A DNA stretch of 42,733 nt from the IMG/VR virus record IMGVR_UViG_3300050335_000080. The stretch is one strand, 5' to 3'. The stretch is from a virus. The translations under genes were made by a program, and so were the position numbers. This document shows, one piece after another, positions 1-42,733 of this stretch; the first letter of the stretch is position 1; the number at the start of each line of letters is the position of its first letter. The notes under the pieces were generated by a model. The model saw only the letters and a program-made list of their open reading frames with translations. It was not told the origin of the DNA and searched no databases.

Positions 1-127
1 CCCCCAGACCATAAGGCAGTCCTGCACCGAAACCACTACACTCCCTCCTTCCCGACAATCGCCTCCCGCAGCTGATACCGGGTGAAACTCTCCCGCCAGC
101 CGCCTGTTGAAGAATGGAACAACCACA
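1..127. repeat. Terminal overlap. Bases 1-127 are identical to 42607-42733, the signature of a circular assembly.
   Basis: I compared the two ends base by base. The string cccccagaccataagg...gaatggaacaaccaca occurs at both termini. The length is exactly 127 nt, a common maximum assembler k-mer. Confidence 0.9.
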
Positions 128-413
128 GCGGCCCCGCCTGGCACTGCAAAACCCGTTCGAACACGAACTTGCCGTGCTTCAGCCCGACCTTCTGCCCGGG
201 AACCATCTCCGGAATCGGCACGGGCGAAAAAACATACGACTGCCGCTCGGGCATGGGGTACCCCGCTTCCGTCAACACCCGCTTCAGAGAAAAAGCAGAA
301 ACCCCGAAATCCTCCGAAACCGCCTTGTACGTCTCCCCGGCGAAAAGCCTCTTCGAAATCTCGTCCGCCCGCTGCTTCGCCGCCAGGACCGCCGGCCCCG
401 TCTTAGGCGGCAT
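36..413 (-). CDS. HTH DNA-binding protein of unknown role, in the early/immunity region
   Basis: ORF 36..431. The likely ATG is at 413 (MPPKTGPAVL...). There is an HTH-like segment ETYKAVSEDFGVSAFSLKRVL. Amino-acid composition is balanced, unlike the shadow frames. Confidence 0.6.
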   Translation of the reverse strand: MPPKTGPAVLAAKQRADEISKRLFAGETYKAVSEDFGVSAFSLKRVLTEAGYPMPERQSYVFSPVPIPEMVPGQKVGLKHGKFVFERVLQCQAGPLWLFHSSTGGWRESFTRYQLREAIVGKEGV

Positions 414-670
414 TATTCCGCTCCCGCTCAAGCTGCCGCAGGCGGAAATCCGGCACCCTGCGCCCGTTCCACTTCCTCAGGAACCTCCGGAGAATCTCCC
501 GGAAAATCACCACTTCAATCCTCCTCTACTACACTGGTAAAACCATGTAAAAAGGCCGATCTTCCGCGCCGGCTGGGGAAGGACACCGCGGTGGACCCAT
601 CTCCACCAGGTGGACCGCGAAAGCCCGGTCAGCCTGCAACAGATTGCCGTGTGGTACAGAGGCTGACCTG

Positions 671-883
671 TCATCCCGCGGCCTCCTCTTCCAGTCTCTT
701 GACCAGCTCGTGGATGTCCTTTTTCCGCCAGCAGGTGACCTTAACCGTCTTCAATTTGACCGGCTGGGGAAACTTCCCCTCCTTCACCCCGCTCCACCAG
801 GCGCTTTTCCCAAAAGGAACCATCTGCAGAATCTGCTTCAAGCGATAGAACCCAAGTTCCTCGATGACCGTCACTGGCTTCAC
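671..883 (-). CDS. AlpA-family (excisionase-like) DNA-binding regulator
   Basis: 70 aa. FYRLKQILQMVPFGKSAWWSGVKEGKFPQPVKL matches the AlpA/phage CP4-57 regulatory HTH pattern. This family usually partners P4-type integrases. Confidence 0.75.
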   Translation of the reverse strand: MKPVTVIEELGFYRLKQILQMVPFGKSAWWSGVKEGKFPQPVKLKTVKVTCWRKKDIHELVKRLEEEAAG

Positions 884-921
884 CTCCCACTCATCTTTTT
901 ATTTCCCGTAGAAAAGGCTCC

Positions 922-1368
922 TCAGTTCCTGTACTTGCCCCTCATGGCCATAGCGTCCAGGGCCTTTGCCCTAGCCTCGGCCAGAAGAGAATCCAGCTGG
1001 GTTTCGTCTTCCACGTTGCCGATAATTTCGATGCCGATCTTCGTTGGTGAAATATGCACCGAAAAGGTATTGGCAGCTTCGCTCCTCATGTCCATCGTCG
1101 TATCCCTCCATTCGTCATCAGCTTCAAAAATCACGCGAACCTCCCAGGTATTAGGCTGGGGCCCATTGAAAAACTCAGTTTTTGAGATACGTAGAGATTC
1201 ACAAAGCTTTTCTATGTCAGATGCGACTGGTTCACGTTCTCCTCGCTCCCAGTTGCTTAAGGTTACCGGGTGAACCTTAATCAATTCACTTAATTGCGCT
1301 TGGGTTAGTCCAAGCCTCTTTCGGGCCCAAGATATGTGCCTGCCAATGCCCCTTTTCAAGCTCAACAC
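922..1368 (-). CDS. XRE-family HTH regulator and first gene of the minus-strand early operon (Cro/early-regulator candidate)
   Basis: RKRLGLTQAQLSELIKVHPVTLSNWERGEREP is a canonical XRE HTH. GTG/TTG start at 1368/1365, preceded by AAGGGG. A consensus promoter lies immediately upstream. Confidence 0.8.
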   Translation of the reverse strand: MLSLKRGIGRHISWARKRLGLTQAQLSELIKVHPVTLSNWERGEREPVASDIEKLCESLRISKTEFFNGPQPNTWEVRVIFEADDEWRDTTMDMRSEAANTFSVHISPTKIGIEIIGNVEDETQLDSLLAEARAKALDAMAMRGKYRN

Positions 1369-1383
1369 CCCCTTGTTTTCTGG

Positions 1384-1412
1384 ATTATAGCTTAGCGAAA
1401 AGACATAGTCAA
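1384..1412 (-). promoter_or_regulatory. Near-consensus sigma70-type promoter driving the minus-strand XRE/early operon
   Basis: The minus strand reads TTGACT (1412..1407), a 17-nt spacer, then TATAAT (1389..1384). This lies about 16 nt upstream of the GTG at 1368. Confidence 0.7.
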
Positions 1413-1457
1413 TACAACTCTTAGTCGTAACGCTTAGATTTTCTCGCCAAGTGTTTA

Positions 1458-1486
1458 TTGTGTTTATTTAGTCGCTTGGCTATTCT
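1458..1486 (+). promoter_or_regulatory. Candidate divergent promoter for the plus-strand repressor operon
   Basis: TTGTGT (1458-1463), a 17-nt spacer, then TATTCT (1481-1486). It sits about 20 nt upstream of the ATG at 1506. It is weaker than its divergent partner. TTAGTCG occurs at 1421 and 1468, and TAGTC three times, as possible operator half-sites. Confidence 0.4.
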
Positions 1487-1505
1487 GCTTAATGAAATAG
1501 GGGTG

Positions 1506-1901
1506 ATGGTTTTGTCTATAGCTGAAAGGATTAAGGAGGAAAGGGAGCGTGCCGGGCTTACCCAAGAAGAACTTGCTGCGAAAGCAAGGGTGAACCCTGT
1601 GACTATTTCTGTTTGGGAAAACGGAAAGCGAACTCCGAAAATTGCTTCTTTGCAAAAACTTGCAACAGCTTTAGATATAAGCGTTGATGTTTTCATTGTG
1701 GATCTTCCCCAAGAATTGCCATCACAACCTGTAGGTCGGGTTGGTAGAGGGAAAGACAGTGGTAGTGAAGATGACGACATTTATATATCAAAAATTACTC
1801 TTATGCTTCAAGGTATGTCAGAAGAACAAAAACTTAAAGTGCTTCAATACGTTTTTGACCAAAAACAAATAAACGATTTGAAGCGCCAGCGGGAGGGATA
1901 G
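1506..1901 (+). CDS. XRE-family HTH regulator (CI-like repressor candidate), first gene of the only plus-strand operon
   Basis: ERIKEERERAGLTQEELAAKARVNPVTISVWENGKRTP is an XRE HTH. ATG at 1506 follows AGGGG. It is divergent from the 922..1368 regulator, a classic switch layout. Confidence 0.8.
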   Translation: MVLSIAERIKEERERAGLTQEELAAKARVNPVTISVWENGKRTPKIASLQKLATALDISVDVFIVDLPQELPSQPVGRVGRGKDSGSEDDDIYISKITLMLQGMSEEQKLKVLQYVFDQKQINDLKRQREG

Positions 1902-1913
1902 GGAGGTTTTTTG

Positions 1914-2291
1914 ATGGGTAAAAAAATCACAGTTTTCTTGGGCTTGGGTCTATTGGTTTTCTTTCTTACTCTAATCATAGACGCTCTTTTGGCAATGGCT
2001 CTCGATTCAAAAACTTCTCCGATGCCTTCTTTTTGGATAGTTTCGATAGCTTTGCTCTGGGTTGTGGTTTTTGCAGAAACCCTACCTATAAGAGTAAGGT
2101 TTTTCAGCTACTTGAAAGGTGTAGGGGTTTTTCTTGCTTGTTATTTACTGTTCCCATTGGCTACGGGGTTAATCTTTAAGGCGTCGCCCGGGTTGTTTCT
2201 TTCGAATTTATGGTTAATGGCGTTTTTCAACAGAGGTCTTCCAGGCCTTATTGCCATCTATTTCACCTACAACACGGTAAAAAAAACATAA
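1914..2291 (+). CDS. Polytopic membrane protein (about 4 TM helices), co-operonic with the repressor
   Basis: GGGAGG RBS at 1901-1906, ATG at 1914. Four hydrophobic stretches are visible: ITVFLGLGLLVFFLTLIIDALLAMAL, FWIVSIALLWVVVFA, VGVFLACYLLFPLATGLIF and LWLMAFF..GLIAIYF. One sampled line gave about 33% GC. Confidence 0.7.
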   Translation: MGKKITVFLGLGLLVFFLTLIIDALLAMALDSKTSPMPSFWIVSIALLWVVVFAETLPIRVRFFSYLKGVGVFLACYLLFPLATGLIFKASPGLFLSNLWLMAFFNRGLPGLIAIYFTYNTVKKT

Positions 2292-2336
2292 TTACCTAAG
2301 CGCCCGAAACGACTGAGATAAAAGGGAGGGTTTTCT

Positions 2337-3737
2337 TTGCCGCCGAACATGTCCCTTGAATCCTATCTGCTGTATGGTCTTGGGAGGGGAGACGTCTGGC
2401 TTTTTATTTTCATCTTTCTCGCCGTTCTCTGGGGGCTGATTTCCCTTCTGACCCACAGGGCTGAACAGCGCGGAATGCAAAAAGAAAGAGATCTTTGGAA
2501 AAAGTGCAAAGAATCGTCTTCGACCGATCAGGATTACGTCTCTTATCTTGAAAAAGAGAAAGACAGTTTTGAACAGCGGCTGGAAGAAGAGAAAATAAGG
2601 AACTGGGAACTGCATGAAGAAAACAAAAAGCTTGCCGCGGCCCTTCAGAAAAACATACCGCAATTTCTTGAGCAGAAGGTTCTCGGATTGCAAAAACTGC
2701 TGGCCGAGGCAGGAAAAAAGAACCGTGACCTTGAGAGCACCCTCCTTCAAGTAAGGAAGCGATATTTGGAAAGAGTGTCTGAGTTTAACGGAAAGATTGA
2801 TCAGCTCGAACAAGAAATAAAGCGCCTTGGACAAGAACCTTCAATGCGGCCCACGCCGCTTCCCCCAGTGCCGCCTGCCCCTCCTGTAGGGCCTCGCCAC
2901 GGCCCATTCCCCACCGGAAGAGACTATGAAAAAACCACGGCTCATCCCGCTCTTCTGGAACGAGAAAAGAAGACTCCCCCTCTTGCCGGCATCGATTTGT
3001 TCCCCGAGATCGAAAGGGATCCGCGATTCGTACAGTATTCCAATGATCTTTCCCGAAGCCCGAATGACGGCAAATGCATTTTGTGCAGGGAGTCAGTTGG
3101 AAGGGGGGATATTCTTCTGACGGACGGCAGGATGATCCACCAAAAATGTTTCGATCAGTGTTTTTCAAAACTGGATAACTTAAAAAGCGACAACGACGCC
3201 GATGCGTTTTTGAAAGAAAATCCTCAGGATGTCTTCCGCGCAAAATGGCTTTGCGTCCACTATCCTGATTATCCGCCAGATTGGATCTCCCGTAAAAAAA
3301 TGATCCTCGAGAGAGCCGACTACGAATGCGAAGAATGCGGCGAATTCGAAGACGAGCTTCATGTCCACCATAAACACCCACTCGGGGAAGGCGGAAACAA
3401 TTCTCTGTCCAACCTCCAATGCCTCTGCAAAGAATGCCATGAAGAAAAACACGGCAGAAAAACTGAGGGAATTTGGGTAAAAAGAAAGGACGCCATACAG
3501 AAGGCTATCGCCGATAAAGAGGACGTTGAATTCGATTACACAAGCCAGGAAGGAGAAAAAACGCATAGAAAAATTACTCCTCAACGTTTTGAAAACCGGC
3601 ACGGCTGGCTTCACGTGAAGGGATACTGCCACCTGCGGAACGCGGAGCGGACCTTCAATATCCGCAGAATGCGGAACCTTAGAGTCAAGGACGATGACGG
3701 CACCACCATAACTCTGTATCAAATGGCGCCCGATTAA
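2337..3737 (+). CDS. Membrane-anchored coiled-coil protein with a Cys/His finger, an HNH nuclease motif and a C-terminal WYL-like domain
   Basis: TTG start 5 nt after AAAGGGAGGG. Layout:
- TM helix, aa 19-39 (VWLFIFIFLAVLWGLISLLT)
- heptad-rich region, aa 45-165
- Pro-rich linker
- CILC..(x17)..HQKC finger
- HNH motif ECEECG..HVHHKHPLGEGGNNSLSNLQCLCKECHEEKHG (nt 3294-3461)
- WYL-like VEFDYTSQEGEKTHRKITPQRFENRHGWLHVKGYCHLRNAERTFNIRRMRNLRV (nt 3489-3692). Confidence 0.8.
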   Translation: MPPNMSLESYLLYGLGRGDVWLFIFIFLAVLWGLISLLTHRAEQRGMQKERDLWKKCKESSSTDQDYVSYLEKEKDSFEQRLEEEKIRNWELHEENKKLAAALQKNIPQFLEQKVLGLQKLLAEAGKKNRDLESTLLQVRKRYLERVSEFNGKIDQLEQEIKRLGQEPSMRPTPLPPVPPAPPVGPRHGPFPTGRDYEKTTAHPALLEREKKTPPLAGIDLFPEIERDPRFVQYSNDLSRSPNDGKCILCRESVGRGDILLTDGRMIHQKCFDQCFSKLDNLKSDNDADAFLKENPQDVFRAKWLCVHYPDYPPDWISRKKMILERADYECEECGEFEDELHVHHKHPLGEGGNNSLSNLQCLCKECHEEKHGRKTEGIWVKRKDAIQKAIADKEDVEFDYTSQEGEKTHRKITPQRFENRHGWLHVKGYCHLRNAERTFNIRRMRNLRVKDDDGTTITLYQMAPD

Positions 3738-3742
3738 AAACA

Positions 3743-3765
3743 GGCCCCGGGGATTTCCCGGGGCC
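3743..3765. terminator. Bidirectional intrinsic terminator between the convergent HNH-WYL gene and int
   Basis: Stem ggccccggg (3743-3751) and cccggggcc (3757-3765) with loop gattt. It is flanked by aaaaaca upstream and tttctcttt downstream. Confidence 0.75.
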
Positions 3766-3841
3766 TTTCTCTTTACCATATCGGTGACGCCACCGGAATG
3801 GTCATTCTTTTAGCTTCACCATTTTCCCGCCGGGAAAATGG

Positions 3842-4993
3842 TCACCCATCCGCCTGCGTGTCCAGCCAGTCCGCCCACCATTGCATCATCTTTTTCCGCT
3901 CCGGCAGGTACTCGGCGAAATTATAGGCCGCACGAACGTCGTCCTTCTCCGCGTGGGCCAGCTGCCGCTCGATCCAGTCCCGGTTCCACTGGTGCTCGTT
4001 GAGTATCGTGCTGGCCATGCTGCGGAACCCGTGCCCCGTGAATTCGTCCTGGGCGTATCCCAGGCGCCGGATGGCCGCGTTCGCCGTAGCGTCGCTCATG
4101 GGGCGGCTGGCCGTCCGATTCGACGGAAAGAGATATTTGCCACCTCCGGTATACAGCTCCGTCTCCCTGACTACCGCCGCCGCCTGGGTGGATAGAGGAA
4201 TAATATGCGGTCTGGGCATTTTCATTTTTTCCGCGGAAATCCGCCACTCCATTTTTTCCAGGTCGAACTCCGACCACTCTGCGTGGCGCAGATCCCCGGG
4301 ACGAACAAACGTGTAGGCCTGGAGAAGCAAGGCGCACCGCGTCCGCTCGGTATCCATTCCGCGGATGGCCCGCATGAGTGCCCCTATGCCCCGTGGATCG
4401 GTAATGGTCGGATGGTGCTGCGTCTTCACCGGCACCAGGGCGCCCCGGAGATCTCCCGCAGGATCGTGATCCACGGCGCCGATCGCCACGCCATAACGGA
4501 ACACCTGGCTGCACAGCTGGTTTACGCGGTGGGCCAGCTCCGGCGCGTTCCGCGACTCTATCTCCCGGGCGATCTTCAGGACATCTGCCGGAGAAATCAT
4601 GTTTGCCGATTTCCCTCCGATGGCCGGAAAAACGAGCCTCTCCAGCCTGGAGGTCTTTGTTCGCACCGTGATGGGTTTCATTACGGGGATAATCTTTGTT
4701 TTCAGCCATTCCCGAGCCAGAGATTCAAACGTCCTCCCCTGCGGCTTCGAGAAGGGATTATTGCCGATGGCCACCTGCAGCCGCACCTCGTCCCGAGCCT
4801 TTCGGGCGTCCTTCAGGCCGACTGCCGGGTACTTCCCCAGGGACCGCTTGAAGACACGCCCCTGAATTTGTATCTTCAGCCGCCAAAACTTGTCCCCGGA
4901 CGGCATAACCTCGATGGACAAACCCGCCTCGTCCAGGACCTCGTATCTCCGTTCCCGCGCAGCAAGATTCCTGATGCCTGTGTCCGTAAGCAT
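3842..4993 (-). CDS. int: Tyrosine recombinase/integrase, P4-like (DUF4102-type arm-binding N-terminus)
   Basis: The real start is probably the ATG at 4993 (MLTDTGIRNL...), after GGGGGAGGGG. The N-terminus reads RYEVLDEAGLSIEVMPSGDKFWRLK. Catalytic signatures are TFVRPGDLR, HGFRSMAST and LAHAEKDDVRAAY. Confidence 0.9.
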   Translation of the reverse strand: MLTDTGIRNLAARERRYEVLDEAGLSIEVMPSGDKFWRLKIQIQGRVFKRSLGKYPAVGLKDARKARDEVRLQVAIGNNPFSKPQGRTFESLAREWLKTKIIPVMKPITVRTKTSRLERLVFPAIGGKSANMISPADVLKIAREIESRNAPELAHRVNQLCSQVFRYGVAIGAVDHDPAGDLRGALVPVKTQHHPTITDPRGIGALMRAIRGMDTERTRCALLLQAYTFVRPGDLRHAEWSEFDLEKMEWRISAEKMKMPRPHIIPLSTQAAAVVRETELYTGGGKYLFPSNRTASRPMSDATANAAIRRLGYAQDEFTGHGFRSMASTILNEHQWNRDWIERQLAHAEKDDVRAAYNFAEYLPERKKMMQWWADWLDTQADG

Positions 4994-5283
4994 TTGCACC
5001 CCTCCCCCGCCCACACAAAAAGCCCGTTTTCCCTGTGGGCGATTTGTGGGCAAATATTGCGTGGATGTACATAGTTTATCACGGACACCCACGGAAGTTG
5101 AAGGGTATAAAAAAATCCGCCGTTGCAAGGCTTTAGGACATCCTTGGACAACTGCGGAAAGTGGGCTTGGTGCCGGGGGGGGGGATGGAAATAATTGCGC
5201 GGGAGTAGTATTTATAATTGTTTGGAGGCTTTTTAAATTTTGCCTGTGGGCGGTTTTACTTTTTAAGTCCACTCCAGGGCACT
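4994..5283. other. Non-coding region next to int and a probable attP region with candidate arm-type repeats
   Basis: No convincing ORF. The region is AT-richer than its flanks. CCTGTGGGCG occurs at 5032-5041 and 5243-5252, and TGTGGGC also at 5045-5051. No tRNA-like 3' fragment was recognised. Confidence 0.35.
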
Positions 5284-5313
5284 AAAAAAGAGGGGACCCC
5301 AAGAGGCTCCCTC
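5284..5313 (-). terminator. Intrinsic terminator ending the long minus-strand late/lysis transcription unit
   Basis: The minus strand reads GAGGGAGCCTCTTGGGGTCCCCTC followed by TTTTTT. It lies 8 nt after the stop of the last lysis-cassette ORF. Confidence 0.55.
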
Positions 5314-5320
5314 GTCCCTA

Positions 5321-5440
5321 TCATTTTCTCTCCCATGGCCATTTTCCGCGCTCCAGCTTGTACAGCGCGGAGATTCCAGCAGCCATAAAAATCACCATAA
5401 CGATAACGCTTGGCCAGTATCCTATATAATCGGAAAGCAT
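5321..5440 (-). CDS. 39-aa single-TM peptide, last gene of the lysis cassette
   Basis: It is not in the ORF track because it is under 60 aa. AAAGGAG lies 6 nt upstream of the ATG at 5440. My own translation is MLSDYIGYWPSVIVMVIFMAAGISALYKLERGKWPWERK. Confidence 0.5.
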   Translation of the reverse strand: MLSDYIGYWPSVIVMVIFMAAGISALYKLERGKWPWERK

Positions 5441-5466
5441 TGTTATCTCCTTTCACGTACCATAAA

Positions 5467-5868
5467 TTACTTCACCAGGCCCATAACTATCCCGCCTGCC
5501 AGGAACCCGATGATCCCCGACGTCGTCTTCGCCTTCCGGATATCACCCCGCATGGCGATCTGCAGCGATTCAGCAGCCGTCCGTTCGCTCCGCAGCGCCG
5601 CCTCCAGGGAGAGGACCTGCACGGCCAGTTTATCCGCCAGGGCGCGTTCCTCGAGGATCTGCCCCTTCAGCGTCTCCACAATCTTTTCGAGACGCAGGAG
5701 GTCAGCTTCCCGTGCGCGAAACACGTCCACGGGCATTGAGACATATTTCCCGTCACGGCTCAGTTCTATCGGTCCTGCGGCGCTCGCGCTCATTGGCGCC
5801 GTCAATAAGGTCGCCAATAGGCACACCGCTAAAATCTTCACTTTCAATCTTCCGCACCTCCCCGTCAT
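5467..5868 (-). CDS. Secreted or membrane coiled-coil lysis-accessory protein (spanin-like candidate), with an N-terminal signal-like segment and a C-terminal TM
   Basis: Start is uncertain: ATG at 5868, or TTG at 5847 after GGGAGG. KILAVCLLATLLTAPMSASAAGP is signal-like. The middle is coiled-coil. The C-terminus TSGIIGFLAGGIVMGLVK is a TM. The 5' end overlaps the preceding gene out of frame. Confidence 0.5.
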   Translation of the reverse strand: MTGRCGRLKVKILAVCLLATLLTAPMSASAAGPIELSRDGKYVSMPVDVFRAREADLLRLEKIVETLKGQILEERALADKLAVQVLSLEAALRSERTAAESLQIAMRGDIRKAKTTSGIIGFLAGGIVMGLVK

Positions 5869-6085
5869 GCTCCCGGCGGACCTCCTCAGTCTCGCCCAGG
5901 ACGTCCCGGATCTCCCGCAGCAGCTCGTCCGTTTCCCGCTGCGCCTGATCGTATTTTTCCGACGCGGCGCGGGCTCCCACACCGAAAATACCTGCCAGGG
6001 AGAGAAACAGCAGCTCCAAGCGGCCGGTAGTATATAACCATACCGATACCGCCAAGAGGCAGCCTGTAAGCAACCATTTCTTCAT
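5753..6085 (-). CDS. N-terminally membrane-anchored coiled-coil protein (i-spanin-like candidate)
   Basis: ATGA overlap with the upstream gene. The N-terminus has two hydrophobic stretches (WLLTGCLLAVSVWLY and LLFLSLAGIFGV), followed by a highly charged helical region. Confidence 0.55.
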   Translation of the reverse strand: MKKWLLTGCLLAVSVWLYTTGRLELLFLSLAGIFGVGARAASEKYDQAQRETDELLREIRDVLGETEEVRREHDGEVRKIESEDFSGVPIGDLIDGANERERRRTDRTEP

Positions 6086-6276
6086 TCCCCTTTCCCCCCA
6101 GGACGGCCCAATGCGTACCCCACCAGCCCGCTCAACACACTTGCCGTGTGGTCGGCCGATATTTTGTCGTTGTAGATCAGGGCGAAAATGGCCCCCACTG
6201 TGAAAAATACGATCAGGTCCCGCGCCTCGAACTCCTCAAAAAGCTTTTCCCAGAACCATCTCTTGAAATCGGGCAT
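6082..6276 (-). CDS. Small 2-TM protein (holin candidate)
   Basis: The likely start is the ATG at 6276, 7 nt after GGAGG. The two hydrophobic helices are LIVFFTVGAIFALIY and ASVLSGLVGYALG. It lies close to the endolysin gene (two genes downstream). Confidence 0.55.
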   Translation of the reverse strand: MPDFKRWFWEKLFEEFEARDLIVFFTVGAIFALIYNDKISADHTASVLSGLVGYALGRPGGKGE

Positions 6277-6280
6277 ATCG

Positions 6281-6649
6281 TCACCTCCCCGCATATGCGG
6301 CGATAAGCCCCGTAATCGCCGCCGTCAGAGCGATCCAGAGTCCGTTCCGAAGTGCGCTCCCCAGTAGAGTATTCAGCCAGTCGTCCCGGCTAACGGGAGC
6401 AGTCTCCATTTTTCGAAGTCCGTATTCGTACACCCGTTCCCGCAGGGCGCACCTCGTTTCTATGGTACGCAGGACCTCCCACGTTTCATCTTCAGTTCGC
6501 TCGATTTTGGTGATACGCGATTCAAGGTTGTCGAGCCTCTGGGAGTGCAGCGCCAGGGTTGTCGTCGCCTCTGCAAGCCGCGTAAGAGTTTGCTTGATCT
6601 CCGCAATATCGTCCTTTAATTCCTGCATCCCGATGTATTGAGATTCCAT
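6281..6649 (-). CDS. Coiled-coil protein with a C-terminal TM (lysis-associated, function unclear)
   Basis: GGAGG RBS. It starts directly after the endolysin stop. The C-terminal TM is GLWIALTAAITGLIAAYA. Confidence 0.6.
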   Translation of the reverse strand: MESQYIGMQELKDDIAEIKQTLTRLAEATTTLALHSQRLDNLESRITKIERTEDETWEVLRTIETRCALRERVYEYGLRKMETAPVSRDDWLNTLLGSALRNGLWIALTAAITGLIAAYAGR

Positions 6650-6652
6650 CGC

Positions 6653-7036
6653 TCACCTCCGCCACGCCTGCACTGTCCCGGACTCCGGCCGCCTCACGTC
6701 GATATGGATCACATTTTCCGTGACTTCATACGCGTACCCCACGTACAGCGCGTTCGCACGCACCAGGATCCTCAGCACCCGCAGCAGGTCTTTGGCAGTC
6801 CATCCCTCCGCGCAGATATCCGCCGCCAGCCCCAGGAGATGCTGTGAGTTTTTCGCGCCCCCCACGGCCGCGTTGTGCGCAGTACACCGCCGGCCGCTGG
6901 TCACGGTGATCGGCACTCCCAGGATATCTCTCAGTCGCTGCAGTACCTCGATCAGAAACGGGGAGACCTCGGCCTCCCCGCACCCGCATTTGCACGCGAA
7001 TTCATGTCGCGAAAAGTTCCGGCTCAGATCTCCCAC
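6653..7036 (-). CDS. Endolysin, peptidase M15 (YcbK/Peptidase_M15_3-like zinc D,D- or L,D-peptidase)
   Basis: FSRHEFACKCGCG..., TSGRRCTAHNAAVGGAKNSQHLLGLAADI and VIHIDV fit the H..D...H metal-site pattern of M15 cell-wall peptidases. GTG start. Confidence 0.8.
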   Translation of the reverse strand: MGDLSRNFSRHEFACKCGCGEAEVSPFLIEVLQRLRDILGVPITVTSGRRCTAHNAAVGGAKNSQHLLGLAADICAEGWTAKDLLRVLRILVRANALYVGYAYEVTENVIHIDVRRPESGTVQAWRR

Positions 7037-7041
7037 ATCGA

Positions 7042-8460
7042 TCAGTCCTTAATCGCGAGCACCAGCTCGATATCCGCTCCGCCCGCCAGGTTCGCCGTCA
7101 CCGGCTCGATGGGCTCCAATCCACCCTCGAGGAACACGTTCTCGTACACGCCCGACTCCAGGACGACCGCGCCGCCCTCCAGGGGAACCTCGTCCACCGT
7201 GATCCCCTCGCCCAGGGCAATCACCGGCGCCCCGTTGTATCCGGCATTCCCCGTCACGGAAAACGCCGCCACGCTGATGTTGGCCACCTTGCCGCCCTCG
7301 ATGGCCCGGATGGCCCCCTGGATCACCGCCGCCGCATTGCTGGAAGCAGTCTCGTTCGCCAGCAGGATGGAGATCACGCCGCCTTCGGCCGTTACCGCCA
7401 GGGCGTCGGAGTCATTCACGTCGATCGAAATCTTGATCCCGTTGGACGCCGGCCCCCAGACCCCGGAGGCGAACGTGAGGGTCTTCCCCTCGGCCACCGT
7501 AATCGTCTTGCTCGCATAGACCGGAGCGAGAGGGGCGCTGTCGTACGCCGCGTTGCCCACCACCGTCATGGCGCTCACGTCGAGAGTCTCGCCATCGGGG
7601 CCGAGCGCCAGGAGAGCCTGCACCGCCGCCTCGATGAGATTGTCGGCATTTTTCGATCCCGTGGTATTGGCCAGCTTCACCAGGATATCGTAGGTGCCGG
7701 CCGGGTTCGACACGGCCAGAGTATCGTTGGCCGCCGTCTCCAGGGTCACGGAAATCACGTTCCCGGCAGGCCCCTTCACTCCGCTCGTGAACGTCAGCGT
7801 TTTTGCGCCGAAGGTGAACGTCTTCGCCGCCGCCGTCCGTGCCGGAGGCGCCGCGTCGTACTGTGTGGACCCTGCCACCGTCATGGCGGACACGTCGATG
7901 GCCTCGTCGCCGGCCCCCACCGTGGACAGTGCCTGCACCGCCGCCTCGATCAGATTGTCCGCGTTTTTCGACCCCGTAGTGTTTGCCAGGGCAATGATGA
8001 TCTTCTTGAGGCTGTCGACCTTGCTCACCGCCAGGTTGTCGTCCGCCGCATTTTTAAACTCCACGACGATTTCGTTCGAGGCGATCCCCTTCACGCCCGA
8101 AGTCACCGTCAGGGTTTTGCTGTCGCCGAAGTCAAAGATGCGCTTCGCCGCCGCGTTCCCCTCCTGGGTCACGGCCGAAGCGGACGTCCCGCTGCGGAGC
8201 TTGATAAAATTCCACGGCGCCAGATCCAGGGCGATGCTCGACAGACTGACGTTCCGCGACGCCGCAGCCGTTGCGGACACCTCTGTGCCCGTATCGTTAT
8301 ACAGGTCCTGCCAGGTAACCCCGTCGTGGCTCACTTGAAACGTGATCGCCGTCGCTCCTGCGGCCCAGCCGGCAGGTATCGAGAGACCGTGGAATTTCCC
8401 GTTCCCTACGTCAACCTTGTGGGAGAGGCTTTCCCCTGAAGCAATAGTTGCTGTTCTCAC
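7042..8460 (-). CDS. Virion-surface/fibre-associated protein with three tandem repeats of about 105 aa
   Basis: GTG start after GAAGGAGGG. It lies between the receptor-binding genes and the lysis cassette. It has a Thr/Ala/Gly-rich, beta-type composition. Confidence 0.7.
   Translation of the reverse strand: MRTATIASGESLSHKVDVGNGKFHGLSIPAGWAAGATAITFQVSHDGVTWQDLYNDTGTEVSATAAASRNVSLSSIALDLAPWNFIKLRSGTSASAVTQEGNAAAKRIFDFGDSKTLTVTSGVKGIASNEIVVEFKNAADDNLAVSKVDSLKKIIIALANTTGSKNADNLIEAAVQALSTVGAGDEAIDVSAMTVAGSTQYDAAPPARTAAAKTFTFGAKTLTFTSGVKGPAGNVISVTLETAANDTLAVSNPAGTYDILVKLANTTGSKNADNLIEAAVQALLALGPDGETLDVSAMTVVGNAAYDSAPLAPVYASKTITVAEGKTLTFASGVWGPASNGIKISIDVNDSDALAVTAEGGVISILLANETASSNAAAVIQGAIRAIEGGKVANISVAAFSVTGNAGYNGAPVIALGEGITVDEVPLEGGAVVLESGVYENVFLEGGLEPIEPVTANLAGGADIELVLAIKD
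7225..8154 (-). repeat. Three in-frame tandem repeats (about 315-321 nt each) inside the 472-aa protein
   Basis: The units start near aa 103, 210 and 316. They begin KTLTVTSGVKG.., KTLTFTSGVKG.. and KTLTFASGVWG... The segment ANTTGSKNADNLIEAAVQAL is identical in units 1 and 2, and the DNA there is nearly identical (7617-7675 vs 7931-7989). Confidence 0.85.
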
Positions 8461-8520
8461 CGTATTCCCTCCTTCTGTATTTCAAAAAATGACCGCTGCC
8501 GATATCAACAACCTACGCTT

Positions 8521-9609
8521 CTATCGCTTGCATAGGCGAGATCCGACCGTTGCGTGTTTGTCGCTAGTGGTATAGGAAAAGGTACTGTACATTGCGCCTG
8601 TAACCGCAGAAGAAGCGTAATAGCCGCATGAGGCAATCTTGTTCACATGCCCGGCAGCTCTTCCAGAATAGTCCGGCAGAAATGCTGATGTGTCTGATCC
8701 AAGGGTGGCAGCGAGAAAGAGAAAATTGAACGCTCCACCGGAAAACAACAATTGGGCATAGCTGCCAGCGGTGTCAACAGGGCATACGCTATCTGTTGCT
8801 GAATACAAGGAACCCTGAGGCTCGCTCCAATGTTCAATTTTCCCGGAGCCGTCAATCCTCACTCCATCCATCCACTCAGACCGAACGTCAGTAGCCCCGG
8901 TAGGGCCATAGGCAAAATGGTTAATGCCCCTGTAAATACAATCGTTCAGGTTTGTTCGAGATGCCTCCGGCACCAACTGGAACGTCGATTTCTCTATCAC
9001 CGCTCTGGCTAGCAGTTCTTGCCATTCAAACAATGAGACCATGTGATACCCCTCACCGTTTGCCGCACATTGCGTCTGATAGTCCGTGAATGTTACGTTG
9101 CCCAGAACGGTCGTTAAGGGCTTGGAACCGATTTTCCCGTCTCCTGCGTTGTGCCCTCGATACTTTCCGATGGCTACTGAATCCAGCCACGATTCCCCAG
9201 ACTTGTACACGTACTGGTTCGCGGCAAAAACGCATTCCACTCCATGCAGGGTGATAGTGACAGGGGTCGGCGACAAGAGCATGGTCCATCGTGACGTTGT
9301 GCCATCTGTGATATCCGGGAGATTCCCTCGCCACCAGTAGGCTCTTGGCAACGCACAGAATACGTTCCCCTCTGCGTCGGTCGTTTCCTCAAAAGCATAA
9401 CTCGGATGCTCGTCAAAATAAGAAGCGGCGAGGGTTGCTTCTGCAATGATTCCGCTATCTCCAGCAACAAACACCTCTCCTGTGGACACCTGTTTAAGCG
9501 TCGCACCATTAACTCCACGCCCCCCAGTGTCCTGCACGCCGATGATGGTGGTGGTTCCGACAGGGGCAGCTATGTGTCTTGCCGCCCACATCATGAGAAG
9601 ATCACTCAT
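8521..9609 (-). CDS. Receptor-binding/tail-fibre candidate with an FGE-sulfatase/C-type-lectin-like C-terminal fold
   Basis: GYHMVSLFEWQELLARAV, DVRSEWMDG and the C-terminal ...ATVGSRLCKR resemble the xLPTxxEWE, NVWEW and xxGFRC landmarks of FGE/CLec-fold proteins. It lies downstream of the tailspike. By eye, GC is about 50%. Confidence 0.55.
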   Translation of the reverse strand: MSDLLMMWAARHIAAPVGTTTIIGVQDTGGRGVNGATLKQVSTGEVFVAGDSGIIAEATLAASYFDEHPSYAFEETTDAEGNVFCALPRAYWWRGNLPDITDGTTSRWTMLLSPTPVTITLHGVECVFAANQYVYKSGESWLDSVAIGKYRGHNAGDGKIGSKPLTTVLGNVTFTDYQTQCAANGEGYHMVSLFEWQELLARAVIEKSTFQLVPEASRTNLNDCIYRGINHFAYGPTGATDVRSEWMDGVRIDGSGKIEHWSEPQGSLYSATDSVCPVDTAGSYAQLLFSGGAFNFLFLAATLGSDTSAFLPDYSGRAAGHVNKIASCGYYASSAVTGAMYSTFSYTTSDKHATVGSRLCKR

Positions 9610-9757
9610 TATGTATTACCGGGCCTGTAATATAACTACCCGAAATCACGATAGGGTTGCTTGTAACTGTGTGCGGTGTGGAAATAGCTGCAACAGTCAC
9701 ACGGGCGGCATCGTAGTGCTCAGGCTTCAGTTCATGAACATGTTCCGGGAACTGCAT
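9602..9757 (-). CDS. Small protein (51 aa) coupled to the receptor-binding gene
   Basis: AAAGGAGG lies 7 nt upstream of the ATG at 9757. It overlaps the start of the next gene by 8 nt. Confidence 0.5.
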   Translation of the reverse strand: MQFPEHVHELKPEHYDAARVTVAAISTPHTVTSNPIVISGSYITGPVIHNE

Positions 9758-9783
9758 AGCATATCCTCCTTTTGGTTGTATTA

Positions 9784-9825
9784 ATAAAAGCAAGAAGGAT
9801 ATGAGGATTGCCCCATACCCTTCTT
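9784..9825 (-). terminator. Terminator-like hairpin after the tailspike gene
   Basis: The minus strand reads aagaagggtat-(loop)-atatccttctt, an 11-bp stem with one mismatch, followed by GCTTTTATT. Confidence 0.45.
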
Positions 9826-9837
9826 TATTAGTAGTTT

Positions 9838-12138
9838 TTAGAAATTATCCGCTGTCATGTAAGTGCCTGAGAAAGTTACTGTCCCTTCTGAGATTGTCCA
9901 AGGTGTTGACATAACGCTATATGCACCTGTAGTTGCATCATATTTACGGAGATATATTGAAGTTCCTGATATCATAATCATAAGTTCTTCATTGTCAGCG
10001 TAAGTTAATCCTCCGCCTAAATATACATTTACTTTTTGTGCTATCTGAGACGCATAAGGCAAACCTGTCAAAATTGCAGCGGTAAGCACTGTGTTTACAG
10101 GTAATTCTACAACATAACTCACCATATTTCCCAAGCGTTCATAACGTGCAGTATATGTTCCAGTTATACCTGTTAAAGTAAAAGTGCCTTTTTCAAACAT
10201 TGTAAAAGTGTTAAACAGTTCATTAGTCTTAGTTGCTCCTGTTTTATCAGGCTGTGTTACAGGATTTTGTGAAATAGAGTATTTATAATCAGCAGTCTTA
10301 ATATAATTTCCTACAATATTAAGATTCTGTGCCTTAGTTGTGCTGTGAACCACTATACCATAAATAAACTCTTGCACACCGGGATTACTTGTGTATGGCT
10401 GAATCAGATTATTACTTATATTTCCGCTAAGACATTCCTTAACTATTATTCCCCCCTCATTCCAAATAGGAGGTGTGTTAATAGAATCCAGATAAGGGTG
10501 TATACAGCAGTTATGTATGTCAAAAGAATCACTATAATGTATAAAAATATCTCCTTTAAAATTACCTTCCAACATACTGTTTGCGATTTCAATACCTCTG
10601 GGCAATGCTTCTGTCTCAGTTTTTTGGATTTTAATACCATACCCACAACACAGAGATATGGTACAACCTCTAAAGCGTACTGAAGCACCTCCACCGACAT
10701 AACCATTAGAATGACAGCGTCTCAGCGAACAATCTGTAAATGTTAAAGAACCTGGTCTTGATTTAATTGCCTTAATGCCATCCCCAGAAATCATATTCAT
10801 ATAAATATTTTCAAAGGTACAAGCAGCTGTGGTATCTATATCATCCCGCCCTCCTGTAGTTTGACCTCCAATTACCAACCCATCACCATAAATATTTTCA
10901 ATGAGAATATCTTTAAAAGATGAATTCCATATTGCTCTTAGGTATAGACCTATGACAGGTGTTGTGTCTTCTTCATTTTTCCATCTGCCTTTAATGCATA
11001 TATTACTGAGACTGTTGTTAAATTGTGCTACAGGGTGTAGATCATAATAATCTGTTCGGTTATTTACATTCCCATCAAAGGATATAATAGGTTTTCCTGA
11101 AGGGAATAAAGCAGCCTGCCTGATAATTGTGTTATTTTTTGATTCCCCTGTAATACGTCTTCCATTTTTGACCCACATACCATACTCAGCAACGCTCAGG
11201 TATATGTCTTGATCATCAGTACCATATAACAATGTGTCGCTGACAAGGTAATCACCATTAGGGATAAACACGTCTCCTGCATCGACCGCTCTTTGGAGGG
11301 CTGCCGTATCATCGGTTACACCGTCACCTGTCGCTCCGAACCACCGTGCGTTGACTAGCAGGCGGTATCCAATTGCCACCGTCCCCTCCCCTCCGAATAT
11401 CTGCCATAGACCAGCGTCTATTGCGCCGTTGATGGTGAGTGTCGTGCCAACGGCTGGCTGTAACTGTCCTGCCCTTTTGAACGAGAGAGCCACGTTGCTT
11501 GGAATGGCGAGGTCAGCTGCTATAGGAATGGTGGTGGCTATAACGAGTGAAGCGTTGGACGCACCTATGGCAGCCAGTTTTGCTCGAAGGTCTGCCTCGT
11601 CTAGAACAATGTTGACATCGAGTTCGTCAGCTATAGCGGGGAGCATGTTGGCGTAGCCTTCAGCGGTTTCAGCTGCCGATATGGCGATGTCCCGCGCCTC
11701 GAGCAGTCCCTCGGCCGTCACCTCTTCACCCTCGTATCCCTCCCCCATTTTTACCGCCCGAGATACCGACTCGTCTATCTGCTGGATCATCATCACCAGC
11801 CGGTCCGTGTTGTCCTCCAGAGTCTCCGGGTAGAGGTTCGCCTGGTTCGACGGGTCGAAGAACTGCTGCCGGACATCCAGCAGCCGCAGGATCGTCAGTT
11901 TCTCTCCCGTCTCCAGGGGGCTCCCCGACGTGGGATAGGTCAGCGTCCCCGTCTCCGCATCGACGGAAAAGGCCGTCACCTCCGTCACCTCGCCCCGCAG
12001 GTTCGTTCTGAAGACGTGGATCAGCGACGTGTCCGGAGCCCCCGCGGCCGTGATCGGTAGATCAAAATCGTACGGCCAGTCCGTTGTCAGCCCGTTCCCC
12101 TCGTACACGTGTTTGTTGTAGTCCTTTGATACGGTCAT
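9838..12138 (-). CDS. Tailspike/depolymerase: podovirus tail-fibre N-terminal anchor plus a pectate-lyase-type right-handed beta-helix
   Basis: The N-terminus HVYEGNGLTTDWPYDFDL...LTILRLLDVRQ is typical of tail-fibre adaptor domains. ARWFGATGDGVTDDTAALQRAVDAGDVFIPNGDY is the Pectate_lyase_3 signature. RBS GAGGAGG. Confidence 0.85.
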   Translation of the reverse strand: MTVSKDYNKHVYEGNGLTTDWPYDFDLPITAAGAPDTSLIHVFRTNLRGEVTEVTAFSVDAETGTLTYPTSGSPLETGEKLTILRLLDVRQQFFDPSNQANLYPETLEDNTDRLVMMIQQIDESVSRAVKMGEGYEGEEVTAEGLLEARDIAISAAETAEGYANMLPAIADELDVNIVLDEADLRAKLAAIGASNASLVIATTIPIAADLAIPSNVALSFKRAGQLQPAVGTTLTINGAIDAGLWQIFGGEGTVAIGYRLLVNARWFGATGDGVTDDTAALQRAVDAGDVFIPNGDYLVSDTLLYGTDDQDIYLSVAEYGMWVKNGRRITGESKNNTIIRQAALFPSGKPIISFDGNVNNRTDYYDLHPVAQFNNSLSNICIKGRWKNEEDTTPVIGLYLRAIWNSSFKDILIENIYGDGLVIGGQTTGGRDDIDTTAACTFENIYMNMISGDGIKAIKSRPGSLTFTDCSLRRCHSNGYVGGGASVRFRGCTISLCCGYGIKIQKTETEALPRGIEIANSMLEGNFKGDIFIHYSDSFDIHNCCIHPYLDSINTPPIWNEGGIIVKECLSGNISNNLIQPYTSNPGVQEFIYGIVVHSTTKAQNLNIVGNYIKTADYKYSISQNPVTQPDKTGATKTNELFNTFTMFEKGTFTLTGITGTYTARYERLGNMVSYVVELPVNTVLTAAILTGLPYASQIAQKVNVYLGGGLTYADNEELMIMISGTSIYLRKYDATTGAYSVMSTPWTISEGTVTFSGTYMTADNF

Positions 12139-12154
12139 TGCCAGTCCTCCTCAT

Positions 12155-12180
12155 TGAAAAGGGGGCCCTGAGGCCCCCTT
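12155..12180 (-). terminator. Hairpin (partial terminator?) between the giant gene and the tailspike gene
   Basis: 9-bp stem aagggggcc/ggccccctt (12159-12167 and 12172-12180) with a 4-nt loop. The minus-strand RNA would end ...CCCCCUUUUCA. Confidence 0.45.
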
Positions 12181-12181
12181 C

Positions 12182-15100
12182 CTATCGTCTGCCCTTCTTC
12201 TTCGGCGGCGTGATCACGAAATCCCACGGGCTCCAGTCCCGGTCATTGTCCAGGTACCGGCCCACCGCCTTCATGGTCCGCATGATCTGGTTGCTCGGCA
12301 GCCCGAACACCGGCCCGGAGATCTCCACCAGATGCCCCGGGATCTTCTCCCAGTCCGGCTCGTCTCCCCCGAGACCCCATTCCGCAGTCTTCAGAAGATC
12401 AGTCATCACCTTGGCCGCCGCCGTCCCCGCCGACGCCATGGGGCTCATCCGGTAGGAGAACCCGGACGACGCAGCGTTCACCACGTCCCGCACAAGGATC
12501 AGCTGGGACGCGCCGTACTGCAGCGTGGAATTCAGAGCCCACCGCAGAATGTCGTCGGGCTCGTCCTCCTCCGGCCCCCGGCCGGACATGAGGTCCTCCA
12601 GGAGCGCCGGCAGCACGTACATGGTCAGGGCAAAGGCCGCCAACCTGGGGATGTCCCTCACCCCGTGGCCCCGGAACCACTGCTCCCTGGTCTGCTGGAA
12701 CATGGAGCCGAAGGCCGTGTAGAACATGGTCATGCTCTTCCATGCCGGGGATCCCTGCTGGATCGCCGCCAGGTCCTTCGCCGCCCCCGTGTTCTGGGTG
12801 CTGCGCACCACGAAGTCCGCGTACTCCAGCGCCTTCGCCTCGTCGCCGTTGAACTCCAGCATGCCCTTGTCCCAGGCGGCCGTCCACACCGGCAGGCTCA
12901 CCGCCATATCCATCCATCCAGCGAACAGGAAGAAGGTCTCCTGCACCGCGCTCCACCTGCCCCGCACCGGCGACGCTGTCACGGCCTCCATGGCCGCCTT
13001 CACGTCCCGGTCGAAAGACCGTACCCGGTCCCGCAGGTACTCCGACTTTCCGAAGGCGAAATCCCGCATCTCTCCCCACTGGAAAGGGTTCCGCCAGAAG
13101 TTGAACGCCGCCAGCGCCGTGCGCTTGTACCCCAGCACCTGGACGGCGGGGAACCACCCGAAGACCTGCTTCGCCGCCGAGGAGAGGGACCATCCCAGGA
13201 TGGCCGCCGACGTCCGCCCCATCACCTTCTGCATCATCTGCTCGCCGTAGTTCGACGGCGTACGGTAGGCGTTCGCCAGCCCGTTCACCCACGGCTGGAA
13301 CTGCTTGAAGGCCTCCATGCCTATGGAGCCGATGATGGTCTTCTGCACCTGGGGATCCGCCAGCAGCTTGTTCAGGTCCCGGATGACGGGGCGGAAGTAC
13401 AGGTCATGGAGGGCGTCCCGCAGGTGCTCCGTCTCAACGCCGAGGTCCAGCCGCAGCAGCCGCTTCCCCCGTTCGCCGTGGTGCCGCTCTTTCGTGTGGC
13501 CGCTCTTGGTGTGCGCCCTGCTTCCCTGGGGGGCGTAGAGGGCCTTCGACGTTTCTTTCTCGGACACCACGAAGTTGTCCCAGTTCGACTCGGGCCGGAA
13601 CTTCAACGTCATATACCCGCCCCGGTAGGTCACCCCGGAGGCGCTCGTCACCGGCAAGTGCTTCACCTTCTTCGGCGTCACCCCGGTGACCTTCTTCGAC
13701 ATGGCCGCGATATCTCCCCAGTACGATTCGTTCAGGTCCCACACCGCCTGGGCGACCTCGTAATCCTTCTCTTCCAGCACCTGGGAAAAGAGCTTTTCCA
13801 CTTCGGCGGATCCCATGCGGAAGGCCGCCCAGTACTCCTCGTCGCTGCCGTAGTGGATCCATCCCTTGCCGGAATTCCACACGGTCCGGTCGAACCCGTA
13901 GCCGAACACCACCTCTTCCCTGTTCTCCAGGGCGCCCCAGTTCAGCAGCAGGGCGATCACGTTCTCCCTGCTCAGCACCAGGGGCTTCCCCGTGGACGGG
14001 TCGAGCTGCTGGAGGGTGTATTTCTTCTTCGTCATCTCCCCCCGCTCCTCAGACGAATAGACCGAAAAGATCGTCTCGAGGCGGCTCTTCGCCTCCCGCA
14101 TCCGTTTCATCTCCGCCCGCTCCGCCTTCACCACGGGATCGAAGAACGTCAACCAGGCGACCGCCATGTCCTTGAATCCGTCCAGCCTCCGGAGGATGTG
14201 CTCCACCCGGTCCGAGGACGCCAGGTATCTCCCGATCACCCCCGCGCCCCGGTAGTCCGGGTCCAGGGGCGTCTCCTTCATTGTGCCGTGGACCGCCGTC
14301 ACCGAGGCCTCCAGGTCCGCCTTCGCCTTCGCGAAATCCGCCTCCCGCTCCGCCGCCAGCAGCTTGTTCCGGCTGCGGCCGAAGTAGTCGATGGCCTCCA
14401 CGGCCTCCACAAGTTCCCGGAACTCCGTCACCGTCAGGTCCTTCCAGGACATTTTCCGGTCCTTGTAGTCGTCGGTGATCAGCCATTTTGCCACCGGCAG
14501 CTCGGCCCCCTGGTTGTTCGGGTCCGCGCCGATCTGGGCATTCGCGGCCGCCACCCACTCCCCCAGGTGGGGACGGTCCCCGCTCAGCTCGTCCTCGCCG
14601 TTGAAGCCGTACCGCTCCGTCAGGCCCATGACCTGGGCGAAATGCTCCTCCCCGATCACCGCCCGGAGGCGCTTCCGGCCGCCCCAGTACTTCTTCAGGT
14701 GTTTCTCGGCCTTCTCCATCTCGTCCCGCGCCGCCAGGGACGCCTGGTACAGCGCCGTGGACATCATCTCCCGGTCCTTCGCCGCCAGGGACTCCTCGTA
14801 CCGTCCCTTCAGAGCCAGCTCGTAGGCCTCCCTGCCCGCCTTCCTCGCCGCCGCCAGGTACCGCGACGCCGCCCGGGCGTCCCGCACCCGCTTATCTGCG
14901 ATCAGCTGCTCCGCCACCTCGCGGTACGCCCGCACCTGGGCCGACATCTGCCGGGCCTGCTGGGCCGTGGTCTCCCAGGCGGACGGCTGGTCCTCCATCT
15001 GCTCCGGACCGAACTGGAGATCCCCGATCTTCCGCGCCAGAATCGCCTGCTCCAGGGCCAGCAGCCGGAGCCTCGCCTCGCCGGAGAGCATCTCCTCCGC

Positions 15101-18100
15101 GAGGGTTTGCATTGTTTCCCGGTCGGACGCCTTGTTCTCCAGGTCCCGGACCTCGGCGTCAAGCCGGGCGTTCAGCTCCGCCTCGAAGGGATTCCTCGCC
15201 TCCTCCGCCAGGAGCGCCTGCAGTTCCTCCACGCCCCCCAGCCCCAGCAGATCCGCCGCCGCTTCCATGGGCACCGTGCCCTCGGGTGACGTCAGCCGGG
15301 CGTTCGCCTCGCCGTACCGCTCGTCCGGGGCGAGGTTGTACCCCGTATCGGCGAACTGCAGCAGGTCGTCGTAGGCCTTCCACGCCGCCGATTCCCCCCG
15401 CATCGCCTCCCGAATCCCAGGTTCCGCCGCTTCCCTGCGCTTCCGTGCCTGCTCCCGGGTCTCGGCGCCCAGCTCCTGCAGCAGCACCGCCAGCAGCTTC
15501 GTCTTCGCCTCGGAAGCCGCCTTGTCGGCAGCCTCCCGGAGGGCGTCGGCCTCCACCGTGGGGATCCCCTGCTGGATCAGGCGGGTCCGCAGCCTCTCCG
15601 ACTCCCGGAGAGACCGCGCCTGGTCCACCTCCTCCTCGGAGGCCAGCATCCGGTCCATCACCGCCCGCACCTCGTCGGACAGCTCCACGTCGGGAGCGCC
15701 CTTCAGCGCCTTGTACACCTTCGCCAGCCACCGCTTGAAATTGTCGAATATCTGCCGGAGTGCCCGGCTTGGGGCCAGCCCCTCGAAGAGGTACTGCTCG
15801 AAGCCCCGCGCCCAGTACTCCTCCGCCGCAACTCTCACAGCGTCGGCCAGCACGGCGTCGGCTTCCTTTCCCGCCAGGGCGGCCCGCACGATCCCCGCCC
15901 CGTCGGGAGCGGCGAACAGTGCCCGGACATCCTCCGATACGGTGCCGTGCTTCACGATCCACTCCGCCAGGTCCCTCGCGTGGCCTCCCCACCAGCTCCG
16001 GACGACCTCCCAGTCGCCGGCCGTTCGGGAATCCGCCTTCCCTGCCCTCACCAGGGACTCCAGGTCCCACAGGAACAAATGCCCCAGCTCGTGAAGGAAC
16101 GTGCTCCGGTTCGCCTTGGGCGTCAGGGTGATGGTGATGCCCCTGTCGCTCCGGTTAATGAAGCCCTGGGTGGGATATTGCCGTCCTCCGGCGCTTTTCT
16201 GGTAATAAGTCTGCTGGATGGCGATGGCCTTATCGTCCCAGATGACATAATTTCGGCTGTCGCCGCTTCCATCTCTGGACAAGGCGTCAAGATATCGAAT
16301 GCCCTTGATCCCTACACCGTTGAGAATTTCCGAAGCAGCCTGCCGATCATCGGCATAATTCTTTCCGATCGTAAATCCGGCATCCTGCGCCCTGCCCACC
16401 AGCTGATTGTAAACTTCCTTTCCGGTGGGGTTGCCTTTTAACCAACTCTTTACATTGATGCCTTCGACGGTCTTCAGAGCCTTTCTTATTGCCTCCGGTT
16501 GCTCGTTCAGAGGCTTGTCCCAGTCCAGCAGAACGTTGTCGTCTGGGATGTCAACCTCATAGATCTGTCCCGGACCCGGCCTTTCAATACGTATCTCATG
16601 ACCACGGAGCGATTCGACAAAATTGATGGCGTCGTCATACTGCTTCAGGCGGTTTGGAGAAAGATTCGGATTGCCTTCCTTGCGTCCACGCAGATATTCC
16701 TTCGCCCTGTCTATATCTCCGTCGGCGCCATTGAGCGCTGCGCGGATCATGGCCGGGAATGGAGCGGACGGCATTTTCTCTTTCAAGGAGGTGATGGAAG
16801 CTCCATCGATGAGAATGTCTGTCGGCTGCCTGTTGGTAACGCTCGTCCTATAATATTCCGCGACCTCTTTCTTGTCCGCGAAGTACAGCCCCCACCCGAA
16901 AGCCTGTGCTCTCTCCCCAGTTCCGATATATTCAGTCGAAAACTCGGTGAATCTGTGGGGTGAGCCATGGTAGGCCGTCTGGTACCGCATATCCTTCACG
17001 CCGGCGTCGAACCGCTGGGACAGTGGAATCACATTCCCCTGGTCGTCCCGGGTGATGCCGTCGGCCTTCTTCACCTGCCAGGGGAAGAAGGGGATCCACA
17101 CCGTATGCCCTTCCCCGGTGTACTTGCCCCCCTGGTCCTTGATGCCGTCGTACCCCATCCTGTGCAGCTCCCGGGACACCCAGTCGGGAACGCTCGTCCA
17201 CGCGAAGGACGTGCCGTCCCGCCGGTCCTGCGCCAGCAGCTCTATCCATTCCCTGCCGCTGAACCGCCGCTTGTCCCACTCGTCCACCACGTTTGCCGAG
17301 CCCCGTTTGCCCTTCGACGCCGCCTCCAGGGCGGCAAAATCATCGTCGGAAATAGCGCTCGTATCGAAGGGGGTCCGGATTGCCAGGTGAGCCTCCAGCA
17401 CCCCGGGCTGTTCCAGCCAGGGGGAGTCATACACCACGCCGTCCAGCCCCGCCAGCCGCAGAATCTCGAGGAACCGCTCCTCCTGGTCGAACAGCTCCCC
17501 ACTGTCCAGCCAGATCTCCACCGCCGCCGCCAGAACGTTCCCCCGCTTCTCCCGGAGCACAAAATCCCAGTGGCTCTTGTTCGTCATGCCGTACTCGTCG
17601 TCGGTGAGCCTGAACTCGTCCGCGACTTCTCCGTTTTCGTCCGTGTTCACCACGTGGGGCAGCTTGGCCGCCAGTTCCCGCCGCTTGTCCAGGGACAGGT
17701 ACAGCCACGCCTGGTCGATGGTCTTCGGCTTGCCCCGCCCCACGGCCACCTTGAACCATCCGGTGTACGACTCAGGGATCTCGATGCTTGTATCCGCCTT
17801 GTTCTTCGAGTAGTTCTCCGCGATAGTGGGGTCATCGGTGAAAAACGGCATGGGGCCGCTCGTCGCCCGCTCCGGCTTCAGCTCGTTCCCCAGCCGGTCA
17901 ATCCGCTTCGAGCCGTGGAACACATGCTGCACCGTGAAACCGGCTTCTTTTGCCGCCTCGTCCACCATCCCCTGGGCTGTTTCCATATCCCCGGCTTCCA
18001 CCGCCGCCAGGTACTCCGCATCAAGGGCGGCTCCGTCCTGGTACAGCGTCAGCTCAGTGTTCTTATCCGCCGCGTCCATAAGCTCCATGGCCGTCGGAGG

Positions 18101-21100
18101 TTGTTCCTCGAACAAAACGGCCTGGTCCGGAGAACCCTGGGCGTCCACGAGCCTCGCGTACCCCGCCAGAAACGACGCTATCCGCGATGGTGCCCGTTTG
18201 TGTTTTTCCAGGATGGAAAGGACCCTCTTCACGTCGTCGGAGATCCCCACTTCCTCGAACATATTCACCTGGGAGAGGAACTCCCGAACCGTCTCCCCTC
18301 GCTCCCGAAGGATCGACAGCTGATTGACCGCCTGTGAAACAGCGCCGGCGATAGAATACTCCGCCTTCAGCAGGCCGGCCTGTATCCGGTCCTCCATGAC
18401 CGCCAGGACGGGAGCGGCCTGGATCAGCCCCTTGTTCACGTTCTTGATGTTATCGTCTTCCGATTCCGCCATCCGCTCAAGGACCTGGTGATCACCGTAG
18501 GCCCTCGCCGCCAGGGCGTTCTGCAGCCGGACAACTCCCTGCCTGCTCAGCGTCCCCGCAGAAGTGGTCACCGTGCCCCACTCGTTCGGAGGAACGACCT
18601 TGCTCAAAAACTCCCGGACGAACGGCCTGTTTTCCGGGGCCAGCAGGTCACTCTCGGGCCGGAACGTCCCGAGGATCTTCTCGGACATCCGCTCCGCGTC
18701 GGCTCTCGCAGTCTCGGAGGCGGACATGGCCGCCACGGACGCCACGTTCGCTTCCTTCGCAAACTGCGCCCGGTCCACGTCCGTTTCCCTCACCCGCACC
18801 AGGACGGGAGATTTCACCGCGTCAATGTCGGCTTCCAACAGGCCGAAGCGCCCCGCGTTTTCCTTCAGCCAGGAGATGTATTTGCTTCGGGCCTTCTTTG
18901 TCGCGGCGCCGCGCTTGTACATCAGCTTTAGGGCGATGGTGCGGCCGTTGCCGCTCTCCACCACCATATCGTCCCCGACGATAGGAGCGCCGTCGGAGGC
19001 CATTCGGCTTTCCCCCAGCCGTTCGGGATCCAGCCCGGACAGGATCTTCTCCACCTGGGAGATCCCCGCCGCCCGGTCCCGCTTTCGGGGCTGAAGTTCC
19101 TTGGGGTATTTTTTGTTCACCGCGAAGGATTCCGTGTTGCTTGCGATCAGCTCGGATGCGTCTACCACACGGAAACGGGTCTGGATGGTCGTGCCTTCGC
19201 CGGTAACAACCTCACTTACAATTCCGTTGCTTTGTCCGGAATTGTCTGGTATAATTTTCTCGGAGGTGGTATCCATGGGCGTGAGAACATTTGAGTTCTT
19301 TGTTGATTCCGAGGATGACAACGTGTTCGCTATCGAAACCGGCCCCGACGGTAACTGGCTTCCCGCCGAGGAAGGAACCAAGGGCCCGAGGGTTTTCAAG
19401 ATTCTCTCCAACGCTTCTCTCAAGCCGCTTTCCTGGGAAACAGCTTCCAGGTGGAAACGCAGGGCCTGGAGGGTCTCCAAGGAAGAAGCGCTCAGGGCGG
19501 CAGGTGCGCTCTGACTGGTGGCAAGTGCGTTCTCGTAAAATTCCCTGCTTAGTGATCGGACTTTTTCCGCAAGTATTTTTTCATTTTCTATGTTTAATTG
19601 ATCCGCCAGCTTATACAGCTCGTGCCCTATGGAGTTTTTTACCTCCGTAATAGCTCTGTGATGTACCTGCAACTCCCCCACATATCCATTCGGAAGCCGC
19701 ACGTTCAACAGATAATCCCGATATCCTTCCGGCGTCGGTTTGCTCCACCGGTCCTTGATCCGGACAATCCGGTTATCATCCCTCAGGGACTCCACCGCAC
19801 GGAGCAAATCCTCTTCCGTCTCGAAGATCAGCGAACCGCCGAGAACATCCACCACCCGGCTGTAATCTCCGTTGTAGTCGTCGGGGTTGAGAGCCTTCCG
19901 GTTGACGCTTTCGGCCGTCTTCATCTCCGGCCGCATGAGCAATTCGCCGCCGAGCTGAGACTGCAGCTCTCCCATCAGCGAATTGAATTCCGGCTCGGCC
20001 TTCGTCGCCTCGGCGTACAGTGTGTCGATGTTTGTGACCGCCCTGTTTCGGACGGGCTCCACCTTCACCGGCACCGACAGGGCGCCTGCTTCATTCAGCG
20101 CCGTGTAGGTGTGGTTGCCGTCCGCTATGGAATACGTGCCGTCGCCGCGGTCCCATACGGTCAGGGGTTCCCGCTTGGGACCCTCTCCCCGCTTCGCCTT
20201 TTCCAGCCGGTCTTTTGCGGCGGCAAGGCGTTCGGGGTTTATGGTCTCGCTTGGGCGGAGGTTTCCCAGGGGAACCACCCTGCCGCCCTCAGCGCTCACA
20301 CCGTCGGCGTCTATGGCGGGTTGCGCCGGAGTGGCCGCTGGAGTCTTGGGCTCCGCCACCAGGCTCTTCGTGCCGTCGGCGTTGTCTCTGATCGTCAGGT
20401 TCAGCCTGTCCACCCACTCCTTCACGGTCGTGTTCCAGCGTGAGGCCGCCTGGACCGCGTAGGCTGCGAACAGGGTGCTGTAAGATTCCGCCTCGTTCTT
20501 CCCGAGCCACTTGATGCCCAGACCTTCCAGCTGGGTCTTCACCACCGACTTCGCGTAATCCACGTCGCTCGTCTCGGCCCCCGACTCCTCCAGATACTTC
20601 CGCGCCGCTTCGGAATCCTCATGCAGGCGGTTCAGCCGCTCCTCCTCGAAGGCTTTCGCTTCCCGTGCCGTCATGGCGCCCTCGCCAAGACGGAGGTCCG
20701 GAAGGAGCGCCTGGTTCAGTTCCGTGCCGGCGATCTTTTCCATGTACACGCCCGTGGGCAGCCAGACGTCGCCGCCTGTGGCCGCCGCTTCCCTCAGATC
20801 CTCCGGAGCGATGCCCAACGTCCCGGCCACCTCTTCCGGATCCGCGCCGATCTGCATCAGGGTCTCGGAGAATCCCTTCGCGTCGATGCCGATCTCCGCC
20901 ACGGGACCGTTCTTCGTCAGCTCCGTGGCATATTCGCCCATCCCCTCCGGCAGCCGCTTCAGCGTCTTCGACCCGGCCGTCGCGTCTCCGATAGCCTTGA
21001 AAAAGTCCACGTTCTTCCGGGCTTCCCTGGCGGCGCGGGCGTCGGCGTAAAAAGAAAGCCCCTGCCCGGGCATCATGCCCAGGGCGAAGGTGTGCAGCGC

Positions 21101-22669
21101 CTCCCACATTTCCACCCCCACGTCCGACACGATGTCGGCCAGCGGCATGGAGGAGTATTTCGCTATGTTCTGTACCTGTTCCCCTACGGGCAGGTCGGAC
21201 CAGGGGACCCCGCTCCTGATAGACTGCGCCACCCGTTCGGCATACGCGGAATCCTTCAGCTGCTCCCCCACGATGATCTGCCACAGGCGCTGCGCTCCCT
21301 CTGTGGCCACCTCGAAGGTCAGGTCTTTCCCGTACCCCTTGATGGCATCCTTCAGGGCGGTCTGGACCGTTTTTGTCTTCAGCATTTCGGCCACGGCCTG
21401 CTTGCTCAGGAATGCCGCCCCTCCGGGGAACGCCTTGATGATCCGCCCCATCTGCAGTGATTCCAGGAAACTTGCTCCGGCCCCGTACAGGAAGGCCCCA
21501 ATTCGGGCGTACTCCTCCGGCAGGGGATTTCCGTCCTCATCTTTGATTCCGAGGTATTCCTGCAGCGCGAGGCCGGCCTCGACGGAAAACCCTTCTTCCA
21601 TGACGCCGAGCCCGAAGCCGGTTCTGGCCATCAAGCCGAAGGCCCCGGGGATGGTGACAATCTCTTCCGGGAAGGCGGCCTGCGGTCCCATGTTCCCCAG
21701 AACGCCGGCAGCCAGGGCAGCGAGAGCCCCATACTGGAGCCCCCTGTACGCACCCCTCGAAAACTGGGGTAGTCGCTGCCCGGCCATAGTCCCGGCCCCG
21801 TACAGCATCTTGTCCCAGGAGCCGTCTCCCTTATTGGCGTTTTTCGCCATCTCGGCGTCAAGCACGGCAAGACGGGCCCTTTGCTCATCGGTCATCTTGC
21901 CGGTGAAGAGGACGGTGGTCCATATCCTGCCGCTCTCCGACATGGCCGTGGCGTTCCGGAAGCCTCTTCCGGGGAGGGTGGTCTCCCTGTCGTGGGTCTC
22001 CTGCTCCACCAGAGATTCGAGGGCCATCAGGGCGGGAAGGTCGTCCCAGACGGCGGCCATCCTCCCGGGGATCTGCAGCCAGGAGCGCAGCTTCGGCCCC
22101 ACCTTCTCCAGGGTGTCCAGCTGGTCCAGGGTCATCTTCTGCCGCCATGCCTCATCCCGGACCTCCGGATCCTGCACCATCATCCCCACGGGGATCCGCG
22201 TGGCGAGGCTCGCCTGCACGTTCCTGGAGTACATCTCCGGGTCGTAGGACTGGGCGTCCTTGAACATCCCGGCAAGAAAACGGGTGGAGTCGCTGAACCG
22301 CCTCTCCCCGTCCACCAGCGCCTTCTCTTTCGGCGACAGCTCCACGAACATGCCGCTTCCGGGAGCGGCCGGGTTCAGGCGCTCCTCTCCACGGAACGGC
22401 TCGTCCTCGTAGGGTGACAGGTCGATCCCGCCGCTCCGGGCGAGAGAGTCCAGGTCGGCCGCCGGTGCCGGACTCAGGTCCGCCTCGGCGTCAACAGCCT
22501 CGGTGCGGAGATCCGTCAGCCGGTCCCGGGCACTCGCTACCTCGGGGATCGAGGACACGTTTATCCCGCCGAACAGGCCTCCTGCAGACTCCTCGGGGGG
22601 CTCGGTCTCCCCGGCCCCCCCGTTCTGCAGTATTCTTTTCTCTTCGTCAGTCAGCGGGATAAACGCCAT
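12182..22669 (-). CDS. Giant (3,495 aa) polyvalent internal-virion/ejection protein in the T7 gp16 position
   Basis: A single 10,488-nt ORF. RBS GAGGAGG lies 6 nt upstream of the ATG at 22669. Multiple enzyme-like motifs are listed as separate features. It is flanked by gp15-like and tailspike genes. Confidence 0.9.
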   Translation of the reverse strand: MAFIPLTDEEKRILQNGGAGETEPPEESAGGLFGGINVSSIPEVASARDRLTDLRTEAVDAEADLSPAPAADLDSLARSGGIDLSPYEDEPFRGEERLNPAAPGSGMFVELSPKEKALVDGERRFSDSTRFLAGMFKDAQSYDPEMYSRNVQASLATRIPVGMMVQDPEVRDEAWRQKMTLDQLDTLEKVGPKLRSWLQIPGRMAAVWDDLPALMALESLVEQETHDRETTLPGRGFRNATAMSESGRIWTTVLFTGKMTDEQRARLAVLDAEMAKNANKGDGSWDKMLYGAGTMAGQRLPQFSRGAYRGLQYGALAALAAGVLGNMGPQAAFPEEIVTIPGAFGLMARTGFGLGVMEEGFSVEAGLALQEYLGIKDEDGNPLPEEYARIGAFLYGAGASFLESLQMGRIIKAFPGGAAFLSKQAVAEMLKTKTVQTALKDAIKGYGKDLTFEVATEGAQRLWQIIVGEQLKDSAYAERVAQSIRSGVPWSDLPVGEQVQNIAKYSSMPLADIVSDVGVEMWEALHTFALGMMPGQGLSFYADARAAREARKNVDFFKAIGDATAGSKTLKRLPEGMGEYATELTKNGPVAEIGIDAKGFSETLMQIGADPEEVAGTLGIAPEDLREAAATGGDVWLPTGVYMEKIAGTELNQALLPDLRLGEGAMTAREAKAFEEERLNRLHEDSEAARKYLEESGAETSDVDYAKSVVKTQLEGLGIKWLGKNEAESYSTLFAAYAVQAASRWNTTVKEWVDRLNLTIRDNADGTKSLVAEPKTPAATPAQPAIDADGVSAEGGRVVPLGNLRPSETINPERLAAAKDRLEKAKRGEGPKREPLTVWDRGDGTYSIADGNHTYTALNEAGALSVPVKVEPVRNRAVTNIDTLYAEATKAEPEFNSLMGELQSQLGGELLMRPEMKTAESVNRKALNPDDYNGDYSRVVDVLGGSLIFETEEDLLRAVESLRDDNRIVRIKDRWSKPTPEGYRDYLLNVRLPNGYVGELQVHHRAITEVKNSIGHELYKLADQLNIENEKILAEKVRSLSREFYENALATSQSAPAALSASSLETLQALRFHLEAVSQESGLREALERILKTLGPLVPSSAGSQLPSGPVSIANTLSSSESTKNSNVLTPMDTTSEKIIPDNSGQSNGIVSEVVTGEGTTIQTRFRVVDASELIASNTESFAVNKKYPKELQPRKRDRAAGISQVEKILSGLDPERLGESRMASDGAPIVGDDMVVESGNGRTIALKLMYKRGAATKKARSKYISWLKENAGRFGLLEADIDAVKSPVLVRVRETDVDRAQFAKEANVASVAAMSASETARADAERMSEKILGTFRPESDLLAPENRPFVREFLSKVVPPNEWGTVTTSAGTLSRQGVVRLQNALAARAYGDHQVLERMAESEDDNIKNVNKGLIQAAPVLAVMEDRIQAGLLKAEYSIAGAVSQAVNQLSILRERGETVREFLSQVNMFEEVGISDDVKRVLSILEKHKRAPSRIASFLAGYARLVDAQGSPDQAVLFEEQPPTAMELMDAADKNTELTLYQDGAALDAEYLAAVEAGDMETAQGMVDEAAKEAGFTVQHVFHGSKRIDRLGNELKPERATSGPMPFFTDDPTIAENYSKNKADTSIEIPESYTGWFKVAVGRGKPKTIDQAWLYLSLDKRRELAAKLPHVVNTDENGEVADEFRLTDDEYGMTNKSHWDFVLREKRGNVLAAAVEIWLDSGELFDQEERFLEILRLAGLDGVVYDSPWLEQPGVLEAHLAIRTPFDTSAISDDDFAALEAASKGKRGSANVVDEWDKRRFSGREWIELLAQDRRDGTSFAWTSVPDWVSRELHRMGYDGIKDQGGKYTGEGHTVWIPFFPWQVKKADGITRDDQGNVIPLSQRFDAGVKDMRYQTAYHGSPHRFTEFSTEYIGTGERAQAFGWGLYFADKKEVAEYYRTSVTNRQPTDILIDGASITSLKEKMPSAPFPAMIRAALNGADGDIDRAKEYLRGRKEGNPNLSPNRLKQYDDAINFVESLRGHEIRIERPGPGQIYEVDIPDDNVLLDWDKPLNEQPEAIRKALKTVEGINVKSWLKGNPTGKEVYNQLVGRAQDAGFTIGKNYADDRQAASEILNGVGIKGIRYLDALSRDGSGDSRNYVIWDDKAIAIQQTYYQKSAGGRQYPTQGFINRSDRGITITLTPKANRSTFLHELGHLFLWDLESLVRAGKADSRTAGDWEVVRSWWGGHARDLAEWIVKHGTVSEDVRALFAAPDGAGIVRAALAGKEADAVLADAVRVAAEEYWARGFEQYLFEGLAPSRALRQIFDNFKRWLAKVYKALKGAPDVELSDEVRAVMDRMLASEEEVDQARSLRESERLRTRLIQQGIPTVEADALREAADKAASEAKTKLLAVLLQELGAETREQARKRREAAEPGIREAMRGESAAWKAYDDLLQFADTGYNLAPDERYGEANARLTSPEGTVPMEAAADLLGLGGVEELQALLAEEARNPFEAELNARLDAEVRDLENKASDRETMQTLAEEMLSGEARLRLLALEQAILARKIGDLQFGPEQMEDQPSAWETTAQQARQMSAQVRAYREVAEQLIADKRVRDARAASRYLAAARKAGREAYELALKGRYEESLAAKDREMMSTALYQASLAARDEMEKAEKHLKKYWGGRKRLRAVIGEEHFAQVMGLTERYGFNGEDELSGDRPHLGEWVAAANAQIGADPNNQGAELPVAKWLITDDYKDRKMSWKDLTVTEFRELVEAVEAIDYFGRSRNKLLAAEREADFAKAKADLEASVTAVHGTMKETPLDPDYRGAGVIGRYLASSDRVEHILRRLDGFKDMAVAWLTFFDPVVKAERAEMKRMREAKSRLETIFSVYSSEERGEMTKKKYTLQQLDPSTGKPLVLSRENVIALLLNWGALENREEVVFGYGFDRTVWNSGKGWIHYGSDEEYWAAFRMGSAEVEKLFSQVLEEKDYEVAQAVWDLNESYWGDIAAMSKKVTGVTPKKVKHLPVTSASGVTYRGGYMTLKFRPESNWDNFVVSEKETSKALYAPQGSRAHTKSGHTKERHHGERGKRLLRLDLGVETEHLRDALHDLYFRPVIRDLNKLLADPQVQKTIIGSIGMEAFKQFQPWVNGLANAYRTPSNYGEQMMQKVMGRTSAAILGWSLSSAAKQVFGWFPAVQVLGYKRTALAAFNFWRNPFQWGEMRDFAFGKSEYLRDRVRSFDRDVKAAMEAVTASPVRGRWSAVQETFFLFAGWMDMAVSLPVWTAAWDKGMLEFNGDEAKALEYADFVVRSTQNTGAAKDLAAIQQGSPAWKSMTMFYTAFGSMFQQTREQWFRGHGVRDIPRLAAFALTMYVLPALLEDLMSGRGPEEDEPDDILRWALNSTLQYGASQLILVRDVVNAASSGFSYRMSPMASAGTAAAKVMTDLLKTAEWGLGGDEPDWEKIPGHLVEISGPVFGLPSNQIMRTMKAVGRYLDNDRDWSPWDFVITPPKKKGRR
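15650..16177 (-). other. Domain in the giant protein: zincin-like metallopeptidase (MPTase-PolyVal-like, aa ~2165-2340)
   Basis: STFLHELGHLF, with the HExxH at nt 16079-16093 (aa 2193-2197), and a downstream AAEEYWARGFEQYLFEG as the candidate third-ligand Glu helix. Confidence 0.55.
16205..16990 (-). other. Domain in the giant protein: ART-PolyVal-like module 2 (aa ~1894-2155)
   Basis: AYHGSPHRFTEFS (H1901), GWGLYFADKKEVAEYY, and GIKGIRYLDALSRDGSGDSRNYVIWDDKAIAIQQ. Landmark order is the same as in module 1. Confidence 0.5.
17000..17962 (-). other. Domain in the giant protein: ART-PolyVal-like module 1 (aa ~1570-1890)
   Basis: VFHGSKRIDRLG (H1585), PMPFFTDDPTIAENYSK, and GYDGIKDQGG..HTVWIPFFPWQVKKADGITRDDQGNVIPLSQRFDAGVKDMRYQ. 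Confidence 0.5.
18905..19177 (-). other. Domain in the giant protein: second ParB-superfamily domain (ddrB-ParB-like, aa ~1165-1255)
   Basis: RFRVVDASELIASNTESFAVNKKYPKELQPRKRDRAAG...APIVGDDMVVESGNGRTIALKLMY. The GNGR core lies at nt ~18943-18957. Confidence 0.5.
19580..20002 (-). other. Domain in the giant protein: RelA/SpoT-homologue (RSH) synthetase-like nucleotidyltransferase (aa ~890-1030)
   Basis: RPEMKTAESVNRKAL (Syn1-like), VDVLGGSLIF (DxxGxR-like, with Arg replaced by Ser), PEGYRDYLLNV (GYRSLH-like), GELQVHH (EIQIRT-like) and IGHELYK (HxxYK). Confidence 0.6.
20051..20278 (-). other. Domain in the giant protein: ParB/Srx-like N-terminal-type domain (aa ~798-873)
   Basis: LRPSETINPERL...PLTVWDRGDGTYSIADGNHTYTALNEAGALSVPVKV. 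The DGNH(R/T) core and the overall length fit ParB-like nuclease/NTPase domains. Confidence 0.55.
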
Positions 22670-22682
22670 GGTTTTTCCTCCT

Positions 22683-24500
22683 CTATCGATACAGGTATTC
22701 CTCCGGCGGGATCCATTTGTCCGTGCCGTTGGTGAACACGTCGAGCTCCCGGCTGTACGTGTACCCCTTCGGCACCAGGTACGCCGGAATTTTCCAGGTG
22801 GTGCCCAGGATCCAGTTGAGCATGCCCTTCTTCGCCGTTTCCTTTTTCATCAGTTCGTCGGCGATCTTCAGTTTTTCCTCAGTCTTGTCGGGACCAAGGT
22901 TCCTGGTCCTTGTCAGGAAGGCGCTCATGAAAAGCGGCAGCTCCTCTTCCCGGAGCTTCGCCTCCTTGTAGCGCCTTTTCACCTCGCCGTTCACATAGCT
23001 CTGGGCCGGGTCCTTACTGTCCTCCATGTACTTCTTCAGTTCGTTGACCTTGGCCTGGCTCTGCCTGGAGGCCGCCGACAACAGCTGTTCCCTGGTGGTG
23101 ATCTCCCCACGGTCGATGGCGTCCCGGATGGCCCACTCCTCCGCCAGGGCGGCCTGTTTCTCCGCCTCGTCGTAGGTCGGTTTGTGCACCTTCCGGAAGA
23201 CGGACTGCGCCCGGGCGAGCTGGGCGTCCGTGGCTCCCTTCTCCTTCATTGTGGCCAGAAACTCCTCTTCCGAAGCAGTCGCAAGCGCCAGGTCCTCGGC
23301 CTCCCCCTCGAAGACGGCTCTATGCTCATTTATCGCCCGCCGTACCGTCCCCGGAGGCACCCCGTACTGCTCGCCCAGGGCGAGGATCTCCTCTTCGTCC
23401 TTCGCGAAGTCGGCCCGGACCCCGAAGTCCTGGGCGTTCCACCGCATCCAGTTGTTCACCAGGGTACGTCTCTTTTTCTCCGGCACGCCCATACGTGCGA
23501 GCTGCGCGTCCAGTTCCTTCGCGGAAGAGGCCCCCTCCACCGTATCGGCGATCCGTTCATTCCTCACCCGGGTTGCCTCCGCCTGCGCCGTGCGCCGTTC
23601 GGAGTACCGTGTCTTCACCGCCGTGACCAGGCTGTTCTCCCTGTCCCCCTCGTAGTGCTCCCGGATATACCGGAGCGCCGCGGTTTCGGACCCGAAGCGC
23701 TTCACCAGCTTGTCCGCCTCTTCCTGGGTCCAGATCACGGCCACCTGGGCATCGATGGCCTTCGCCCACTTCGCGTGGTTCGTGCCGTCGATGGCGCCCT
23801 TGTTTTTCTTGAAGTACGCTTCCGCAGCCTTCGGGTCCGTCTCCAACCACTGGGCCAGGCGGGCCTCGTGGGCTGCCGAGTGCAGCGCCTTCACCTTGGC
23901 CGTGACCACTTCCTCCCCCTGGTCCGCCAGGAGGGTCAGCAGGGCGTTCTCCGCAGTGTCCAGCTGCGCCTCGAATATGCCGTCGTCGGCGTAGTTTGCC
24001 GCGATGGTGTTCACGGCGTTCGTCACCGCCTGGTTCGTCACCTCCACCCGGTAGTTCTGGAACTCCGCCCGCTCATGCCGGGCGATGGAATCCACCTTGC
24101 TGCTCCGGTTCCGGAGGATGTATTTCGAGAAGAGGCTCCTCTGGTTCTCGTTTTCCAGCCCCTTCATGAGATCGGATTCGAGCTTTCCGAACCACTCCGT
24201 CGCCTCGCCGCTCATGCCCTTGGCGCCTTTGCCCTTGCGGTTGAAGAGCCCGGAATCCGGGTCGTTCAGGTACTTCGTGGTCAGCTCGTCCCACGAGTTC
24301 GCCGCCTCGAGTACGGCCGCGTCGTCGGCCTTCTGCCGCATGTCAAGGGCGATCCTGACGCCCTCGTCGGCCACGTCGCCGAGCATGCGCCCGGCCTGCT
24401 GCATCGCCTTCGCCTCGAACCCGCCGGCCGCCCCCTCGGGCAGCGCCACGGGCCGGGACACCTCCGGGGAGAGCCCCCGCTCGTACACCGGGACCCTCAT
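22683..24500 (-). CDS. Internal virion (core/ejection) protein, gp15-position
   Basis: 605 aa, helical and charged. It lies between the gp14-like gene and the giant gene. The assignment rests on synteny with the T7 core genes, and no enzymatic motif was seen. Confidence 0.6.
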   Translation of the reverse strand: MRVPVYERGLSPEVSRPVALPEGAAGGFEAKAMQQAGRMLGDVADEGVRIALDMRQKADDAAVLEAANSWDELTTKYLNDPDSGLFNRKGKGAKGMSGEATEWFGKLESDLMKGLENENQRSLFSKYILRNRSSKVDSIARHERAEFQNYRVEVTNQAVTNAVNTIAANYADDGIFEAQLDTAENALLTLLADQGEEVVTAKVKALHSAAHEARLAQWLETDPKAAEAYFKKNKGAIDGTNHAKWAKAIDAQVAVIWTQEEADKLVKRFGSETAALRYIREHYEGDRENSLVTAVKTRYSERRTAQAEATRVRNERIADTVEGASSAKELDAQLARMGVPEKKRRTLVNNWMRWNAQDFGVRADFAKDEEEILALGEQYGVPPGTVRRAINEHRAVFEGEAEDLALATASEEEFLATMKEKGATDAQLARAQSVFRKVHKPTYDEAEKQAALAEEWAIRDAIDRGEITTREQLLSAASRQSQAKVNELKKYMEDSKDPAQSYVNGEVKRRYKEAKLREEELPLFMSAFLTRTRNLGPDKTEEKLKIADELMKKETAKKGMLNWILGTTWKIPAYLVPKGYTYSRELDVFTNGTDKWIPPEEYLYR

Positions 24501-24501
24501 G

Positions 24502-25086
24502 TCAGCGCCCCCTGCGGAACAGGTGCCGGTAGCCGGTGGCGTTGTACGTCAGGGGAGACCCTGCCGCCGCCGATCCGCCCACGTTCCACCCCGACGCCGT
24601 GCCGCCCTTGAAGGGGTTGTACCCCATCTTGTACCAGCTGCTCGCCACCGAGGCACCCGTCCCCAGCAGGGACGTGACGGCGCTGAAGGTGGCGGCGCTC
24701 TTCGCAGACGATGCGGCCGAACGGGCGTTGTTCGCCTCGTCCTGCAGGTCCGCCCGCCGCACCTGGGCGTTGTACCGGAGGGTGGCCACGTCCTTCATCC
24801 CTTCCCCCTCCGTGTCGAGCACGGACGCCAGGGGCGTGCCCGTGCCGGGGGAAAATCCAGATGCCCCGTACCCCGCCCGCTGTTCCCCCTTGATCACGGC
24901 CATCTTCCGCTTCAGCCGGGCCTCCTCCTGCCCGGCGGCCGTCACTTCCTCGTGGGCGCGCCGTTCCGCCTGGGCGGCCTGGGCTTCGTACTGGGCGGCC
25001 TGGGCCTGACCGGCCTGGTAGGTCCCGATGGCCGTAATGACGCCCGCGGCGGCCTGCAGCACGCTAAAAGTTGCCGCTAGACTCAT
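24502..25086 (-). CDS. Internal virion protein, gp14-position (hydrophobic N-terminus, Ala/Gln/Gly-rich)
   Basis: The likely ATG is at 25086, after GAGAGG. MSLAATFSVLQAAAGVITAIG is a hydrophobic helix. The C-terminus is Gly/Ser/Ala-rich. Confidence 0.6.
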   Translation of the reverse strand: MSLAATFSVLQAAAGVITAIGTYQAGQAQAAQYEAQAAQAERRAHEEVTAAGQEEARLKRKMAVIKGEQRAGYGASGFSPGTGTPLASVLDTEGEGMKDVATLRYNAQVRRADLQDEANNARSAASSAKSAATFSAVTSLLGTGASVASSWYKMGYNPFKGGTASGWNVGGSAAAGSPLTYNATGYRHLFRRGR

Positions 25087-25552
25087 TTTTTTCACCTCTC
25101 ATCCAGGCGTAATGGAACGGCAGCCCGTCGATGCCGTAGGGCGCCGGATCCTCTATATTGAAACCGAGCCATTTCATCCACTTCACCGATGTCTCGTTCC
25201 GGGCGTCCACCCAGTTCACCAGCAGGCTGTAGCTCGATTTCACCGTTTTCAAGTAGTCCCTCACCGTCCGCAGGTAGGGCAGCGCCGCCCGTTCGATTTC
25301 TTCCGTGGCCAGCTGCCAGGGATATCCCACCCCCCCCAGCATCCCCCCGGGAAAGCACCCCGCCATGCCGATGGCCTTTCCGTCCCACGTGCCCACCCAC
25401 AGCAGCGGACTCTTCTTCGCCGCCAGCCACAGCCCCTCGTAGGGGAGCAGCCTCGAGGCCGCCCAGATCTCCTGTTTGTCGGATAGCCTCATCCCGTCGG
25501 CGATGACGGCCACGTCTCCCTCACGCAGAGGGCGCACCTCGAAGCGTCCCAT
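25064..25552 (-). CDS. Small virion-assembly/internal protein at the gp13 position (possibly a GNAT-like fold)
   Basis: ATG at 25552, 7 nt after GGAGG and 2 nt after the upstream stop. The 162-aa sequence MGRFEVRPLREGDVAVIADGMRLSDKQEIWA... resembles the DUF2833/gp13-type pattern from memory only. Confidence 0.5.
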   Translation of the reverse strand: MGRFEVRPLREGDVAVIADGMRLSDKQEIWAASRLLPYEGLWLAAKKSPLLWVGTWDGKAIGMAGCFPGGMLGGVGYPWQLATEEIERAALPYLRTVRDYLKTVKSSYSLLVNWVDARNETSVKWMKWLGFNIEDPAPYGIDGLPFHYAWMRGEKNESSGNF

Positions 25553-25554
25553 CC

Positions 25555-27864
25555 TTACCCTCCGATGTCCGCGGAGTGGAGTATGCCGAGCAATGTGAAC
25601 GGCAGGGGGTACGCCTGCTTCACATACAGCCGCCCGCCGTTCCGGTCCCATCCGCTGTCCAGCGCCACCGGTGCCGTGTCCCCCGTGAACAGGGGCTGGG
25701 GATCATACGTGATAAACTCCGGCTTCACTTCCACCAGGAGGTCCTTCCGGTCCCCAGGCGCCACGGCCAGCCCCCTCGTGTCCCGCACCCGCAGGATCAC
25801 GCCGGGGATCCGGACTCTCCTCCCCTGCATGGTCCCGTCCCGGAGCTGGGCGTCCAGCTGCAGGGTCTCGATTGCCGCCTCGTAGGGCAGCCCAACCGTC
25901 ACCACGCCCGCCTCGTAGGGCAGGGATATTTCCCCGTCCGTCACCGTCAGGTCCGAAACCACGCCGCCGTCCGCCAGGGCGGTCACCGTGCGCCCCTCCA
26001 GCCAGTCCAGGCCGGAGATGGACGTCACCGGCGCCCCGGAATACCGGCCGCCGCAGTCCAGGAACATGGCCTTCGTCACGTCGCCGGATCCGCCCTCGAT
26101 GGGCACCCGGTCCGCCAGCCGCTCGAGATATACCCGTTCCGATCCGCCGATCTCCCGCCGCACTGCGAAGTACACCTCGTCCCGGGAGTCCCCGGGGATG
26201 GAGCAGACCGACTCGTATTTCCCGGCCGTGGACCGGTGGGTCCAGGCCCACACATCGTGCTCCCGCAGGTAGGTCAGCACGTTTATGGTCCCGTCGTCCA
26301 TGACCGCCCAGATGAGGCTCCACGGCTGCTGCTGGTATGCCCAGGAGACCACCCGCTTCTCCTCGAACAGGTGCTCCGCGAAGAGGGAGAGGTCCCGGTT
26401 GCCGTACCCGTCCTCCTCGTAGGTGTAGCTCAGGGCGTAGACGCCGTTCCCCTTCTCCTGGACGAAAACCACGGAGTTCGAGGCCGTCAGCGCCTCCAGT
26501 TGGCAGCTGCCCACGTACCCCTGCACCTCGATCTGCATCTGCTTGTAGGTGAAGGCCCCCTGGCTCCCCGGAGACACCCTCCACTCCGAGCCGGAGGTCA
26601 GCACCAGGAGGTCCCGCAGGCTCACCATGTTCCGGATCCGGTTCACAGCCCGAGACGTCATCTGGGCCGAAATGGCGTTGTCGTCCGTCTGGGGCGCGGA
26701 GACCTTGAAGCTGGTGTAGTTCCCCGTCTCGGAAAACCACAGCTTGTTCGGGAAAGAGGGGCTGCCGCCGAAGGCGAGCCGGTCCTGGTAGAACTGCACG
26801 CTGTAGGGGTAGCCGAGCCTGGGGCTCCAGGCCCCCCGCGCCCACAATTTTGTGGCCGCCGTGCTGTAGAGCTTGTTCACCACCGTCCCCGTCACCACGG
26901 TGCCGCTCGTGTACCCCGTGATCCGCACGATGCCGTTGTTGATCCGCGCGGCGGCGTTGATGGTCACGATGCAGTCCTCATCGGCCCGCTTGGTGTAGGT
27001 CACCCGGACCTTCACCGGCTCCTGGTCGTCGGTGAGCTCCTCGCTGAAGCTGTAGTCCATTTGCCCCTCCTCCACAGCGTTTCCCACCAGGGTCCGGAAC
27101 TGCAGCCACGTGGTGCCGCCGTCATAGCTCCGCTCGAGCTTCAGGGTCCCGTCCCAGTCGCCGGAGGTGCGGAAGTTCCAGTCCCCCTCCACGTCGATGG
27201 ACGGGGACGTTCCGGAGGCGCTGAAGGTGTGTTTCAGGCTGTTCTCAGGCACCCGCTGGCTCACCCGCACCAGCTCCCCCACGTCGGTGGACTGCCAGAT
27301 GGACGCGCTCGCCGTCAGGGTAACCGTCCCTCCCGCCGTCAGTGTGCCCGTGGGGGTGATGGTAGTGCTGCCCGTGTTCTCGTCCAGGAACGGCCCCAGC
27401 TTGAAGGCGTAGTCGTTCAGCTCCCAGTCGTCGTGGCCGTACCGCTCCAGCTGCTTCGGGGGGACGGTGGGGTGCACCAGGTAAAGCACGTCGGCGCTCT
27501 GGGTGTAGCCGATGTCGGGCAGCATGTCCTCTGTGTAGGGGGTGGCCACCTCGTAGGGAACGGCCCCGTCCATTACGTAGTCCCCGTCCATAATCACCCG
27601 CAGGTACTCGTGGCCGAACTCCAGCGCGTAGGCCTGCTCCACCGAATAGACGAAGGGAATCAGGCGCACCGTCCGCGACGGGTACTTTGTCTGCCCCACG
27701 TACCAGGTGCCCGGAAGGTTGCTGACCCCTCCGTGGGGATGGACGAACACGTTCTTCGCTAGGCGCAGCCCCGTCTGGTACTTCGCCAGGTCCGTCCGCG
27801 CCCACAGGGCTGGAGACAGCTCCCCCCCGGCGAAGGACGCCTGGAGCACTCTCAGGTCCGCCAT
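25555..27864 (-). CDS. Tail tubular protein B (nozzle, T7 gp12-like)
   Basis: The N-terminus LQASFAGGELSPALWARTDLAKYQTGLRLAKNVFVHPHGGVSNLPG is the characteristic start of podovirus tubular-B proteins. Its 769-aa size and its position after the tubular-A gene fit. Confidence 0.8.
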   Translation of the reverse strand: MADLRVLQASFAGGELSPALWARTDLAKYQTGLRLAKNVFVHPHGGVSNLPGTWYVGQTKYPSRTVRLIPFVYSVEQAYALEFGHEYLRVIMDGDYVMDGAVPYEVATPYTEDMLPDIGYTQSADVLYLVHPTVPPKQLERYGHDDWELNDYAFKLGPFLDENTGSTTITPTGTLTAGGTVTLTASASIWQSTDVGELVRVSQRVPENSLKHTFSASGTSPSIDVEGDWNFRTSGDWDGTLKLERSYDGGTTWLQFRTLVGNAVEEGQMDYSFSEELTDDQEPVKVRVTYTKRADEDCIVTINAAARINNGIVRITGYTSGTVVTGTVVNKLYSTAATKLWARGAWSPRLGYPYSVQFYQDRLAFGGSPSFPNKLWFSETGNYTSFKVSAPQTDDNAISAQMTSRAVNRIRNMVSLRDLLVLTSGSEWRVSPGSQGAFTYKQMQIEVQGYVGSCQLEALTASNSVVFVQEKGNGVYALSYTYEEDGYGNRDLSLFAEHLFEEKRVVSWAYQQQPWSLIWAVMDDGTINVLTYLREHDVWAWTHRSTAGKYESVCSIPGDSRDEVYFAVRREIGGSERVYLERLADRVPIEGGSGDVTKAMFLDCGGRYSGAPVTSISGLDWLEGRTVTALADGGVVSDLTVTDGEISLPYEAGVVTVGLPYEAAIETLQLDAQLRDGTMQGRRVRIPGVILRVRDTRGLAVAPGDRKDLLVEVKPEFITYDPQPLFTGDTAPVALDSGWDRNGGRLYVKQAYPLPFTLLGILHSADIGG

Positions 27865-27865
27865 G

Positions 27866-28462
27866 TCAGCGCCTCGACTTCACGTACCGGTCGTAGGCGG
27901 GCCGTTCCGTCTGCTCGTTGGATGACGTGGCCTTCGCCTCGGCCAGCAGGGCGCCGTACACCTGGAGCAGGCTGCCCCGCTCCTTCGAGTCGCCCGTCAG
28001 CCCCGTCACCAGGTCCGCCGCCAGCCGGTAGGAGAGTGCGCTCACGAACTGGGCGTCAAACTGGGCCGGGTCGGTGATCCGGGCCGTGTACTCCAGGTAG
28101 GCCTCCGGCTCGTCCGAGAGAATGTACTTCTGCGTCCCCGCGGCCGCCGACACCACCGTGTACTCCAGGGGCACGTCAGGCTTCCTGGTCCCCGCCCCCA
28201 CGATCCTCCGGGGGGCGAGGCAGTCCGCCGGATAGGCGTAAGCGTGCTCCCAGTTCGGGAACGTCACGTCCGCCGCCAGGGCGAGGGGGCGCAACTTCGT
28301 GCTGAAGGACCACTTGAAGCCCCGCAGCACCTCGTCGCGGCACACCTCGTAATGCCGGGCGCACAGCCTGGCTTCCGCCGACTGCTCGTCCAGCGCTGAT
28401 ATGGAATAGCCTCCCACGTGGGAGAGGGCGAGATTGCAGATTGATATAACCGATGCGGGCAT
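27866..28462 (-). CDS. Tail tubular protein A/adaptor (T7 gp11-like)
   Basis: SVISICNLALSHVGGYSISALDEQSAEARLCARHY...FKWSF fits the gp11-family N-terminus. 198 aa. Confidence 0.7.
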   Translation of the reverse strand: MPASVISICNLALSHVGGYSISALDEQSAEARLCARHYEVCRDEVLRGFKWSFSTKLRPLALAADVTFPNWEHAYAYPADCLAPRRIVGAGTRKPDVPLEYTVVSAAAGTQKYILSDEPEAYLEYTARITDPAQFDAQFVSALSYRLAADLVTGLTGDSKERGSLLQVYGALLAEAKATSSNEQTERPAYDRYVKSRR

Positions 28463-28478
28463 GGTCTGTCCCCCCTAG

Positions 28479-28505
28479 AAAAAAAGGGGATGGTCGCCCA
28501 TCCCC
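28479..28505 (-). terminator. Strong intrinsic terminator between the capsid block and the tail-tube genes
   Basis: The minus strand reads GGGGATGG-gcga-CCATCCCC followed by TTTTTTT. Confidence 0.75.
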
Positions 28506-28509
28506 GCTG

Positions 28510-28839
28510 TCATTCGTCCGTATGCTCAGGTTCCGCCGCCGATTTCTTCTTCCGCTGCCGCTTCGGTTTCGGTTGTTCCGGTTCCGTCCACTCTTCCGGA
28601 GGAAAGGGCGGAACGCCGTTCCCTGCTCCCGGGAGGTCCTCCTGCTGTTCCTTCGGAGGATCCGGCGGCACCTCCGCCCGAATCTCCGGCTGCTCCGGAG
28701 GATGGACATCCGCACCTGGTTCCGCTGTTGCTGGCGCTACGGGCTCAAAGGAGGGAGGGCAGGAATCGAAGTGCTCCTCCTGCCCCACCTTCCAGTACTG
28801 TCCCCGCCGGTAGCACCGTCGTTTGCACCGGCAGAGCAT
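28510..28839 (-). CDS. Hypothetical Cys-cluster plus Pro/Glu-rich protein
   Basis: It starts 4 nt after the decoration-gene stop. The N-terminus is CRCKRRCYRRGQYWKVGQEEHFDSC, followed by an acidic Pro-rich tail. No clear RBS, and coding status is uncertain. Confidence 0.4.
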   Translation of the reverse strand: MLCRCKRRCYRRGQYWKVGQEEHFDSCPPSFEPVAPATAEPGADVHPPEQPEIRAEVPPDPPKEQQEDLPGAGNGVPPFPPEEWTEPEQPKPKRQRKKKSAAEPEHTDE

Positions 28840-28843
28840 GGGA

Positions 28844-29245
28844 TCAGCTCAACTTGTCGATGCCGCTGACGAGGTAGGCGTCGAATTTCCCTGCGGTCAG
28901 GACGGCCGTGCCGATGGTGTAGAGCACCCGGAGGTACCGCTTGCACCCCATGGGGATCCGCGCCCGGATCACCTGGGTGCCTGCCGTGAGGCTCGCCTTT
29001 CCGATGGCGGCTGTCGCGAGCAGCGTCTCGGCGGTCCCGAAGGCGCTGTCGCTGTCCGTCTGCAGGGCGAAGGTCACCGTGGCGTTTCCATCGGAGGTGA
29101 CGGTGGTCTGGACGGCCACCACGAGCCACAGGGAGTCGAGAGCGTCTCCGGCCGTGGTCAGGTCGATAATGTTGTCCGACGCGTGGGCGGCTACCGTGGT
29201 CTCGTCCTGGGCGTCAGAAAATACCAGTTCCTTGTCGAGAATCAT
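28844..29245 (-). CDS. Capsid decoration/cement protein (Bbp16-like, Bordetella phage BPP-1 type)
   Basis: MILDKELVFSDAQDETTVAAHASDNIIDL...CKRYLRVLYTIGTAVLTAGKFDAYLV. It lies directly after the capsid gene. RBS AGGAGG. Confidence 0.65.
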   Translation of the reverse strand: MILDKELVFSDAQDETTVAAHASDNIIDLTTAGDALDSLWLVVAVQTTVTSDGNATVTFALQTDSDSAFGTAETLLATAAIGKASLTAGTQVIRARIPMGCKRYLRVLYTIGTAVLTAGKFDAYLVSGIDKLS

Positions 29246-29272
29246 GCTGTTATCCTCCTGTCTTCGTCAGGC

Positions 29273-30277
29273 TCAGGCCGAGGCGACGAGGTCTTCGTCG
29301 TTGACGAGAGCGTCGCAGACCGCCACCGGGATGTTGTCGAAGGTCATGACGCGCTTTCCGGCCACGCTCTCCCAGGTGAGGTTGTAGGCGATCTTTTCCA
29401 GGATGCCCTTGCGCAGCGCCGTGTGGACCCTCCGGTTCATGCACCAGCAGGCCCGGCCCATACCCAGGTTGGGGATGCGCTCCTCCGCCTCGATCATGTA
29501 GTTGATGAGCGCCTTCTGTGCCGTGGCTCCCGAGAGCTCGCTCAAGTCCACGTTGGCGATCCGGACGGCGTAGTGCCAGTCCCTCACGGTCAGGCCCAGG
29601 TCCCACTTGTAGTGGGTCCTGTATCCCTGGTACCTGCCGCCCTGGGCGTCCTCCAGGGTCACCTCGCCCAGGTCACGGTGGCTGAGCCCGGCGGGAAGCC
29701 CCTTGGGGTACAGGCCGTGGACCGTGTTCGGGCCCCAGACGATCAGCCAGATGCTGGTGTTGTCGTCGCCGGAGCCTGTGCCGTTCACCACGTTGTAGGT
29801 GGACAGCTTCTCGTCGGCCGTCTGGTATGCGTTGTACCGGAGCGCCAGTCCGTTGAACTTCTCCGGCTCCAGGGTTGTGTTGCCGTAGAACAGGGTGGTG
29901 GCCATCTCCTGGTTCATGGCCTCCAGGAACGCCCGGTCCTCGGAGAGGCGGAACGCTGCCGTGTTGCCGTTCAGGTCGGCAAGCGCCTTGTCCACCTCGG
30001 CGTAGGCCTCCAGCATGCCGCACGCGTCGCTGACCTGTTTGGTCCGCGATTTGCTGGGCTGGACGCCGTAGTTCAACAGCCTCCAGGTGGCGCTGGGCAG
30101 CCCGGTCCGCACCGTTGTCTTGTGGGACGTGCCGTTATTGCACTCCACGGCGGTCATGTATTTCAGGATGTCGTTGGTCTCGCTCAGCAGCTCGACGATG
30201 GTGGCGATCTTTCCGTCAGGATCGCTCCTGCGGGCCACGTCCATCAGGGTGGGGTTCTCGTATCCGATTGTGCTCAT
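29273..30277 (-). CDS. Major capsid protein (HK97-fold family common in BPP-1-like and other podoviruses)
   Basis: NPTLMDVARRSDPDGKIATIVELLSETNDILKYMTAVECNNGTSHKTTVRTGLPSATWRLLNYGVQPSKS is a recognisable MCP-family N-terminus. RBS GAGGAGG. It follows the scaffold gene. Confidence 0.85.
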   Translation of the reverse strand: MSTIGYENPTLMDVARRSDPDGKIATIVELLSETNDILKYMTAVECNNGTSHKTTVRTGLPSATWRLLNYGVQPSKSRTKQVSDACGMLEAYAEVDKALADLNGNTAAFRLSEDRAFLEAMNQEMATTLFYGNTTLEPEKFNGLALRYNAYQTADEKLSTYNVVNGTGSGDDNTSIWLIVWGPNTVHGLYPKGLPAGLSHRDLGEVTLEDAQGGRYQGYRTHYKWDLGLTVRDWHYAVRIANVDLSELSGATAQKALINYMIEAEERIPNLGMGRACWCMNRRVHTALRKGILEKIAYNLTWESVAGKRVMTFDNIPVAVCDALVNDEDLVASA

Positions 30278-30295
30278 GATTTCCTCCTCAGATTA

Positions 30296-30976
30296 TTATT
30301 TGCCCATGGAGGGATAGAGCACCTCGGCCGGCGACTTCTGGCCGAAGGTCGCCCGTCCTCCGGGCGTCTGGTCCTCGGCAAGCATCTTTCCCGCGGCGAT
30401 GAACACCCGGATCAGCTCCGGGTCGTTCAGGGAAATGAACTGCCGCTCGTTCAGGTGCTTGACAAGCCGTCCTTCCGGATCGACGGTCTTCAGGAACCGC
30501 TCGGCGGAGGCCATGTTCTCGGCCAATTTCTCCCCGCCGTACTGTGGATCCGCCTTCACGGCCGCCGAGTCCTGCTCTATGAACCTCATGGCCGCTTCCG
30601 TCTGCCGCGCGCTCATCTCGGATACCTTCTTCGAGTACATGTCGGCGAACTTCTGGGCCTGTGTGGTGGTGAGCTTCAGCTCTTTCGCCAGGGGCGTGAA
30701 TTCGGCGATGAGCGCCTCGTCGGGCTGCATGCCGTCCGGGAGCTGGAACTCGTACTTCTCCGGGATCCCCTCCTCCGGCTGCTTCGCCTTGTCCTGCCCG
30801 CCGTCACCGGTATTTTCGGGTTCGGCTGCGGGCTCCTGAGCCGCCTGTCCTCCGCCGCCGAGCAGGCTCTTCGCCTGTTCGGGTGCCGTGCTCGCGGCCT
30901 GGGGTGTTCCCCCGGCCTTCTCCTGCCCCCCGGGTACGGTGTCTGCCTGACCGGGTGCTGGTGTCTGCTCCGTCAT
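30296..30976 (-). CDS. Scaffolding protein
   Basis: ATG at 30976 with an ATGA overlap on the upstream gene. The N-terminus is acidic and low-complexity, followed by a helical region. Its position between the portal block and the capsid gene fits. Confidence 0.65.
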   Translation of the reverse strand: MTEQTPAPGQADTVPGGQEKAGGTPQAASTAPEQAKSLLGGGGQAAQEPAAEPENTGDGGQDKAKQPEEGIPEKYEFQLPDGMQPDEALIAEFTPLAKELKLTTTQAQKFADMYSKKVSEMSARQTEAAMRFIEQDSAAVKADPQYGGEKLAENMASAERFLKTVDPEGRLVKHLNERQFISLNDPELIRVFIAAGKMLAEDQTPGGRATFGQKSPAEVLYPSMGK

Positions 30977-31275
30977 TTCCGATTGCCTCCTTTGGGTATC
31001 AGGTCGTTGTTCGTCATCCAGCGCAGGAACTCCCGCGCCATGCGTCCCTCGTGATCCGGGTCCACGTCCATGAGGTCCGCCTTGATCTGCAGCCCCACGG
31101 AACGCTTCCCCTCGTTGTAAAAGCTCGTACTGTTGCCGGTGAATGTCGTCTGGTAGATGCCGGCGATCTCCAGGAGCCGCCACAAAAAACGGAGACCCTC
31201 GGGGGTTCCGAGGATCTTCTTCAGGTCGTCCTTCTCAAGTTCGCGCCGCCGTCTCAGCCGTTCGTCGTCGGTCAT
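30973..31275 (-). CDS. Conserved small head-module protein (Bbp19-like)
   Basis: LKKILGTPEGLRFLWRLLEIAGIYQTTFTGNSTSFYNEGKRSVGLQIKADL matches the pattern I recall for the Bbp19-like family. ATGA overlap with the portal stop. Confidence 0.6.
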   Translation of the reverse strand: MTDDERLRRRRELEKDDLKKILGTPEGLRFLWRLLEIAGIYQTTFTGNSTSFYNEGKRSVGLQIKADLMDVDPDHEGRMAREFLRWMTNNDLIPKGGNRK

Positions 31276-32954
31276 GGCGCATTCCCCGTCAGTCCGCCCA
31301 GGAGCATGTCCATGGCCGTGCTCTGTCCCACCGGCGTGTCGGCCAGGAGCCTCGCGCTCTGCGCCCCGGACTGCACCTGCTCCAGAGCCTGCTGCGCCTG
31401 GATCTGCTGCGCCTCCTGCTCGAGGCGGGCCAGAGCCTCTTCGGTGGGGCGCAGGATGTCCGCCGGAACGCCCACGTAGGTGCCGTATTTCTGCAGCGCC
31501 GCCATGGCGTCAATCTTGTGGCGCACCTCCGGAAACGCCGCCAGGAGATTCCCCGCGAAGGCCATGGTCTGCTCGATGGCTGCCGTCCCCACCATCCGCT
31601 GCGCCTGGGCGAGCACCGAGACGTACTCCGCCTTGATCTCCTCGCCCTGGAGGTCCGGGGGAGGCGGCGGCAGGATCCCCGCGTCCAGCGCCCGGGAAAA
31701 GGTCTGGTCGATCACCGGGTCGAGCATTTCGTTGTAGAGCTGCTCGAGGACGGGCCCGAGCATGAGGAGTTTTTCCTCATGCCGCTCCGCCACTTCCGTG
31801 GCCGTCATCTGGTTCCGGTCGAGATTGGAGAGCATAAGGAACAGGTCGGAGAAAAAGGCCCGCTCCACGTTCACCCCCACCCGCTGGATCTTCGCCTCGA
31901 TGGCCTCGATGTCCGGCCGTCCGTCGTAGATGCTCCGGATCCCCGCCTGGTTCGTGTCGGGGACGTAGTTGATGCCCCCGGGCACCGTGCTCAGGCCGTA
32001 CTGCTGCATCAGGCTCGCCGGGGCCTGCAGCGGCGGATCGATCACCTTCTGGATAGCCGTCAGGCAGTCCGTCTGCAGCTGCTGGATCATCTTGGCGTTG
32101 CCCAGGGCGAACCACCCGGGACTGCCCTTGCTGTACACGTCGTCGCTCACCACGGACCACCGTGGCGTGATGGCAGGGAAGTACTTGTAGCCGCTCGTCC
32201 GGAGGAAACGCCCTGCCCTGTCGCCCGGGTCCCAGTGGACGGACAGGAAGGGCAGGTTTTTGCTGGTGGCCTTTCCCTGCTCCCGCCACTCGTTGGGCAG
32301 AATCATCTGCACCAGGTCGAACCGCTGGCGGCTGTTCCCCTGCCGGTAGGCGTCCTTCACGCTTTCCGATACGTTGTCCAGACCGTATTCCGTCACCATC
32401 TGCAGGGCGGTCATGGAAAACTCCCTGCCCAGGACGGAGACGTGATTCTTTCCGTCCGTGCCCAGGACGAATTCCCCGATGGTGAAGGGGCGCACCCGGA
32501 TCACCGTCTCGAAATCCGGCTCGATCAGGAAGGCGTGGGTGCCGAAGGCTCCGCACTCGGAATAGGTCGCCTGGAATGCGGAATAGGCGTTGCTCTTGGC
32601 GAAGATCCTCATCAGGACGGTGCCCACGTGGTCGAGCCATGCCCTCAGTTCAGGATAGTCGCTCTTCTCGGGATCTCCCGGCGTCACCAGTTTGAACCAT
32701 GGGTGGGCGGGGTTGGTCAGGCCGCTTCTCATGCCCGATGCGAAGTTGCGATGAGCGAGCCGTGCGCTGTCGTCGATGATCAGGGTGTCGTTGCGTTGTC
32801 CGTCGTTGGTGTCGCTCGGGGAGCCGAACCGTCCTCTATCGGGGCAGATGTAGTCCGAAATGTCCCGCCAGGTGGTGAGCCAGGGGGACCGCTCGTCCTT
32901 CAGCCCCTGCCAGCGGACGGCAAGGTCCTCCCTCAGTCTGGCGAGGTCCTGCAT
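31272..32954 (-). CDS. Portal (podovirus head-tail connector type)
   Basis: The real start is probably the ATG at 32954 (MQDLARLREDLAVRWQGLKDERSPWLTTWRDISDYICPDRGRF). 560 aa. Gene order is terL, small ORF, portal. Confidence 0.8.
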   Translation of the reverse strand: MQDLARLREDLAVRWQGLKDERSPWLTTWRDISDYICPDRGRFGSPSDTNDGQRNDTLIIDDSARLAHRNFASGMRSGLTNPAHPWFKLVTPGDPEKSDYPELRAWLDHVGTVLMRIFAKSNAYSAFQATYSECGAFGTHAFLIEPDFETVIRVRPFTIGEFVLGTDGKNHVSVLGREFSMTALQMVTEYGLDNVSESVKDAYRQGNSRQRFDLVQMILPNEWREQGKATSKNLPFLSVHWDPGDRAGRFLRTSGYKYFPAITPRWSVVSDDVYSKGSPGWFALGNAKMIQQLQTDCLTAIQKVIDPPLQAPASLMQQYGLSTVPGGINYVPDTNQAGIRSIYDGRPDIEAIEAKIQRVGVNVERAFFSDLFLMLSNLDRNQMTATEVAERHEEKLLMLGPVLEQLYNEMLDPVIDQTFSRALDAGILPPPPPDLQGEEIKAEYVSVLAQAQRMVGTAAIEQTMAFAGNLLAAFPEVRHKIDAMAALQKYGTYVGVPADILRPTEEALARLEQEAQQIQAQQALEQVQSGAQSARLLADTPVGQSTAMDMLLGGLTGNAP

Positions 32955-32955
32955 G

Positions 32956-33162
32956 CTACTGCCCCAGAAGGGTCTTGCCGGGCGTGGTTGAGGTCGGAGT
33001 CTGGACTCCTGCCGGGCCGGTGAGCATGGTGCTCGAGTAACCCCGCTGTCTGGAGAGTCTCCGGCGTTCCTGTTCCCGGGCGTCCAGAGCGGCCGTGTTG
33101 GTGTCCAGGGTCTCCCGTTTCGTGGGCGCCGGCGGCGTCTTGGGTGTTGGCGCAAGGCACAT
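32956..33162 (-). CDS. Small basic protein between terL and the portal gene
   Basis: AGAGGAGG RBS directly after the terL stop. It ends 1 nt before the portal ATG. The sequence includes ...ERRRLSRQRGYSSTMLTGPAG... Confidence 0.6.
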   Translation of the reverse strand: MCLAPTPKTPPAPTKRETLDTNTAALDAREQERRRLSRQRGYSSTMLTGPAGVQTPTSTTPGKTLLGQ

Positions 33163-33166
33163 TTCT

Positions 33167-35719
33167 TTACCTCCTCTTCATTCGATGCCGTTCCAAGGGG
33201 TTGTAGGGTTCGTTCCTCTGCGGCACCGGGTTGTATTGCTTCTTCTGCACGGGGGCGGCGAATGTCAGCGCCAGGGCGTCCCCGTCGTCGGGGCTCTGCA
33301 GGCCACGGGCTTTCATGTCGTCTTTGCTCTCAAGGTACATGCGGCCACGGGAATCGTAGTAGTACTCCGGGCTGGTGAGGTCCTCCTCCAGGTCCTGGGT
33401 TTCCCTCCCCTTCGCGGGGAGAGAGGCCCCGTCCCGCAGCCACTTCCTGATGCCGTCCCACATCTCCGCCCGGCGGTTGACGTACAGCGTTTCGTTCAGC
33501 GCCTTCCCGCCGAACTGGATCCCCTGGACGGGAACGCCGAGCTGCACCAGGCGGTCGTAGACTCCGGCCCCCATGGCGCCCATGTCAAGGAATATGGCGT
33601 CGGGCTTCTCCTGGGTGTTGTAGGTGGCCACGATGTCGGCGAACTGCATGGTATCGATGCCGGTCTGCTTGTAGAGTCTCCGTGCCCCGAGCCCCTGCCT
33701 GCGGTAGATGACGCAGGAGTCCCCGCCGAAGCGGGCCACGTCCACACCCAGGATGACCGGGGCGGAGTCGAACTCGTCCGGCTTGTAGACGGTGCTGTGG
33801 GCCTGTCGTATCAGGTCGGCTCCGATGAGCTGGTTGTCGGCGGCGTCGGGGAATTCCCCCAGGACGCGCACCTTGACGAAGTCGCTGTCGATGCCGTGAT
33901 CCTCGATCCATTCGTCGATCTGTTTCTTGTTGGTGATCCTGACCGTCCGGGCATCCACCTTGTAGTGCCGCCATCGGTGCTTGTTCCGGCGGAAGGTCTC
34001 CCGGAAGGCCCCGGTGTTTCGTGTGGGGTTGCCGAAGGCCAGCCAGAGGATCTCCGTGTCCTGGTCCGTGAGGGCGCCCTCGGTGACCTCCCAGATGGTG
34101 TCGCTGACGGCGCTTGCCTCGTCGAATATGACCACGATCCGCTTGCCCGAGTTGTGCAGCCCTGCGAAGGCCTCGGAGTTATGCTCGCTCCAGGGGATGG
34201 CGTCGGCCCGCCAGGTCAGTTCGTATTTCTTGTCAGCCGATGCGATGGATGTGGCGGACAGGTCGAACCAGTGCCCGCAGATGCACCTTTGTTTCCACTT
34301 GGCCAGCTCGCTCCAGGTCTTCGTTTTCAGCTGCGTGCCCGTGTTTGCCGTCACAACGCCCTTCGCCCCCGGACAGGTGGACAGCGCCCACAGGAGAATC
34401 CACGCCACAAGGGCGGAATTATGGGTCACAATAAAATCGTTCGCCAGGTAGAGCCCGTCACGGTTCGCCACGGTGATGCACATGCAGTCCTCGGAGGTGC
34501 CGGTGTGCTCGATCGATTCGATCCAGCGTGTCAGATACCGGTCCTCGATTTCAGGCTTCACCCGGCGCTGCCTGCGCCCGGCGTAGAACAGCCTGAATTC
34601 CCTGGGCATGGTCAGTGTCACCCTGTAGCAGTACTTGCACTCTATCTCACGGCCGTCGGGGCTTCTGTATTTCCCGAGCTTCGGTGTGGGTTGAAGCGTC
34701 GCCTTCCCCCCCAGGGACCGGGCGAGCCATGCGATGTCGTCGGCGAGTTCCCTGCTCGTGGTGCTGTAGACGGCGGATCCATGGGTGTTGCACTCGCCGT
34801 CGGCGTCCATGAGCCCCCGGAGAAGCTCTGCCCGGGTGGAAATGTCGTTTGTCTTGTAGATCCCGGGGATAAACCGTTCGCAGCTCCCATTGTCGAACAG
34901 TCCCAGCTCGACCAGCGCGTTCTTGATTCCGTACACGCTGCAGACCAGACCATTGCTTCCAATATCGTCCTTTATGACGTTGACGTCCCCGAGGGAGCAC
35001 AGACGGTCGACGCTTTCACCGTTCAGACTGTTGCACGTTATTCGTCCCGTGTTTCTTCCGCCGTTGCCGATCCACAGGCCGAGAATGTATGGATGCAGCG
35101 GGACGGGTTTGTGGGGAAATTCTGCGGCGCCATGGGCGGGGATCTCCCATTGACGTGCCTGCGCCCGTCCGTTTTTGCGTTTGACTCCGGCGCTGATCAG
35201 TTCTGATGTGGTCATGGTCAGCCACTCGAGAGATGCGCCGTTTTTCCCGTCGTTCCTGCGCTGCGCCCGGCCCCGCACTGTCCAGTTGTGGTCTTGGCCG
35301 CACAGCGTGGAGCTGCCGTCGTCAAAGGTGACCCTGTAGATGTCCAGCACTCCGTTTTCGTGGATCTGGAGTATCCTGACGGGGCGACCGTCCGATCCGA
35401 AGACGGTGTCGCCGGGCTTCAGGTCTCCCCATCTCCGGAACCCGTCCGGGGTGGGGATGATGAGGCTCTTGGGCTGAACTTTCCCGACCCCGTGACCGCT
35501 GGAGACGGCGATCCGCAGGGCGTCGTTCGGGGTGAGGCCGTCCCGGATGTCCGCCAGGACCTGTTCCTGCCAGGCGTCGGGGCCCGTGTACTCGGCGAGG
35601 TCGCCCTTGCCCCACTCGAAGGCGTATCGCACCCAGGAGAGGGGGTCCCCGGAGAGGAGCGCCATGTCCTCGCAGAGCGCCTCCTCGGGGTCCAAGACTG
35701 CCGCGGCGTCCCGGATCAT
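33167..35719 (-). CDS. terL: Terminase large subunit, interrupted by an intein in the Walker A loop
   Basis: The exteins read ...AVSSGHGVGK / SALVAWILLWALSTCPGAKGVVTANTGTQLK..., which restores GxxxxGKS. Walker B is RIVVIFDEASAV. 850 aa in total, about 496 aa without the insert. ATGA overlap with terS. Confidence 0.9.
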   Translation of the reverse strand: MIRDAAAVLDPEEALCEDMALLSGDPLSWVRYAFEWGKGDLAEYTGPDAWQEQVLADIRDGLTPNDALRIAVSSGHGVGKVQPKSLIIPTPDGFRRWGDLKPGDTVFGSDGRPVRILQIHENGVLDIYRVTFDDGSSTLCGQDHNWTVRGRAQRRNDGKNGASLEWLTMTTSELISAGVKRKNGRAQARQWEIPAHGAAEFPHKPVPLHPYILGLWIGNGGRNTGRITCNSLNGESVDRLCSLGDVNVIKDDIGSNGLVCSVYGIKNALVELGLFDNGSCERFIPGIYKTNDISTRAELLRGLMDADGECNTHGSAVYSTTSRELADDIAWLARSLGGKATLQPTPKLGKYRSPDGREIECKYCYRVTLTMPREFRLFYAGRRQRRVKPEIEDRYLTRWIESIEHTGTSEDCMCITVANRDGLYLANDFIVTHNSALVAWILLWALSTCPGAKGVVTANTGTQLKTKTWSELAKWKQRCICGHWFDLSATSIASADKKYELTWRADAIPWSEHNSEAFAGLHNSGKRIVVIFDEASAVSDTIWEVTEGALTDQDTEILWLAFGNPTRNTGAFRETFRRNKHRWRHYKVDARTVRITNKKQIDEWIEDHGIDSDFVKVRVLGEFPDAADNQLIGADLIRQAHSTVYKPDEFDSAPVILGVDVARFGGDSCVIYRRQGLGARRLYKQTGIDTMQFADIVATYNTQEKPDAIFLDMGAMGAGVYDRLVQLGVPVQGIQFGGKALNETLYVNRRAEMWDGIRKWLRDGASLPAKGRETQDLEEDLTSPEYYYDSRGRMYLESKDDMKARGLQSPDDGDALALTFAAPVQKKQYNPVPQRNEPYNPLERHRMKRR
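34418..35479 (-). mobile_element. Intein (354 aa, TerL aa 81-434) with a LAGLIDADG homing-endonuclease core and class-3 (WCT) hallmarks
   Basis: Block A-like VQPKSLIIPTPDGF, block B ...CGQDHNWTV, LAGLIDADG motifs ILGLWIGNGG and LLRGLMDADGE, block F DCMCITVANRDGLYLAN, and block G DFIVTHN followed by Ser+1. Confidence 0.8.
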
Positions 35720-36315
35720 TGGAGTTTCATCCGTTCCCGGGCGGCCTGGATCCGGTCCGCGATGCTCACGTTCACGGTCAGGTCGCCGCCCTTGATGATG
35801 CCCGTGGCCTCAGAGAGGATCCTGAGCGACGGGTCCTTGGCGTGCATCTCCACCACCACGCCGTCCTTCGTGCGCCGGATCGTCTTGATGGCCGCCGTCA
35901 CCTCACTGGGGAGGGAGTCTGTTGGCCGGACGTACACCATGGGCTCGCCGAAGGGGAGCCCATACTGGCCGCCGTTCTCGTCCGCTTCCTGGTCCAGGGC
36001 GGCCTGGTAATCCGGGTCCTCGGGCAACACCACCCGTACCACGTCCGTGATGTCGCTTGTCGCCAGGGAGACAAGCTGCCGGTAGACAAATTTGCGCAGT
36101 TCGTCCGGGTTGTCCACGGCCGCGTGGGCCGCTTCCCGCTCCAGTTCCCGCACCCGGGAGCGAATCTCAACTCTCTTCAACAGCCGCGAAGCCTGACTGT
36201 AACTGGTTTTTTCGCTATATCCGGCCTTGATGGCGGCCTGGGTTCCATTTCTCTTGAGGTCCGCGCTGTAAAACTGGCAGAAACGCTCTTCCATTGCGCT
36301 CAGGGGGCGCGCCAT
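35716..36315 (-). CDS. terS: Terminase small subunit (Terminase_2-like)
   Basis: ATG at 36315 after GGAGG. MEERFCQFYSADLKRNGTQAAIKAGYSEKTSYSQASRLLKRVEIRSRVRELE is the classic TerS HTH N-terminus. Confidence 0.85.
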   Translation of the reverse strand: MARPLSAMEERFCQFYSADLKRNGTQAAIKAGYSEKTSYSQASRLLKRVEIRSRVRELEREAAHAAVDNPDELRKFVYRQLVSLATSDITDVVRVVLPEDPDYQAALDQEADENGGQYGLPFGEPMVYVRPTDSLPSEVTAAIKTIRRTKDGVVVEMHAKDPSLRILSEATGIIKGGDLTVNVSIADRIQAARERMKLQ

Positions 36316-36341
36316 CCGAATCACCTCCGATCTGTGATATG

Positions 36342-36368
36342 AAAAAGGCCGCCCCTGGGGAGACGGCC
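36342..36368 (-). terminator. Intrinsic-terminator-like hairpin 27 nt upstream of the terS start codon
   Basis: The minus strand reads GGCCGTCTC-CCCA-GGGGCGGCC (a 9-bp stem including two G-U pairs) followed by TTTTTC. Confidence 0.55.
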
Positions 36369-36416
36369 GTGCTCCTGACACCGGCAAGGTAGCGAATTGC
36401 CCGGCGGGTGTCTGCC

Positions 36417-36446
36417 AATAAAAAAGGCGACCTGGTAAGGGTCGCC
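36417..36446 (-). terminator. Strong intrinsic terminator downstream of the ArpU-like gene and upstream of terS
   Basis: The minus strand reads GGCGACC-cttacca-GGTCGCC followed by TTTTTTATT. Confidence 0.7.
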
Positions 36447-36556
36447 TGCTGCAAGAGGGGTGTTGCCGGTATAAAAAGGAGGAGTGAAAGGAGCCTTGAT
36501 ACACTACGGGATATGGCGATGGTACCCTAAAAAGTGGGGCGCTGACAATGCCCAAG

Positions 36557-37054
36557 TTATCCACAATGGCACAACAGGCGGAGCGCTTCCTCCCGGCGGG
36601 CCTGTTCTCTGTGCCGCCACCGCCGCACCACCGGGTAGACGCGGAAGACCGGGCCGCTCAGCACGTCGTAGCTCAGGCTGCGGCGGATCCGGATCCACTT
36701 CTCCCCGCAGTTGTGCGTCTCGCAGATCTCCTGCAGGGAAAGGCGCCTGAAGAAGAGCGCGTCCACCACGGCGTACATGGACTCGGAAAGATCCCCCAGG
36801 GCGCCGCTGATCACCTCCACCACGGCGGAAAGCTCGCAGTACTCCACGTCGGAGGTTAGGGCGAGGAGCACCCGTTCCTGGGCCGGGATGGACGTCCCTC
36901 CCTGGATGCGCCCGCAGTCGGCTCCTCCGCTCCGCGCCAGGGACTCCAGATACTCCCGCCGCTGGCGCAGGCAGAGGCACAGCGAGGGAAAATCCCTCAG
37001 CACCGAGTCCACTATCCGCCGGTCGTCCAGGGAGCACCGGTTTCCCCCCATCAT
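36557..37054 (-). CDS. Late-gene transcriptional activator candidate (ArpU/RinA-like, sigma-70 region-4-type HTH)
   Basis: VVDALFFRRLSLQEICETHNCGEKWIRIRRS resembles a region 4.2 HTH. It is the last gene before the terminase genes. I preferred this frame over the Arg/Gly/Pro-rich frame at 36504..37073. Confidence 0.5.
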   Translation of the reverse strand: MMGGNRCSLDDRRIVDSVLRDFPSLCLCLRQRREYLESLARSGGADCGRIQGGTSIPAQERVLLALTSDVEYCELSAVVEVISGALGDLSESMYAVVDALFFRRLSLQEICETHNCGEKWIRIRRSLSYDVLSGPVFRVYPVVRRWRHREQARREEALRLLCHCG

Positions 37055-37494
37055 TCCACTCCCGTCGAGCCAAAGCCGGCCGCTCCCCGTTCTGATTCGC
37101 CCAGGACGTCCACGGGAACGAAGGCGGCTCCCGCCACGGAGAGAACCAGCAGCTGGGCGATACGGTCCCCCGGGTTGATTGTGATGGTCAGGTCGCCCAG
37201 GTTGACGATGGGCACCCGGATCTCCCCCCGGTACCCGCTGTCGATGATGCCGGGCGAGTTCAGGACCGTGAGACCGAACTTCACCGCCAGTCCGCTCCTG
37301 GGACAGACGAGGCCGACGTGTCCGTCGGGGATCTCGAGGTGGACGCCCGTGGGCAGGTTCTTCCGCTCGCCGGGAGAGAGAAAGACGGGCTTCTCCCCGC
37401 AGTACCGCAGGTCCGCGCCGGCGTCGCCTTCGTGTTTTCTCTCGGGAATGAACCCCTCGGCTGTCACGGCCGGTATGGTGATTGTGGTGATCAT
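37051..37494 (-). CDS. dut: dUTP diphosphatase (trimeric dUTPase)
   Basis: The motifs are AGADLR, GLVCPRSGLAVK, GIIDSGYRGEIRV, GDRIAQLLV and RGAAGFGSTG. ATG at 37494, with ATGA overlaps at both ends. Confidence 0.9.
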   Translation of the reverse strand: MITTITIPAVTAEGFIPERKHEGDAGADLRYCGEKPVFLSPGERKNLPTGVHLEIPDGHVGLVCPRSGLAVKFGLTVLNSPGIIDSGYRGEIRVPIVNLGDLTITINPGDRIAQLLVLSVAGAAFVPVDVLGESERGAAGFGSTGVE

Positions 37495-37778
37495 CGTTGC
37501 TTCGCCTCCATCCTGTCCAGAGTCTCCGTGATCCGGGCGCCGTTCTCCCGGGAAATGTTCGCCGCGATGCCCCGCAGCCGCTCCACCAGGATGATGTGGT
37601 CCTCCAGCTGCCGCCGGGCGTGGTGCAGGCCGTAGGCGAGGTTGCTTATGTACTTGCAGTTCGCGCAGGTCCTGCAGGTGTGGGGGATCTCCTCCGCCCA
37701 CGGAGGGGTGGCCTTCTTCTCGGCAGTGTCGTTAAAAGCCACCCTTTTCCACCCACCTTTCAACCTTCTTTGATTCAA
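37491..37778 (-). CDS. Hypothetical protein (possible CxxC element HTCRTCANC)
   Basis: The frame is open and the composition balanced. The start is uncertain (37778, or GTG at 37742) because it overlaps the upstream gene. Confidence 0.5.
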   Translation of the reverse strand: MNQRRLKGGWKRVAFNDTAEKKATPPWAEEIPHTCRTCANCKYISNLAYGLHHARRQLEDHIILVERLRGIAANISRENGARITETLDRMEAKQR

Positions 37779-37977
37779 GTTCCAGCAGCTCGATCTTCTT
37801 CCGGATATACTGCTCCGCCTTCCTGAGGTCTTCTATGGCGTCGCCTTTTTTGCCGCAGCGGACGATGTACTTTAGCGCACAGCCCAGAAAATAATCCAGC
37901 CCCTGGTCCGCGATAAAATCCCAGCACTCGATCCTTCCCTGGGTGTAATGGGGCGGATGATGGATCATGTCAGCCAT
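37732..37977 (-). CDS. DUF3310-family protein
   Basis: MADMIHHPPHYTQGRIECWDFIADQGLDYFLGCALKYIVRCGKKGDAIEDLRKAEQYI fits the HPxHY...E...KY..R...K..EDL.KA.Y pattern. ATG at 37977 after GAGGGGG. Confidence 0.7.
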   Translation of the reverse strand: MADMIHHPPHYTQGRIECWDFIADQGLDYFLGCALKYIVRCGKKGDAIEDLRKAEQYIRKKIELLELESKKVERWVEKGGF

Positions 37978-38167
37978 TGCCGTTCCCCCTCGCTTTCCTG
38001 ATGGCCTCGTCGATAACCCGAAGTGCTTCATTCGCCGGGTCTCCGTCATCAGGCATACAGATATACCCGAGCTCAATCCCATTGGCTATAAATTGCTTCG
38101 CTGTTTCAAGCGCCTCCAACAACATGAGTTTTTCGTCAATCATTTCATTGAACATGCTGAGGGGCAT
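37970..38167 (-). CDS. Hypothetical 65-aa acidic protein
   Basis: GGGAGG lies 7 nt upstream of the ATG at 38167. It overlaps the next gene by 8 nt. Confidence 0.5.
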   Translation of the reverse strand: MPLSMFNEMIDEKLMLLEALETAKQFIANGIELGYICMPDDGDPANEALRVIDEAIRKARGNGNG

Positions 38168-38172
38168 TCCCG

Positions 38173-38361
38173 TCACCTCCCATTCCACGCCTCGGCGGCC
38201 GCCGACCGGAGCCCCGACTCCACCTCCGAGAAATACCGAGCCGTCCCCAGCCGGGGAAGCTCTCGCAGCGTCCCGGGAAGCTGAACGCCCAGGAACATCA
38301 CCAGAAACGCCATGCGCAGAACTCTGTGCTGCCGGAAAATCCATTTCGAGAAAGCCCGCAT
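38173..38361 (-). CDS. Hypothetical 62-aa protein with one hydrophobic helix
   Basis: AAAGGGGAG lies 7 nt upstream of the ATG at 38361. The hydrophobic stretch is MAFLVMFLGV. Confidence 0.45.
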   Translation of the reverse strand: MRAFSKWIFRQHRVLRMAFLVMFLGVQLPGTLRELPRLGTARYFSEVESGLRSAAAEAWNGR

Positions 38362-38432
38362 AATAATCTCCCCTTTCGAACTGCCGAGGAATCCTCGGTA
38401 GTTGGACCGTTTCCACTTCGGAAACGGTTGCC

Positions 38433-38744
38433 CTAAAACAGCGAAAGCTGCCTTCGTACTGCCCCCAGACTGATGAGCCATTGAAGCGCCTCGGCGCACG
38501 CTTTTGGGTTTCTGTCTTCTTCTTCGATCCGGTCACAGAGATCCAGCACTGCCGCCGCAAGGGCATCGTCCCTCGCCTCGTATGCTTCGTCATGGTTCAA
38601 ACAGCCGCAATATCCGGAAAACGTGTTCATTTTGTCGTGCAGGTCGAGCTGGTTCATATACCTCCAACTGCCGTCATCGCAATGGACAAGAGTAATTATT
38701 GTTTTGCTCCTCCTGCCGGAGAATTCCAGGAGGTTTTTCTCCAT
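38433..38744 (-). CDS. Hypothetical 103-aa protein
   Basis: The composition is balanced (MEKNLLEFSGRRSKTIITLVHCDDGSWRYMNQLDLHDK...). It is preceded by an A7G8 tract ending in GGGAG. Confidence 0.55.
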   Translation of the reverse strand: MEKNLLEFSGRRSKTIITLVHCDDGSWRYMNQLDLHDKMNTFSGYCGCLNHDEAYEARDDALAAAVLDLCDRIEEEDRNPKACAEALQWLISLGAVRRQLSLF

Positions 38745-38755
38745 GGCTCCCGCAC

Positions 38756-38892
38756 CCCCCCCTTTTTTTCCTACGCCGCCATCACCAGAACGCCGACCAG
38801 GAACCCCATGACGAACGTGATGCCCGAAATGAAAAACATCGCCCCTTCCGTGAACCTCATGCCCCCGCCTCCTCCCCGAACAGCTGCCCCTG
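38756..38892. repeat. 137-bp direct repeat, copy 1 (partner at 39327-39463)
   Basis: The two copies align at a constant offset of 571 nt with a single mismatch (g/c in ...ccccat[g/c]acgaac...). The flanking poly-C run differs (C8 vs C7). Confidence 0.9.
38771..38860 (-). CDS. 29-aa hydrophobic peptide, copy 1 (MRFTEGAMFFISGITFVMGFLVGVLVMAA)
   Basis: GGGGAGGAGG RBS. It lies entirely inside repeat copy 1. It is in frame with the upstream ORF that extends to 39067. Confidence 0.4.
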   Translation of the reverse strand: MRFTEGAMFFISGITFVMGFLVGVLVMAA

Positions 38893-39067
38893 TCCTTGGA
38901 CAGCCATGCCCCCAGTTCCCTGCGGGCAACCTCAAGACAGACCTCCCTGGTCTGGAACCTCTCATGTTCGACCGCAGGGTTAAACCCGAAGCCGCGTTAC
39001 GTGTTTGCGGTACATCGGCTTGACTAAGCGCCGATTTTGTAGTATCTATTCCAATAGATTCGATCAT
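38771..39067 (-). CDS. Alternative 98-aa reading that fuses a unique N-terminus to hydrophobic peptide copy 1
   Basis: AAAGGAGCGGAGAA precedes the ATG at 39067. The middle segment (RGSRPGRSVLRLPAGNWGHGCPRTG) looks non-protein-like, so coding status is doubtful. Confidence 0.3.
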   Translation of the reverse strand: MIESIGIDTTKSALSQADVPQTRNAASGLTLRSNMRGSRPGRSVLRLPAGNWGHGCPRTGAAVRGGGGGMRFTEGAMFFISGITFVMGFLVGVLVMAA

Positions 39068-39085
39068 TTCTCCGCTCCTTTCGCC

Positions 39086-39113
39086 GCCGACCTCGCCCGG
39101 TCGGCTTTTTTTT
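39086..39113 (+). terminator. Plus-strand intrinsic terminator in an otherwise minus-strand region
   Basis: Stem gccgacc (39086-39092) and ggtcggc (39099-39105) with loop tcgccc, followed by T8 (39106-39113). Confidence 0.6.
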
Positions 39114-39321
39114 ACTGGAGACGTGCAAGCCCGTTGGGCTCGAACAATTCCGACGCCGGAATTTCGAAGGCTTGTTCCAGGATTCTTTTGTGCTTTTCGC
39201 CCGCCACAAGCCTTCTTCTTTCCAGAGCGCAGAGTGTAGGAGAGCTCATGTTTATTTTTTTCGCCATTTCTACCTGGTTTAGCCCCCTACGCATTCTTTC
39301 TATTCTCAGCCTCGTCTTCAT
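39112..39321 (-). CDS. Small XRE/Cro-like HTH protein (69 aa)
   Basis: RIERMRRGLNQVEMAKKINMSSPTLCALERRRL is an XRE-type HTH. It is preceded by an A7G7 tract. It lies between the two 137-bp repeats. Confidence 0.7.
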   Translation of the reverse strand: MKTRLRIERMRRGLNQVEMAKKINMSSPTLCALERRRLVAGEKHKRILEQAFEIPASELFEPNGLARLQ

Positions 39322-39326
39322 TTGTA

Positions 39327-39463
39327 CCCCCCCTTTTTTTCCTACGCCGCCATCACCAGAACGCCGACCAGGAACCCCATCACGAACGTGATGCCCGAAA
39401 TGAAAAACATCGCCCCTTCCGTGAACCTCATGCCCCCGCCTCCTCCCCGAACAGCTGCCCCTG
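39327..39463. repeat. 137-bp direct repeat, copy 2
   Basis: See copy 1. This copy contains the 3' end of ORF 39428..39652 and the second hydrophobic-peptide ORF. Confidence 0.9.
39342..39431 (-). CDS. 29-aa hydrophobic peptide, copy 2 (peptide identical to copy 1)
   Basis: ATGA overlap with the stop of ORF 39428..39652. The GGGGAGGAGG RBS lies inside the upstream gene. The single DNA mismatch between copies is synonymous. Confidence 0.45.
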   Translation of the reverse strand: MRFTEGAMFFISGITFVMGFLVGVLVMAA

Positions 39464-39652
39464 ACCCTGGGCGTCCTGGATGTCCGTCATCAGCCGACGG
39501 TATTCGATGGCCTTTTCGTCGTACTCCGCCTGGCGCTTCTCCCGCAGGGGGGCATGCTCCGGCAGGTCGTCGATGTCCCTCTCGAGCATGTTCAGCTTCC
39601 GCAGCAGCTCGTTCGCCCTCTGGTAGATCTCCGGTTCAATCGTCCTGGTCAT
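39428..39652 (-). CDS. Hypothetical 74-aa helical protein
   Basis: AAGGAG lies 7 nt upstream of the ATG at 39652. The sequence is MTRTIEPEIYQRANELLRKLNMLERDIDDLPEH..., with coiled-coil-like composition. Confidence 0.6.
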   Translation of the reverse strand: MTRTIEPEIYQRANELLRKLNMLERDIDDLPEHAPLREKRQAEYDEKAIEYRRLMTDIQDAQGQGQLFGEEAGA

Positions 39653-39773
39653 TTTCCGTCTCCTTCCGCCGCAGCCGGCCCTGATTGTCGAAGTACACCA
39701 TTTCGCCCCGTTCAAAATAAACGAAAAGAAATCCCCGCTCCGAACAATAACGAATCGCCTCTTCCCGTCCCAT
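39630..39773 (-). CDS. Possible 47-aa protein (MGREEAIRYCSERGFLFVYFERGEMVYFDNQGRLRRKETENDQDD)
   Basis: I translated this myself, and it is not in the ORF track. GGAGG lies 6 nt upstream of the ATG at 39773. It competes with the GTG-started extension of ORF 39428..39778. Confidence 0.35.
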
Positions 39774-39785
39774 GGCACCCCTCCA

Positions 39786-40062
39786 GGTGGTCAGATGGTC
39801 AGCAGGTGGTCAGCGAGACGGTCAGCCATTCAACCACTTGCAACTACTGAAGAAAAAGCCTTCGGCTGACCATCTGACCACCAAAACAACAAAAACTAAA
39901 TGAGACCCTAAAAAATAGATTTATATATAGATATGCGCCACGAAAAGTTTTCGGCAAAAACACGGTCAGACGGTCAGCCACGCCCCATGAAGCCGGTTCA
40001 TCACCGGCTTTTTCTGGCTGACCATCTAGCTGACCACCTATTTTGAGACGGTCAGTGGTCAG
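39786..40062. other. Putative origin of replication: 12 GGTCAG/CTGACC iterons flanking an AT-rich unwinding element
   Basis: GGTCAG occurs at 39789, 39797, 39808, 39820, 39964, 39972, 40050 and 40057. CTGACC occurs at 39866, 39874, 40018 and 40030. GGTGGTCAGATGGTCAG (39786-39802) is the exact reverse complement of 39866-39882. The AT-rich stretch at 39880-39940 includes tttatatatagatat. Confidence 0.65.
39990..40013 (+). terminator. Plus-strand terminator-like hairpin inside the origin region
   Basis: Stem aagccggt (39990-39997) and accggctt (40003-40010) with loop tcatc, followed by a T run ending at 40013. Confidence 0.45.
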
Positions 40063-42251
40063 CGGTATCCGAACAGACCCCCCTCTTCCCGTGGGTTCTT
40101 GGGGACCAAATAGCACTTCGCCCCCGCCTTTCCCCTGCGGATGGGGTTCCTGCCCGTGAGCCGCCGCAGCACCTGGGCGGCCACGTCCACCTGCTGCTTG
40201 TTCGGGTGATCCATGCCCTTGCATTTCTGAAGCACCTCCGTCGCTGTCAGCCATTCCGTCCGGCCGTCCCGGACGTCCTCCTCATACTGGTCCCACTCGT
40301 ACAGCCTGCTGATCAGGTCCTCCACCGGATCGCTCTTCTGGTAGTTCAGGTTCAGCTCCTCGAGACGGATCGTCTCGGGCCTGTCCAGCCAGTACCGCTC
40401 GCCCGCCAGAGCCCACGTCCTCACCTCGGCCCAGAGCTGCTGCATGTCGAGCCCATGCTGGAAGTCGCACTCCAGGACGGGGATCGTCCACCATCGGGTG
40501 TTCCCCGTCAGGTCGCCCTGGAAGAAGCCCGGGTTCACGCTGGCGCAGTAGACGGTCCTCCGCTTGTACGTGGCGGGCTTCGGGGCGTAGGGCAGCCGCA
40601 GGGTGTCGTCGCCCTGGGTGATGAACTGCTTCAGCCGGGAAATGTCCTGCGCCTTGAACGTGGCGTCCAATTCGCCCAACTCCACGATCCAGTGGGATAT
40701 AGCCTTGATGACCGAATCCTTGTCCTGGGTGTCCAGGGTAAGACCGCCCAGGAACCAGTCCGACGTCTCCGGGCACAGGCTCCGCAGCCAGAGACTTTTC
40801 CCGATGGCCTGCGCCCCCTGGAGCACCAGCACCCCGCGGAACTGCAGATTCTCTTCATCCGCTGCGAAAGCTGCCACAACGCAGGAAATCAGCCAGCGCT
40901 TCAGCAGCAGGCGGGCGAAGGCCTCGTCATAGTCCGGCGAGACCGTCAGGGACCGGCACAGGTCGCCGAACCGCGAGACGCCGTCCCACGGTTTCGAGCT
41001 GATCCACTCCCGCACCGGATTGCGCCTGGCCCCGTCCTGGATCTCGAACAGGTACAGGTCCAGCAGCTGCCGGCCCAGGGGGAAGCCGTTCCGGTAGCAT
41101 TCGGATAAAAGGTAGGAAAGAAAACTGTTGTCCCGGTTATCCGGCGCGAAGGTCACGCCGGGGATCTCGTACCGGGGGGATTTTTTCACCATGTCGTAGT
41201 AAATCTTGCAGCCCAGGTGCCGGAGGAGAATGCGCACGTTCCCCGCGGTCTTCAGGGGATTGCCCTTCAGGTCGAAATCCGCCCAGGGCACGTACCGGCC
41301 CCGGCGGTCAAGGTCCTTGTGCCAGGCGTCGAGTTGCGTGCCGATCTCCTCCGCCGTCCGCTCGATGCCGTGCAGGGCGGCGTAGTCGTTCCAGTCCGTC
41401 CCCGTCTCCGCCTCCGCAAAGGGCGGCACTACGAAGGGGATCTCCATTTCCTCGGACAGGGCGCTTGCCGCCGCCACGCCGGGGTTGCCCTTGGTCCGAT
41501 GGTCGTTGTCCGCCGCAGTCACCAGGCGGCCGCCGTATTTCGACGCCAGGGACTCCGCCACCGGGCGGAGGTTCCCGCAGTCGAACGCCACGATCACCGT
41601 GTTCCCTGTGGCTTCGTGCACCGTCAGGCCCGTGGCCAGCCCCTCAGCCAGGAACACCGCCTCACCGTCGCCGGGAATCTCGAAGCAGCACGCCATTTTC
41701 CGCCCGGGAAGGAACCTCTTCTCCCCCGAAGGGGAAATGCTCTGGCGATTCCACACCTGCCCGGAGGCGTCCCGCAGGGGAACAACCAGGTCCTGTCCGA
41801 TCTGCCCTATCCCGTCCGGGAGTGGGTGGCCGCCCAGCCCCTTCCGCACCAGGTACGGGTGATCCAGCCGGGCGGGAGTGGCGGCTGAGAGAACCTTCTC
41901 CGCCGACTTCGCCGTGAACTCCTTTTTCTTGCGCTCTTCCTCCCGGCGGGCCTCCGCCTGCCGGGCCCGCTCCGCGAAGTACTCCTCGTTGAAGTCGGGA
42001 GCGGTGCCCTTCCCCGCCGACCACGTGGCGTACTCCACACCGTGCTTGGCCGAATAGCTCTTGCACCAGCCCGCCGGATGCTCGTCGGCGTACAGGCAGT
42101 ACTCGCCGTTCCGCTCCCGGGGCTTGTCCCCCAAAATGCGGAAGCGCCGCTTCCGCCCGTCGCCGATAATGTCGCCGTCAACGGCGGGCGGAATGCCCAG
42201 GGATTCGAGATATAGGATAAACTCCCGTTCTGCGTCTATCGATGAGCCCAT
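40059..42251 (-). CDS. Replication protein: Toprim-type primase fused to a VirE/D5-like P-loop NTPase
   Basis: Toprim landmarks are AVFLAEGLATGLTVHEATG (Glu) and LVTAADNDHRTKGNPG (DxD). The C-terminal half has VLVLQGAQAIGKS (Walker A) and the overall look of virulence-associated protein E. It lies next to the iteron array. Confidence 0.8.
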   Translation of the reverse strand: MGSSIDAEREFILYLESLGIPPAVDGDIIGDGRKRRFRILGDKPRERNGEYCLYADEHPAGWCKSYSAKHGVEYATWSAGKGTAPDFNEEYFAERARQAEARREEERKKKEFTAKSAEKVLSAATPARLDHPYLVRKGLGGHPLPDGIGQIGQDLVVPLRDASGQVWNRQSISPSGEKRFLPGRKMACCFEIPGDGEAVFLAEGLATGLTVHEATGNTVIVAFDCGNLRPVAESLASKYGGRLVTAADNDHRTKGNPGVAAASALSEEMEIPFVVPPFAEAETGTDWNDYAALHGIERTAEEIGTQLDAWHKDLDRRGRYVPWADFDLKGNPLKTAGNVRILLRHLGCKIYYDMVKKSPRYEIPGVTFAPDNRDNSFLSYLLSECYRNGFPLGRQLLDLYLFEIQDGARRNPVREWISSKPWDGVSRFGDLCRSLTVSPDYDEAFARLLLKRWLISCVVAAFAADEENLQFRGVLVLQGAQAIGKSLWLRSLCPETSDWFLGGLTLDTQDKDSVIKAISHWIVELGELDATFKAQDISRLKQFITQGDDTLRLPYAPKPATYKRRTVYCASVNPGFFQGDLTGNTRWWTIPVLECDFQHGLDMQQLWAEVRTWALAGERYWLDRPETIRLEELNLNYQKSDPVEDLISRLYEWDQYEEDVRDGRTEWLTATEVLQKCKGMDHPNKQQVDVAAQVLRRLTGRNPIRRGKAGAKCYLVPKNPREEGGLFGYR

Positions 42252-42314
42252 AGCGGCCCCCTGTGTGATAAAATAAGGGCAAGGTGTTCCAGCACCTCGC
42301 CCGTTTCACGCAAG

Positions 42315-42338
42315 GCCCCTCTCCTCGAGGAGAGGGGC
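42315..42338 (-). other. Perfect 24-bp palindrome (hairpin) between the Cys-rich ORF and the primase gene
   Basis: gcccctctcctcgaggagaggggc is perfectly self-complementary. No U-tract follows on either strand, so its function (attenuator, RNA stability or binding site) is unknown. Confidence 0.4.
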
Positions 42339-42535
42339 TATTCATTTTCCTGAAGCCACTCCGAAACCAGCGGATTTCGGCACTGCCGGTACGACCCTGT
42401 GGACAGGTATTTACACGTGGTCCCCTGGGCCTTGAAAAACTGGCAGCCACCCATCATCTGCTCCGTCGTGAAAGCCTTGCAGATGAACCTTCCCTTGATC
42501 TCCCGTGCCGCACACTTCCCGCTCACTGCTATCAC
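42338..42535 (-). CDS. Small Cys-rich protein (zinc-ribbon-like), start uncertain
   Basis: GTG at 42535 after GAGAGGAGGGGGAG. The sequence is VIAVSGKCAAREIKGRFICKAFTTEQMMGGCQFFKAQGTTCKYLSTGSYRQCRNPL, with five Cys. Confidence 0.45.
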   Translation of the reverse strand: MIAVSGKCAAREIKGRFICKAFTTEQMMGGCQFFKAQGTTCKYLSTGSYRQCRNPLVSEWLQENE

Positions 42536-42618
42536 CGGCTCCCCCTCCTCTCGAACCGTCCCGCCAGGTACCCCGCTGTCAGAACGCCGATACCAGCGAA
42601 AAAACACCCCCAGACCAT
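42532..42618 (-). CDS. Possible 28-aa hydrophobic peptide (MVWGCFFAGIGVLTAGYLAGRFERRGSR)
   Basis: Its stop overlaps the GTG of the next ORF (GTGA). The RBS is weak (GCAGGA). Its 5' end lies inside the terminal overlap. Confidence 0.25.
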   Translation of the reverse strand: MVWGCFFAGIGVLTAGYLAGRFERRGSR

Positions 42619-42733
42619 AAGGCAGTCCTGCACCGAAACCACTACACTCCCTCCTTCCCGACAATCGCCTCCCGCAGCTGATACCGGGTGAAACTCTCCC
42701 GCCAGCCGCCTGTTGAAGAATGGAACAACCACA
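42607..42733. repeat. Terminal overlap, second copy (identical to 1-127)
   Basis: See the feature at 1-127. Confidence 0.9.

What the first reader, a model, noticed from the sequence alone, without database searches (positions are those of the whole stretch)
1914..3737. Repressor-linked two-gene cassette: a 4-TM protein plus a membrane-tethered coiled-coil/zinc-finger/HNH/WYL-like nuclease, a candidate exclusion or abortive-infection system
These are the only plus-strand genes apart from the CI-like repressor. They appear co-transcribed with it, with short gaps, their own RBSs and a shared terminator at 3743-3765. They should therefore be expressed in the lysogen.

Sampled lines give 33-53% GC here against about 62% for the backbone, which suggests a horizontally acquired moron.

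The 466-aa protein has an architecture I do not recognise as a described system:
- an N-terminal TM anchor
- about 120 aa of coiled coil
- a Pro-rich linker
- a CxxC...HxxC finger
- a canonical HNH nuclease
- a C-terminal WYL-like beta-barrel

WYL domains act as ligand or nucleic-acid sensors in many defence regulators. A membrane-tethered nuclease gated by a WYL sensor could attack incoming phage DNA at the envelope, or trigger abortive infection, with the 4-TM partner acting as a sensor or pore.
Basis: partly seen in the sequence, partly recalled or inferred. Interest (0 to 1): 0.8.

Follow-up and report, generated by a model that had tools for sequence, protein, structure and literature searches.

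The report
Prophage membrane-tethered HNH-WYL nuclease gene
A temperate phage of the anaerobe Aminivibrio carries, right behind its repressor gene, one gene for a DNA-cutting enzyme predicted to hang from the inner face of the cell membrane on a long stalk; it most likely protects the lysogen from incoming foreign DNA, while the small membrane-protein gene beside it is not a fixed partner.

Summary
The sequence observation holds. ORFs 1914-2291 (125 aa, four predicted helices) and 2337-3737 (466 aa) follow the HTH repressor on the + strand. They have their own GGGAGG ribosome-binding sites and one strong terminator (3742-3766). GC is 40-49% against about 61% for the backbone.

The 466-aa protein reads: N-terminal TM anchor, long helix, Pro-rich disordered linker, CxxC..HxxC finger, intact HNH (Pfam E 2e-10) and a true WYL domain (E 4e-13; folds like BrxR, CapW and DriD).

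The "two-gene cassette" reading fails. In three related Aminivibrio prophages the nuclease gene follows the repressor directly, without the 4-TM gene. That gene is an orphan that belongs to the swapped immunity module.

The finger-HNH-WYL core belongs to a large uncharacterised family of mostly soluble proteins of about 265 aa (at least 339 clusters). Their N-terminal add-ons vary (TPR, ankyrin, zinc ribbons). Only the prophage clade has the TM-stalk. That module also occurs alone, in frame, in the same slot of another element.

Best reading: a single-gene, lysogen-expressed, membrane-tethered nuclease for superinfection defence, analogous to SNIPE but not homologous to it. No function was tested.

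The parts
922..1368 (-). Cro-like HTH_3 regulator, divergent from the repressor. Its N-terminal part differs between related prophages.
   Evidence: Pfam HTH_3 E 2.7e-13. Strong promoter-like site TTGACT-17-TATAAT at 1412-1384 on the - strand. Homology to L001 ends at 1165.
1506..1901 (+). CI-like HTH repressor. The ORF is open from 1458; the likely start is ATG 1506. It has no S24 peptidase domain. It is the first gene of the lysogeny operon.
   Evidence: Pfam HTH_3 E 1.2e-17 and PHROG transcriptional repressor families. Sequence read.
1914..2291 (+). Orphan small membrane protein with four predicted helices. It is a facultative passenger of the immunity module, not a conserved partner of the nuclease.
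   Evidence: RBS GGGAGG 1901-1906. Hydropathy segments. Single-sequence AF2 model with helices 2-30, 37-56, 62-88 and 92-124, pLDDT 68. No family hit in Pfam, PHROGs, PADLOC or NCBIfam. Only itself found in the 5.8e9-protein search. Absent from L001-L003 and present in L019.
2324..2329 (+). Ribosome-binding site GGGAGG of the nuclease gene. DNA homology to the related prophages resumes only 16-38 nt upstream of the start codon, so no conserved promoter of its own is evident.
2337..3737 (+). 466-aa membrane-tethered finger-HNH-WYL nuclease (whole gene).
2394..2450 (+). Single transmembrane anchor, aa 20-38 (VWLFIFIFLAVLWGLISLL). Predicted topology is N-out, C-in.
   Evidence: Kyte-Doolittle peak 2.7-2.9. 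The N flank has 1 K/R and net charge -1; the C flank has 7 K/R and net charge +4. P0005 has an unrelated sequence but also a hydrophobic N-terminus followed by KKKK.
2454..2831 (+). Helical stalk, aa 40-165. The distal half (aa 91-165) is a recombination-swapped variable segment.
   Evidence: AF2 helices 19-60 and 64-165. Identity to P0002 and P0003 is 28-33% in aa 91-165 against 86-100% in flanking segments. blastn breaks at 2609-2792 and 2598-3040. Heptad test not significant.
2832..2975 (+). Pro-rich disordered leash, aa 166-213.
   Evidence: pLDDT 35-41. 21% Pro in aa 175-245.
3069..3236 (+). Conserved CxxC...HxxC zinc finger (C247, C250, H268, C271) plus two helices. It starts the core shared with the soluble family.
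   Evidence: Invariant or nearly invariant columns in A1. No relative found in PDB by sequence or in PHROGs.
3258..3455 (+). YPDYPPDW motif and HNH nuclease domain (Pfam aa 331-373). The Cys4 zinc site (C331, C334, C364, C367) and the catalytic residues H344/H345, N359, H368 and H372 are intact.
   Evidence: Pfam HNH E 2.3e-10. Invariant columns. Partial PADLOC ZorE-type HNH hits at E 8e-12. PDB relatives: McrA, IscB and the Gme HNH nickase.
3489..3686 (+). WYL domain, aa 385-450. It keeps the arginine/cysteine groove used for ssDNA binding in the Pif1 WYL domain.
   Evidence: Pfam WYL E 3.8e-13. Foldseek matches to BrxR, PafBC, CapW and DriD-ssDNA with probability 1.0. Profile hit to the WYL domain of thermophile Pif1 structures 8bnv/8bns at E 5e-16. 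R411, C431 and R438 are invariant and align with TePif1 R470, C494 and R501 (bioRxiv 10.1101/163188).
3742..3766 (.). Bidirectional intrinsic terminator that closes the lysogeny operon and the convergent integrase gene.
   Evidence: Conserved in L021.
3842..5272 (-). Tyrosine integrase. The ORF is open to 5272; the homologues are called as 383 aa. The attP core lies near 5168-5183.
   Evidence: Pfam Arm-DNA-bind_3, Phage_int_M and Phage_integrase. Homology to prophages L001 and L002 stops at window position 5183, inside their tRNA-Leu(CAA).

Best explanation
**What it is.** Gene 2337-3737 alone is a lysogen-expressed, single-gene defence or superinfection-exclusion module of a temperate Aminivibrio podophage. 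The 4-TM gene at 1914-2291 is an unrelated, dispensable passenger of the repressor module.

**Shown by sequence and comparison**
- The gene is co-oriented with the repressor and has its own RBS but no conserved promoter of its own.
- Its product has one N-terminal TM segment. The charge distribution predicts a periplasmic N-terminus and a cytoplasmic remainder.
- After the anchor come a helical stalk of about 125 residues, a Pro-rich disordered leash of about 50 residues, and a compact head.
- The head consists of a zinc finger, a catalytically intact Cys4-stabilised HNH domain, and a WYL barrel that keeps its positively charged groove.

**Inferred**
- The anchor keeps an otherwise dangerous DNase in a shell under the inner membrane. 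That shell is away from most of the nucleoid and is where foreign DNA emerges.
- The WYL domain (and perhaps the finger) binds single-stranded or partly unwound incoming DNA and licenses HNH nicking or cleavage.
- The prophage's own DNA never enters through the membrane in the lysogen, so it is spared.
- The swapped distal stalk may set target specificity, or it may only be a spacer.
For: - **Position.** The gene sits between the repressor and the integrase, 16-45 nt after the repressor, in L001, L002 and L003. Those loci have three different repressors, so the gene is kept while the immunity type changes.
- **Transcription signals.** There is no + strand terminator before 3742.
- **Foreign composition.**
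- **Intact HNH and WYL signatures.**
- **Anchor-plus-stalk is kept despite sequence loss.** P0005 shares only 17-20% identity with P0001 in the N-terminal segments but still has a hydrophobic N-terminus followed by KKKK.
- **The anchor is a specific add-on.** Of 159 family proteins scanned (the 160 sequences held minus the unrelated 4-TM protein), only the prophage clade (P0001-3, P0005) has an N-terminal TM-like segment. One further member, P0048, has an internal hydrophobic segment at aa 57-74.
- **Other members carry different N-terminal add-ons.** TPR, ankyrin and extra zinc ribbons occur at the same position, the pattern of a conserved warhead with exchangeable targeting modules.
- **Precedent.** In SNIPE, an N-out single TM tethers a nuclease. 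Removing the TM makes it toxic through chromosome cleavage, and its homologues have hypervariable N-terminal regions (bioRxiv 10.1101/2025.11.03.685801).
- **Second precedent.** ZorE, an HNH nickase, works when recruited to the membrane (PMC11890865).
Against: - No phenotype, localisation or nuclease activity was or could be measured.
- The stalk plus leash could span tens of nanometres, so tethering may not keep the head away from the nucleoid.
- Soluble members of the same family sit in ordinary-looking contexts: after recN, after mrdAB, and in a Pelagibacter genome. In nine loci (101 neighbouring ORFs) there was no clear defence-island enrichment. The core may therefore have a non-defence role such as repair.
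- The family is almost absent from viral collections.
- WYL domains mostly act as ssDNA-triggered switches in regulators, which fits an abortive-infection design as well as an entry-site design.
- A nuclease-less allele (P0161) persists on 14 contigs, so the nuclease is dispensable in at least one element.
Confidence: 0.5

Rival explanations
1. An ssDNA-gated abortive-infection toxin. The WYL domain senses ssDNA made by replicating or damaged DNA, as in CapW, DriD and PafBC. It then switches on the HNH domain, which nicks or degrades all DNA within reach, killing or arresting the infected lysogen. The membrane anchor only lowers basal toxicity.
For: The WYL fold matches CapW-ssDNA, DriD-ssDNA and PafBC. 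In those proteins ssDNA is the activating ligand (PMC11804915; PMC9186387 listed). The groove residues are invariant. Most family members are soluble, so they must be regulated by something other than location. ZorE-type HNH nickases damage the host chromosome and give population-level immunity.
Against: The closest WYL relative by sequence is the Pif1 accessory ssDNA-binding module, which is a substrate-binding domain rather than a switch. The prophage's own induction would produce the same signal. This reading does not explain why only the prophage clade gained an anchor plus stalk.
Confidence: 0.2
2. One reading: a two-gene system in which the 4-TM protein is the sensor or pore and the tethered nuclease is the effector, in the manner of Zorya or Kiwa.
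For: The two genes are adjacent, co-oriented and 45 nt apart, with no terminator between them. The pair recurs in L019 with a different stalk allele of the nuclease.
Against: The 4-TM gene is missing in L001, L002 and L003, where the nuclease gene directly follows the repressor. tblastn finds no copy elsewhere in those loci. It has no homologues and no MotA/MotB, KwaA or other PADLOC hit. It lies in the block that is swapped with the repressor.
Confidence: 0.08
3. A blocker of incoming single-stranded DNA from natural transformation or conjugation. An ssDNA-binding nuclease held at the inner membrane would destroy DNA that enters as single strands. This would protect the prophage from being cured by recombination or displaced by rival elements.
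For: The isolated Pif1 WYL domain binds ssDNA but not dsDNA. The predicted position is on the cytoplasmic face of the membrane. The gene is expressed from the lysogeny operon.
Against: There is no evidence that Aminivibrio is naturally competent. There is no link to competence or conjugation genes in any locus. The idea is pure inference.
Confidence: 0.07
4. A phage life-cycle enzyme or a selfish nuclease rather than defence. Examples would be an HNH that assists terminase, helps induction, degrades host DNA after induction, or acts as a homing endonuclease that merely persists.
For: HNH proteins in phages are most often homing or packaging endonucleases (PHROG hits). One soluble family member lies between two IS6-family copies (L004), which hints at mobility.
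Against: The gene is on the opposite strand and far from the terminase gene (33167-35719), inside the lysogeny operon. Its membrane anchor and foreign GC do not fit a core life-cycle role. It is dispensable, as shown by the P0161 allele in a different element. The phage collections hold no homologue.
Confidence: 0.1

Closest known systems
[quoted passage not shown]
   Same: It is a single-gene system. It has one N-terminal TM segment with N-out topology, an elongated cytoplasmic part, a DNA-binding domain and a C-terminal-half nuclease. Its nuclease core is conserved while its N-terminal region is hypervariable, and some homologues lack a TM (compared).
   Different: There is no sequence or domain homology. 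This protein has HNH instead of GIY-YIG, and WYL plus a zinc finger instead of DUF4041. It is encoded in a prophage immunity operon. Only a small clade of its family is membrane-anchored. No experimental data exist.
ZorE, the HNH nickase effector of type II Zorya (PMC11890865)
   Same: The HNH domain is the closest defence-system match (PADLOC E 8e-12 over aa 306-371). ZorE acts when brought to the membrane.
   Different: The NCBIfam ZorE model scores 29.9 bits against a cut-off of 600. There is no ZorA or ZorB. ZorE is soluble and is recruited, not covalently anchored. ZorE has no WYL domain.
WYL-domain sensors and regulators (BrxR, CapW, PafBC, DriD) and the Pif1 WYL ssDNA-binding module
   Same: Same Sm-like barrel with a conserved Arg groove. 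ssDNA is the established ligand in several of them.
   Different: Those proteins are wHTH-WYL-WCX transcription factors or helicases. Here there is no HTH and no WCX, and the output domain is a nuclease in the same polypeptide.
WYL-HNH fusions listed by Makarova et al. 2014 (PMC4012209)
   Same: The same two-domain combination was noted there as one of several WYL-enzyme fusions.
   Different: The mention is a single line. No family definition, zinc finger, membrane-anchored clade, genomic context or function was given. No paper in the library uses 'HNH-WYL' or 'WYL-HNH'.
Prophage morons or superinfection-exclusion genes placed between the repressor and the integrase/att (for example lambda rexAB and lactococcal/streptococcal Sie and Ltp; from my own knowledge, not tested here)
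   Same: Same genomic slot, co-transcription with the repressor, membrane association and foreign base composition.
   Different: The classical examples are small membrane proteins or lipoproteins without a nuclease. This gene carries an enzymatic warhead. The short allele P0161 (TM plus stalk only) looks more like them.

Membership tests
HNH endonuclease (PF01844) | Match to the family profile above the gathering score. | tested here: met
   40.9 bits against a cut-off of 21.4, E 2.3e-10, aa 331-373.
HNH endonuclease (PF01844) | Catalytic His, Asn and His residues and the Cys4 zinc site are present. | tested here: met
   H344/H345, N359, H368, H372 and C331, C334, C364, C367 are invariant in 16 homologues.
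WYL domain (PF13280) | Profile match and an Sm/SH3-like barrel fold. | tested here: met
   49.7 bits against a cut-off of 21.8. AF2 strands 397-460 with pLDDT 84-93. Foldseek matches to BrxR, CapW, DriD and PafBC with probability 1.0.
WYL domain (PF13280) | Conserved positively charged ligand groove. | tested here: met
   R411, C431, R438 and R444 are invariant. Three of the four TePif1 channel residues are aligned and kept; the fourth is N441.
SNIPE | N-terminal membrane anchor with cytoplasmic nuclease. | tested here: met
   Prediction only: hydropathy and the positive-inside rule.
SNIPE | DUF4041 domain. | tested here: not met
   No such hit in Pfam at E<=1.
SNIPE | GIY-YIG nuclease domain. 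| tested here: not met
   The nuclease is HNH. No GIY-YIG hit in Pfam, PADLOC or NCBIfam.
SNIPE | Cleaves phage DNA during injection; the TM-less form is toxic. | not testable with these tools
   Needs experiments.
Type II Zorya (ZorA-ZorB-ZorE) | Full-length ZorE match. | tested here: not met
   NCBIfam NF041791 scores 29.9 bits against a cut-off of 600. Only the HNH part aligns.
Type II Zorya (ZorA-ZorB-ZorE) | Adjacent MotA/MotB-like ZorAB genes. | tested here: not met
   The neighbours are the repressor, the orphan 4-TM gene with no family hit, and the integrase.
Kiwa (KwaA membrane protein plus KwaB) | Matches to KwaA and KwaB (DUF4868). | tested here: not met
   No PADLOC hit for the 4-TM protein, and no Kwa hit for the nuclease.
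WYL transcription factors (BrxR, CapW, PafBC, DriD type) | N-terminal wHTH and C-terminal WCX domain flanking the WYL domain. | tested here: not met
   No HTH or WCX hit. The protein ends 16 residues after the WYL domain.
Finger-HNH-WYL core family (unnamed; defined here by alignment A1) | CxxC..HxxC finger, [YF]PDYPPDW motif, HNH and WYL in this order. | tested here: met
   All are present and invariant. 339 representative clusters at E<1e-30, most matching end to end.
   Present in two of five loci. The 4-TM gene has no homologues.
Prophage lysogeny-operon moron or exclusion gene | Located between the repressor and the integrase/att, same strand as the repressor, no intervening terminator, atypical composition. 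| tested here: met
Prophage lysogeny-operon moron or exclusion gene | Expression in the lysogen and protection against superinfection. | not testable with these tools
   Needs transcriptomes and phage challenge.

The most novel reading that the evidence does not exclude
The finger-HNH-WYL core is the warhead of a widespread, so far unrecognised class of single-gene immune nucleases gated or guided by ssDNA. Their exchangeable N-terminal modules (TM-stalk, TPR, ankyrin, zinc ribbons) decide where or on what they act. In Aminivibrio prophages the TM-stalk is itself an autonomous exclusion or targeting module: it occurs alone as P0161 in the same slot. It would place the warhead at the site of DNA entry. 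That would make this a second, independently evolved solution to the SNIPE principle of telling self from non-self by location.
Probability: 0.3. Interest if true: 0.75.

Novelty: new variant of a known kind. Interest (0 to 1): 0.55.

Why it matters
**If the reading is right**
- Spatial self/non-self discrimination by a membrane-anchored nuclease, so far shown experimentally only for SNIPE, would have evolved at least twice from unrelated parts.
- It would also show that prophages deploy this mechanism from the repressor operon.
- A first function would be assigned to a large uncharacterised family (at least 339 clusters at 50% identity) that couples a WYL ssDNA-binding barrel directly to an HNH nuclease. 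This would add a new output type for WYL domains beyond transcription control.

**Why it is testable**
- The natural allele series invites direct genetic tests. It comprises full-length proteins with three different stalk segments, a clade member with an unrelated anchor, and an in-frame nuclease-less form.
- The finding also adds a defence candidate from Synergistota, a phylum with almost no phage biology.

Tried and rejected
**Partner and family searches**
- Looked for a conserved partner of the nuclease. There is none: the 4-TM gene is absent in three of five loci and has no homologues.
- Tested membership in known defence systems with PADLOC, NCBIfam and PHROGs. Only domain-level hits came back (WYL, ZorE-type HNH, IscB HNH), and no full-length model matched.
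- Searched phage records (INPHARED, tblastn) and IMG/VR. There was no hit in the first and two 36-aa fragments in the second. The single-protein metagenome scan added only a 1-kb contig (L019) and one weak hit.
- Foldseek against BFVD found only separate WYL or HNH viral proteins, none with the combined architecture.

**Tests on the protein itself**
- A heptad-periodicity Fourier test for the coiled-coil claim was not significant at period 3.5. I therefore call the segment a helical stalk.
- PHROG scans of the TM-stalk, the finger region and P0161 gave no family. The sub-threshold DUF5472 hit over the TM region was disregarded as hydrophobic bias.

**Neighbourhood test**
- A PADLOC scan of 101 ORFs around nine soluble family members gave a few mostly generic hits: an RtcR-like sigma-54 activator, SMC-like ATPase hits probably from the RecN ORF (the scan does not report which ORF matched), and one WYL regulator. 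There was no clear defence-island signal, so the test is inconclusive.

**Readings considered and rejected**
- Packaging HNH: rejected on position and strand.
- Secreted or periplasmic nuclease: rejected because of the positive-inside charge pattern and the many zinc-binding cysteines in the head (inference).

**Literature**
- Text searches for 'HNH-WYL' and 'WYL-HNH' found no paper.
Full report
**1. Observation**

The window is a whole 42.7-kb contig. At its left end, three + strand genes lie between a divergent cro-like HTH gene (922-1368, - strand) and a convergent tyrosine integrase (3842-5272, - strand):
- an HTH_3 repressor (1458/1506-1901);
- a 125-aa hydrophobic ORF (1914-2291);
- a 466-aa ORF (2337-3737).

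The second and third ORFs are each preceded by GGGAGG at a 7-nt spacing, and the gaps are 12 nt and 45 nt. The only strong + strand terminator-like hairpin in 800-4000 is at 3742-3766.

GC is mostly 0.39-0.46 across about 1200-3600, with a local rise to 0.54-0.56 at about 2700-3150. The backbone is above 0.60. GC3 of the nuclease gene is 0.52 against 0.8-0.9 in the structural genes. The other long + strand ORFs in the window have the GC1>GC3 signature of antisense shadows. The described features are therefore real. The low-GC tract also includes the repressor and part of the cro-like gene.

**2. Anatomy of the 466-aa protein**

- *Domains.* Pfam gives HNH (aa 331-373, E 2.3e-10) and WYL (aa 385-450, E 3.8e-13), both above the gathering score.
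- *Anchor.* Hydropathy shows one TM-like segment at aa 20-38. It is flanked by a nearly uncharged N-tail and a strongly basic C-flank: 1 versus 7 K/R residues. By the positive-inside rule this predicts N-out and C-in. The cysteine-rich zinc sites in the head also fit a cytoplasmic location (inference).
- *Model.* An AlphaFold2 model built on 16 homologues has mean pLDDT 80.5. It shows helices 19-60 and 64-165, a disordered Pro-rich segment at 166-213, and a confident head at 215-460.
- *Conserved residues.* Across the 16 homologues the invariant or nearly invariant columns are the finger (C247, C250, H268, C271), the motif Y312-P-P-D-W316, the HNH zinc and catalytic residues (C331, C334, H344, H345, N359, C364, C367, H368, H372), and the WYL residues Y401, R411, P415, C431, R438, F440 and R444.
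- *Structural relatives.* Foldseek places the C-terminal barrel with BrxR, PafBC, CapW and ssDNA-bound DriD, and the HNH domain with the Gme nickase and McrA.
- *WYL groove.* By profile, the best solved relative of the WYL part is the WYL domain of thermophile Pif1 helicases 8bnv/8bns (E 5e-16; PMC9964779). In TePif1 the residues R470, C494, R501 and R504 line the ssDNA-binding channel, and the isolated domain binds ssDNA but not dsDNA (bioRxiv 10.1101/163188). Through the 8bnv alignment these map to R411, C431, R438 and N441. Three of the four are invariant in this family.
- *Stalk.* A crude Fourier test did not find heptad periodicity in helix 64-165. 'Coiled coil' therefore remains unproven.

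**3. The 4-TM gene is not a partner**

Full-length homologues P0002, P0003 and P0005 (59-73% identity) lie in related prophages L001, L002 and L003. In each, the nuclease gene follows the repressor directly, with gaps of 45, 16 and 30 nt, and no membrane-protein gene lies between them. tblastn finds no copy of the 4-TM protein in any fetched locus.

The 4-TM protein matches only itself among 5.8 billion proteins and hits no family library. DNA comparison shows that homology between the window and L001 stops at 1165 and resumes at 2321, 16 nt before the nuclease start codon. The repressor plus the 4-TM gene therefore form the swapped immunity block.

The 4-TM gene does recur, 96% identical, in a 1-kb contig (L019), upstream of a nuclease gene that carries the P0002-type stalk. 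A single-sequence AF2 model gives four helices at pLDDT 68. I conclude that it is probably a real small membrane protein, but a facultative passenger.

**4. Conserved position and mosaicism**

The three prophages carry three different repressors (177 aa, 184 aa, and 245 aa with an S24 peptidase domain), yet all keep the nuclease gene in the slot between repressor and integrase. Homology upstream of the gene covers only the RBS. Expression should therefore depend on read-through from the repressor promoter, which means expression in the lysogen (inference).

Within the gene, identity to P0002 and P0003 is 86-100% in most segments but 28-33% in aa 91-165. The HNH segment is 65% identical to P0002 against 100% to P0003. 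This points to intragenic recombination. P0005 has an unrelated N-terminal sequence (17-20% identity) that is still a hydrophobic segment followed by KKKK. The architecture is thus kept where the sequence is not.

**5. The wider family**

A profile search of 1.84 billion representative proteins found 339 clusters at E<1e-30. Most are 255-300 aa and match end to end. Of the 159 family proteins held (160 sequences minus the unrelated 4-TM protein), only the prophage clade has an N-terminal TM-like segment; P0048 has an internal hydrophobic segment at aa 57-74.

Longer members carry TPR repeats (P0050), ankyrin repeats (P0160) or extra zinc ribbons (P0010, P0114) at the N-terminus.

Genome hits span Kordiimonadales, Geobacteraceae, Erysipelotrichaceae, Kiritimatiellales, Pelagibacteraceae and other groups. 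No neighbour is conserved. Contexts vary:
- between two IS6-family copies next to a WYL-WCX regulator and a metallophosphoesterase (L004);
- among Gp49 and HEPN toxin-type genes (L005);
- near a ParE toxin-antitoxin pair (L013);
- but also directly after an ORF whose N-terminus looks RecN-like (L008, not confirmed by a family search), after ORFs I read as mrdA/mrdB from their N-termini (L010), and in a Pelagibacter genome (L009).

A PADLOC scan of 101 neighbouring ORFs gave only scattered, mostly generic hits. A defence role for the soluble family is therefore plausible but not established.

**6. A natural nuclease-less allele**

Searching with the N-terminal 245 aa found P0161 (155 aa). It has the TM and the stalk and ends at the start of the Pro-rich leash. 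It occupies the same slot (HTH repressor, then P0161, then integrase) in a different integrative element next to smpB, on 14 contigs.

At the DNA level it equals the P0003 gene minus exactly 825 nt (275 codons, in frame). It shares the last few codons and the terminator. Either the nuclease head was deleted, or it was inserted into an older TM-stalk gene. In both cases the protein is modular, and the TM-stalk can persist alone.

**7. Host and phage**

Host genes flanking L002 and L021 belong to Aminivibrio (Synergistota). The window encodes T7-like podovirus structural genes and a large terminase. Homology to the integrated copies ends at window position 5183, inside their tRNA-Leu(CAA). The window is therefore the excised or circular phage form, with attP near 5168-5183.

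**8. Mechanism**

*Most likely (confidence about 0.5).* This is a single-gene, lysogen-expressed nuclease anchored N-out in the inner membrane. Its finger-HNH-WYL head hangs on a stalk plus leash and attacks DNA that enters the cell, while the resident prophage is spared because its DNA never enters that way.

*Shown:* gene position, domain identity, intact catalytic and groove residues, and the predicted anchor.

*Inferred:* expression in the lysogen, topology, substrate, and the protective effect.

*Precedents.* The logic follows SNIPE, where an N-out TM tethers a GIY-YIG nuclease, loss of the TM makes it toxic, and N-terminal regions are hypervariable. It also follows ZorE, an HNH nickase that acts after recruitment to the membrane.

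*Main rival (0.2).* An ssDNA-triggered abortive-infection nuclease, by analogy with the ssDNA-activated WYL regulators.

*Lesser rivals.* The two-gene model (0.08), an anti-transformation or anti-conjugation ssDNA nuclease (0.07), and a life-cycle or selfish nuclease (0.1).

**9. Comparison and novelty**

The protein is not a member of SNIPE: it has no DUF4041 and no GIY-YIG domain. It is not a Zorya II component: the ZorE model scores 29.9 bits against a cut-off of 600, and there is no ZorAB. It is not Kiwa. It is not a WYL transcription factor, because it has no HTH and no WCX domain.

WYL-HNH fusions were listed in one line in 2014 (PMC4012209). No paper in the library names such a protein, and no curated model covers it. 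I rate it a new variant of a known kind: a membrane-tethered defence nuclease built from different parts, resting on a large uncharacterised core family. Interest is moderate (0.55). The case is coherent and testable, but it rests entirely on sequence inference.

Noticed in passing
window 12182-22669 (-): A single 3495-aa ORF with high GC3 (0.83). It carries ddrB-like ParB, ART-PolyVal (ADP-ribosyltransferase) and LPD22 domains. This makes it a giant 'polyvalent protein' of the kind proposed to be injected to counter host defences, here in a temperate podophage of Synergistota.
   Followed up: partly
L021 7001-7468 (also L022-L024): P0161 is a 155-aa protein made only of the TM anchor and stalk of the nuclease. 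It sits in the same slot between repressor and integrase, in a different integrative element next to smpB in Aminivibrio. Its gene equals the P0003 gene minus exactly 275 codons in frame.
   Followed up: yes
window ~5168-5183; L001 11926-12011; L002 8357-8442: Homology between the window and the integrated prophages ends inside tRNA-Leu(CAA). The window is therefore the excised or circular phage genome with attP next to the integrase, and the host attachment site is the 3' end of that tRNA.
   Followed up: partly
window 9838-12138 (-): The tail-spike or tail-fibre gene has GC3 0.41 against 0.8-0.9 in the neighbouring structural genes. Only its N-terminal 130 aa match tail-protein families. It looks like a recently swapped host-range module.
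   Followed up: no
L003 9412-12774: In this related prophage the nuclease gene is followed by three more + strand genes: a 162-aa unknown, a 573-aa AAA_15/AAA_21 ATPase (phrog_3940) and a D12-class adenine methyltransferase. This may be a second cargo or defence module in the same slot.
   Followed up: partly
L001 9542-10483: Two adjacent ORFs (205 aa and 68 aa) between the nuclease gene and the integrase match successive parts of one PHROG family (phrog_3243, 293 positions). They look like a split, probably decaying, moron gene.
   Followed up: partly
L004 6964-9693 (Kordiimonadales bacterium IMCC3096, CP018227.1): A soluble finger-HNH-WYL gene lies between two direct copies of an IS6-family (DDE_Tnp_IS240) transposase, like a composite transposon. 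Next to it are a WYL-WCX regulator and a metallophosphoesterase.
   Followed up: partly
window 1451-1468 and 2273-2282: A perfect tandem 9-mer (GTGTTTATT x2) sits just upstream of the repressor coding region and may be an operator or promoter element. The 4-TM gene ends in an A8 run, and the L019 copy has a different C-terminus there, so the run may be slippage-prone.
   Followed up: no
L022: This contig carries the repressor, P0161, integrase and smpB block twice in inverted orientation. It is probably an assembly artefact (palindromic contig) rather than biology.
   Followed up: no
P0015, P0016 and P0048 (family members): Some soluble-family members carry a Gly-rich, glycine-zipper-like or hydrophobic segment in the linker between the zinc finger and the HNH domain (for example GVGAGIGGIVGTFLGGPIGTFIGAGLGG). 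This could be a different way of associating with the membrane.
   Followed up: no

Follow-up and report, generated by a model that had tools for sequence, protein, structure and literature searches.

A 3,495-residue polyvalent protein in the internal-virion gene cluster of a temperate BPP-1-like podovirus and its probable role in enzyme delivery

Results

The window, i.e. the whole 42,733-nucleotide stretch of IMG/VR record IMGVR_UViG_3300050335_000080, belongs to a temperate, BPP-1-like, short-tailed phage with an integrase gene at 3842-5272 and with replication, packaging and lysis genes. Its first 127 nt are repeated at its end, which indicates that the assembly is circular or complete. 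On the minus strand, the virion genes follow each other in the order TerS, TerL, portal, protease/scaffold, major capsid protein, tail tube A and tail tube B, after which come a weak gp13-like ORF, a T7_gp14-family protein, a 605-aa protein, the giant ORF studied here and a tailspike with a pectate-lyase beta-helix. The gene order around the giant was repeated at four related loci. Its upstream partner, a gp14-like internal virion protein of 197 aa (24502..25095, minus strand), matched Pfam T7_gp14 with E=4.4e-6 (27.2 bits; cut-off 27) and PHROG 418 'internal virion protein' with 1e-26. The 605-aa internal-virion protein in the gp15 position (22683..24500, minus strand) has a lysozyme/transglycosylase-type N-terminus: residues 12-231 matched PHROG 'endolysin' families, and phmmer related the protein, with E=1.2e-9, to epsilon15 gp15, a protein with a lytic transglycosylase. 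Sequence searches with this protein gave no Pfam or PDB match. The original prediction had placed the giant after gp13-, gp14- and gp15-position genes and before the tailspike, and these assignments bear this out, the gp13-like ORF being the weak one.

According to the ORF list and its translation, the giant ORF (12182..22669, minus strand) starts with ATG and extends over 3,495 codons without an internal stop in 10.5 kb. It takes up 24.6% of the ~42.6-kb genome, in agreement with the predicted single uninterrupted ORF covering a quarter of it. An AGGAGG ribosome-binding site is located 8 nt 5′ of the ATG. Directly 3′ of the stop codon and before the start of the tailspike gene, a GC-rich terminator-like hairpin with a T-run (GGGGGCC-TCA-GGGCCCCC then TTTT; 12157..12178, minus strand) was read directly from the sequence. 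The similarity to a related contig, P0211, stops at this hairpin.

Conceivably, this ORF could have arisen by chimeric assembly or represent a fused pseudogene, as its source is a metagenomic assembly, its composition is not uniform along its length, and a related protein with the same modules in another order (P0001) lies at a contig end. However, P0211, which stems from a different JGI metagenome, encodes a protein of 3,495 aa in an identical gene order that is collinear over residues 1-3,495 with 90.7% identity, and this argues against a misjoin. A second orthologue, in prophage P0002, is also collinear (52-58% identity); it contains an in-frame TAG, implying that the gene can decay or that this particular prophage is defective. 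Furthermore, the reading frame is free of stops, every module has its conserved residues intact, and the ribosome-binding site and the terminator are properly placed around the ORF. The chimera reading is already largely refuted and exceedingly improbable, and the 3,495-aa ORF is confirmed as real.

The giant does not contain a single cysteine in 3,495 aa, as compared to ~1% in the other proteins of the phage (P ~1e-15). Cysteine is likewise lacking in both upstream internal proteins and in T7 gp15 and gp16, while other family members have none or one. The absence of cysteine, as in T7 gp15 and gp16, supports a protein of the ejected type. From the ORF list, the P0211 orthologue, the ribosome-binding site and the lack of cysteine, the whole ORF was annotated as a polyvalent internal-virion protein of the Bbp10 type.

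As judged from sequence comparisons, an N-domain, a zincin and a C-domain form a conserved scaffold, common to Bbp10 of Bordetella phage BPP-1 (2,052 aa), Pseudomonas phage AF gp16, Cobetia phage Carin1 gp32 and a 4,012-aa Nostoc phage protein. The scaffold or its C-domain was present in at least 499 IMG/VR contigs. The N-domain (aa 1-770; 20360..22669, minus strand) was delineated by matches to Bbp10 and other cultured phages and by AF2 modelling. Residues 565-748 align to Bbp10 residues 407-583, residues 329-761 match the corresponding products of other cultured phages, and the conserved N-region occurs in 77 of 109 family members. By AF2 and homology, the conserved and confidently folded part comprises residues 540-770 (20360-21052, minus strand), with a pLDDT >90 at residues 540-700; the N-domain model found no fold match in the PDB. 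Residues 136-225 (21995-22264, minus strand) gave a weak match to LPD22, a domain that is barely detectable in the giant (E=5e-5, under the Pfam cut-off) but strong in Bbp10 (3.5e-25) and AF gp16 (1.4e-24).

The zincin-like metallopeptidase motif region (aa 2160-2330; 15680..16192, minus strand) was assigned by motif conservation, with H2193-E-x-x-H2197 and a distal E2284. The two histidines, the glutamate and the distal glutamate were invariant in 25/25 aligned sequences, and the motif residues were ≥90% conserved in a 30-member family alignment. Neither profile searches against Pfam and the PDB nor fold comparison lent this region significant support, and its weak matches were all to other zincins. 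Together with the C-domain it was found in 107 of the 109 scaffold proteins, including Bbp10 (HExxH at 797) and AF gp16. The HExxH...E motif is located exactly where cargo meets anchor. Since the zincin is part of the scaffold that unites Bbp10, AF gp16 and Carin1 gp32 with hundreds of uncultured podoviruses, it belongs to the backbone rather than to the cargo.

The C-domain (aa 2331-3495; 12185..15679, minus strand) is an all-helical anchor and presumably part of the ejectosome, as suggested by PHROG, family homology and AF2. It matched PHROG 9880 with E=3e-226 and shares 25-31% identity with the C-terminal ~1,250 aa of Bbp10, AF gp16, Cp2, Carin1, Caulobacter, Vibrio and cyanophage proteins. 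The AF2 model (pLDDT 75, pTM 0.64) is helical almost throughout, and the hydrophobic-segment reading yielded one conserved hydrophobic helix (aa 3343-3361; 12587-12643, minus strand). The 99 BFVD matches were without exception C-terminal portions of giant phage proteins of the polyvalent kind. The anchor is absent from Pfam's polyvalent-associated families and has no representative in Pfam or, by sequence profile or fold, in the PDB. Matches to Escherichia phages were gone once the anchor alone served as the query. The original prediction had described Gly-rich segments at the N-terminus and helices at the C-terminus, and indeed residues 281-354 are Gly-rich and of low confidence and the C-domain is nearly all helical. 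Its statement that neither end was recognisable did not stand, as both ends belong with the zincin to the scaffold described here.

The cargo is an insert of ~1,400 aa with five enzyme-like modules between the N-domain and the zincin. It starts with a ParB/Srx-fold domain (aa 785-890; 20000..20317, minus strand) that matched a ParB-like PHROG with E=2.4e-6. An 18-sequence profile of this domain recovered SbnI (2e-9), Noc (1.8e-5), Spo0J (1e-3) and sulfiredoxin (0.01) from the PDB, and 13 of 14 family-conserved positions are kept, including D850-G-N852. Next to it lies a Tas1/Apk-like RSH nucleotide pyrophosphokinase domain (aa 891-1060; 19490..19999, minus strand), whose profile matched Tas1 (6OX6; E=3e-16), RelSeq (5e-7), RelA (1e-6) and YwaC (3.5e-6) in the PDB. 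The T6SS toxin Tas1/Apk1, a (p)ppApp synthetase, is thus its best solved relative, nine orders of magnitude ahead of Rel/RelA. Pfam RelA_SpoT was found in three of five aligned homologues, and all 18 family-conserved residues are retained, including D941, G982-Y-R-D985 and E999-x-Q1001; the conserved catalytic residues are in place. The two domains form a conserved pair in which ParB/Srx always precedes RSH, with ~2,500 proteins containing it. Most likely, the RSH domain pyrophosphorylates adenine nucleotides to (p)ppApp, thereby draining ATP, though it may use an alarmone or another acceptor.

The second cargo is a DdrB-like ParB domain with a conserved C-terminal extension (aa 1126-1560, Pfam core aa 1158-1294; 17990..19294, minus strand). 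It matched Pfam ddrB-ParB above the cut-off (E=6.6e-32, 110.6 bits) as well as PHROGs 5143 and 2299, and keeps 28/28 conserved positions, including G1240-N-G-R1243. The third, ART1, is a divergent ART-PolyVal ADP-ribosyltransferase-like domain (aa ~1575-1870; 17060..17947, minus strand). As an isolated segment it reached E=1.7e-5 and 26 bits against ART-PolyVal, under the cut-off of 31.2, and its homologues P0066 and P0080 matched this family with 6e-17 and 1e-19 inside the aligned stretch. ART1 keeps H1585, Y1620 and other invariant residues; no similarity to ART2 was detectable. ART2 itself (aa 1897-2157; 16199..16981, minus strand), the fourth cargo, is an ART-PolyVal ADP-ribosyltransferase domain (Pfam E=1.2e-10, 42.7 bits against the same cut-off) with more than 200 homologues in the collected sequence set; it keeps H1901, Y1929/Y1940 and D2128/D2145. 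The six predicted modules were therefore all recovered at differing strengths, the zincin by its HExxH...E motif only. The designation as a polyvalent protein was likewise upheld by the polyvalent-specific Pfam families ddrB-ParB and ART-PolyVal, both above their cut-offs.

RSH and ART2 vary in the manner of exchangeable cassettes. Between the giant and P0211, identity dropped to 72.9% in RSH and 48% in ART2, as compared to 97-100% in the flanking domains. ART2 is missing from P0051, which is 98% identical, and from P0002. The GC3 values of RSH (0.67) and ART2 (0.61) are also lower than those of the backbone (0.83-0.92).

Discussion

The giant is probably a 'pilot' protein inside the virion, of the Bbp10 type known from BPP-1-like podoviruses, with an additional function as an enzyme delivery vehicle. 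Most likely it rides into the host with the DNA. We infer its packaging, ejection, cleavage, substrates and biological effect; packaging and ejection are suggested by the position of the gene and by distant family members. Delivery is supported by the location of the ORF within the virion module, flanked by the gp14-like and transglycosylase-type proteins on one side and by the tailspike on the other. The scaffold would direct packaging into the capsid core together with these two upstream proteins. At infection, the giant would be ejected through the tail as an extended chain, with its C-domain contributing to an envelope-spanning channel. The zincin could then cut the polypeptide at the cargo-anchor junction and free the enzymes in the cytoplasm at entry, where they would knock out host functions or defences ahead of all phage gene expression. 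Specifically, the ParB/Srx and RSH cargo would make (p)ppApp from adenine nucleotides and drain ATP, the two ART-PolyVal domains could play a role comparable to that of injected T4 Alt, and the DdrB-type ParB cargo would be of the kind found in the P1 head (Dar locus). An observation that was counted against packaging is that several copies of a 3,495-aa protein and a 42.6-kb genome are hard to reconcile with a capsid of T=7 size.

Supporting this idea, Iyer, Burroughs, Anand, de Souza and Aravind (2017; PMC5512222) predicted injection together with the DNA for those polyvalent proteins whose genes adjoin virion genes, and proposed that zincin peptidases process them. The giant resembles these proteins in combining many unrelated domains in one chain beside virion genes, and shares with them the DdrB-ParB, ART (H-Y-D type), RelA/SpoT, zincin MPTase and LPD22 families. 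In contrast, the anchors emphasised in that study are MuF, N4 vRNAP and P1 Dar, and gp16, ejection proteins and BPP-1 are unmentioned there. P1 DdrB, after which the ddrB-ParB domain is named, is processed before packaging and incorporated into the head. It is, however, a separate myovirus head protein with its own C-terminal zincin, whereas ddrB-ParB is one cassette in a podovirus internal protein here. Cleavage of the giant is supported by the HExxH...E motif at the cargo-anchor junction, the processing proposal of Iyer et al. and the processing of DdrB. It is not a given, since the N4 vRNAP, with a comparable peptidase domain, is packaged unprocessed. This coliphage protein, gp50, is also a podovirus protein of ~3,500 aa that is ejected (as is presumed for the giant) and combines a cytoplasm-acting enzyme with a zincin MPTase-type domain within an internal-virion protein; Hardies et al. 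(2016) regarded its C-terminal domain as IVP-D-like. Unlike the giant, gp50 carries one cargo, an RNA polymerase for early transcription, rather than a set of host-modifying enzymes, and no sequence similarity between the two was seen.

The RSH cargo has a precedent in Apk2, a phage (p)ppApp synthetase fused to another head anchor, MuF, which means that phages attach this type of toxin to a head protein. In contrast to Tas1 and Apk2, the RSH domain of the giant is internal to the protein and always preceded by ParB/Srx, and no Tis1-like or hydrolase immunity gene lies nearby.

Alternatively, the giant could be made late and not be injected, its enzymes acting in the producing cell or lysogen (superinfection exclusion, late take-over or assembly) and its scaffold being structural or assembly-related only. 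Such a role would fit the suggestion of Iyer et al. that rival elements might be the target of some polyvalent domains, and the lower toxicity of full-length MuF-Apk2 than of the free Apk2 domain, which implies that context matters for toxicity; for the phage studied here, packaging is presumed. This reading is unlikely, as the gene is part of the virion module from the internal-virion to the tail genes with a terminator only after the giant, the whole protein including its cargo is free of cysteine like known ejected proteins, and it is hard to explain without delivery why, throughout the family, such diverse cargo is joined to a single anchor. Moreover, a related type of protein is present in virions: the ~2,800-aa polyvalent gp47 of Stx phage phi24B (LPD5, LPD1, LPD38, MuF-C) was detected by mass spectrometry in purified virions and, although the reconstruction did not show it, was put forward as an ejection protein. 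It does differ from the giant in its LPD domains and does not match its anchor. The particle or protein might also be mainly an interbacterial weapon of the lysogen, as is openly debated for MuF-fused toxins, rather than an aid to infection. Although the phage is temperate and its RSH domain is nearest to a T6SS toxin, this is very unlikely: no immunity-type gene (Tis1-like, (p)ppApp hydrolase or ADP-ribosylhydrolase) was found in the genome, which looks complete and functional, and the same scaffold occurs in strictly lytic-looking cultured relatives.

A separate question concerns the ancestry of this pilot protein, not its function. The original prediction had assigned it to the slot of T7 gp16; the internal-virion slot stood, while homology was not detected by sequence, profile or fold. 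Like the giant, T7 gp16 is helical and cysteine-free, and its gene, the largest of the three internal-virion genes located between tail-tube and fibre genes, comes last among them; unlike the giant, it has its own N-terminal transglycosylase and no cytoplasmic enzyme cargo. Hardies et al. (2016), who described internal virion proteins as hosts of cytoplasm-destined domains, listed Bbp10, within the epsilon15 subgroup, as a remote IVP-D (gp16) homologue on the basis of stepwise joined HMMs and a podovirus-only library. The C-domain could accordingly be a very diverged true gp16 orthologue with inserted cargo, or else an unrelated protein that occupies the slot. Position, helical character and lack of cysteine resemble gp16, and the transglycosylase domain of gp16 resides, in this phage, on the protein encoded just before the giant, an arrangement shared with epsilon15 and PhiXacm4-11. 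However, our sequence, profile and fold searches did not reproduce the published link. Neither phmmer, profile searches, hhalign, jackhmmer nor Foldseek related the C-domain to T7 gp16, epsilon15 gp17 or any solved ejection protein: the PDB profile search was without matches, the best Foldseek E against the PDB was 0.25, hhalign probabilities for gp16 and gp17 were ≤0.2%, and jackhmmer seeded with the 109 family members recruited neither. In addition, the BFVD matches were all polyvalent giants, none of them named gp16-type. Orthology with gp16 is a serious but tentative possibility.

The giant is a large new member of a class of proteins that is already known, and so it does not define a new one. 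The notion that fusing cargo to an ejectosome-position protein was new had to be abandoned: Bbp10 itself consists of LPD22, a PBECR1 RNase, the zincin and the C-domain, Hardies et al., Iyer et al. and the phi24B gp47 work precede the present analysis, and larger members, of 4,012 and 4,200 aa, are known. That the module combination was undescribed holds in the narrow sense: among the 109 scaffold-bearing proteins, ParB/Srx-RSH-ddrB-ParB is confined to the giant's own clade, ParB/Srx-RSH and ddrB-ParB being absent from the cultured members and from 80 sampled IMG/VR members. What is new is modest, i.e. a cargo set on the scaffold that is restricted to a small clade, the exchangeable RSH and ART2 cassettes, and an anchor without a Pfam or PDB representative. 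Bbp10 and its relatives (AF gp16, Xanthomonas Cp2/PhiXacm4-11 gp35, Carin1 gp32 and XAI95354 of Nostoc phage Nsp-JY18) occupy the same slot after gp14-like and transglycosylase-type proteins, and share with the giant the conserved N-region, the HExxH...E zincin and, at the identities given above, the ~1,200-aa C-domain. Their cargo is wholly different, with one or two Pfam-recognisable domains in the cultured members checked as compared to five enzyme-like domains in the giant; the small polyvalent relatives combine LPD22 with PBECR1 (Bbp10), LPD23 (AF) or PBECR5 (Carin1). In the Cp2-like phage PhiXacm4-11, core density above the portal was assigned by the authors to gp33-35, and in a close relative of this phage the same gene matches the C-domain of the giant.

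An intact giant gene in a BPP-1-like genome

The open reading frame (ORF) for the 3,495-aa polyvalent protein, referred to here as the giant, extends over positions 12182-22669 on the minus strand. It comprises 3,495 codons, starts with ATG and contains no internal stop. An AGGAGG ribosome-binding site is located 8 nt 5′ of the start, and a GC-rich hairpin followed by TTTT lies directly 3′ of the stop codon, before the start of the tailspike gene. The large uninterrupted ORF of the original prediction was thus upheld. A concern raised at the time was that the ORF could be an assembly chimera. P0211, a relative of the giant from a different JGI metagenome, likewise has 3,495 aa, is 90.7% identical and collinear from the first to the last residue, and is embedded in an unchanged gene order. 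In addition, a prophage orthologue, P0002, together with the ORF next to it, is collinear with the giant at 52-58% identity. Since both relatives are collinear with the giant, these sequence comparisons answer the concern and indicate that the giant is not an assembly artefact.

The genome of ~42.6 kb is closed, because the first 127 nt of the window recur at its end as an exact direct repeat (1-127 = 42607-42733). This repeat is consistent with a circularly closed assembly, but it may also be a true terminal repeat. One quarter of the genome is taken up by the giant gene. On the minus strand, the genes for TerS, TerL, portal, protease/scaffold, major capsid protein, tail tube A and tail tube B are followed by a weak gp13-like ORF, a T7_gp14-family protein (Pfam 27.2 bits, cut-off 27; PHROG 'internal virion protein', 1e-26) and a 605-aa protein whose N-terminus is lysozyme-like and which has a match to epsilon15 gp15 (E=1.2e-9). 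Next come the giant and a pectate-lyase beta-helix tailspike. The giant therefore occupies the predicted gp16 slot, behind the T7_gp14-family and lysozyme-like proteins and ahead of the tailspike, and its location among the late and virion genes is characteristic of polyvalent proteins. Integrase, primase-helicase, dUTPase and endolysin genes were found in the remaining genome, and tRNA genes were absent. Overall, the genome is that of a temperate BPP-1-like podovirus. Related loci display the BPP-1-named Pfam families Bbp19, GP7 capsid and Bbp16 in an order matching the window. When half of the genome was compared with cultured phages by megablast, no match was obtained, and the phage thus has no close cultured relative. 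The exact giant protein was absent from the assembly index, and a scan of GTDB genomes with its C-terminal domain gave no confirmed relative. The sole taxonomic hint was the label 'Acidobacteriota' on P0051, a partial protein from a metagenome-assembled genome with 98% identity to the giant.

The giant shares a scaffold with Bbp10

To find homologues, we used a backbone-only chimeric query as well as segment queries. Bbp10 of phage BPP-1 (2,052 aa) matched the giant in two parts that are arranged in the same order: residues 407-583 match aa 565-748 of the giant (E=2e-11), and residues 782-2030, with an HExxH motif at position 797, match aa 2178-3469 (27% identity, E=3e-80). The same two-part match in the same slot was observed for gp16 of phage AF (2,213 aa) and gp32 of Cobetia phage Carin1 (2,854 aa). 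These proteins are themselves polyvalent, with LPD22 and PBECR1 in Bbp10, LPD22, LPD23 and two HExxH motifs in AF gp16, and LPD22 and PBECR5 in Carin1 gp32. A 4,012-aa protein of Nostoc phage Nsp-JY18, annotated as a 'lysin' (XAI95354, L006:3775-15813), also shares both parts and the slot; Pfam detects only a weak LPD22 in this protein, and roughly 2,000 aa of its cargo are without assignment. Across the relatives, the scaffold protein is encoded behind gp14-like and transglycosylase-type proteins and ahead of a fibre or spike gene. Bbp10, AF gp16, Carin1 gp32 and most of the metagenomic members carry an unambiguous LPD22; in the giant the match is weak (E=5e-5, 23.9 bits) and stays under the cut-off of 28.6.

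The family proved to be widespread. The backbone-only query identified 41 further members of 1,466-2,620 aa, most of them longer than 1,850 aa, and most with an N-terminal LPD22 and a varied cargo of ART-PolyVal, RadC, Zeta toxin, LPD3, LPD23, PBECR or LysM domains. In IMG/VR, a search from a six-sequence alignment showed that at least 499 contigs encode the C-domain, which in the giant matches PHROG 9880 with E=3e-226. The 63 complete IMG/VR genes encode 1,660-4,200 aa (median 2,422); nine of them measure 3,000 aa or more and two are longer than 3,495 aa, which places the giant in the upper tail of the known size range of scaffold proteins. Cultured phages with this anchor infect Bordetella, Xanthomonas, Pseudomonas, Caulobacter, Vibrio and cyanobacteria. 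Escherichia phages were rejected as anchor relatives, since their matches came from the ddrB-ParB segment only. Because the scaffold matches Bbp10, its relatives and the IMG/VR family, the giant can be read as an N-domain (aa 1-770), ~1,400 aa of cargo, a putative zincin (aa ~2160-2330) and a C-domain (aa 2331-3495). The N-terminal ~790 and C-terminal ~1,100 aa, in which nothing had been recognised at first, turned out to belong to one conserved scaffold.

Structure prediction with AlphaFold2 gave a nearly all-helical C-domain (pLDDT 75, pTM 0.64) and an N-domain with pLDDT 69, in which aa 540-700 exceeded 90. Neither sequence profiles nor Foldseek identified a PDB match for the C-domain, transporter matches at TM ~0.1 being noise, and Foldseek with the N-domain against the PDB was equally negative. 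Against predicted viral structures, the C-domain matched 99 entries (E≤1e-3). Those that are named derive from the C-termini of giants encoded by phages and comprise polyvalent-associated domain proteins, PolyVal ARTs, MuF-C proteins, nucleases and 'crystallin motif' proteins.

Predicted enzymatic modules

Two Pfam families specific for polyvalent proteins were detected above cut-off in searches with the whole giant. The ddrB-ParB family (110.6 bits, E=6.6e-32) has its core at aa 1158-1294, with the conserved Arg in G1240-N-G-R1243. ART-PolyVal (aa 1899-1942, E=1.2e-10, 42.7 bits versus a cut-off of 31.2) marks the second ADP-ribosyltransferase-like module, ART2, whose H-Y-D pattern is conserved as H1901, Y1929/Y1940 and D2128/D2145. 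The preceding module ART1 (aa ~1575-1870) retains H1585 and Y1620. Its own ART-PolyVal match (E=1.7e-5, 26 bits) is under the Pfam cut-off, while its homologues reach 6e-17 and 1e-19 (63-72 bits) inside the aligned stretch, so that ART1 would be a member of ART-PolyVal by transitivity only. The two ART modules display no pairwise similarity, which ruled them out as tandem paralogues.

A PDB sequence search with the whole giant returned two sub-threshold matches and nothing more, and NCBIfam only a weak SbnI match; detection of the modules at the PDB level needed profiles instead of a single sequence. An 18-sequence profile of the ParB/Srx domain matched SbnI (2e-9), Noc (1.8e-5), Spo0J (1e-3) and sulfiredoxin (0.01). 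For the RSH module, a five-sequence profile of aa 774-1060 identified the Tas1 synthetase domain (6OX6) with E=3e-16, followed by RelSeq, RelA and small alarmone synthetases at 5e-7 to 1e-2. Pfam RelA_SpoT was found in three of the five aligned homologues, and the giant's own segment by itself stays below Pfam detection. The catalytic residues are present as D941, G982-Y-R-D985 and E999-x-Q1001, and all 18 positions conserved in 155 homologues are kept. That Tas1 ranks far above the Rel enzymes is suggestive, but only suggestive, of a product that is (p)ppApp and not (p)ppGpp or pyrophosphorylated tRNA. In every module the giant keeps the positions that are conserved among homologues.

In the putative zincin, H2193, E2194, H2197 and the distal E2284 are shared without variation by all 25 aligned sequences, and conservation of the HExxH motif with the distal Glu reaches at least 90% across a family alignment of 30 members. 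The zincin profile found nothing significant in Pfam or the PDB; its weak matches were all to other zincins and centred on the motif. The zincins of polyvalent proteins were described as an HExxH helix with a distal Glu on a second helix (Iyer et al. 2017; PMC5512222). This description fits the region, which we consider a putative zincin by its motif only.

The list of modules read from the translation was thereby largely borne out. The ParB/Srx-like and RSH-like domains, the second ParB-like domain and the two ART-like modules were all recovered, ART1 via its homologues only, whereas the HExxH zincin stands on the invariance of its motif and lacks a significant profile match. Profile searches supported the five cargo modules, and Foldseek with the AlphaFold2 models gave no PDB fold for the scaffold ends. 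With ParB/Srx, RSH, ddrB-ParB, two ARTs and a zincin motif, the giant combines domains of at least two disparate predicted activities in one polypeptide, as is typical of polyvalent proteins.

An exhaustive HMMER search detected the ParB/Srx-RSH pair in 2,494 proteins (E≤1e-3). It is free-standing in proteins of ~350 aa (e.g. P0215, P0216 and P0225) and is also found inside giants of up to 7,242 aa. That a ParB/Srx domain of the SbnI type is constantly paired with a Tas1-like synthetase points to a functional couple, serving regulation or substrate supply; the pairing is not mentioned in the works cited here. Among the remaining ORFs of the genome, no gene was found that would confer immunity to the RSH or ART modules.

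Exchange of cargo modules

Comparison of the giant with P0211 showed that the scaffold is highly similar in the N-domain (98.6% identity) and C-domain (98.2%), with 86.5% in the zincin. Within the cargo, identity was 100% for ParB/Srx, 96.8% for ddrB-ParB and 88.1% for ART1, and only 72.9% for RSH and 48.3% for ART2. RSH and ART2, which diverge most, also stand out by a foreign composition: their GC3 values are 0.67 and 0.61, respectively, versus 0.83-0.92 in the scaffold and ART1. Furthermore, ART2 is missing from P0051, where the flanks are 98% identical, and from P0002. Together these findings indicate that the cargo behaves as cassettes, with exchange seen at RSH and ART2. Of the 109 proteins with the scaffold, 21 contain an ART2-like module, and ParB/Srx, RSH and ddrB-ParB are confined to the giant's own clade.

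Two relatives with irregular structures were encountered. P0001 (L001:614-5746), at the end of a contig from JGI 3300033630, is a protein of 1,710 aa in which four blocks of the giant recur with 71-94% identity, but rearranged. These correspond to aa 613-771, 1541-1902, 2161-2254 and 705-1382 of the giant, in that order, with LPD3 and MuF_C between them, and the gene adjoins the ordinary bacterial genes HicB and TctABC. P0001 could reflect recent shuffling of polyvalent modules, a prophage remnant or a metagenomic misassembly. The P0002 orthologue, in a prophage on a 660-kb contig (ERZ21869602), has one in-frame TAG (L002:17831-17833) where the giant has Glu (~E2866). The frame is kept in the 613-aa ORF 3′ of it, which has a 63% match to aa 2879-3491 of the giant. 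Possible explanations for the TAG are a nonsense mutation as the prophage decays, an error of sequencing or suppression of the stop.

The published phage-type polyvalent repertoire covers every cargo domain type of the giant (Iyer et al. 2017; PMC5512222). The idea that the module combination may be undescribed could be retained for the clade-specific set among the 109 scaffold proteins, but not for the individual domain types. Already known are the scaffold proteins of long-known cultured phages, cytoplasmic cargo at the gp16 position (Hardies et al. 2016) and the concept of polyvalent proteins. Because the cargo types, the scaffold and cargo carriage have been published, the giant is a well-supported addition to a known class and the gain is incremental. 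What the giant adds is a cargo set specific to its clade, cassette exchange at RSH and ART2, the recognition of N-domain, zincin and C-domain as one widespread anchor that has no Pfam family or solved structure, and a family-wide absence of Cys.

Putative delivery and relationship to T7 gp16

None of the 3,495 residues of the giant is Cys, versus ~1% in other phage proteins (P ~1e-15). The two internal proteins encoded upstream, gp14-like and 605 aa, also lack Cys, scaffold relatives of 2,000-4,000 aa have 0 or 1, and the established ejected proteins gp15 and gp16 of T7 have none. Such an absence would fit proteins that cross the periplasm unfolded. The giant is probably carried in the virion and enters the host together with the DNA, as indirectly supported by its position, its Cys depletion and the analogy with phi24B gp47, a polyvalent protein on a different anchor that was detected in virions by mass spectrometry and proposed to be an ejection protein. 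Two further Cys-free proteins are encoded in the genome. One is protease/scaffold-like (295 aa; 30296-31183, minus strand), and the other (472 aa; 7042-8460, minus strand), downstream of the tailspike, may be another virion or ejected component.

In the mechanism that we propose, the giant would be packaged through its scaffold and leave the particle once the gp14-like and transglycosylase-type proteins have been ejected. Cleavage would take place at the junction zincin or close to it, upon which the enzymes would be released in the cytoplasm. There, RSH would probably make (p)ppApp and drain ATP, by analogy with Tas1 and the phage toxin Apk2, and the probable role of the ARTs would be the modification of host proteins, comparable to that by T4 Alt. 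The DdrB-type ParB, in turn, may act as a nuclease regulated by NTP or serve in anti-restriction. We consider it likely that a scaffold-packaged, ejected and zincin-cut giant releases its enzymes in the host cytoplasm in this way. If so, the scaffold family would be a natural experiment in phage protein delivery, with one anchor in at least 499 viral contigs and interchangeable enzyme payloads of ~0.5 to 3 kb. Near-identical relatives that differ in single cassettes, RSH or ART2, would make it practical to match an injected activity to the host defence that it counters, and would also make cargo release by the junction zincin addressable.

Like T7 gp16, the giant is the product of the third internal-virion gene between the tail-tube and fibre genes, and Hardies et al. 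(2016) listed Bbp10 as a remote homologue of T7 IVP-D (gp16). [quoted passage not shown] However, a link of the C-domain to T7 gp16 or epsilon15 gp17 was not found by hhalign or jackhmmer, so that the published link was not reproduced here, and sequence, profile, Foldseek, hhalign and jackhmmer comparisons of the giant with T7 gp16 revealed no similarity in sequence or fold. Moreover, T7 gp16 has an N-terminal lytic transglycosylase, whereas the giant has no such domain and the lysozyme-like region resides on the preceding 605-aa protein. For the Cp2-like phage PhiXacm4-11, a 2026 preprint assigned gp33, gp34 and gp35 (2,300 aa) to the gp14, gp15 and gp16 positions, and gp35 was likewise without a PDB match. 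A far-reaching and rather doubtful reading is that the Bbp10-type scaffold might be a distinct podovirus family of ejection proteins unrelated to T7 gp16, acting as a programmable effector-delivery chassis. Its cargo would be exchanged at a single defined position immediately preceding a peptidase that cleaves itself. In this clade, a (p)ppApp synthetase coupled to ParB/Srx would be part of the payload, and would collapse host ATP upon entry and blunt nucleotide-dependent defences. A structural and proteomic description of the anchor would correct many annotations, as family members are often labelled 'lysin', 'lysis protein' or 'crystallin beta/gamma motif-containing protein' in GenBank.

Other features of the genome

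The tailspike gene (9838-12138, minus strand) has a GC content of ~0.42-0.45 versus ~0.64 for the genome. Similarity to the P0211 contig stops at this gene, just past the terminator-like hairpin, and the P0211 phage has a different 396-aa gene there. The tailspike thus looks like a recently swapped receptor-binding module. A 466-aa ORF with an HNH endonuclease domain (2337-3737), on the opposite, plus strand, lies in a low-GC patch (~1000-3000) and adjoins the integrase gene (3842-5272); it may be a mobile or moron insertion. Lastly, the large terminase ORF (33167-35719, minus strand) encodes 850 aa, and its N-terminal part also matches PHROGs for a P-loop primase and a helicase loader. Either the annotated start may be too far upstream, or the terminase may carry an unusual N-terminal extension.

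Follow-up and report, generated by a model that had tools for sequence, protein, structure and literature searches.

A RelA/SpoT-homologue synthetase module within a giant polyvalent protein encoded among the virion genes of a podovirus

RelA/SpoT domains were described in phage-type polyvalent proteins by Iyer, Burroughs, Anand, de Souza and Aravind (2017, J Bacteriol; PMC5512222), who predicted that such proteins are delivered with DNA and trigger an alarmone-like response. The domain was reported there from prophages of Spirochaetes and Epsilonproteobacteria. Several RelA/SpoT-homologue (RSH) enzymes that act as toxins or are exported have been characterised: Tas1/Apk1, a type VI secretion system (T6SS) effector (PDB 6OX6), makes (p)ppApp only; the Apk2 enzymes are (p)ppApp synthetases fused to a phage head protein; and the exported alarmone synthetases RelV and VpEAS of Vibrio make (p)ppGpp only (PMC12691689). 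Enzymes of this Tas1/RelV-like clade turn over ~1e5 molecules/min and are toxic in the cytoplasm.

Here we analyse a stretch of viral DNA of 42,733 nucleotides (IMG/VR record IMGVR_UViG_3300050335_000080), referred to throughout as the window, in which a single uninterrupted minus-strand frame (12182..22669) encodes a phage polyvalent protein of 3,495 aa containing an RSH module. An earlier sequence-only reading of the window had proposed an RSH (alarmone-synthetase/toxSAS-like) module embedded in a virion protein. The RSH identity is borne out by sequence profile, predicted fold and conservation of the catalytic Asp and Glu; the novelty is less than was supposed, RelA/SpoT polyvalent proteins having been described in 2017 and head-fused Apk2 having been characterised. 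The giant protein is a clear further example of the effector class predicted in 2017 and does not represent a new type of system. Like the proteins of that study, it is a huge (pro)phage multi-effector protein that combines RelA/SpoT with DdrB-ParB, ART and LPD domains, and the function is a prediction in both cases. It differs from them in two respects: the relatives found here are located in Synergistota and Anaerolineae metagenome-assembled genomes (MAGs), and its array continues into a conserved body, that of a BPP-1/T7-like podovirus protein in the gp16 position.

The giant gene and its structural neighbourhood

Unrelated domains follow one another along the single minus-strand ORF, which is what marks it as a polyvalent protein. 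A polyvalent-protein-associated LPD22 domain (PF18834; aa 135-225, 21995..22267) scores 28.6 bits, exactly the cut-off, and is followed by a ParB/Srx-fold domain (aa 785-878, 20036..20317) directly upstream of the RSH module (aa 881-1084, 19418..20029), which comprises a catalytic core and a C-terminal helical sub-domain. Beyond the module lie a Ser/Thr/Pro-rich linker (aa 1085-1150, 19220..19417), read from the translation and coinciding with a drop in pLDDT at the end of the model, a ddrB-like ParB domain (PF18763, E=6.6e-32; aa 1158-1294, 18788..19198) and a region with ADP-ribosyltransferase-like motifs (ART-PolyVal, PF18760; aa 1899-1942, 16844..16975). For the last of these, E=1.2e-10 applies to the whole protein with part of the profile aligned, and a PDB sequence search with the region gave no match. 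Three of the domains belong to Pfam families that were defined on polyvalent proteins. The plus strand across 19580-20002 is riddled with stops; the module is coded on the minus strand.

As judged by sequence comparison, the ORF is an N-terminal effector array of ~2,150 aa grafted onto a conserved body of ~1,350 aa. This C-terminal body (aa 2148-3495, 12182..16228) is common to ~40-kb podoviruses: it is present in 48 phage records (tblastn), aligns with AF_016 of Pseudomonas phage AF and matches phrog_9880 in PHROGs with E=3e-226. At the junction of array and body, in a segment without a Pfam match, stands an HExxH motif (HELGH, aa 2193-2197, 16079-16093) that is kept in AF_016 and in the protein of one orthologous locus (L003). 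The motif may mark a counterpart of the zincin-like metallopeptidase (MPTase) domain that serves as a hub in phage-type polyvalent proteins. No match was obtained with the C-terminal 1,226 aa against the PDB (phmmer, E<=1), with the C-terminal 772 aa in a scan of genome contigs, or with the giant gene against cultured phages (megablast), and exact look-up recorded neither the giant protein nor the integrase. A word-indexed protein search returned a single match for the N-terminus (P0151) and likewise a single match for the RSH module (P0001).

The genes flanking the giant ORF are structural. Its three upstream neighbours (22683..25651, minus strand) encode internal virion proteins (phrog_308, phrog_418) and a 605-aa lysozyme-like protein, the last without a match in a PDB sequence search. 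Pfam T7_gp14 is found at the same gene block of the orthologous locus L001, and phage AF has the same gene order, annotated there as internal virion proteins A/B and a structural lysozyme. The order as a whole runs portal, protease, capsid, tail tube A/B, internal virion proteins, giant gene and tail fibre, so the polyvalent protein is encoded among head and virion genes, after the gp14/gp15-like genes and before the tail fibre. The T7 gp14-gp15-gp16 region shows the same succession of tail tube A/B, internal virion proteins, a lysozyme-bearing protein, a very large protein and a fibre; the T7 core, however, has no counterpart to the N-terminal 2,150-aa effector array, and no sequence similarity was found between the giant protein and T7 gp16 or any solved core protein. 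From gene order, as in phage AF and T7, we infer that the giant product is a virion protein, probably an injected core protein. Published virion proteomics of phages resembling phage AF was looked for in the literature, with no usable result, and a tRNA scan for an attachment site found none.

In Apk1 and Apk2 loci, the toxin is followed by a Tis1/IapK immunity gene and often by Aph1, whereas no immunity gene was found beside the giant gene. Among the window ORFs scanned with Pfam there was no HD-domain or SAH gene; tblastn with two proteins of phage PHB04, its small protein and its SAH, gave no match in the window or in the six orthologous loci (L001-L006); and no immunity gene of the Tis1/IapK or Aph1 type was found, a search that a very divergent small protein could escape. 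The candidate assignment of an immunity gene was dropped after the Aph1/SAH and PHB04-type small-protein searches came back empty. The absence counts against an active enzyme, which a producing cell would have to tolerate.

Motifs, predicted fold and active-site conservation of the RSH module

All five motif strings quoted in the sequence-only reading are found, in the order claimed, on the minus-strand translation. The position it gave to the module was right; the extent (residues ~890-1030, 19580-20002) was too short, the module spanning aa ~881-1084 (19418-20029). The syn1 motif RPEMKTAESVNRK (aa 913-925, 19895-19933) carries R913, K917, S921 and K925, which align to RelSeq R241, K243, S247 and K251, and is predicted to bind the phosphates of the donor ATP. 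It is followed by syn2, VDVLGGS (aa 940-946, 19832-19852), with the predicted catalytic, Mg-binding D941, and by syn3, EGYRDYLLNV (aa 981-990, 19700-19729), the acceptor-base loop with a GYRD signature and the stacking Tyr Y983. The predicted catalytic E999 lies with Q1001 in syn4, GELQVHH (aa 998-1004, 19658-19678), and syn5, HELYK (aa 1016-1020, 19610-19624), supplies H1016 and Y1019. The module departs from the RSH canon at three places: Ser stands for Arg in syn2, DxL for SxH in syn3, and His (H1003) for Arg in syn4.

The lone sequence matches PF04607 over profile positions 3-105 of 113 with E=5.6e-5, a significant match that at 23.8 bits lies under Pfam's curated gathering score of 27; 23 of 40 close relatives match the family, the best with E=7e-11. 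Searched against PDB sequences, a profile of the module's own family recovered only RSH synthetases (23 of 23 matches), led by Tas1/Apk1 (1.4e-23) and followed by RelSeq (9.5e-10), RelP (1e-9) and RelA (3e-9). The AlphaFold (AF2) model of the module (pLDDT 92.6, pTM 0.87) adopts the alpha/beta nucleotidyltransferase fold, in which helices flank a central mixed sheet of five strands; D941 sits just before strand 2 and E999 on strand 5. Of the grounds for refutation named in the sequence-only reading, the two computational ones, lack of a significant PF04607-type match and lack of the nucleotidyltransferase sheet with its catalytic positions, were checked, and the claim withstood both. In a Foldseek search of the PDB with this model, all 50 of the matches listed were RSH-family proteins, and the best TM-score among them was that of Tas1 (0.63/0.68). 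Uncultured-phage proteins labelled RelA/SpoT, DdrB-like and ART-PolyVal-like in BFVD also match the model. No match to the module was obtained in NCBIfam or in PHROGs, and a profile scan of viral contigs found no relative of it. In related sequences the domain forms the C-terminus of eCIS, WXG100, Ntox3 or polyvalent proteins, and most members of the family are domains of secreted toxins.

Residue conservation was counted across 156 relatives of the module. The two predicted catalytic residues, D941 and E999, the latter singled out for substitution in the sequence-only reading, are present in all 156. Conservation is nearly as high in syn1 (K917 and K925 in 153 each), in syn3 (G982 in 152, Y983 in 154, R984 in 145, D985 in 150) and in syn5 (H1016 in 147, Y1019 in 151), and syn4 retains Q1001 in 140 and H1003 in 112. 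The replacement of the DxxGxR Arg by Ser (S946) had been noticed correctly, with loss of activity offered as one possible meaning. Ser (83 relatives) or Thr (52) is the family norm at this position, Arg occurring in five, and S946 is therefore not a lesion; as a sign of lost activity it is uninformative, and the proposal of an enzyme inactivated by Ser946 was dropped. Both Arg residues that contact donor ATP are absent, the canonical one being S946 and the equivalent of Tas1 R330, a known contact to donor ATP, being G944; among the relatives, position 944 is Arg in 90, Gly in 36 and Ala in 28.

Comparison with an orthologue shows the module to be a recombination hot-spot. Sliding identity against the L001 orthologue delimits a recombined cassette (aa ~920-1150, 19220..19912, minus strand) with 59-86% nucleotide identity, compared with ~99% in its flanks; dS is 0.78 in the cassette and 0.05 in the flanks. 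The dN/dS of the cassette is 0.23, and the module is under purifying selection.

Closest characterised enzymes and the question of product

Using RelV and VpEAS sequences taken from the supplement of PMC12691689, the family profile scored VpEAS at 121.8 bits and RelV at 120.4, ahead of Tas1 at 90.1 and RelSeq at 42.6. A neighbour-joining tree placed the module within a GYRD superclade together with RelV/VpEAS and left Tas1 outside. Profile and tree thus point to Vibrio RelV/VpEAS as the nearest characterised enzymes, with Tas1 next. The module and RelV/VpEAS are 29% identical and have in common a Dxxxx[S/T], GYRD and ExQxH signature. The earlier assignment of a (p)ppApp product, made with Tas1 as nearest enzyme, was withdrawn, since RelV/VpEAS share GYRD and score higher. 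The Vibrio enzymes, toxic when cytoplasmic, stand alone as small proteins and carry Sec signal peptides, whereas the module is internal (aa 881-1084 of 3,495); their syn3 continues with DLN where the module has DYL, and they have Arg at the Tas1-R330 position where the module has Gly. Synthesis of (p)ppGpp only is a feature of RelV/VpEAS that the module may or may not share. The GYRD subfamily accounts for 329 of 1,369 Apk1-like sequences and has at least 1,134 representatives at E<=1e-10; RelV and VpEAS are the only members shown here as characterised.

Tas1 remains the closest solved structure. The RSH domain of Tas1/Apk1 and Apk2 is likewise the warhead of a delivered protein, the carrier of Apk2 being a MuF phage head protein; there the domain is C-terminal, in contrast to its internal position in the giant protein. 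All three have Ser or Thr where DxxGxR has Arg, and the syn2 motif, which ends in Thr in Apk1/Apk2, ends in a similar Ser here. The syn3 loop differs, being GYxGxN in Apk1/Apk2 and GYRDYL in the module, with D985 and L987 in place of the Apk Gly and Asn. The DVLGGS and GYRDYL loops of the active site are unusual and are carried by the module's subclade. Because (p)ppGpp synthetases have SxH in this loop and Apk1/Apk2 have GxN, and GYRDYL fits neither, product and activity are not readable from the sequence.

A candidate injected alarmone synthetase and its alternatives

The explanation that we favour on the whole, with a little better than even confidence, is that the module is a competent RSH pyrophosphokinase serving as the warhead of an injected polyvalent protein. 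It would be a catalytically competent member of the Tas1/RelV-like clade of toxic or exported alarmone synthetases, and the giant gene would fill the gp16-like internal-core slot of a temperate BPP-1/T7-like podovirus. A few copies of the protein would travel in the capsid core and be ejected on infection into the host cell, where the module may act tethered or after release, the conserved HExxH standing at the junction of array and body. It would move the beta,gamma-pyrophosphate of ATP onto the 3'-OH of a purine nucleotide and so form (p)ppGpp, (p)ppApp or both, with the very rapid turnover typical of the clade. The drain of ATP and GTP and the flood of alarmone could then keep the host from growing and from making macromolecules, either while it is being taken over or while the choice between lysis and lysogeny is made.

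Other readings of the catalytic site fit less well. A tRNA-targeting toxSAS (FaRel2, CapRel or PhRel-like) would pyrophosphorylate the tRNA 3'-CCA and stop translation with no free alarmone made, which we think quite improbable here. Phage-encoded PhRel enzymes are known, the syn3 loop fits neither alarmone signature, and Foldseek also returns CapRel and FaRel2 (E~1e-5); their structural fit, however, is poorer (TMq 0.42-0.54, rmsd 6.7-9.1 A) than that of Tas1 (0.63, 4.3 A), and the family profile, searched against the PDB to E<=0.01, picked up no enzyme of this type, yet it found Tas1 (1e-23) and housekeeping RSHs (1e-9). All characterised members of the Tas1/RelV-like clade use free nucleotides, no pZFD-type antitoxin was found, and PADLOC gave no more than a 13.9-bit match. 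The absence of both donor-ATP-contacting Arg residues (S946, G944) and the sub-threshold Pfam score of the lone sequence could speak for a pseudo-enzyme, retained as a structural or nucleotide-binding spacer of the core protein. This we hold to be very unlikely indeed, given that D941 and E999 are invariant, that K917, K925, Y983, Q1001, H1016 and Y1019 are conserved across the 156 relatives including the G944 subclade, that dN/dS is 0.23 despite replacement of the cassette, and that Ser or Thr at 946 also occurs in active RelV/VpEAS and Tas1.

An active enzyme might also work elsewhere than at injection, whether inside the producing cell, inside a lysogen or, once lysis has occurred, on cells nearby, as a toxin for competition or superinfection exclusion of the kind discussed for MuF-fused Apk2. 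The role of head-fused Apk2 is still debated, with interbacterial antagonism an explicit alternative; the module's family consists mostly of secreted-toxin domains; and the one relative that a cultured phage carries, in Bordetella PHB04, belongs to a toxin/immunity/hydrolase locus resembling that of Apk2. We nevertheless consider this unlikely: an immunity or hydrolase gene is absent beside the giant gene and in the orthologous loci, which argues against a toxin that the lysogen must tolerate, the giant gene is part of the late structural operon, with core genes on one side and fibre genes on the other, and the domain arrangement is the one seen in phage-type polyvalent proteins, for which co-injection was predicted (PMC5512222).

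The ParB/Srx-like domain raises the further idea that it and the RSH module form one enzyme, whose acceptor or product would be new and in which the ParB/Srx part would bind or prepare the RSH substrate. The ParB/Srx-like domain is a conserved partner of the module: the two adjoin in ~19 of 150 family representatives, in either order, with the ParB/Srx-like domain mostly 3-20 aa upstream. Its closest solved relatives are ParB/Srx-fold kinases that depend on ATP, with SbnI (E=5.6e-9) ahead of Noc, a serine kinase, sulfiredoxin and ParB among the profile matches, and the unusual DVLGGS and GYRDYL loops of the subclade would suit such a reading. A model of the two domains together reached pTM 0.82, which by itself is no proof of an interface; the ParB/Srx-like domain is absent from most family members, and the ParB/Srx motif DGxHR reads DGNHT here, without the Arg. 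We regard a joint enzyme as quite improbable. We would likewise give little credence to the bolder proposal of a distinct two-domain cassette, lacking both donor-ATP-contacting Arg residues and bearing a unique GYRDYL acceptor loop, that could produce or use a molecule outside the classical (p)ppGpp/(p)ppApp pair. A handful of molecules, injected as part of the podovirus core protein, would then redirect the host as infection begins, and the recombination hot-spot would be the mark of an arms race with host counter-measures.

The case leaves what is known in kind unchanged. The GYRD subfamily to which the module belongs is large and widespread, well beyond RelV/VpEAS. The locus is a tractable one, combining a known structural scaffold, a temperate podovirus, a ParB/Srx partner and cassette swapping with no immunity gene found. 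A T7-type core holds few copies of its proteins. At ~1e5 turnovers/min each, a few copies could use a noticeable share of cellular ATP and GTP within minutes. If the module is active and injected as we favour, it would provide a direct test of the 2017 computational idea that phages co-inject alarmone synthetases.

RSH synthetase module of the giant protein

The plus strand of 19580-20002 has no open frame; the interval lies within a single minus-strand ORF (12182-22669) encoding a 3,495-aa protein, and translation of that ORF places residues 890-1030, assigned by the sequence-only reading to a RelA/SpoT-homologue (RSH) synthetase domain, exactly at these coordinates. All five strings quoted for the synthetase motifs syn1 to syn5 are present in the order given: RPEMKTAESVNRK (aa 913-925), VDVLGGS (aa 940-946), EGYRDYLLNV (aa 981-990), GELQVHH (aa 998-1004), and HELYK (aa 1016-1020), all on the minus strand. 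A Pfam scan of the entire 3,495-aa protein did not report PF04607, and a 187-aa excerpt matched it at E = 5.6e-5 (profile positions 3-105 of 113) with 23.8 bits, slightly below the Pfam cut-off of 27 bits, leaving the assignment unrefuted. With the single module as query, the top matches among PDB sequences were the T6SS effector Tas1 (E = 0.0023) and Bacillus subtilis YwaC (E = 0.0053). A word-indexed protein search with the module found only one relative; an exhaustive profile search retrieved 3,406 cluster representatives at E ≤ 1e-3, 1,134 of them at E ≤ 1e-10.

A family profile (A2) was built from 40 sequences, 23 of which match PF04607 (best E = 7e-11), and has six invariant columns: K917, K925, D941, G982, Y983, and E999 in giant-protein numbering. 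All 23 of its PDB matches are RSH synthetases, including Tas1/Apk1 (6OX6; E = 1.4e-23), RelSeq (9.5e-10), RelP (1e-9), and RelA (3e-9). An AlphaFold2 model of aa 876-1089 (pLDDT 92.6, pTM 0.87) has five strands flanked by helices; the catalytic Asp directly precedes strand 2, strand 5 carries the Glu, and the structural check named in the sequence-only reading did not refute the assignment either. All 50 Foldseek matches listed from the PDB belong to the RSH family, Tas1 having the top TM-score (0.63/0.68). Sequence profile and predicted fold agree on an RSH-type domain. [quoted passage not shown]

Alignment of the module to RelSeq, with residue counts over 156 related domains, maps R913, K917, S921, and K925 of syn1 to RelSeq R241, K243, S247, and K251, which bind the ATP phosphates. 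The same alignment predicts D941 (syn2) as the Mg-binding Asp, Y983 (syn3) as the base-stacking Tyr, and E999 and Q1001 (syn4) as the catalytic Glu and Gln; syn5 contributes the conserved H1016 and Y1019. D941 and E999 are present in all 156 domains, and conservation is nearly as high at K917 (153), K925 (153), G982 (152), Y983 (154), H1016 (147), and Y1019 (151). The Ser that replaces the Arg of the canonical DxxGxR motif had been noticed from the sequence and considered a possible sign of lost activity. The replacement is real, but it is the norm of the subfamily and no lesion, because this position is Ser in 83 and Thr in 52 of the 156 domains and Arg in only 5; Ser or Thr also occupies it in the active enzymes Tas1 (DLARNT) and RelV/VpEAS (DLARAT). 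An unusual trait of the giant protein's subclade lies at position 944 (Arg in 90, Gly in 36, and Ala in 28 of the 156 domains), which is Gly in the giant protein and corresponds to the ATP-contacting Arg of Tas1 (R330) and of the exported alarmone synthetase SaEAS (R124).

Closest characterized enzymes and possible products

We conclude that the module is a predicted nucleotide 3′-pyrophosphokinase of the Tas1/RelV-like clade, whose acceptor may, by its sequence, be either G or A. PDB-based searches alone favor Tas1, a (p)ppApp maker. The syn3 consensus is GY-x-S-x-H in canonical (p)ppGpp synthetases and GY-x-G-x-N in the (p)ppApp synthetases Apk1/Apk2, and the syn3 loop of the giant protein is GYRDYL. 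GYRD occurs 329 times in a file of 1,369 Apk1-like sequences (supplement of Ahmad et al. 2025, PMC12691689), and a DLARAT/GYRD/EVQLH signature is common to Vibrio cholerae RelV (Q9KSN2) and Vibrio parahaemolyticus VpEAS (Q87Q55), both of which produce (p)ppGpp only (PMC12691689). SaEAS (GYKGLN) makes both alarmones, and (p)ppApp is the sole product of Tas1 and Apk2. Scored by BLASTP against the module and by the A2 profile, respectively, the C-terminal domain of a Bordetella phage PHB04 protein ranked highest (72.4 and 146.0 bits), followed by VpEAS (67.8 and 121.8), RelV (57.8 and 120.4), Tas1 (36.6 and 90.1), RelSeq (29.3 and 42.6), and an SaEAS-like sequence (no BLASTP match; 37.3). A neighbor-joining tree of 98 core columns places the giant protein's subclade as a deep branch within a GYRD superclade that includes RelV/VpEAS, Amycolatopsis sequences, and PHB04, with Tas1 and SaEAS outside. 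These comparisons shift the nearest characterized relatives from Tas1 to RelV and VpEAS, the (p)ppGpp-making members of the module's own GYRD subfamily.

The prophage and the architecture of the giant protein

The window is a temperate BPP-1/T7-like podovirus prophage, encoding a primase/helicase (40059-42251), dUTPase (37051-37701), small (35716-36564) and large (33167-35719, minus strand) terminases, portal (31272-33155), protease/scaffold (30296-31183), major capsid protein (29273-30277), tail tubular proteins A (27866-28462) and B (25555-27864), two internal virion proteins (25064-25651 and 24502-25095), a 605-aa lysozyme-like protein (22683-24500), the giant gene, a tail fiber (9838-12138, minus strand), an endolysin (6653-7036), and an integrase (3842-5272). 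At 850 aa the large terminase is of unusual length, and its N-terminal half matches DnaC-like/primase P-loop PHROGs in addition to terminase ATPase families. The tail-fiber gene, adjacent to the giant gene and noted together with 9602-9793 (minus strand), has 45% G+C vs. 63-66% across the prophage, and fiber/spike adaptor families match only the N-terminal ~130 aa of the fiber; the gene has the look of a host-range cassette gained recently. Beyond the integrase, in a region of 40-50% G+C and beside two HTH regulators (922-1368 and 1458-1901), a 466-aa protein (2337-3737, plus strand) combines an HNH nuclease domain with ZorE-like matches and a C-terminal WYL domain, and may be a defense-type moron or host flank.

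Three Pfam families, each defined on polyvalent proteins, match the giant protein: LPD22 (aa 135-225), ddrB-ParB (aa 1158-1294; E = 6.6e-32), and ART-PolyVal (aa 1899-1942). ART-like units apparently number two, one bearing FHGS at aa 1584 and the other YHGS at aa 1900; Pfam sees only the latter, in part. The C-terminal ~1,350 aa recur in 48 phage records, among them Xanthomonas CP2, Pseudomonas AF, and phages of Bordetella, Caulobacter, and Cobetia; in phage AF the homolog AF_016 (2,213 aa) comes after “internal virion protein A,” “internal virion protein B,” and “structural lysozyme.” Sequence searches against the PDB found no detectably similar solved core protein. The picture is of a conserved core/ejection-type body with effector modules arrayed along the 2,150 aa on its N-terminal side, and from gene order only we infer that the protein is packaged and ejected. 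At the junction of array and body, a HELGH (HExxH) motif (aa 2193-2197; 16079-16093, minus strand), kept in AF_016 (HELGH) and a Synergistota ortholog (HETGH), may mark a processing metallopeptidase; Pfam gave no match for this segment.

Abutting the RSH module is its conserved partner, a ParB/Srx-fold domain (aa 785-878; 20036-20317, minus strand), which adjoins the module in ~19 of the 150 best family representatives, mostly 3-20 aa upstream and in three downstream. Its profile matches SbnI, a ParB/Srx-fold serine kinase and the closest solved relative (E = 5.6e-9), then Noc, serine kinase, sulfiredoxin, and ParB; its motif is DGNHT, without the usual Arg. A two-domain AlphaFold2 model reached pLDDT 86.9 and pTM 0.82.

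An ortholog of equal length (P0003; 90.7% identity) occurs in the same gene order on a JGI metagenome contig (L001), a locus with Pfam matches to T7_gp14, Phage_nozzle, and Bbp16/Bbp19. Nucleotide identity between the window and L001 is ~99% at aa 1-900 and 2250-3495, but falls to 59-86% at aa ~920-1150 (RSH core and tail) and 47-88% at aa ~1650-2250 (the ART-PolyVal-like region, ~15920-17720, minus strand). The RSH segment has a dS of 0.78 vs. 0.05 in the flanks, with dN/dS 0.23; recombination therefore exchanges the warheads, which stay under purifying selection.

Relatives, and a proposed delivery and role in infection

Genome matches are MAGs of Anaerolineae (82% module identity), Aminobacteriaceae (61%), and Synergistaceae. 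The Aminobacteriaceae match lies on a 659-kb contig and is therefore a prophage; it has the RSH module at the same position, its ortholog divided between ORFs of 2,610 and 613 aa (L003, 7352-15184 and 15224-17065), the second equivalent to window aa 2879-3491 at 63% identity, and the split is either genuine or a MAG sequencing error. A 1,932-aa protein of the Anaerolineae MAG (L002, 967-6765) has the same modules reordered, window aa 617-772, 1549-1902, 2161-2254, and 705-1382 mapping to its residues 2-157, 601-954, 1167-1268, and 1237-1914, through either domain shuffling or misassembly.

Among the best 150 family representatives, 16 proteins exceed 2,000 aa, and 71 of 158 domain occurrences are C-terminal and 45 internal. 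Four of 10 sampled carriers have eCIS_core; others have WXG100_2 with Gln-deamidase and ART, Ntox3, or ART-PolyVal. The module's family supplies warheads to many delivery systems. Two modules of the subfamily occur in each of P0008, P0007, P0018, P0037, P0040, P0048, and P0083, those of P0008 (3,127 aa) at aa 2299-2499 and 2615-2806. In BFVD, uncultured-phage proteins labeled RelA/SpoT, DdrB-like, and ART-PolyVal-like match the model. The only cultured-phage relative is in PHB04, a myovirus (L007, MF663786.1 35166-37431), where the order is portal, a 493-aa protein ending in the GYRD-type RSH domain, a 69-aa ORF, and an SAH-like hydrolase, a layout of the Apk2 toxin/immunity type; the hydrolase is annotated as a bifunctional (p)ppGpp synthetase/hydrolase and the other two ORFs only as hypothetical. 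Immunity genes of the Tis1/IapK-like or Aph1/SAH-like kind occur at the Apk1, Apk2, and PHB04 loci; searches of the window and of the orthologous loci found none.

What the analysis shows is the fold, the motifs with their invariant catalytic residues, a module under purifying selection, the polyvalent architecture, and a place within the structural operon; delivery and action are inferred. In the proposed mechanism, a few copies of the giant protein would be packaged and then ejected, and the module, tethered or proteolytically freed, would use ATP to pyrophosphorylate the 3′-OH of GTP/GDP and/or ATP/ADP. Turnover in this clade is ~1e5 per minute (SaEAS). With a T7-type core holding just a few copies and cellular ATP amounting to a few million molecules, a handful of such enzymes could turn over a sizeable share of the ATP pool each minute and flood the cell with alarmone. 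The outcome would be host growth arrest during takeover or, for a temperate phage, a lysis-lysogeny bias. Self-intoxication during late expression is perhaps avoided, speculatively, by the enzyme being inactive while it is part of the complete or packaged protein; for Apk2, toxicity is lower at full length than with the domain in isolation.

This kind of system is already known, since exactly such an alarmone-trigger role was proposed for RelA/SpoT domains of phage-type polyvalent proteins by Iyer et al. (2017, J Bacteriol; PMC5512222) and MuF-fused Apk2 enzymes have been biochemically characterized. The additions of the giant-gene locus are modest: GYRD-subfamily membership, a ParB/Srx partner, absent immunity genes, cassette swapping, a host lineage other than that of the polyvalent proteins of Iyer et al., and another carrier, the podovirus body at the gp16 position.
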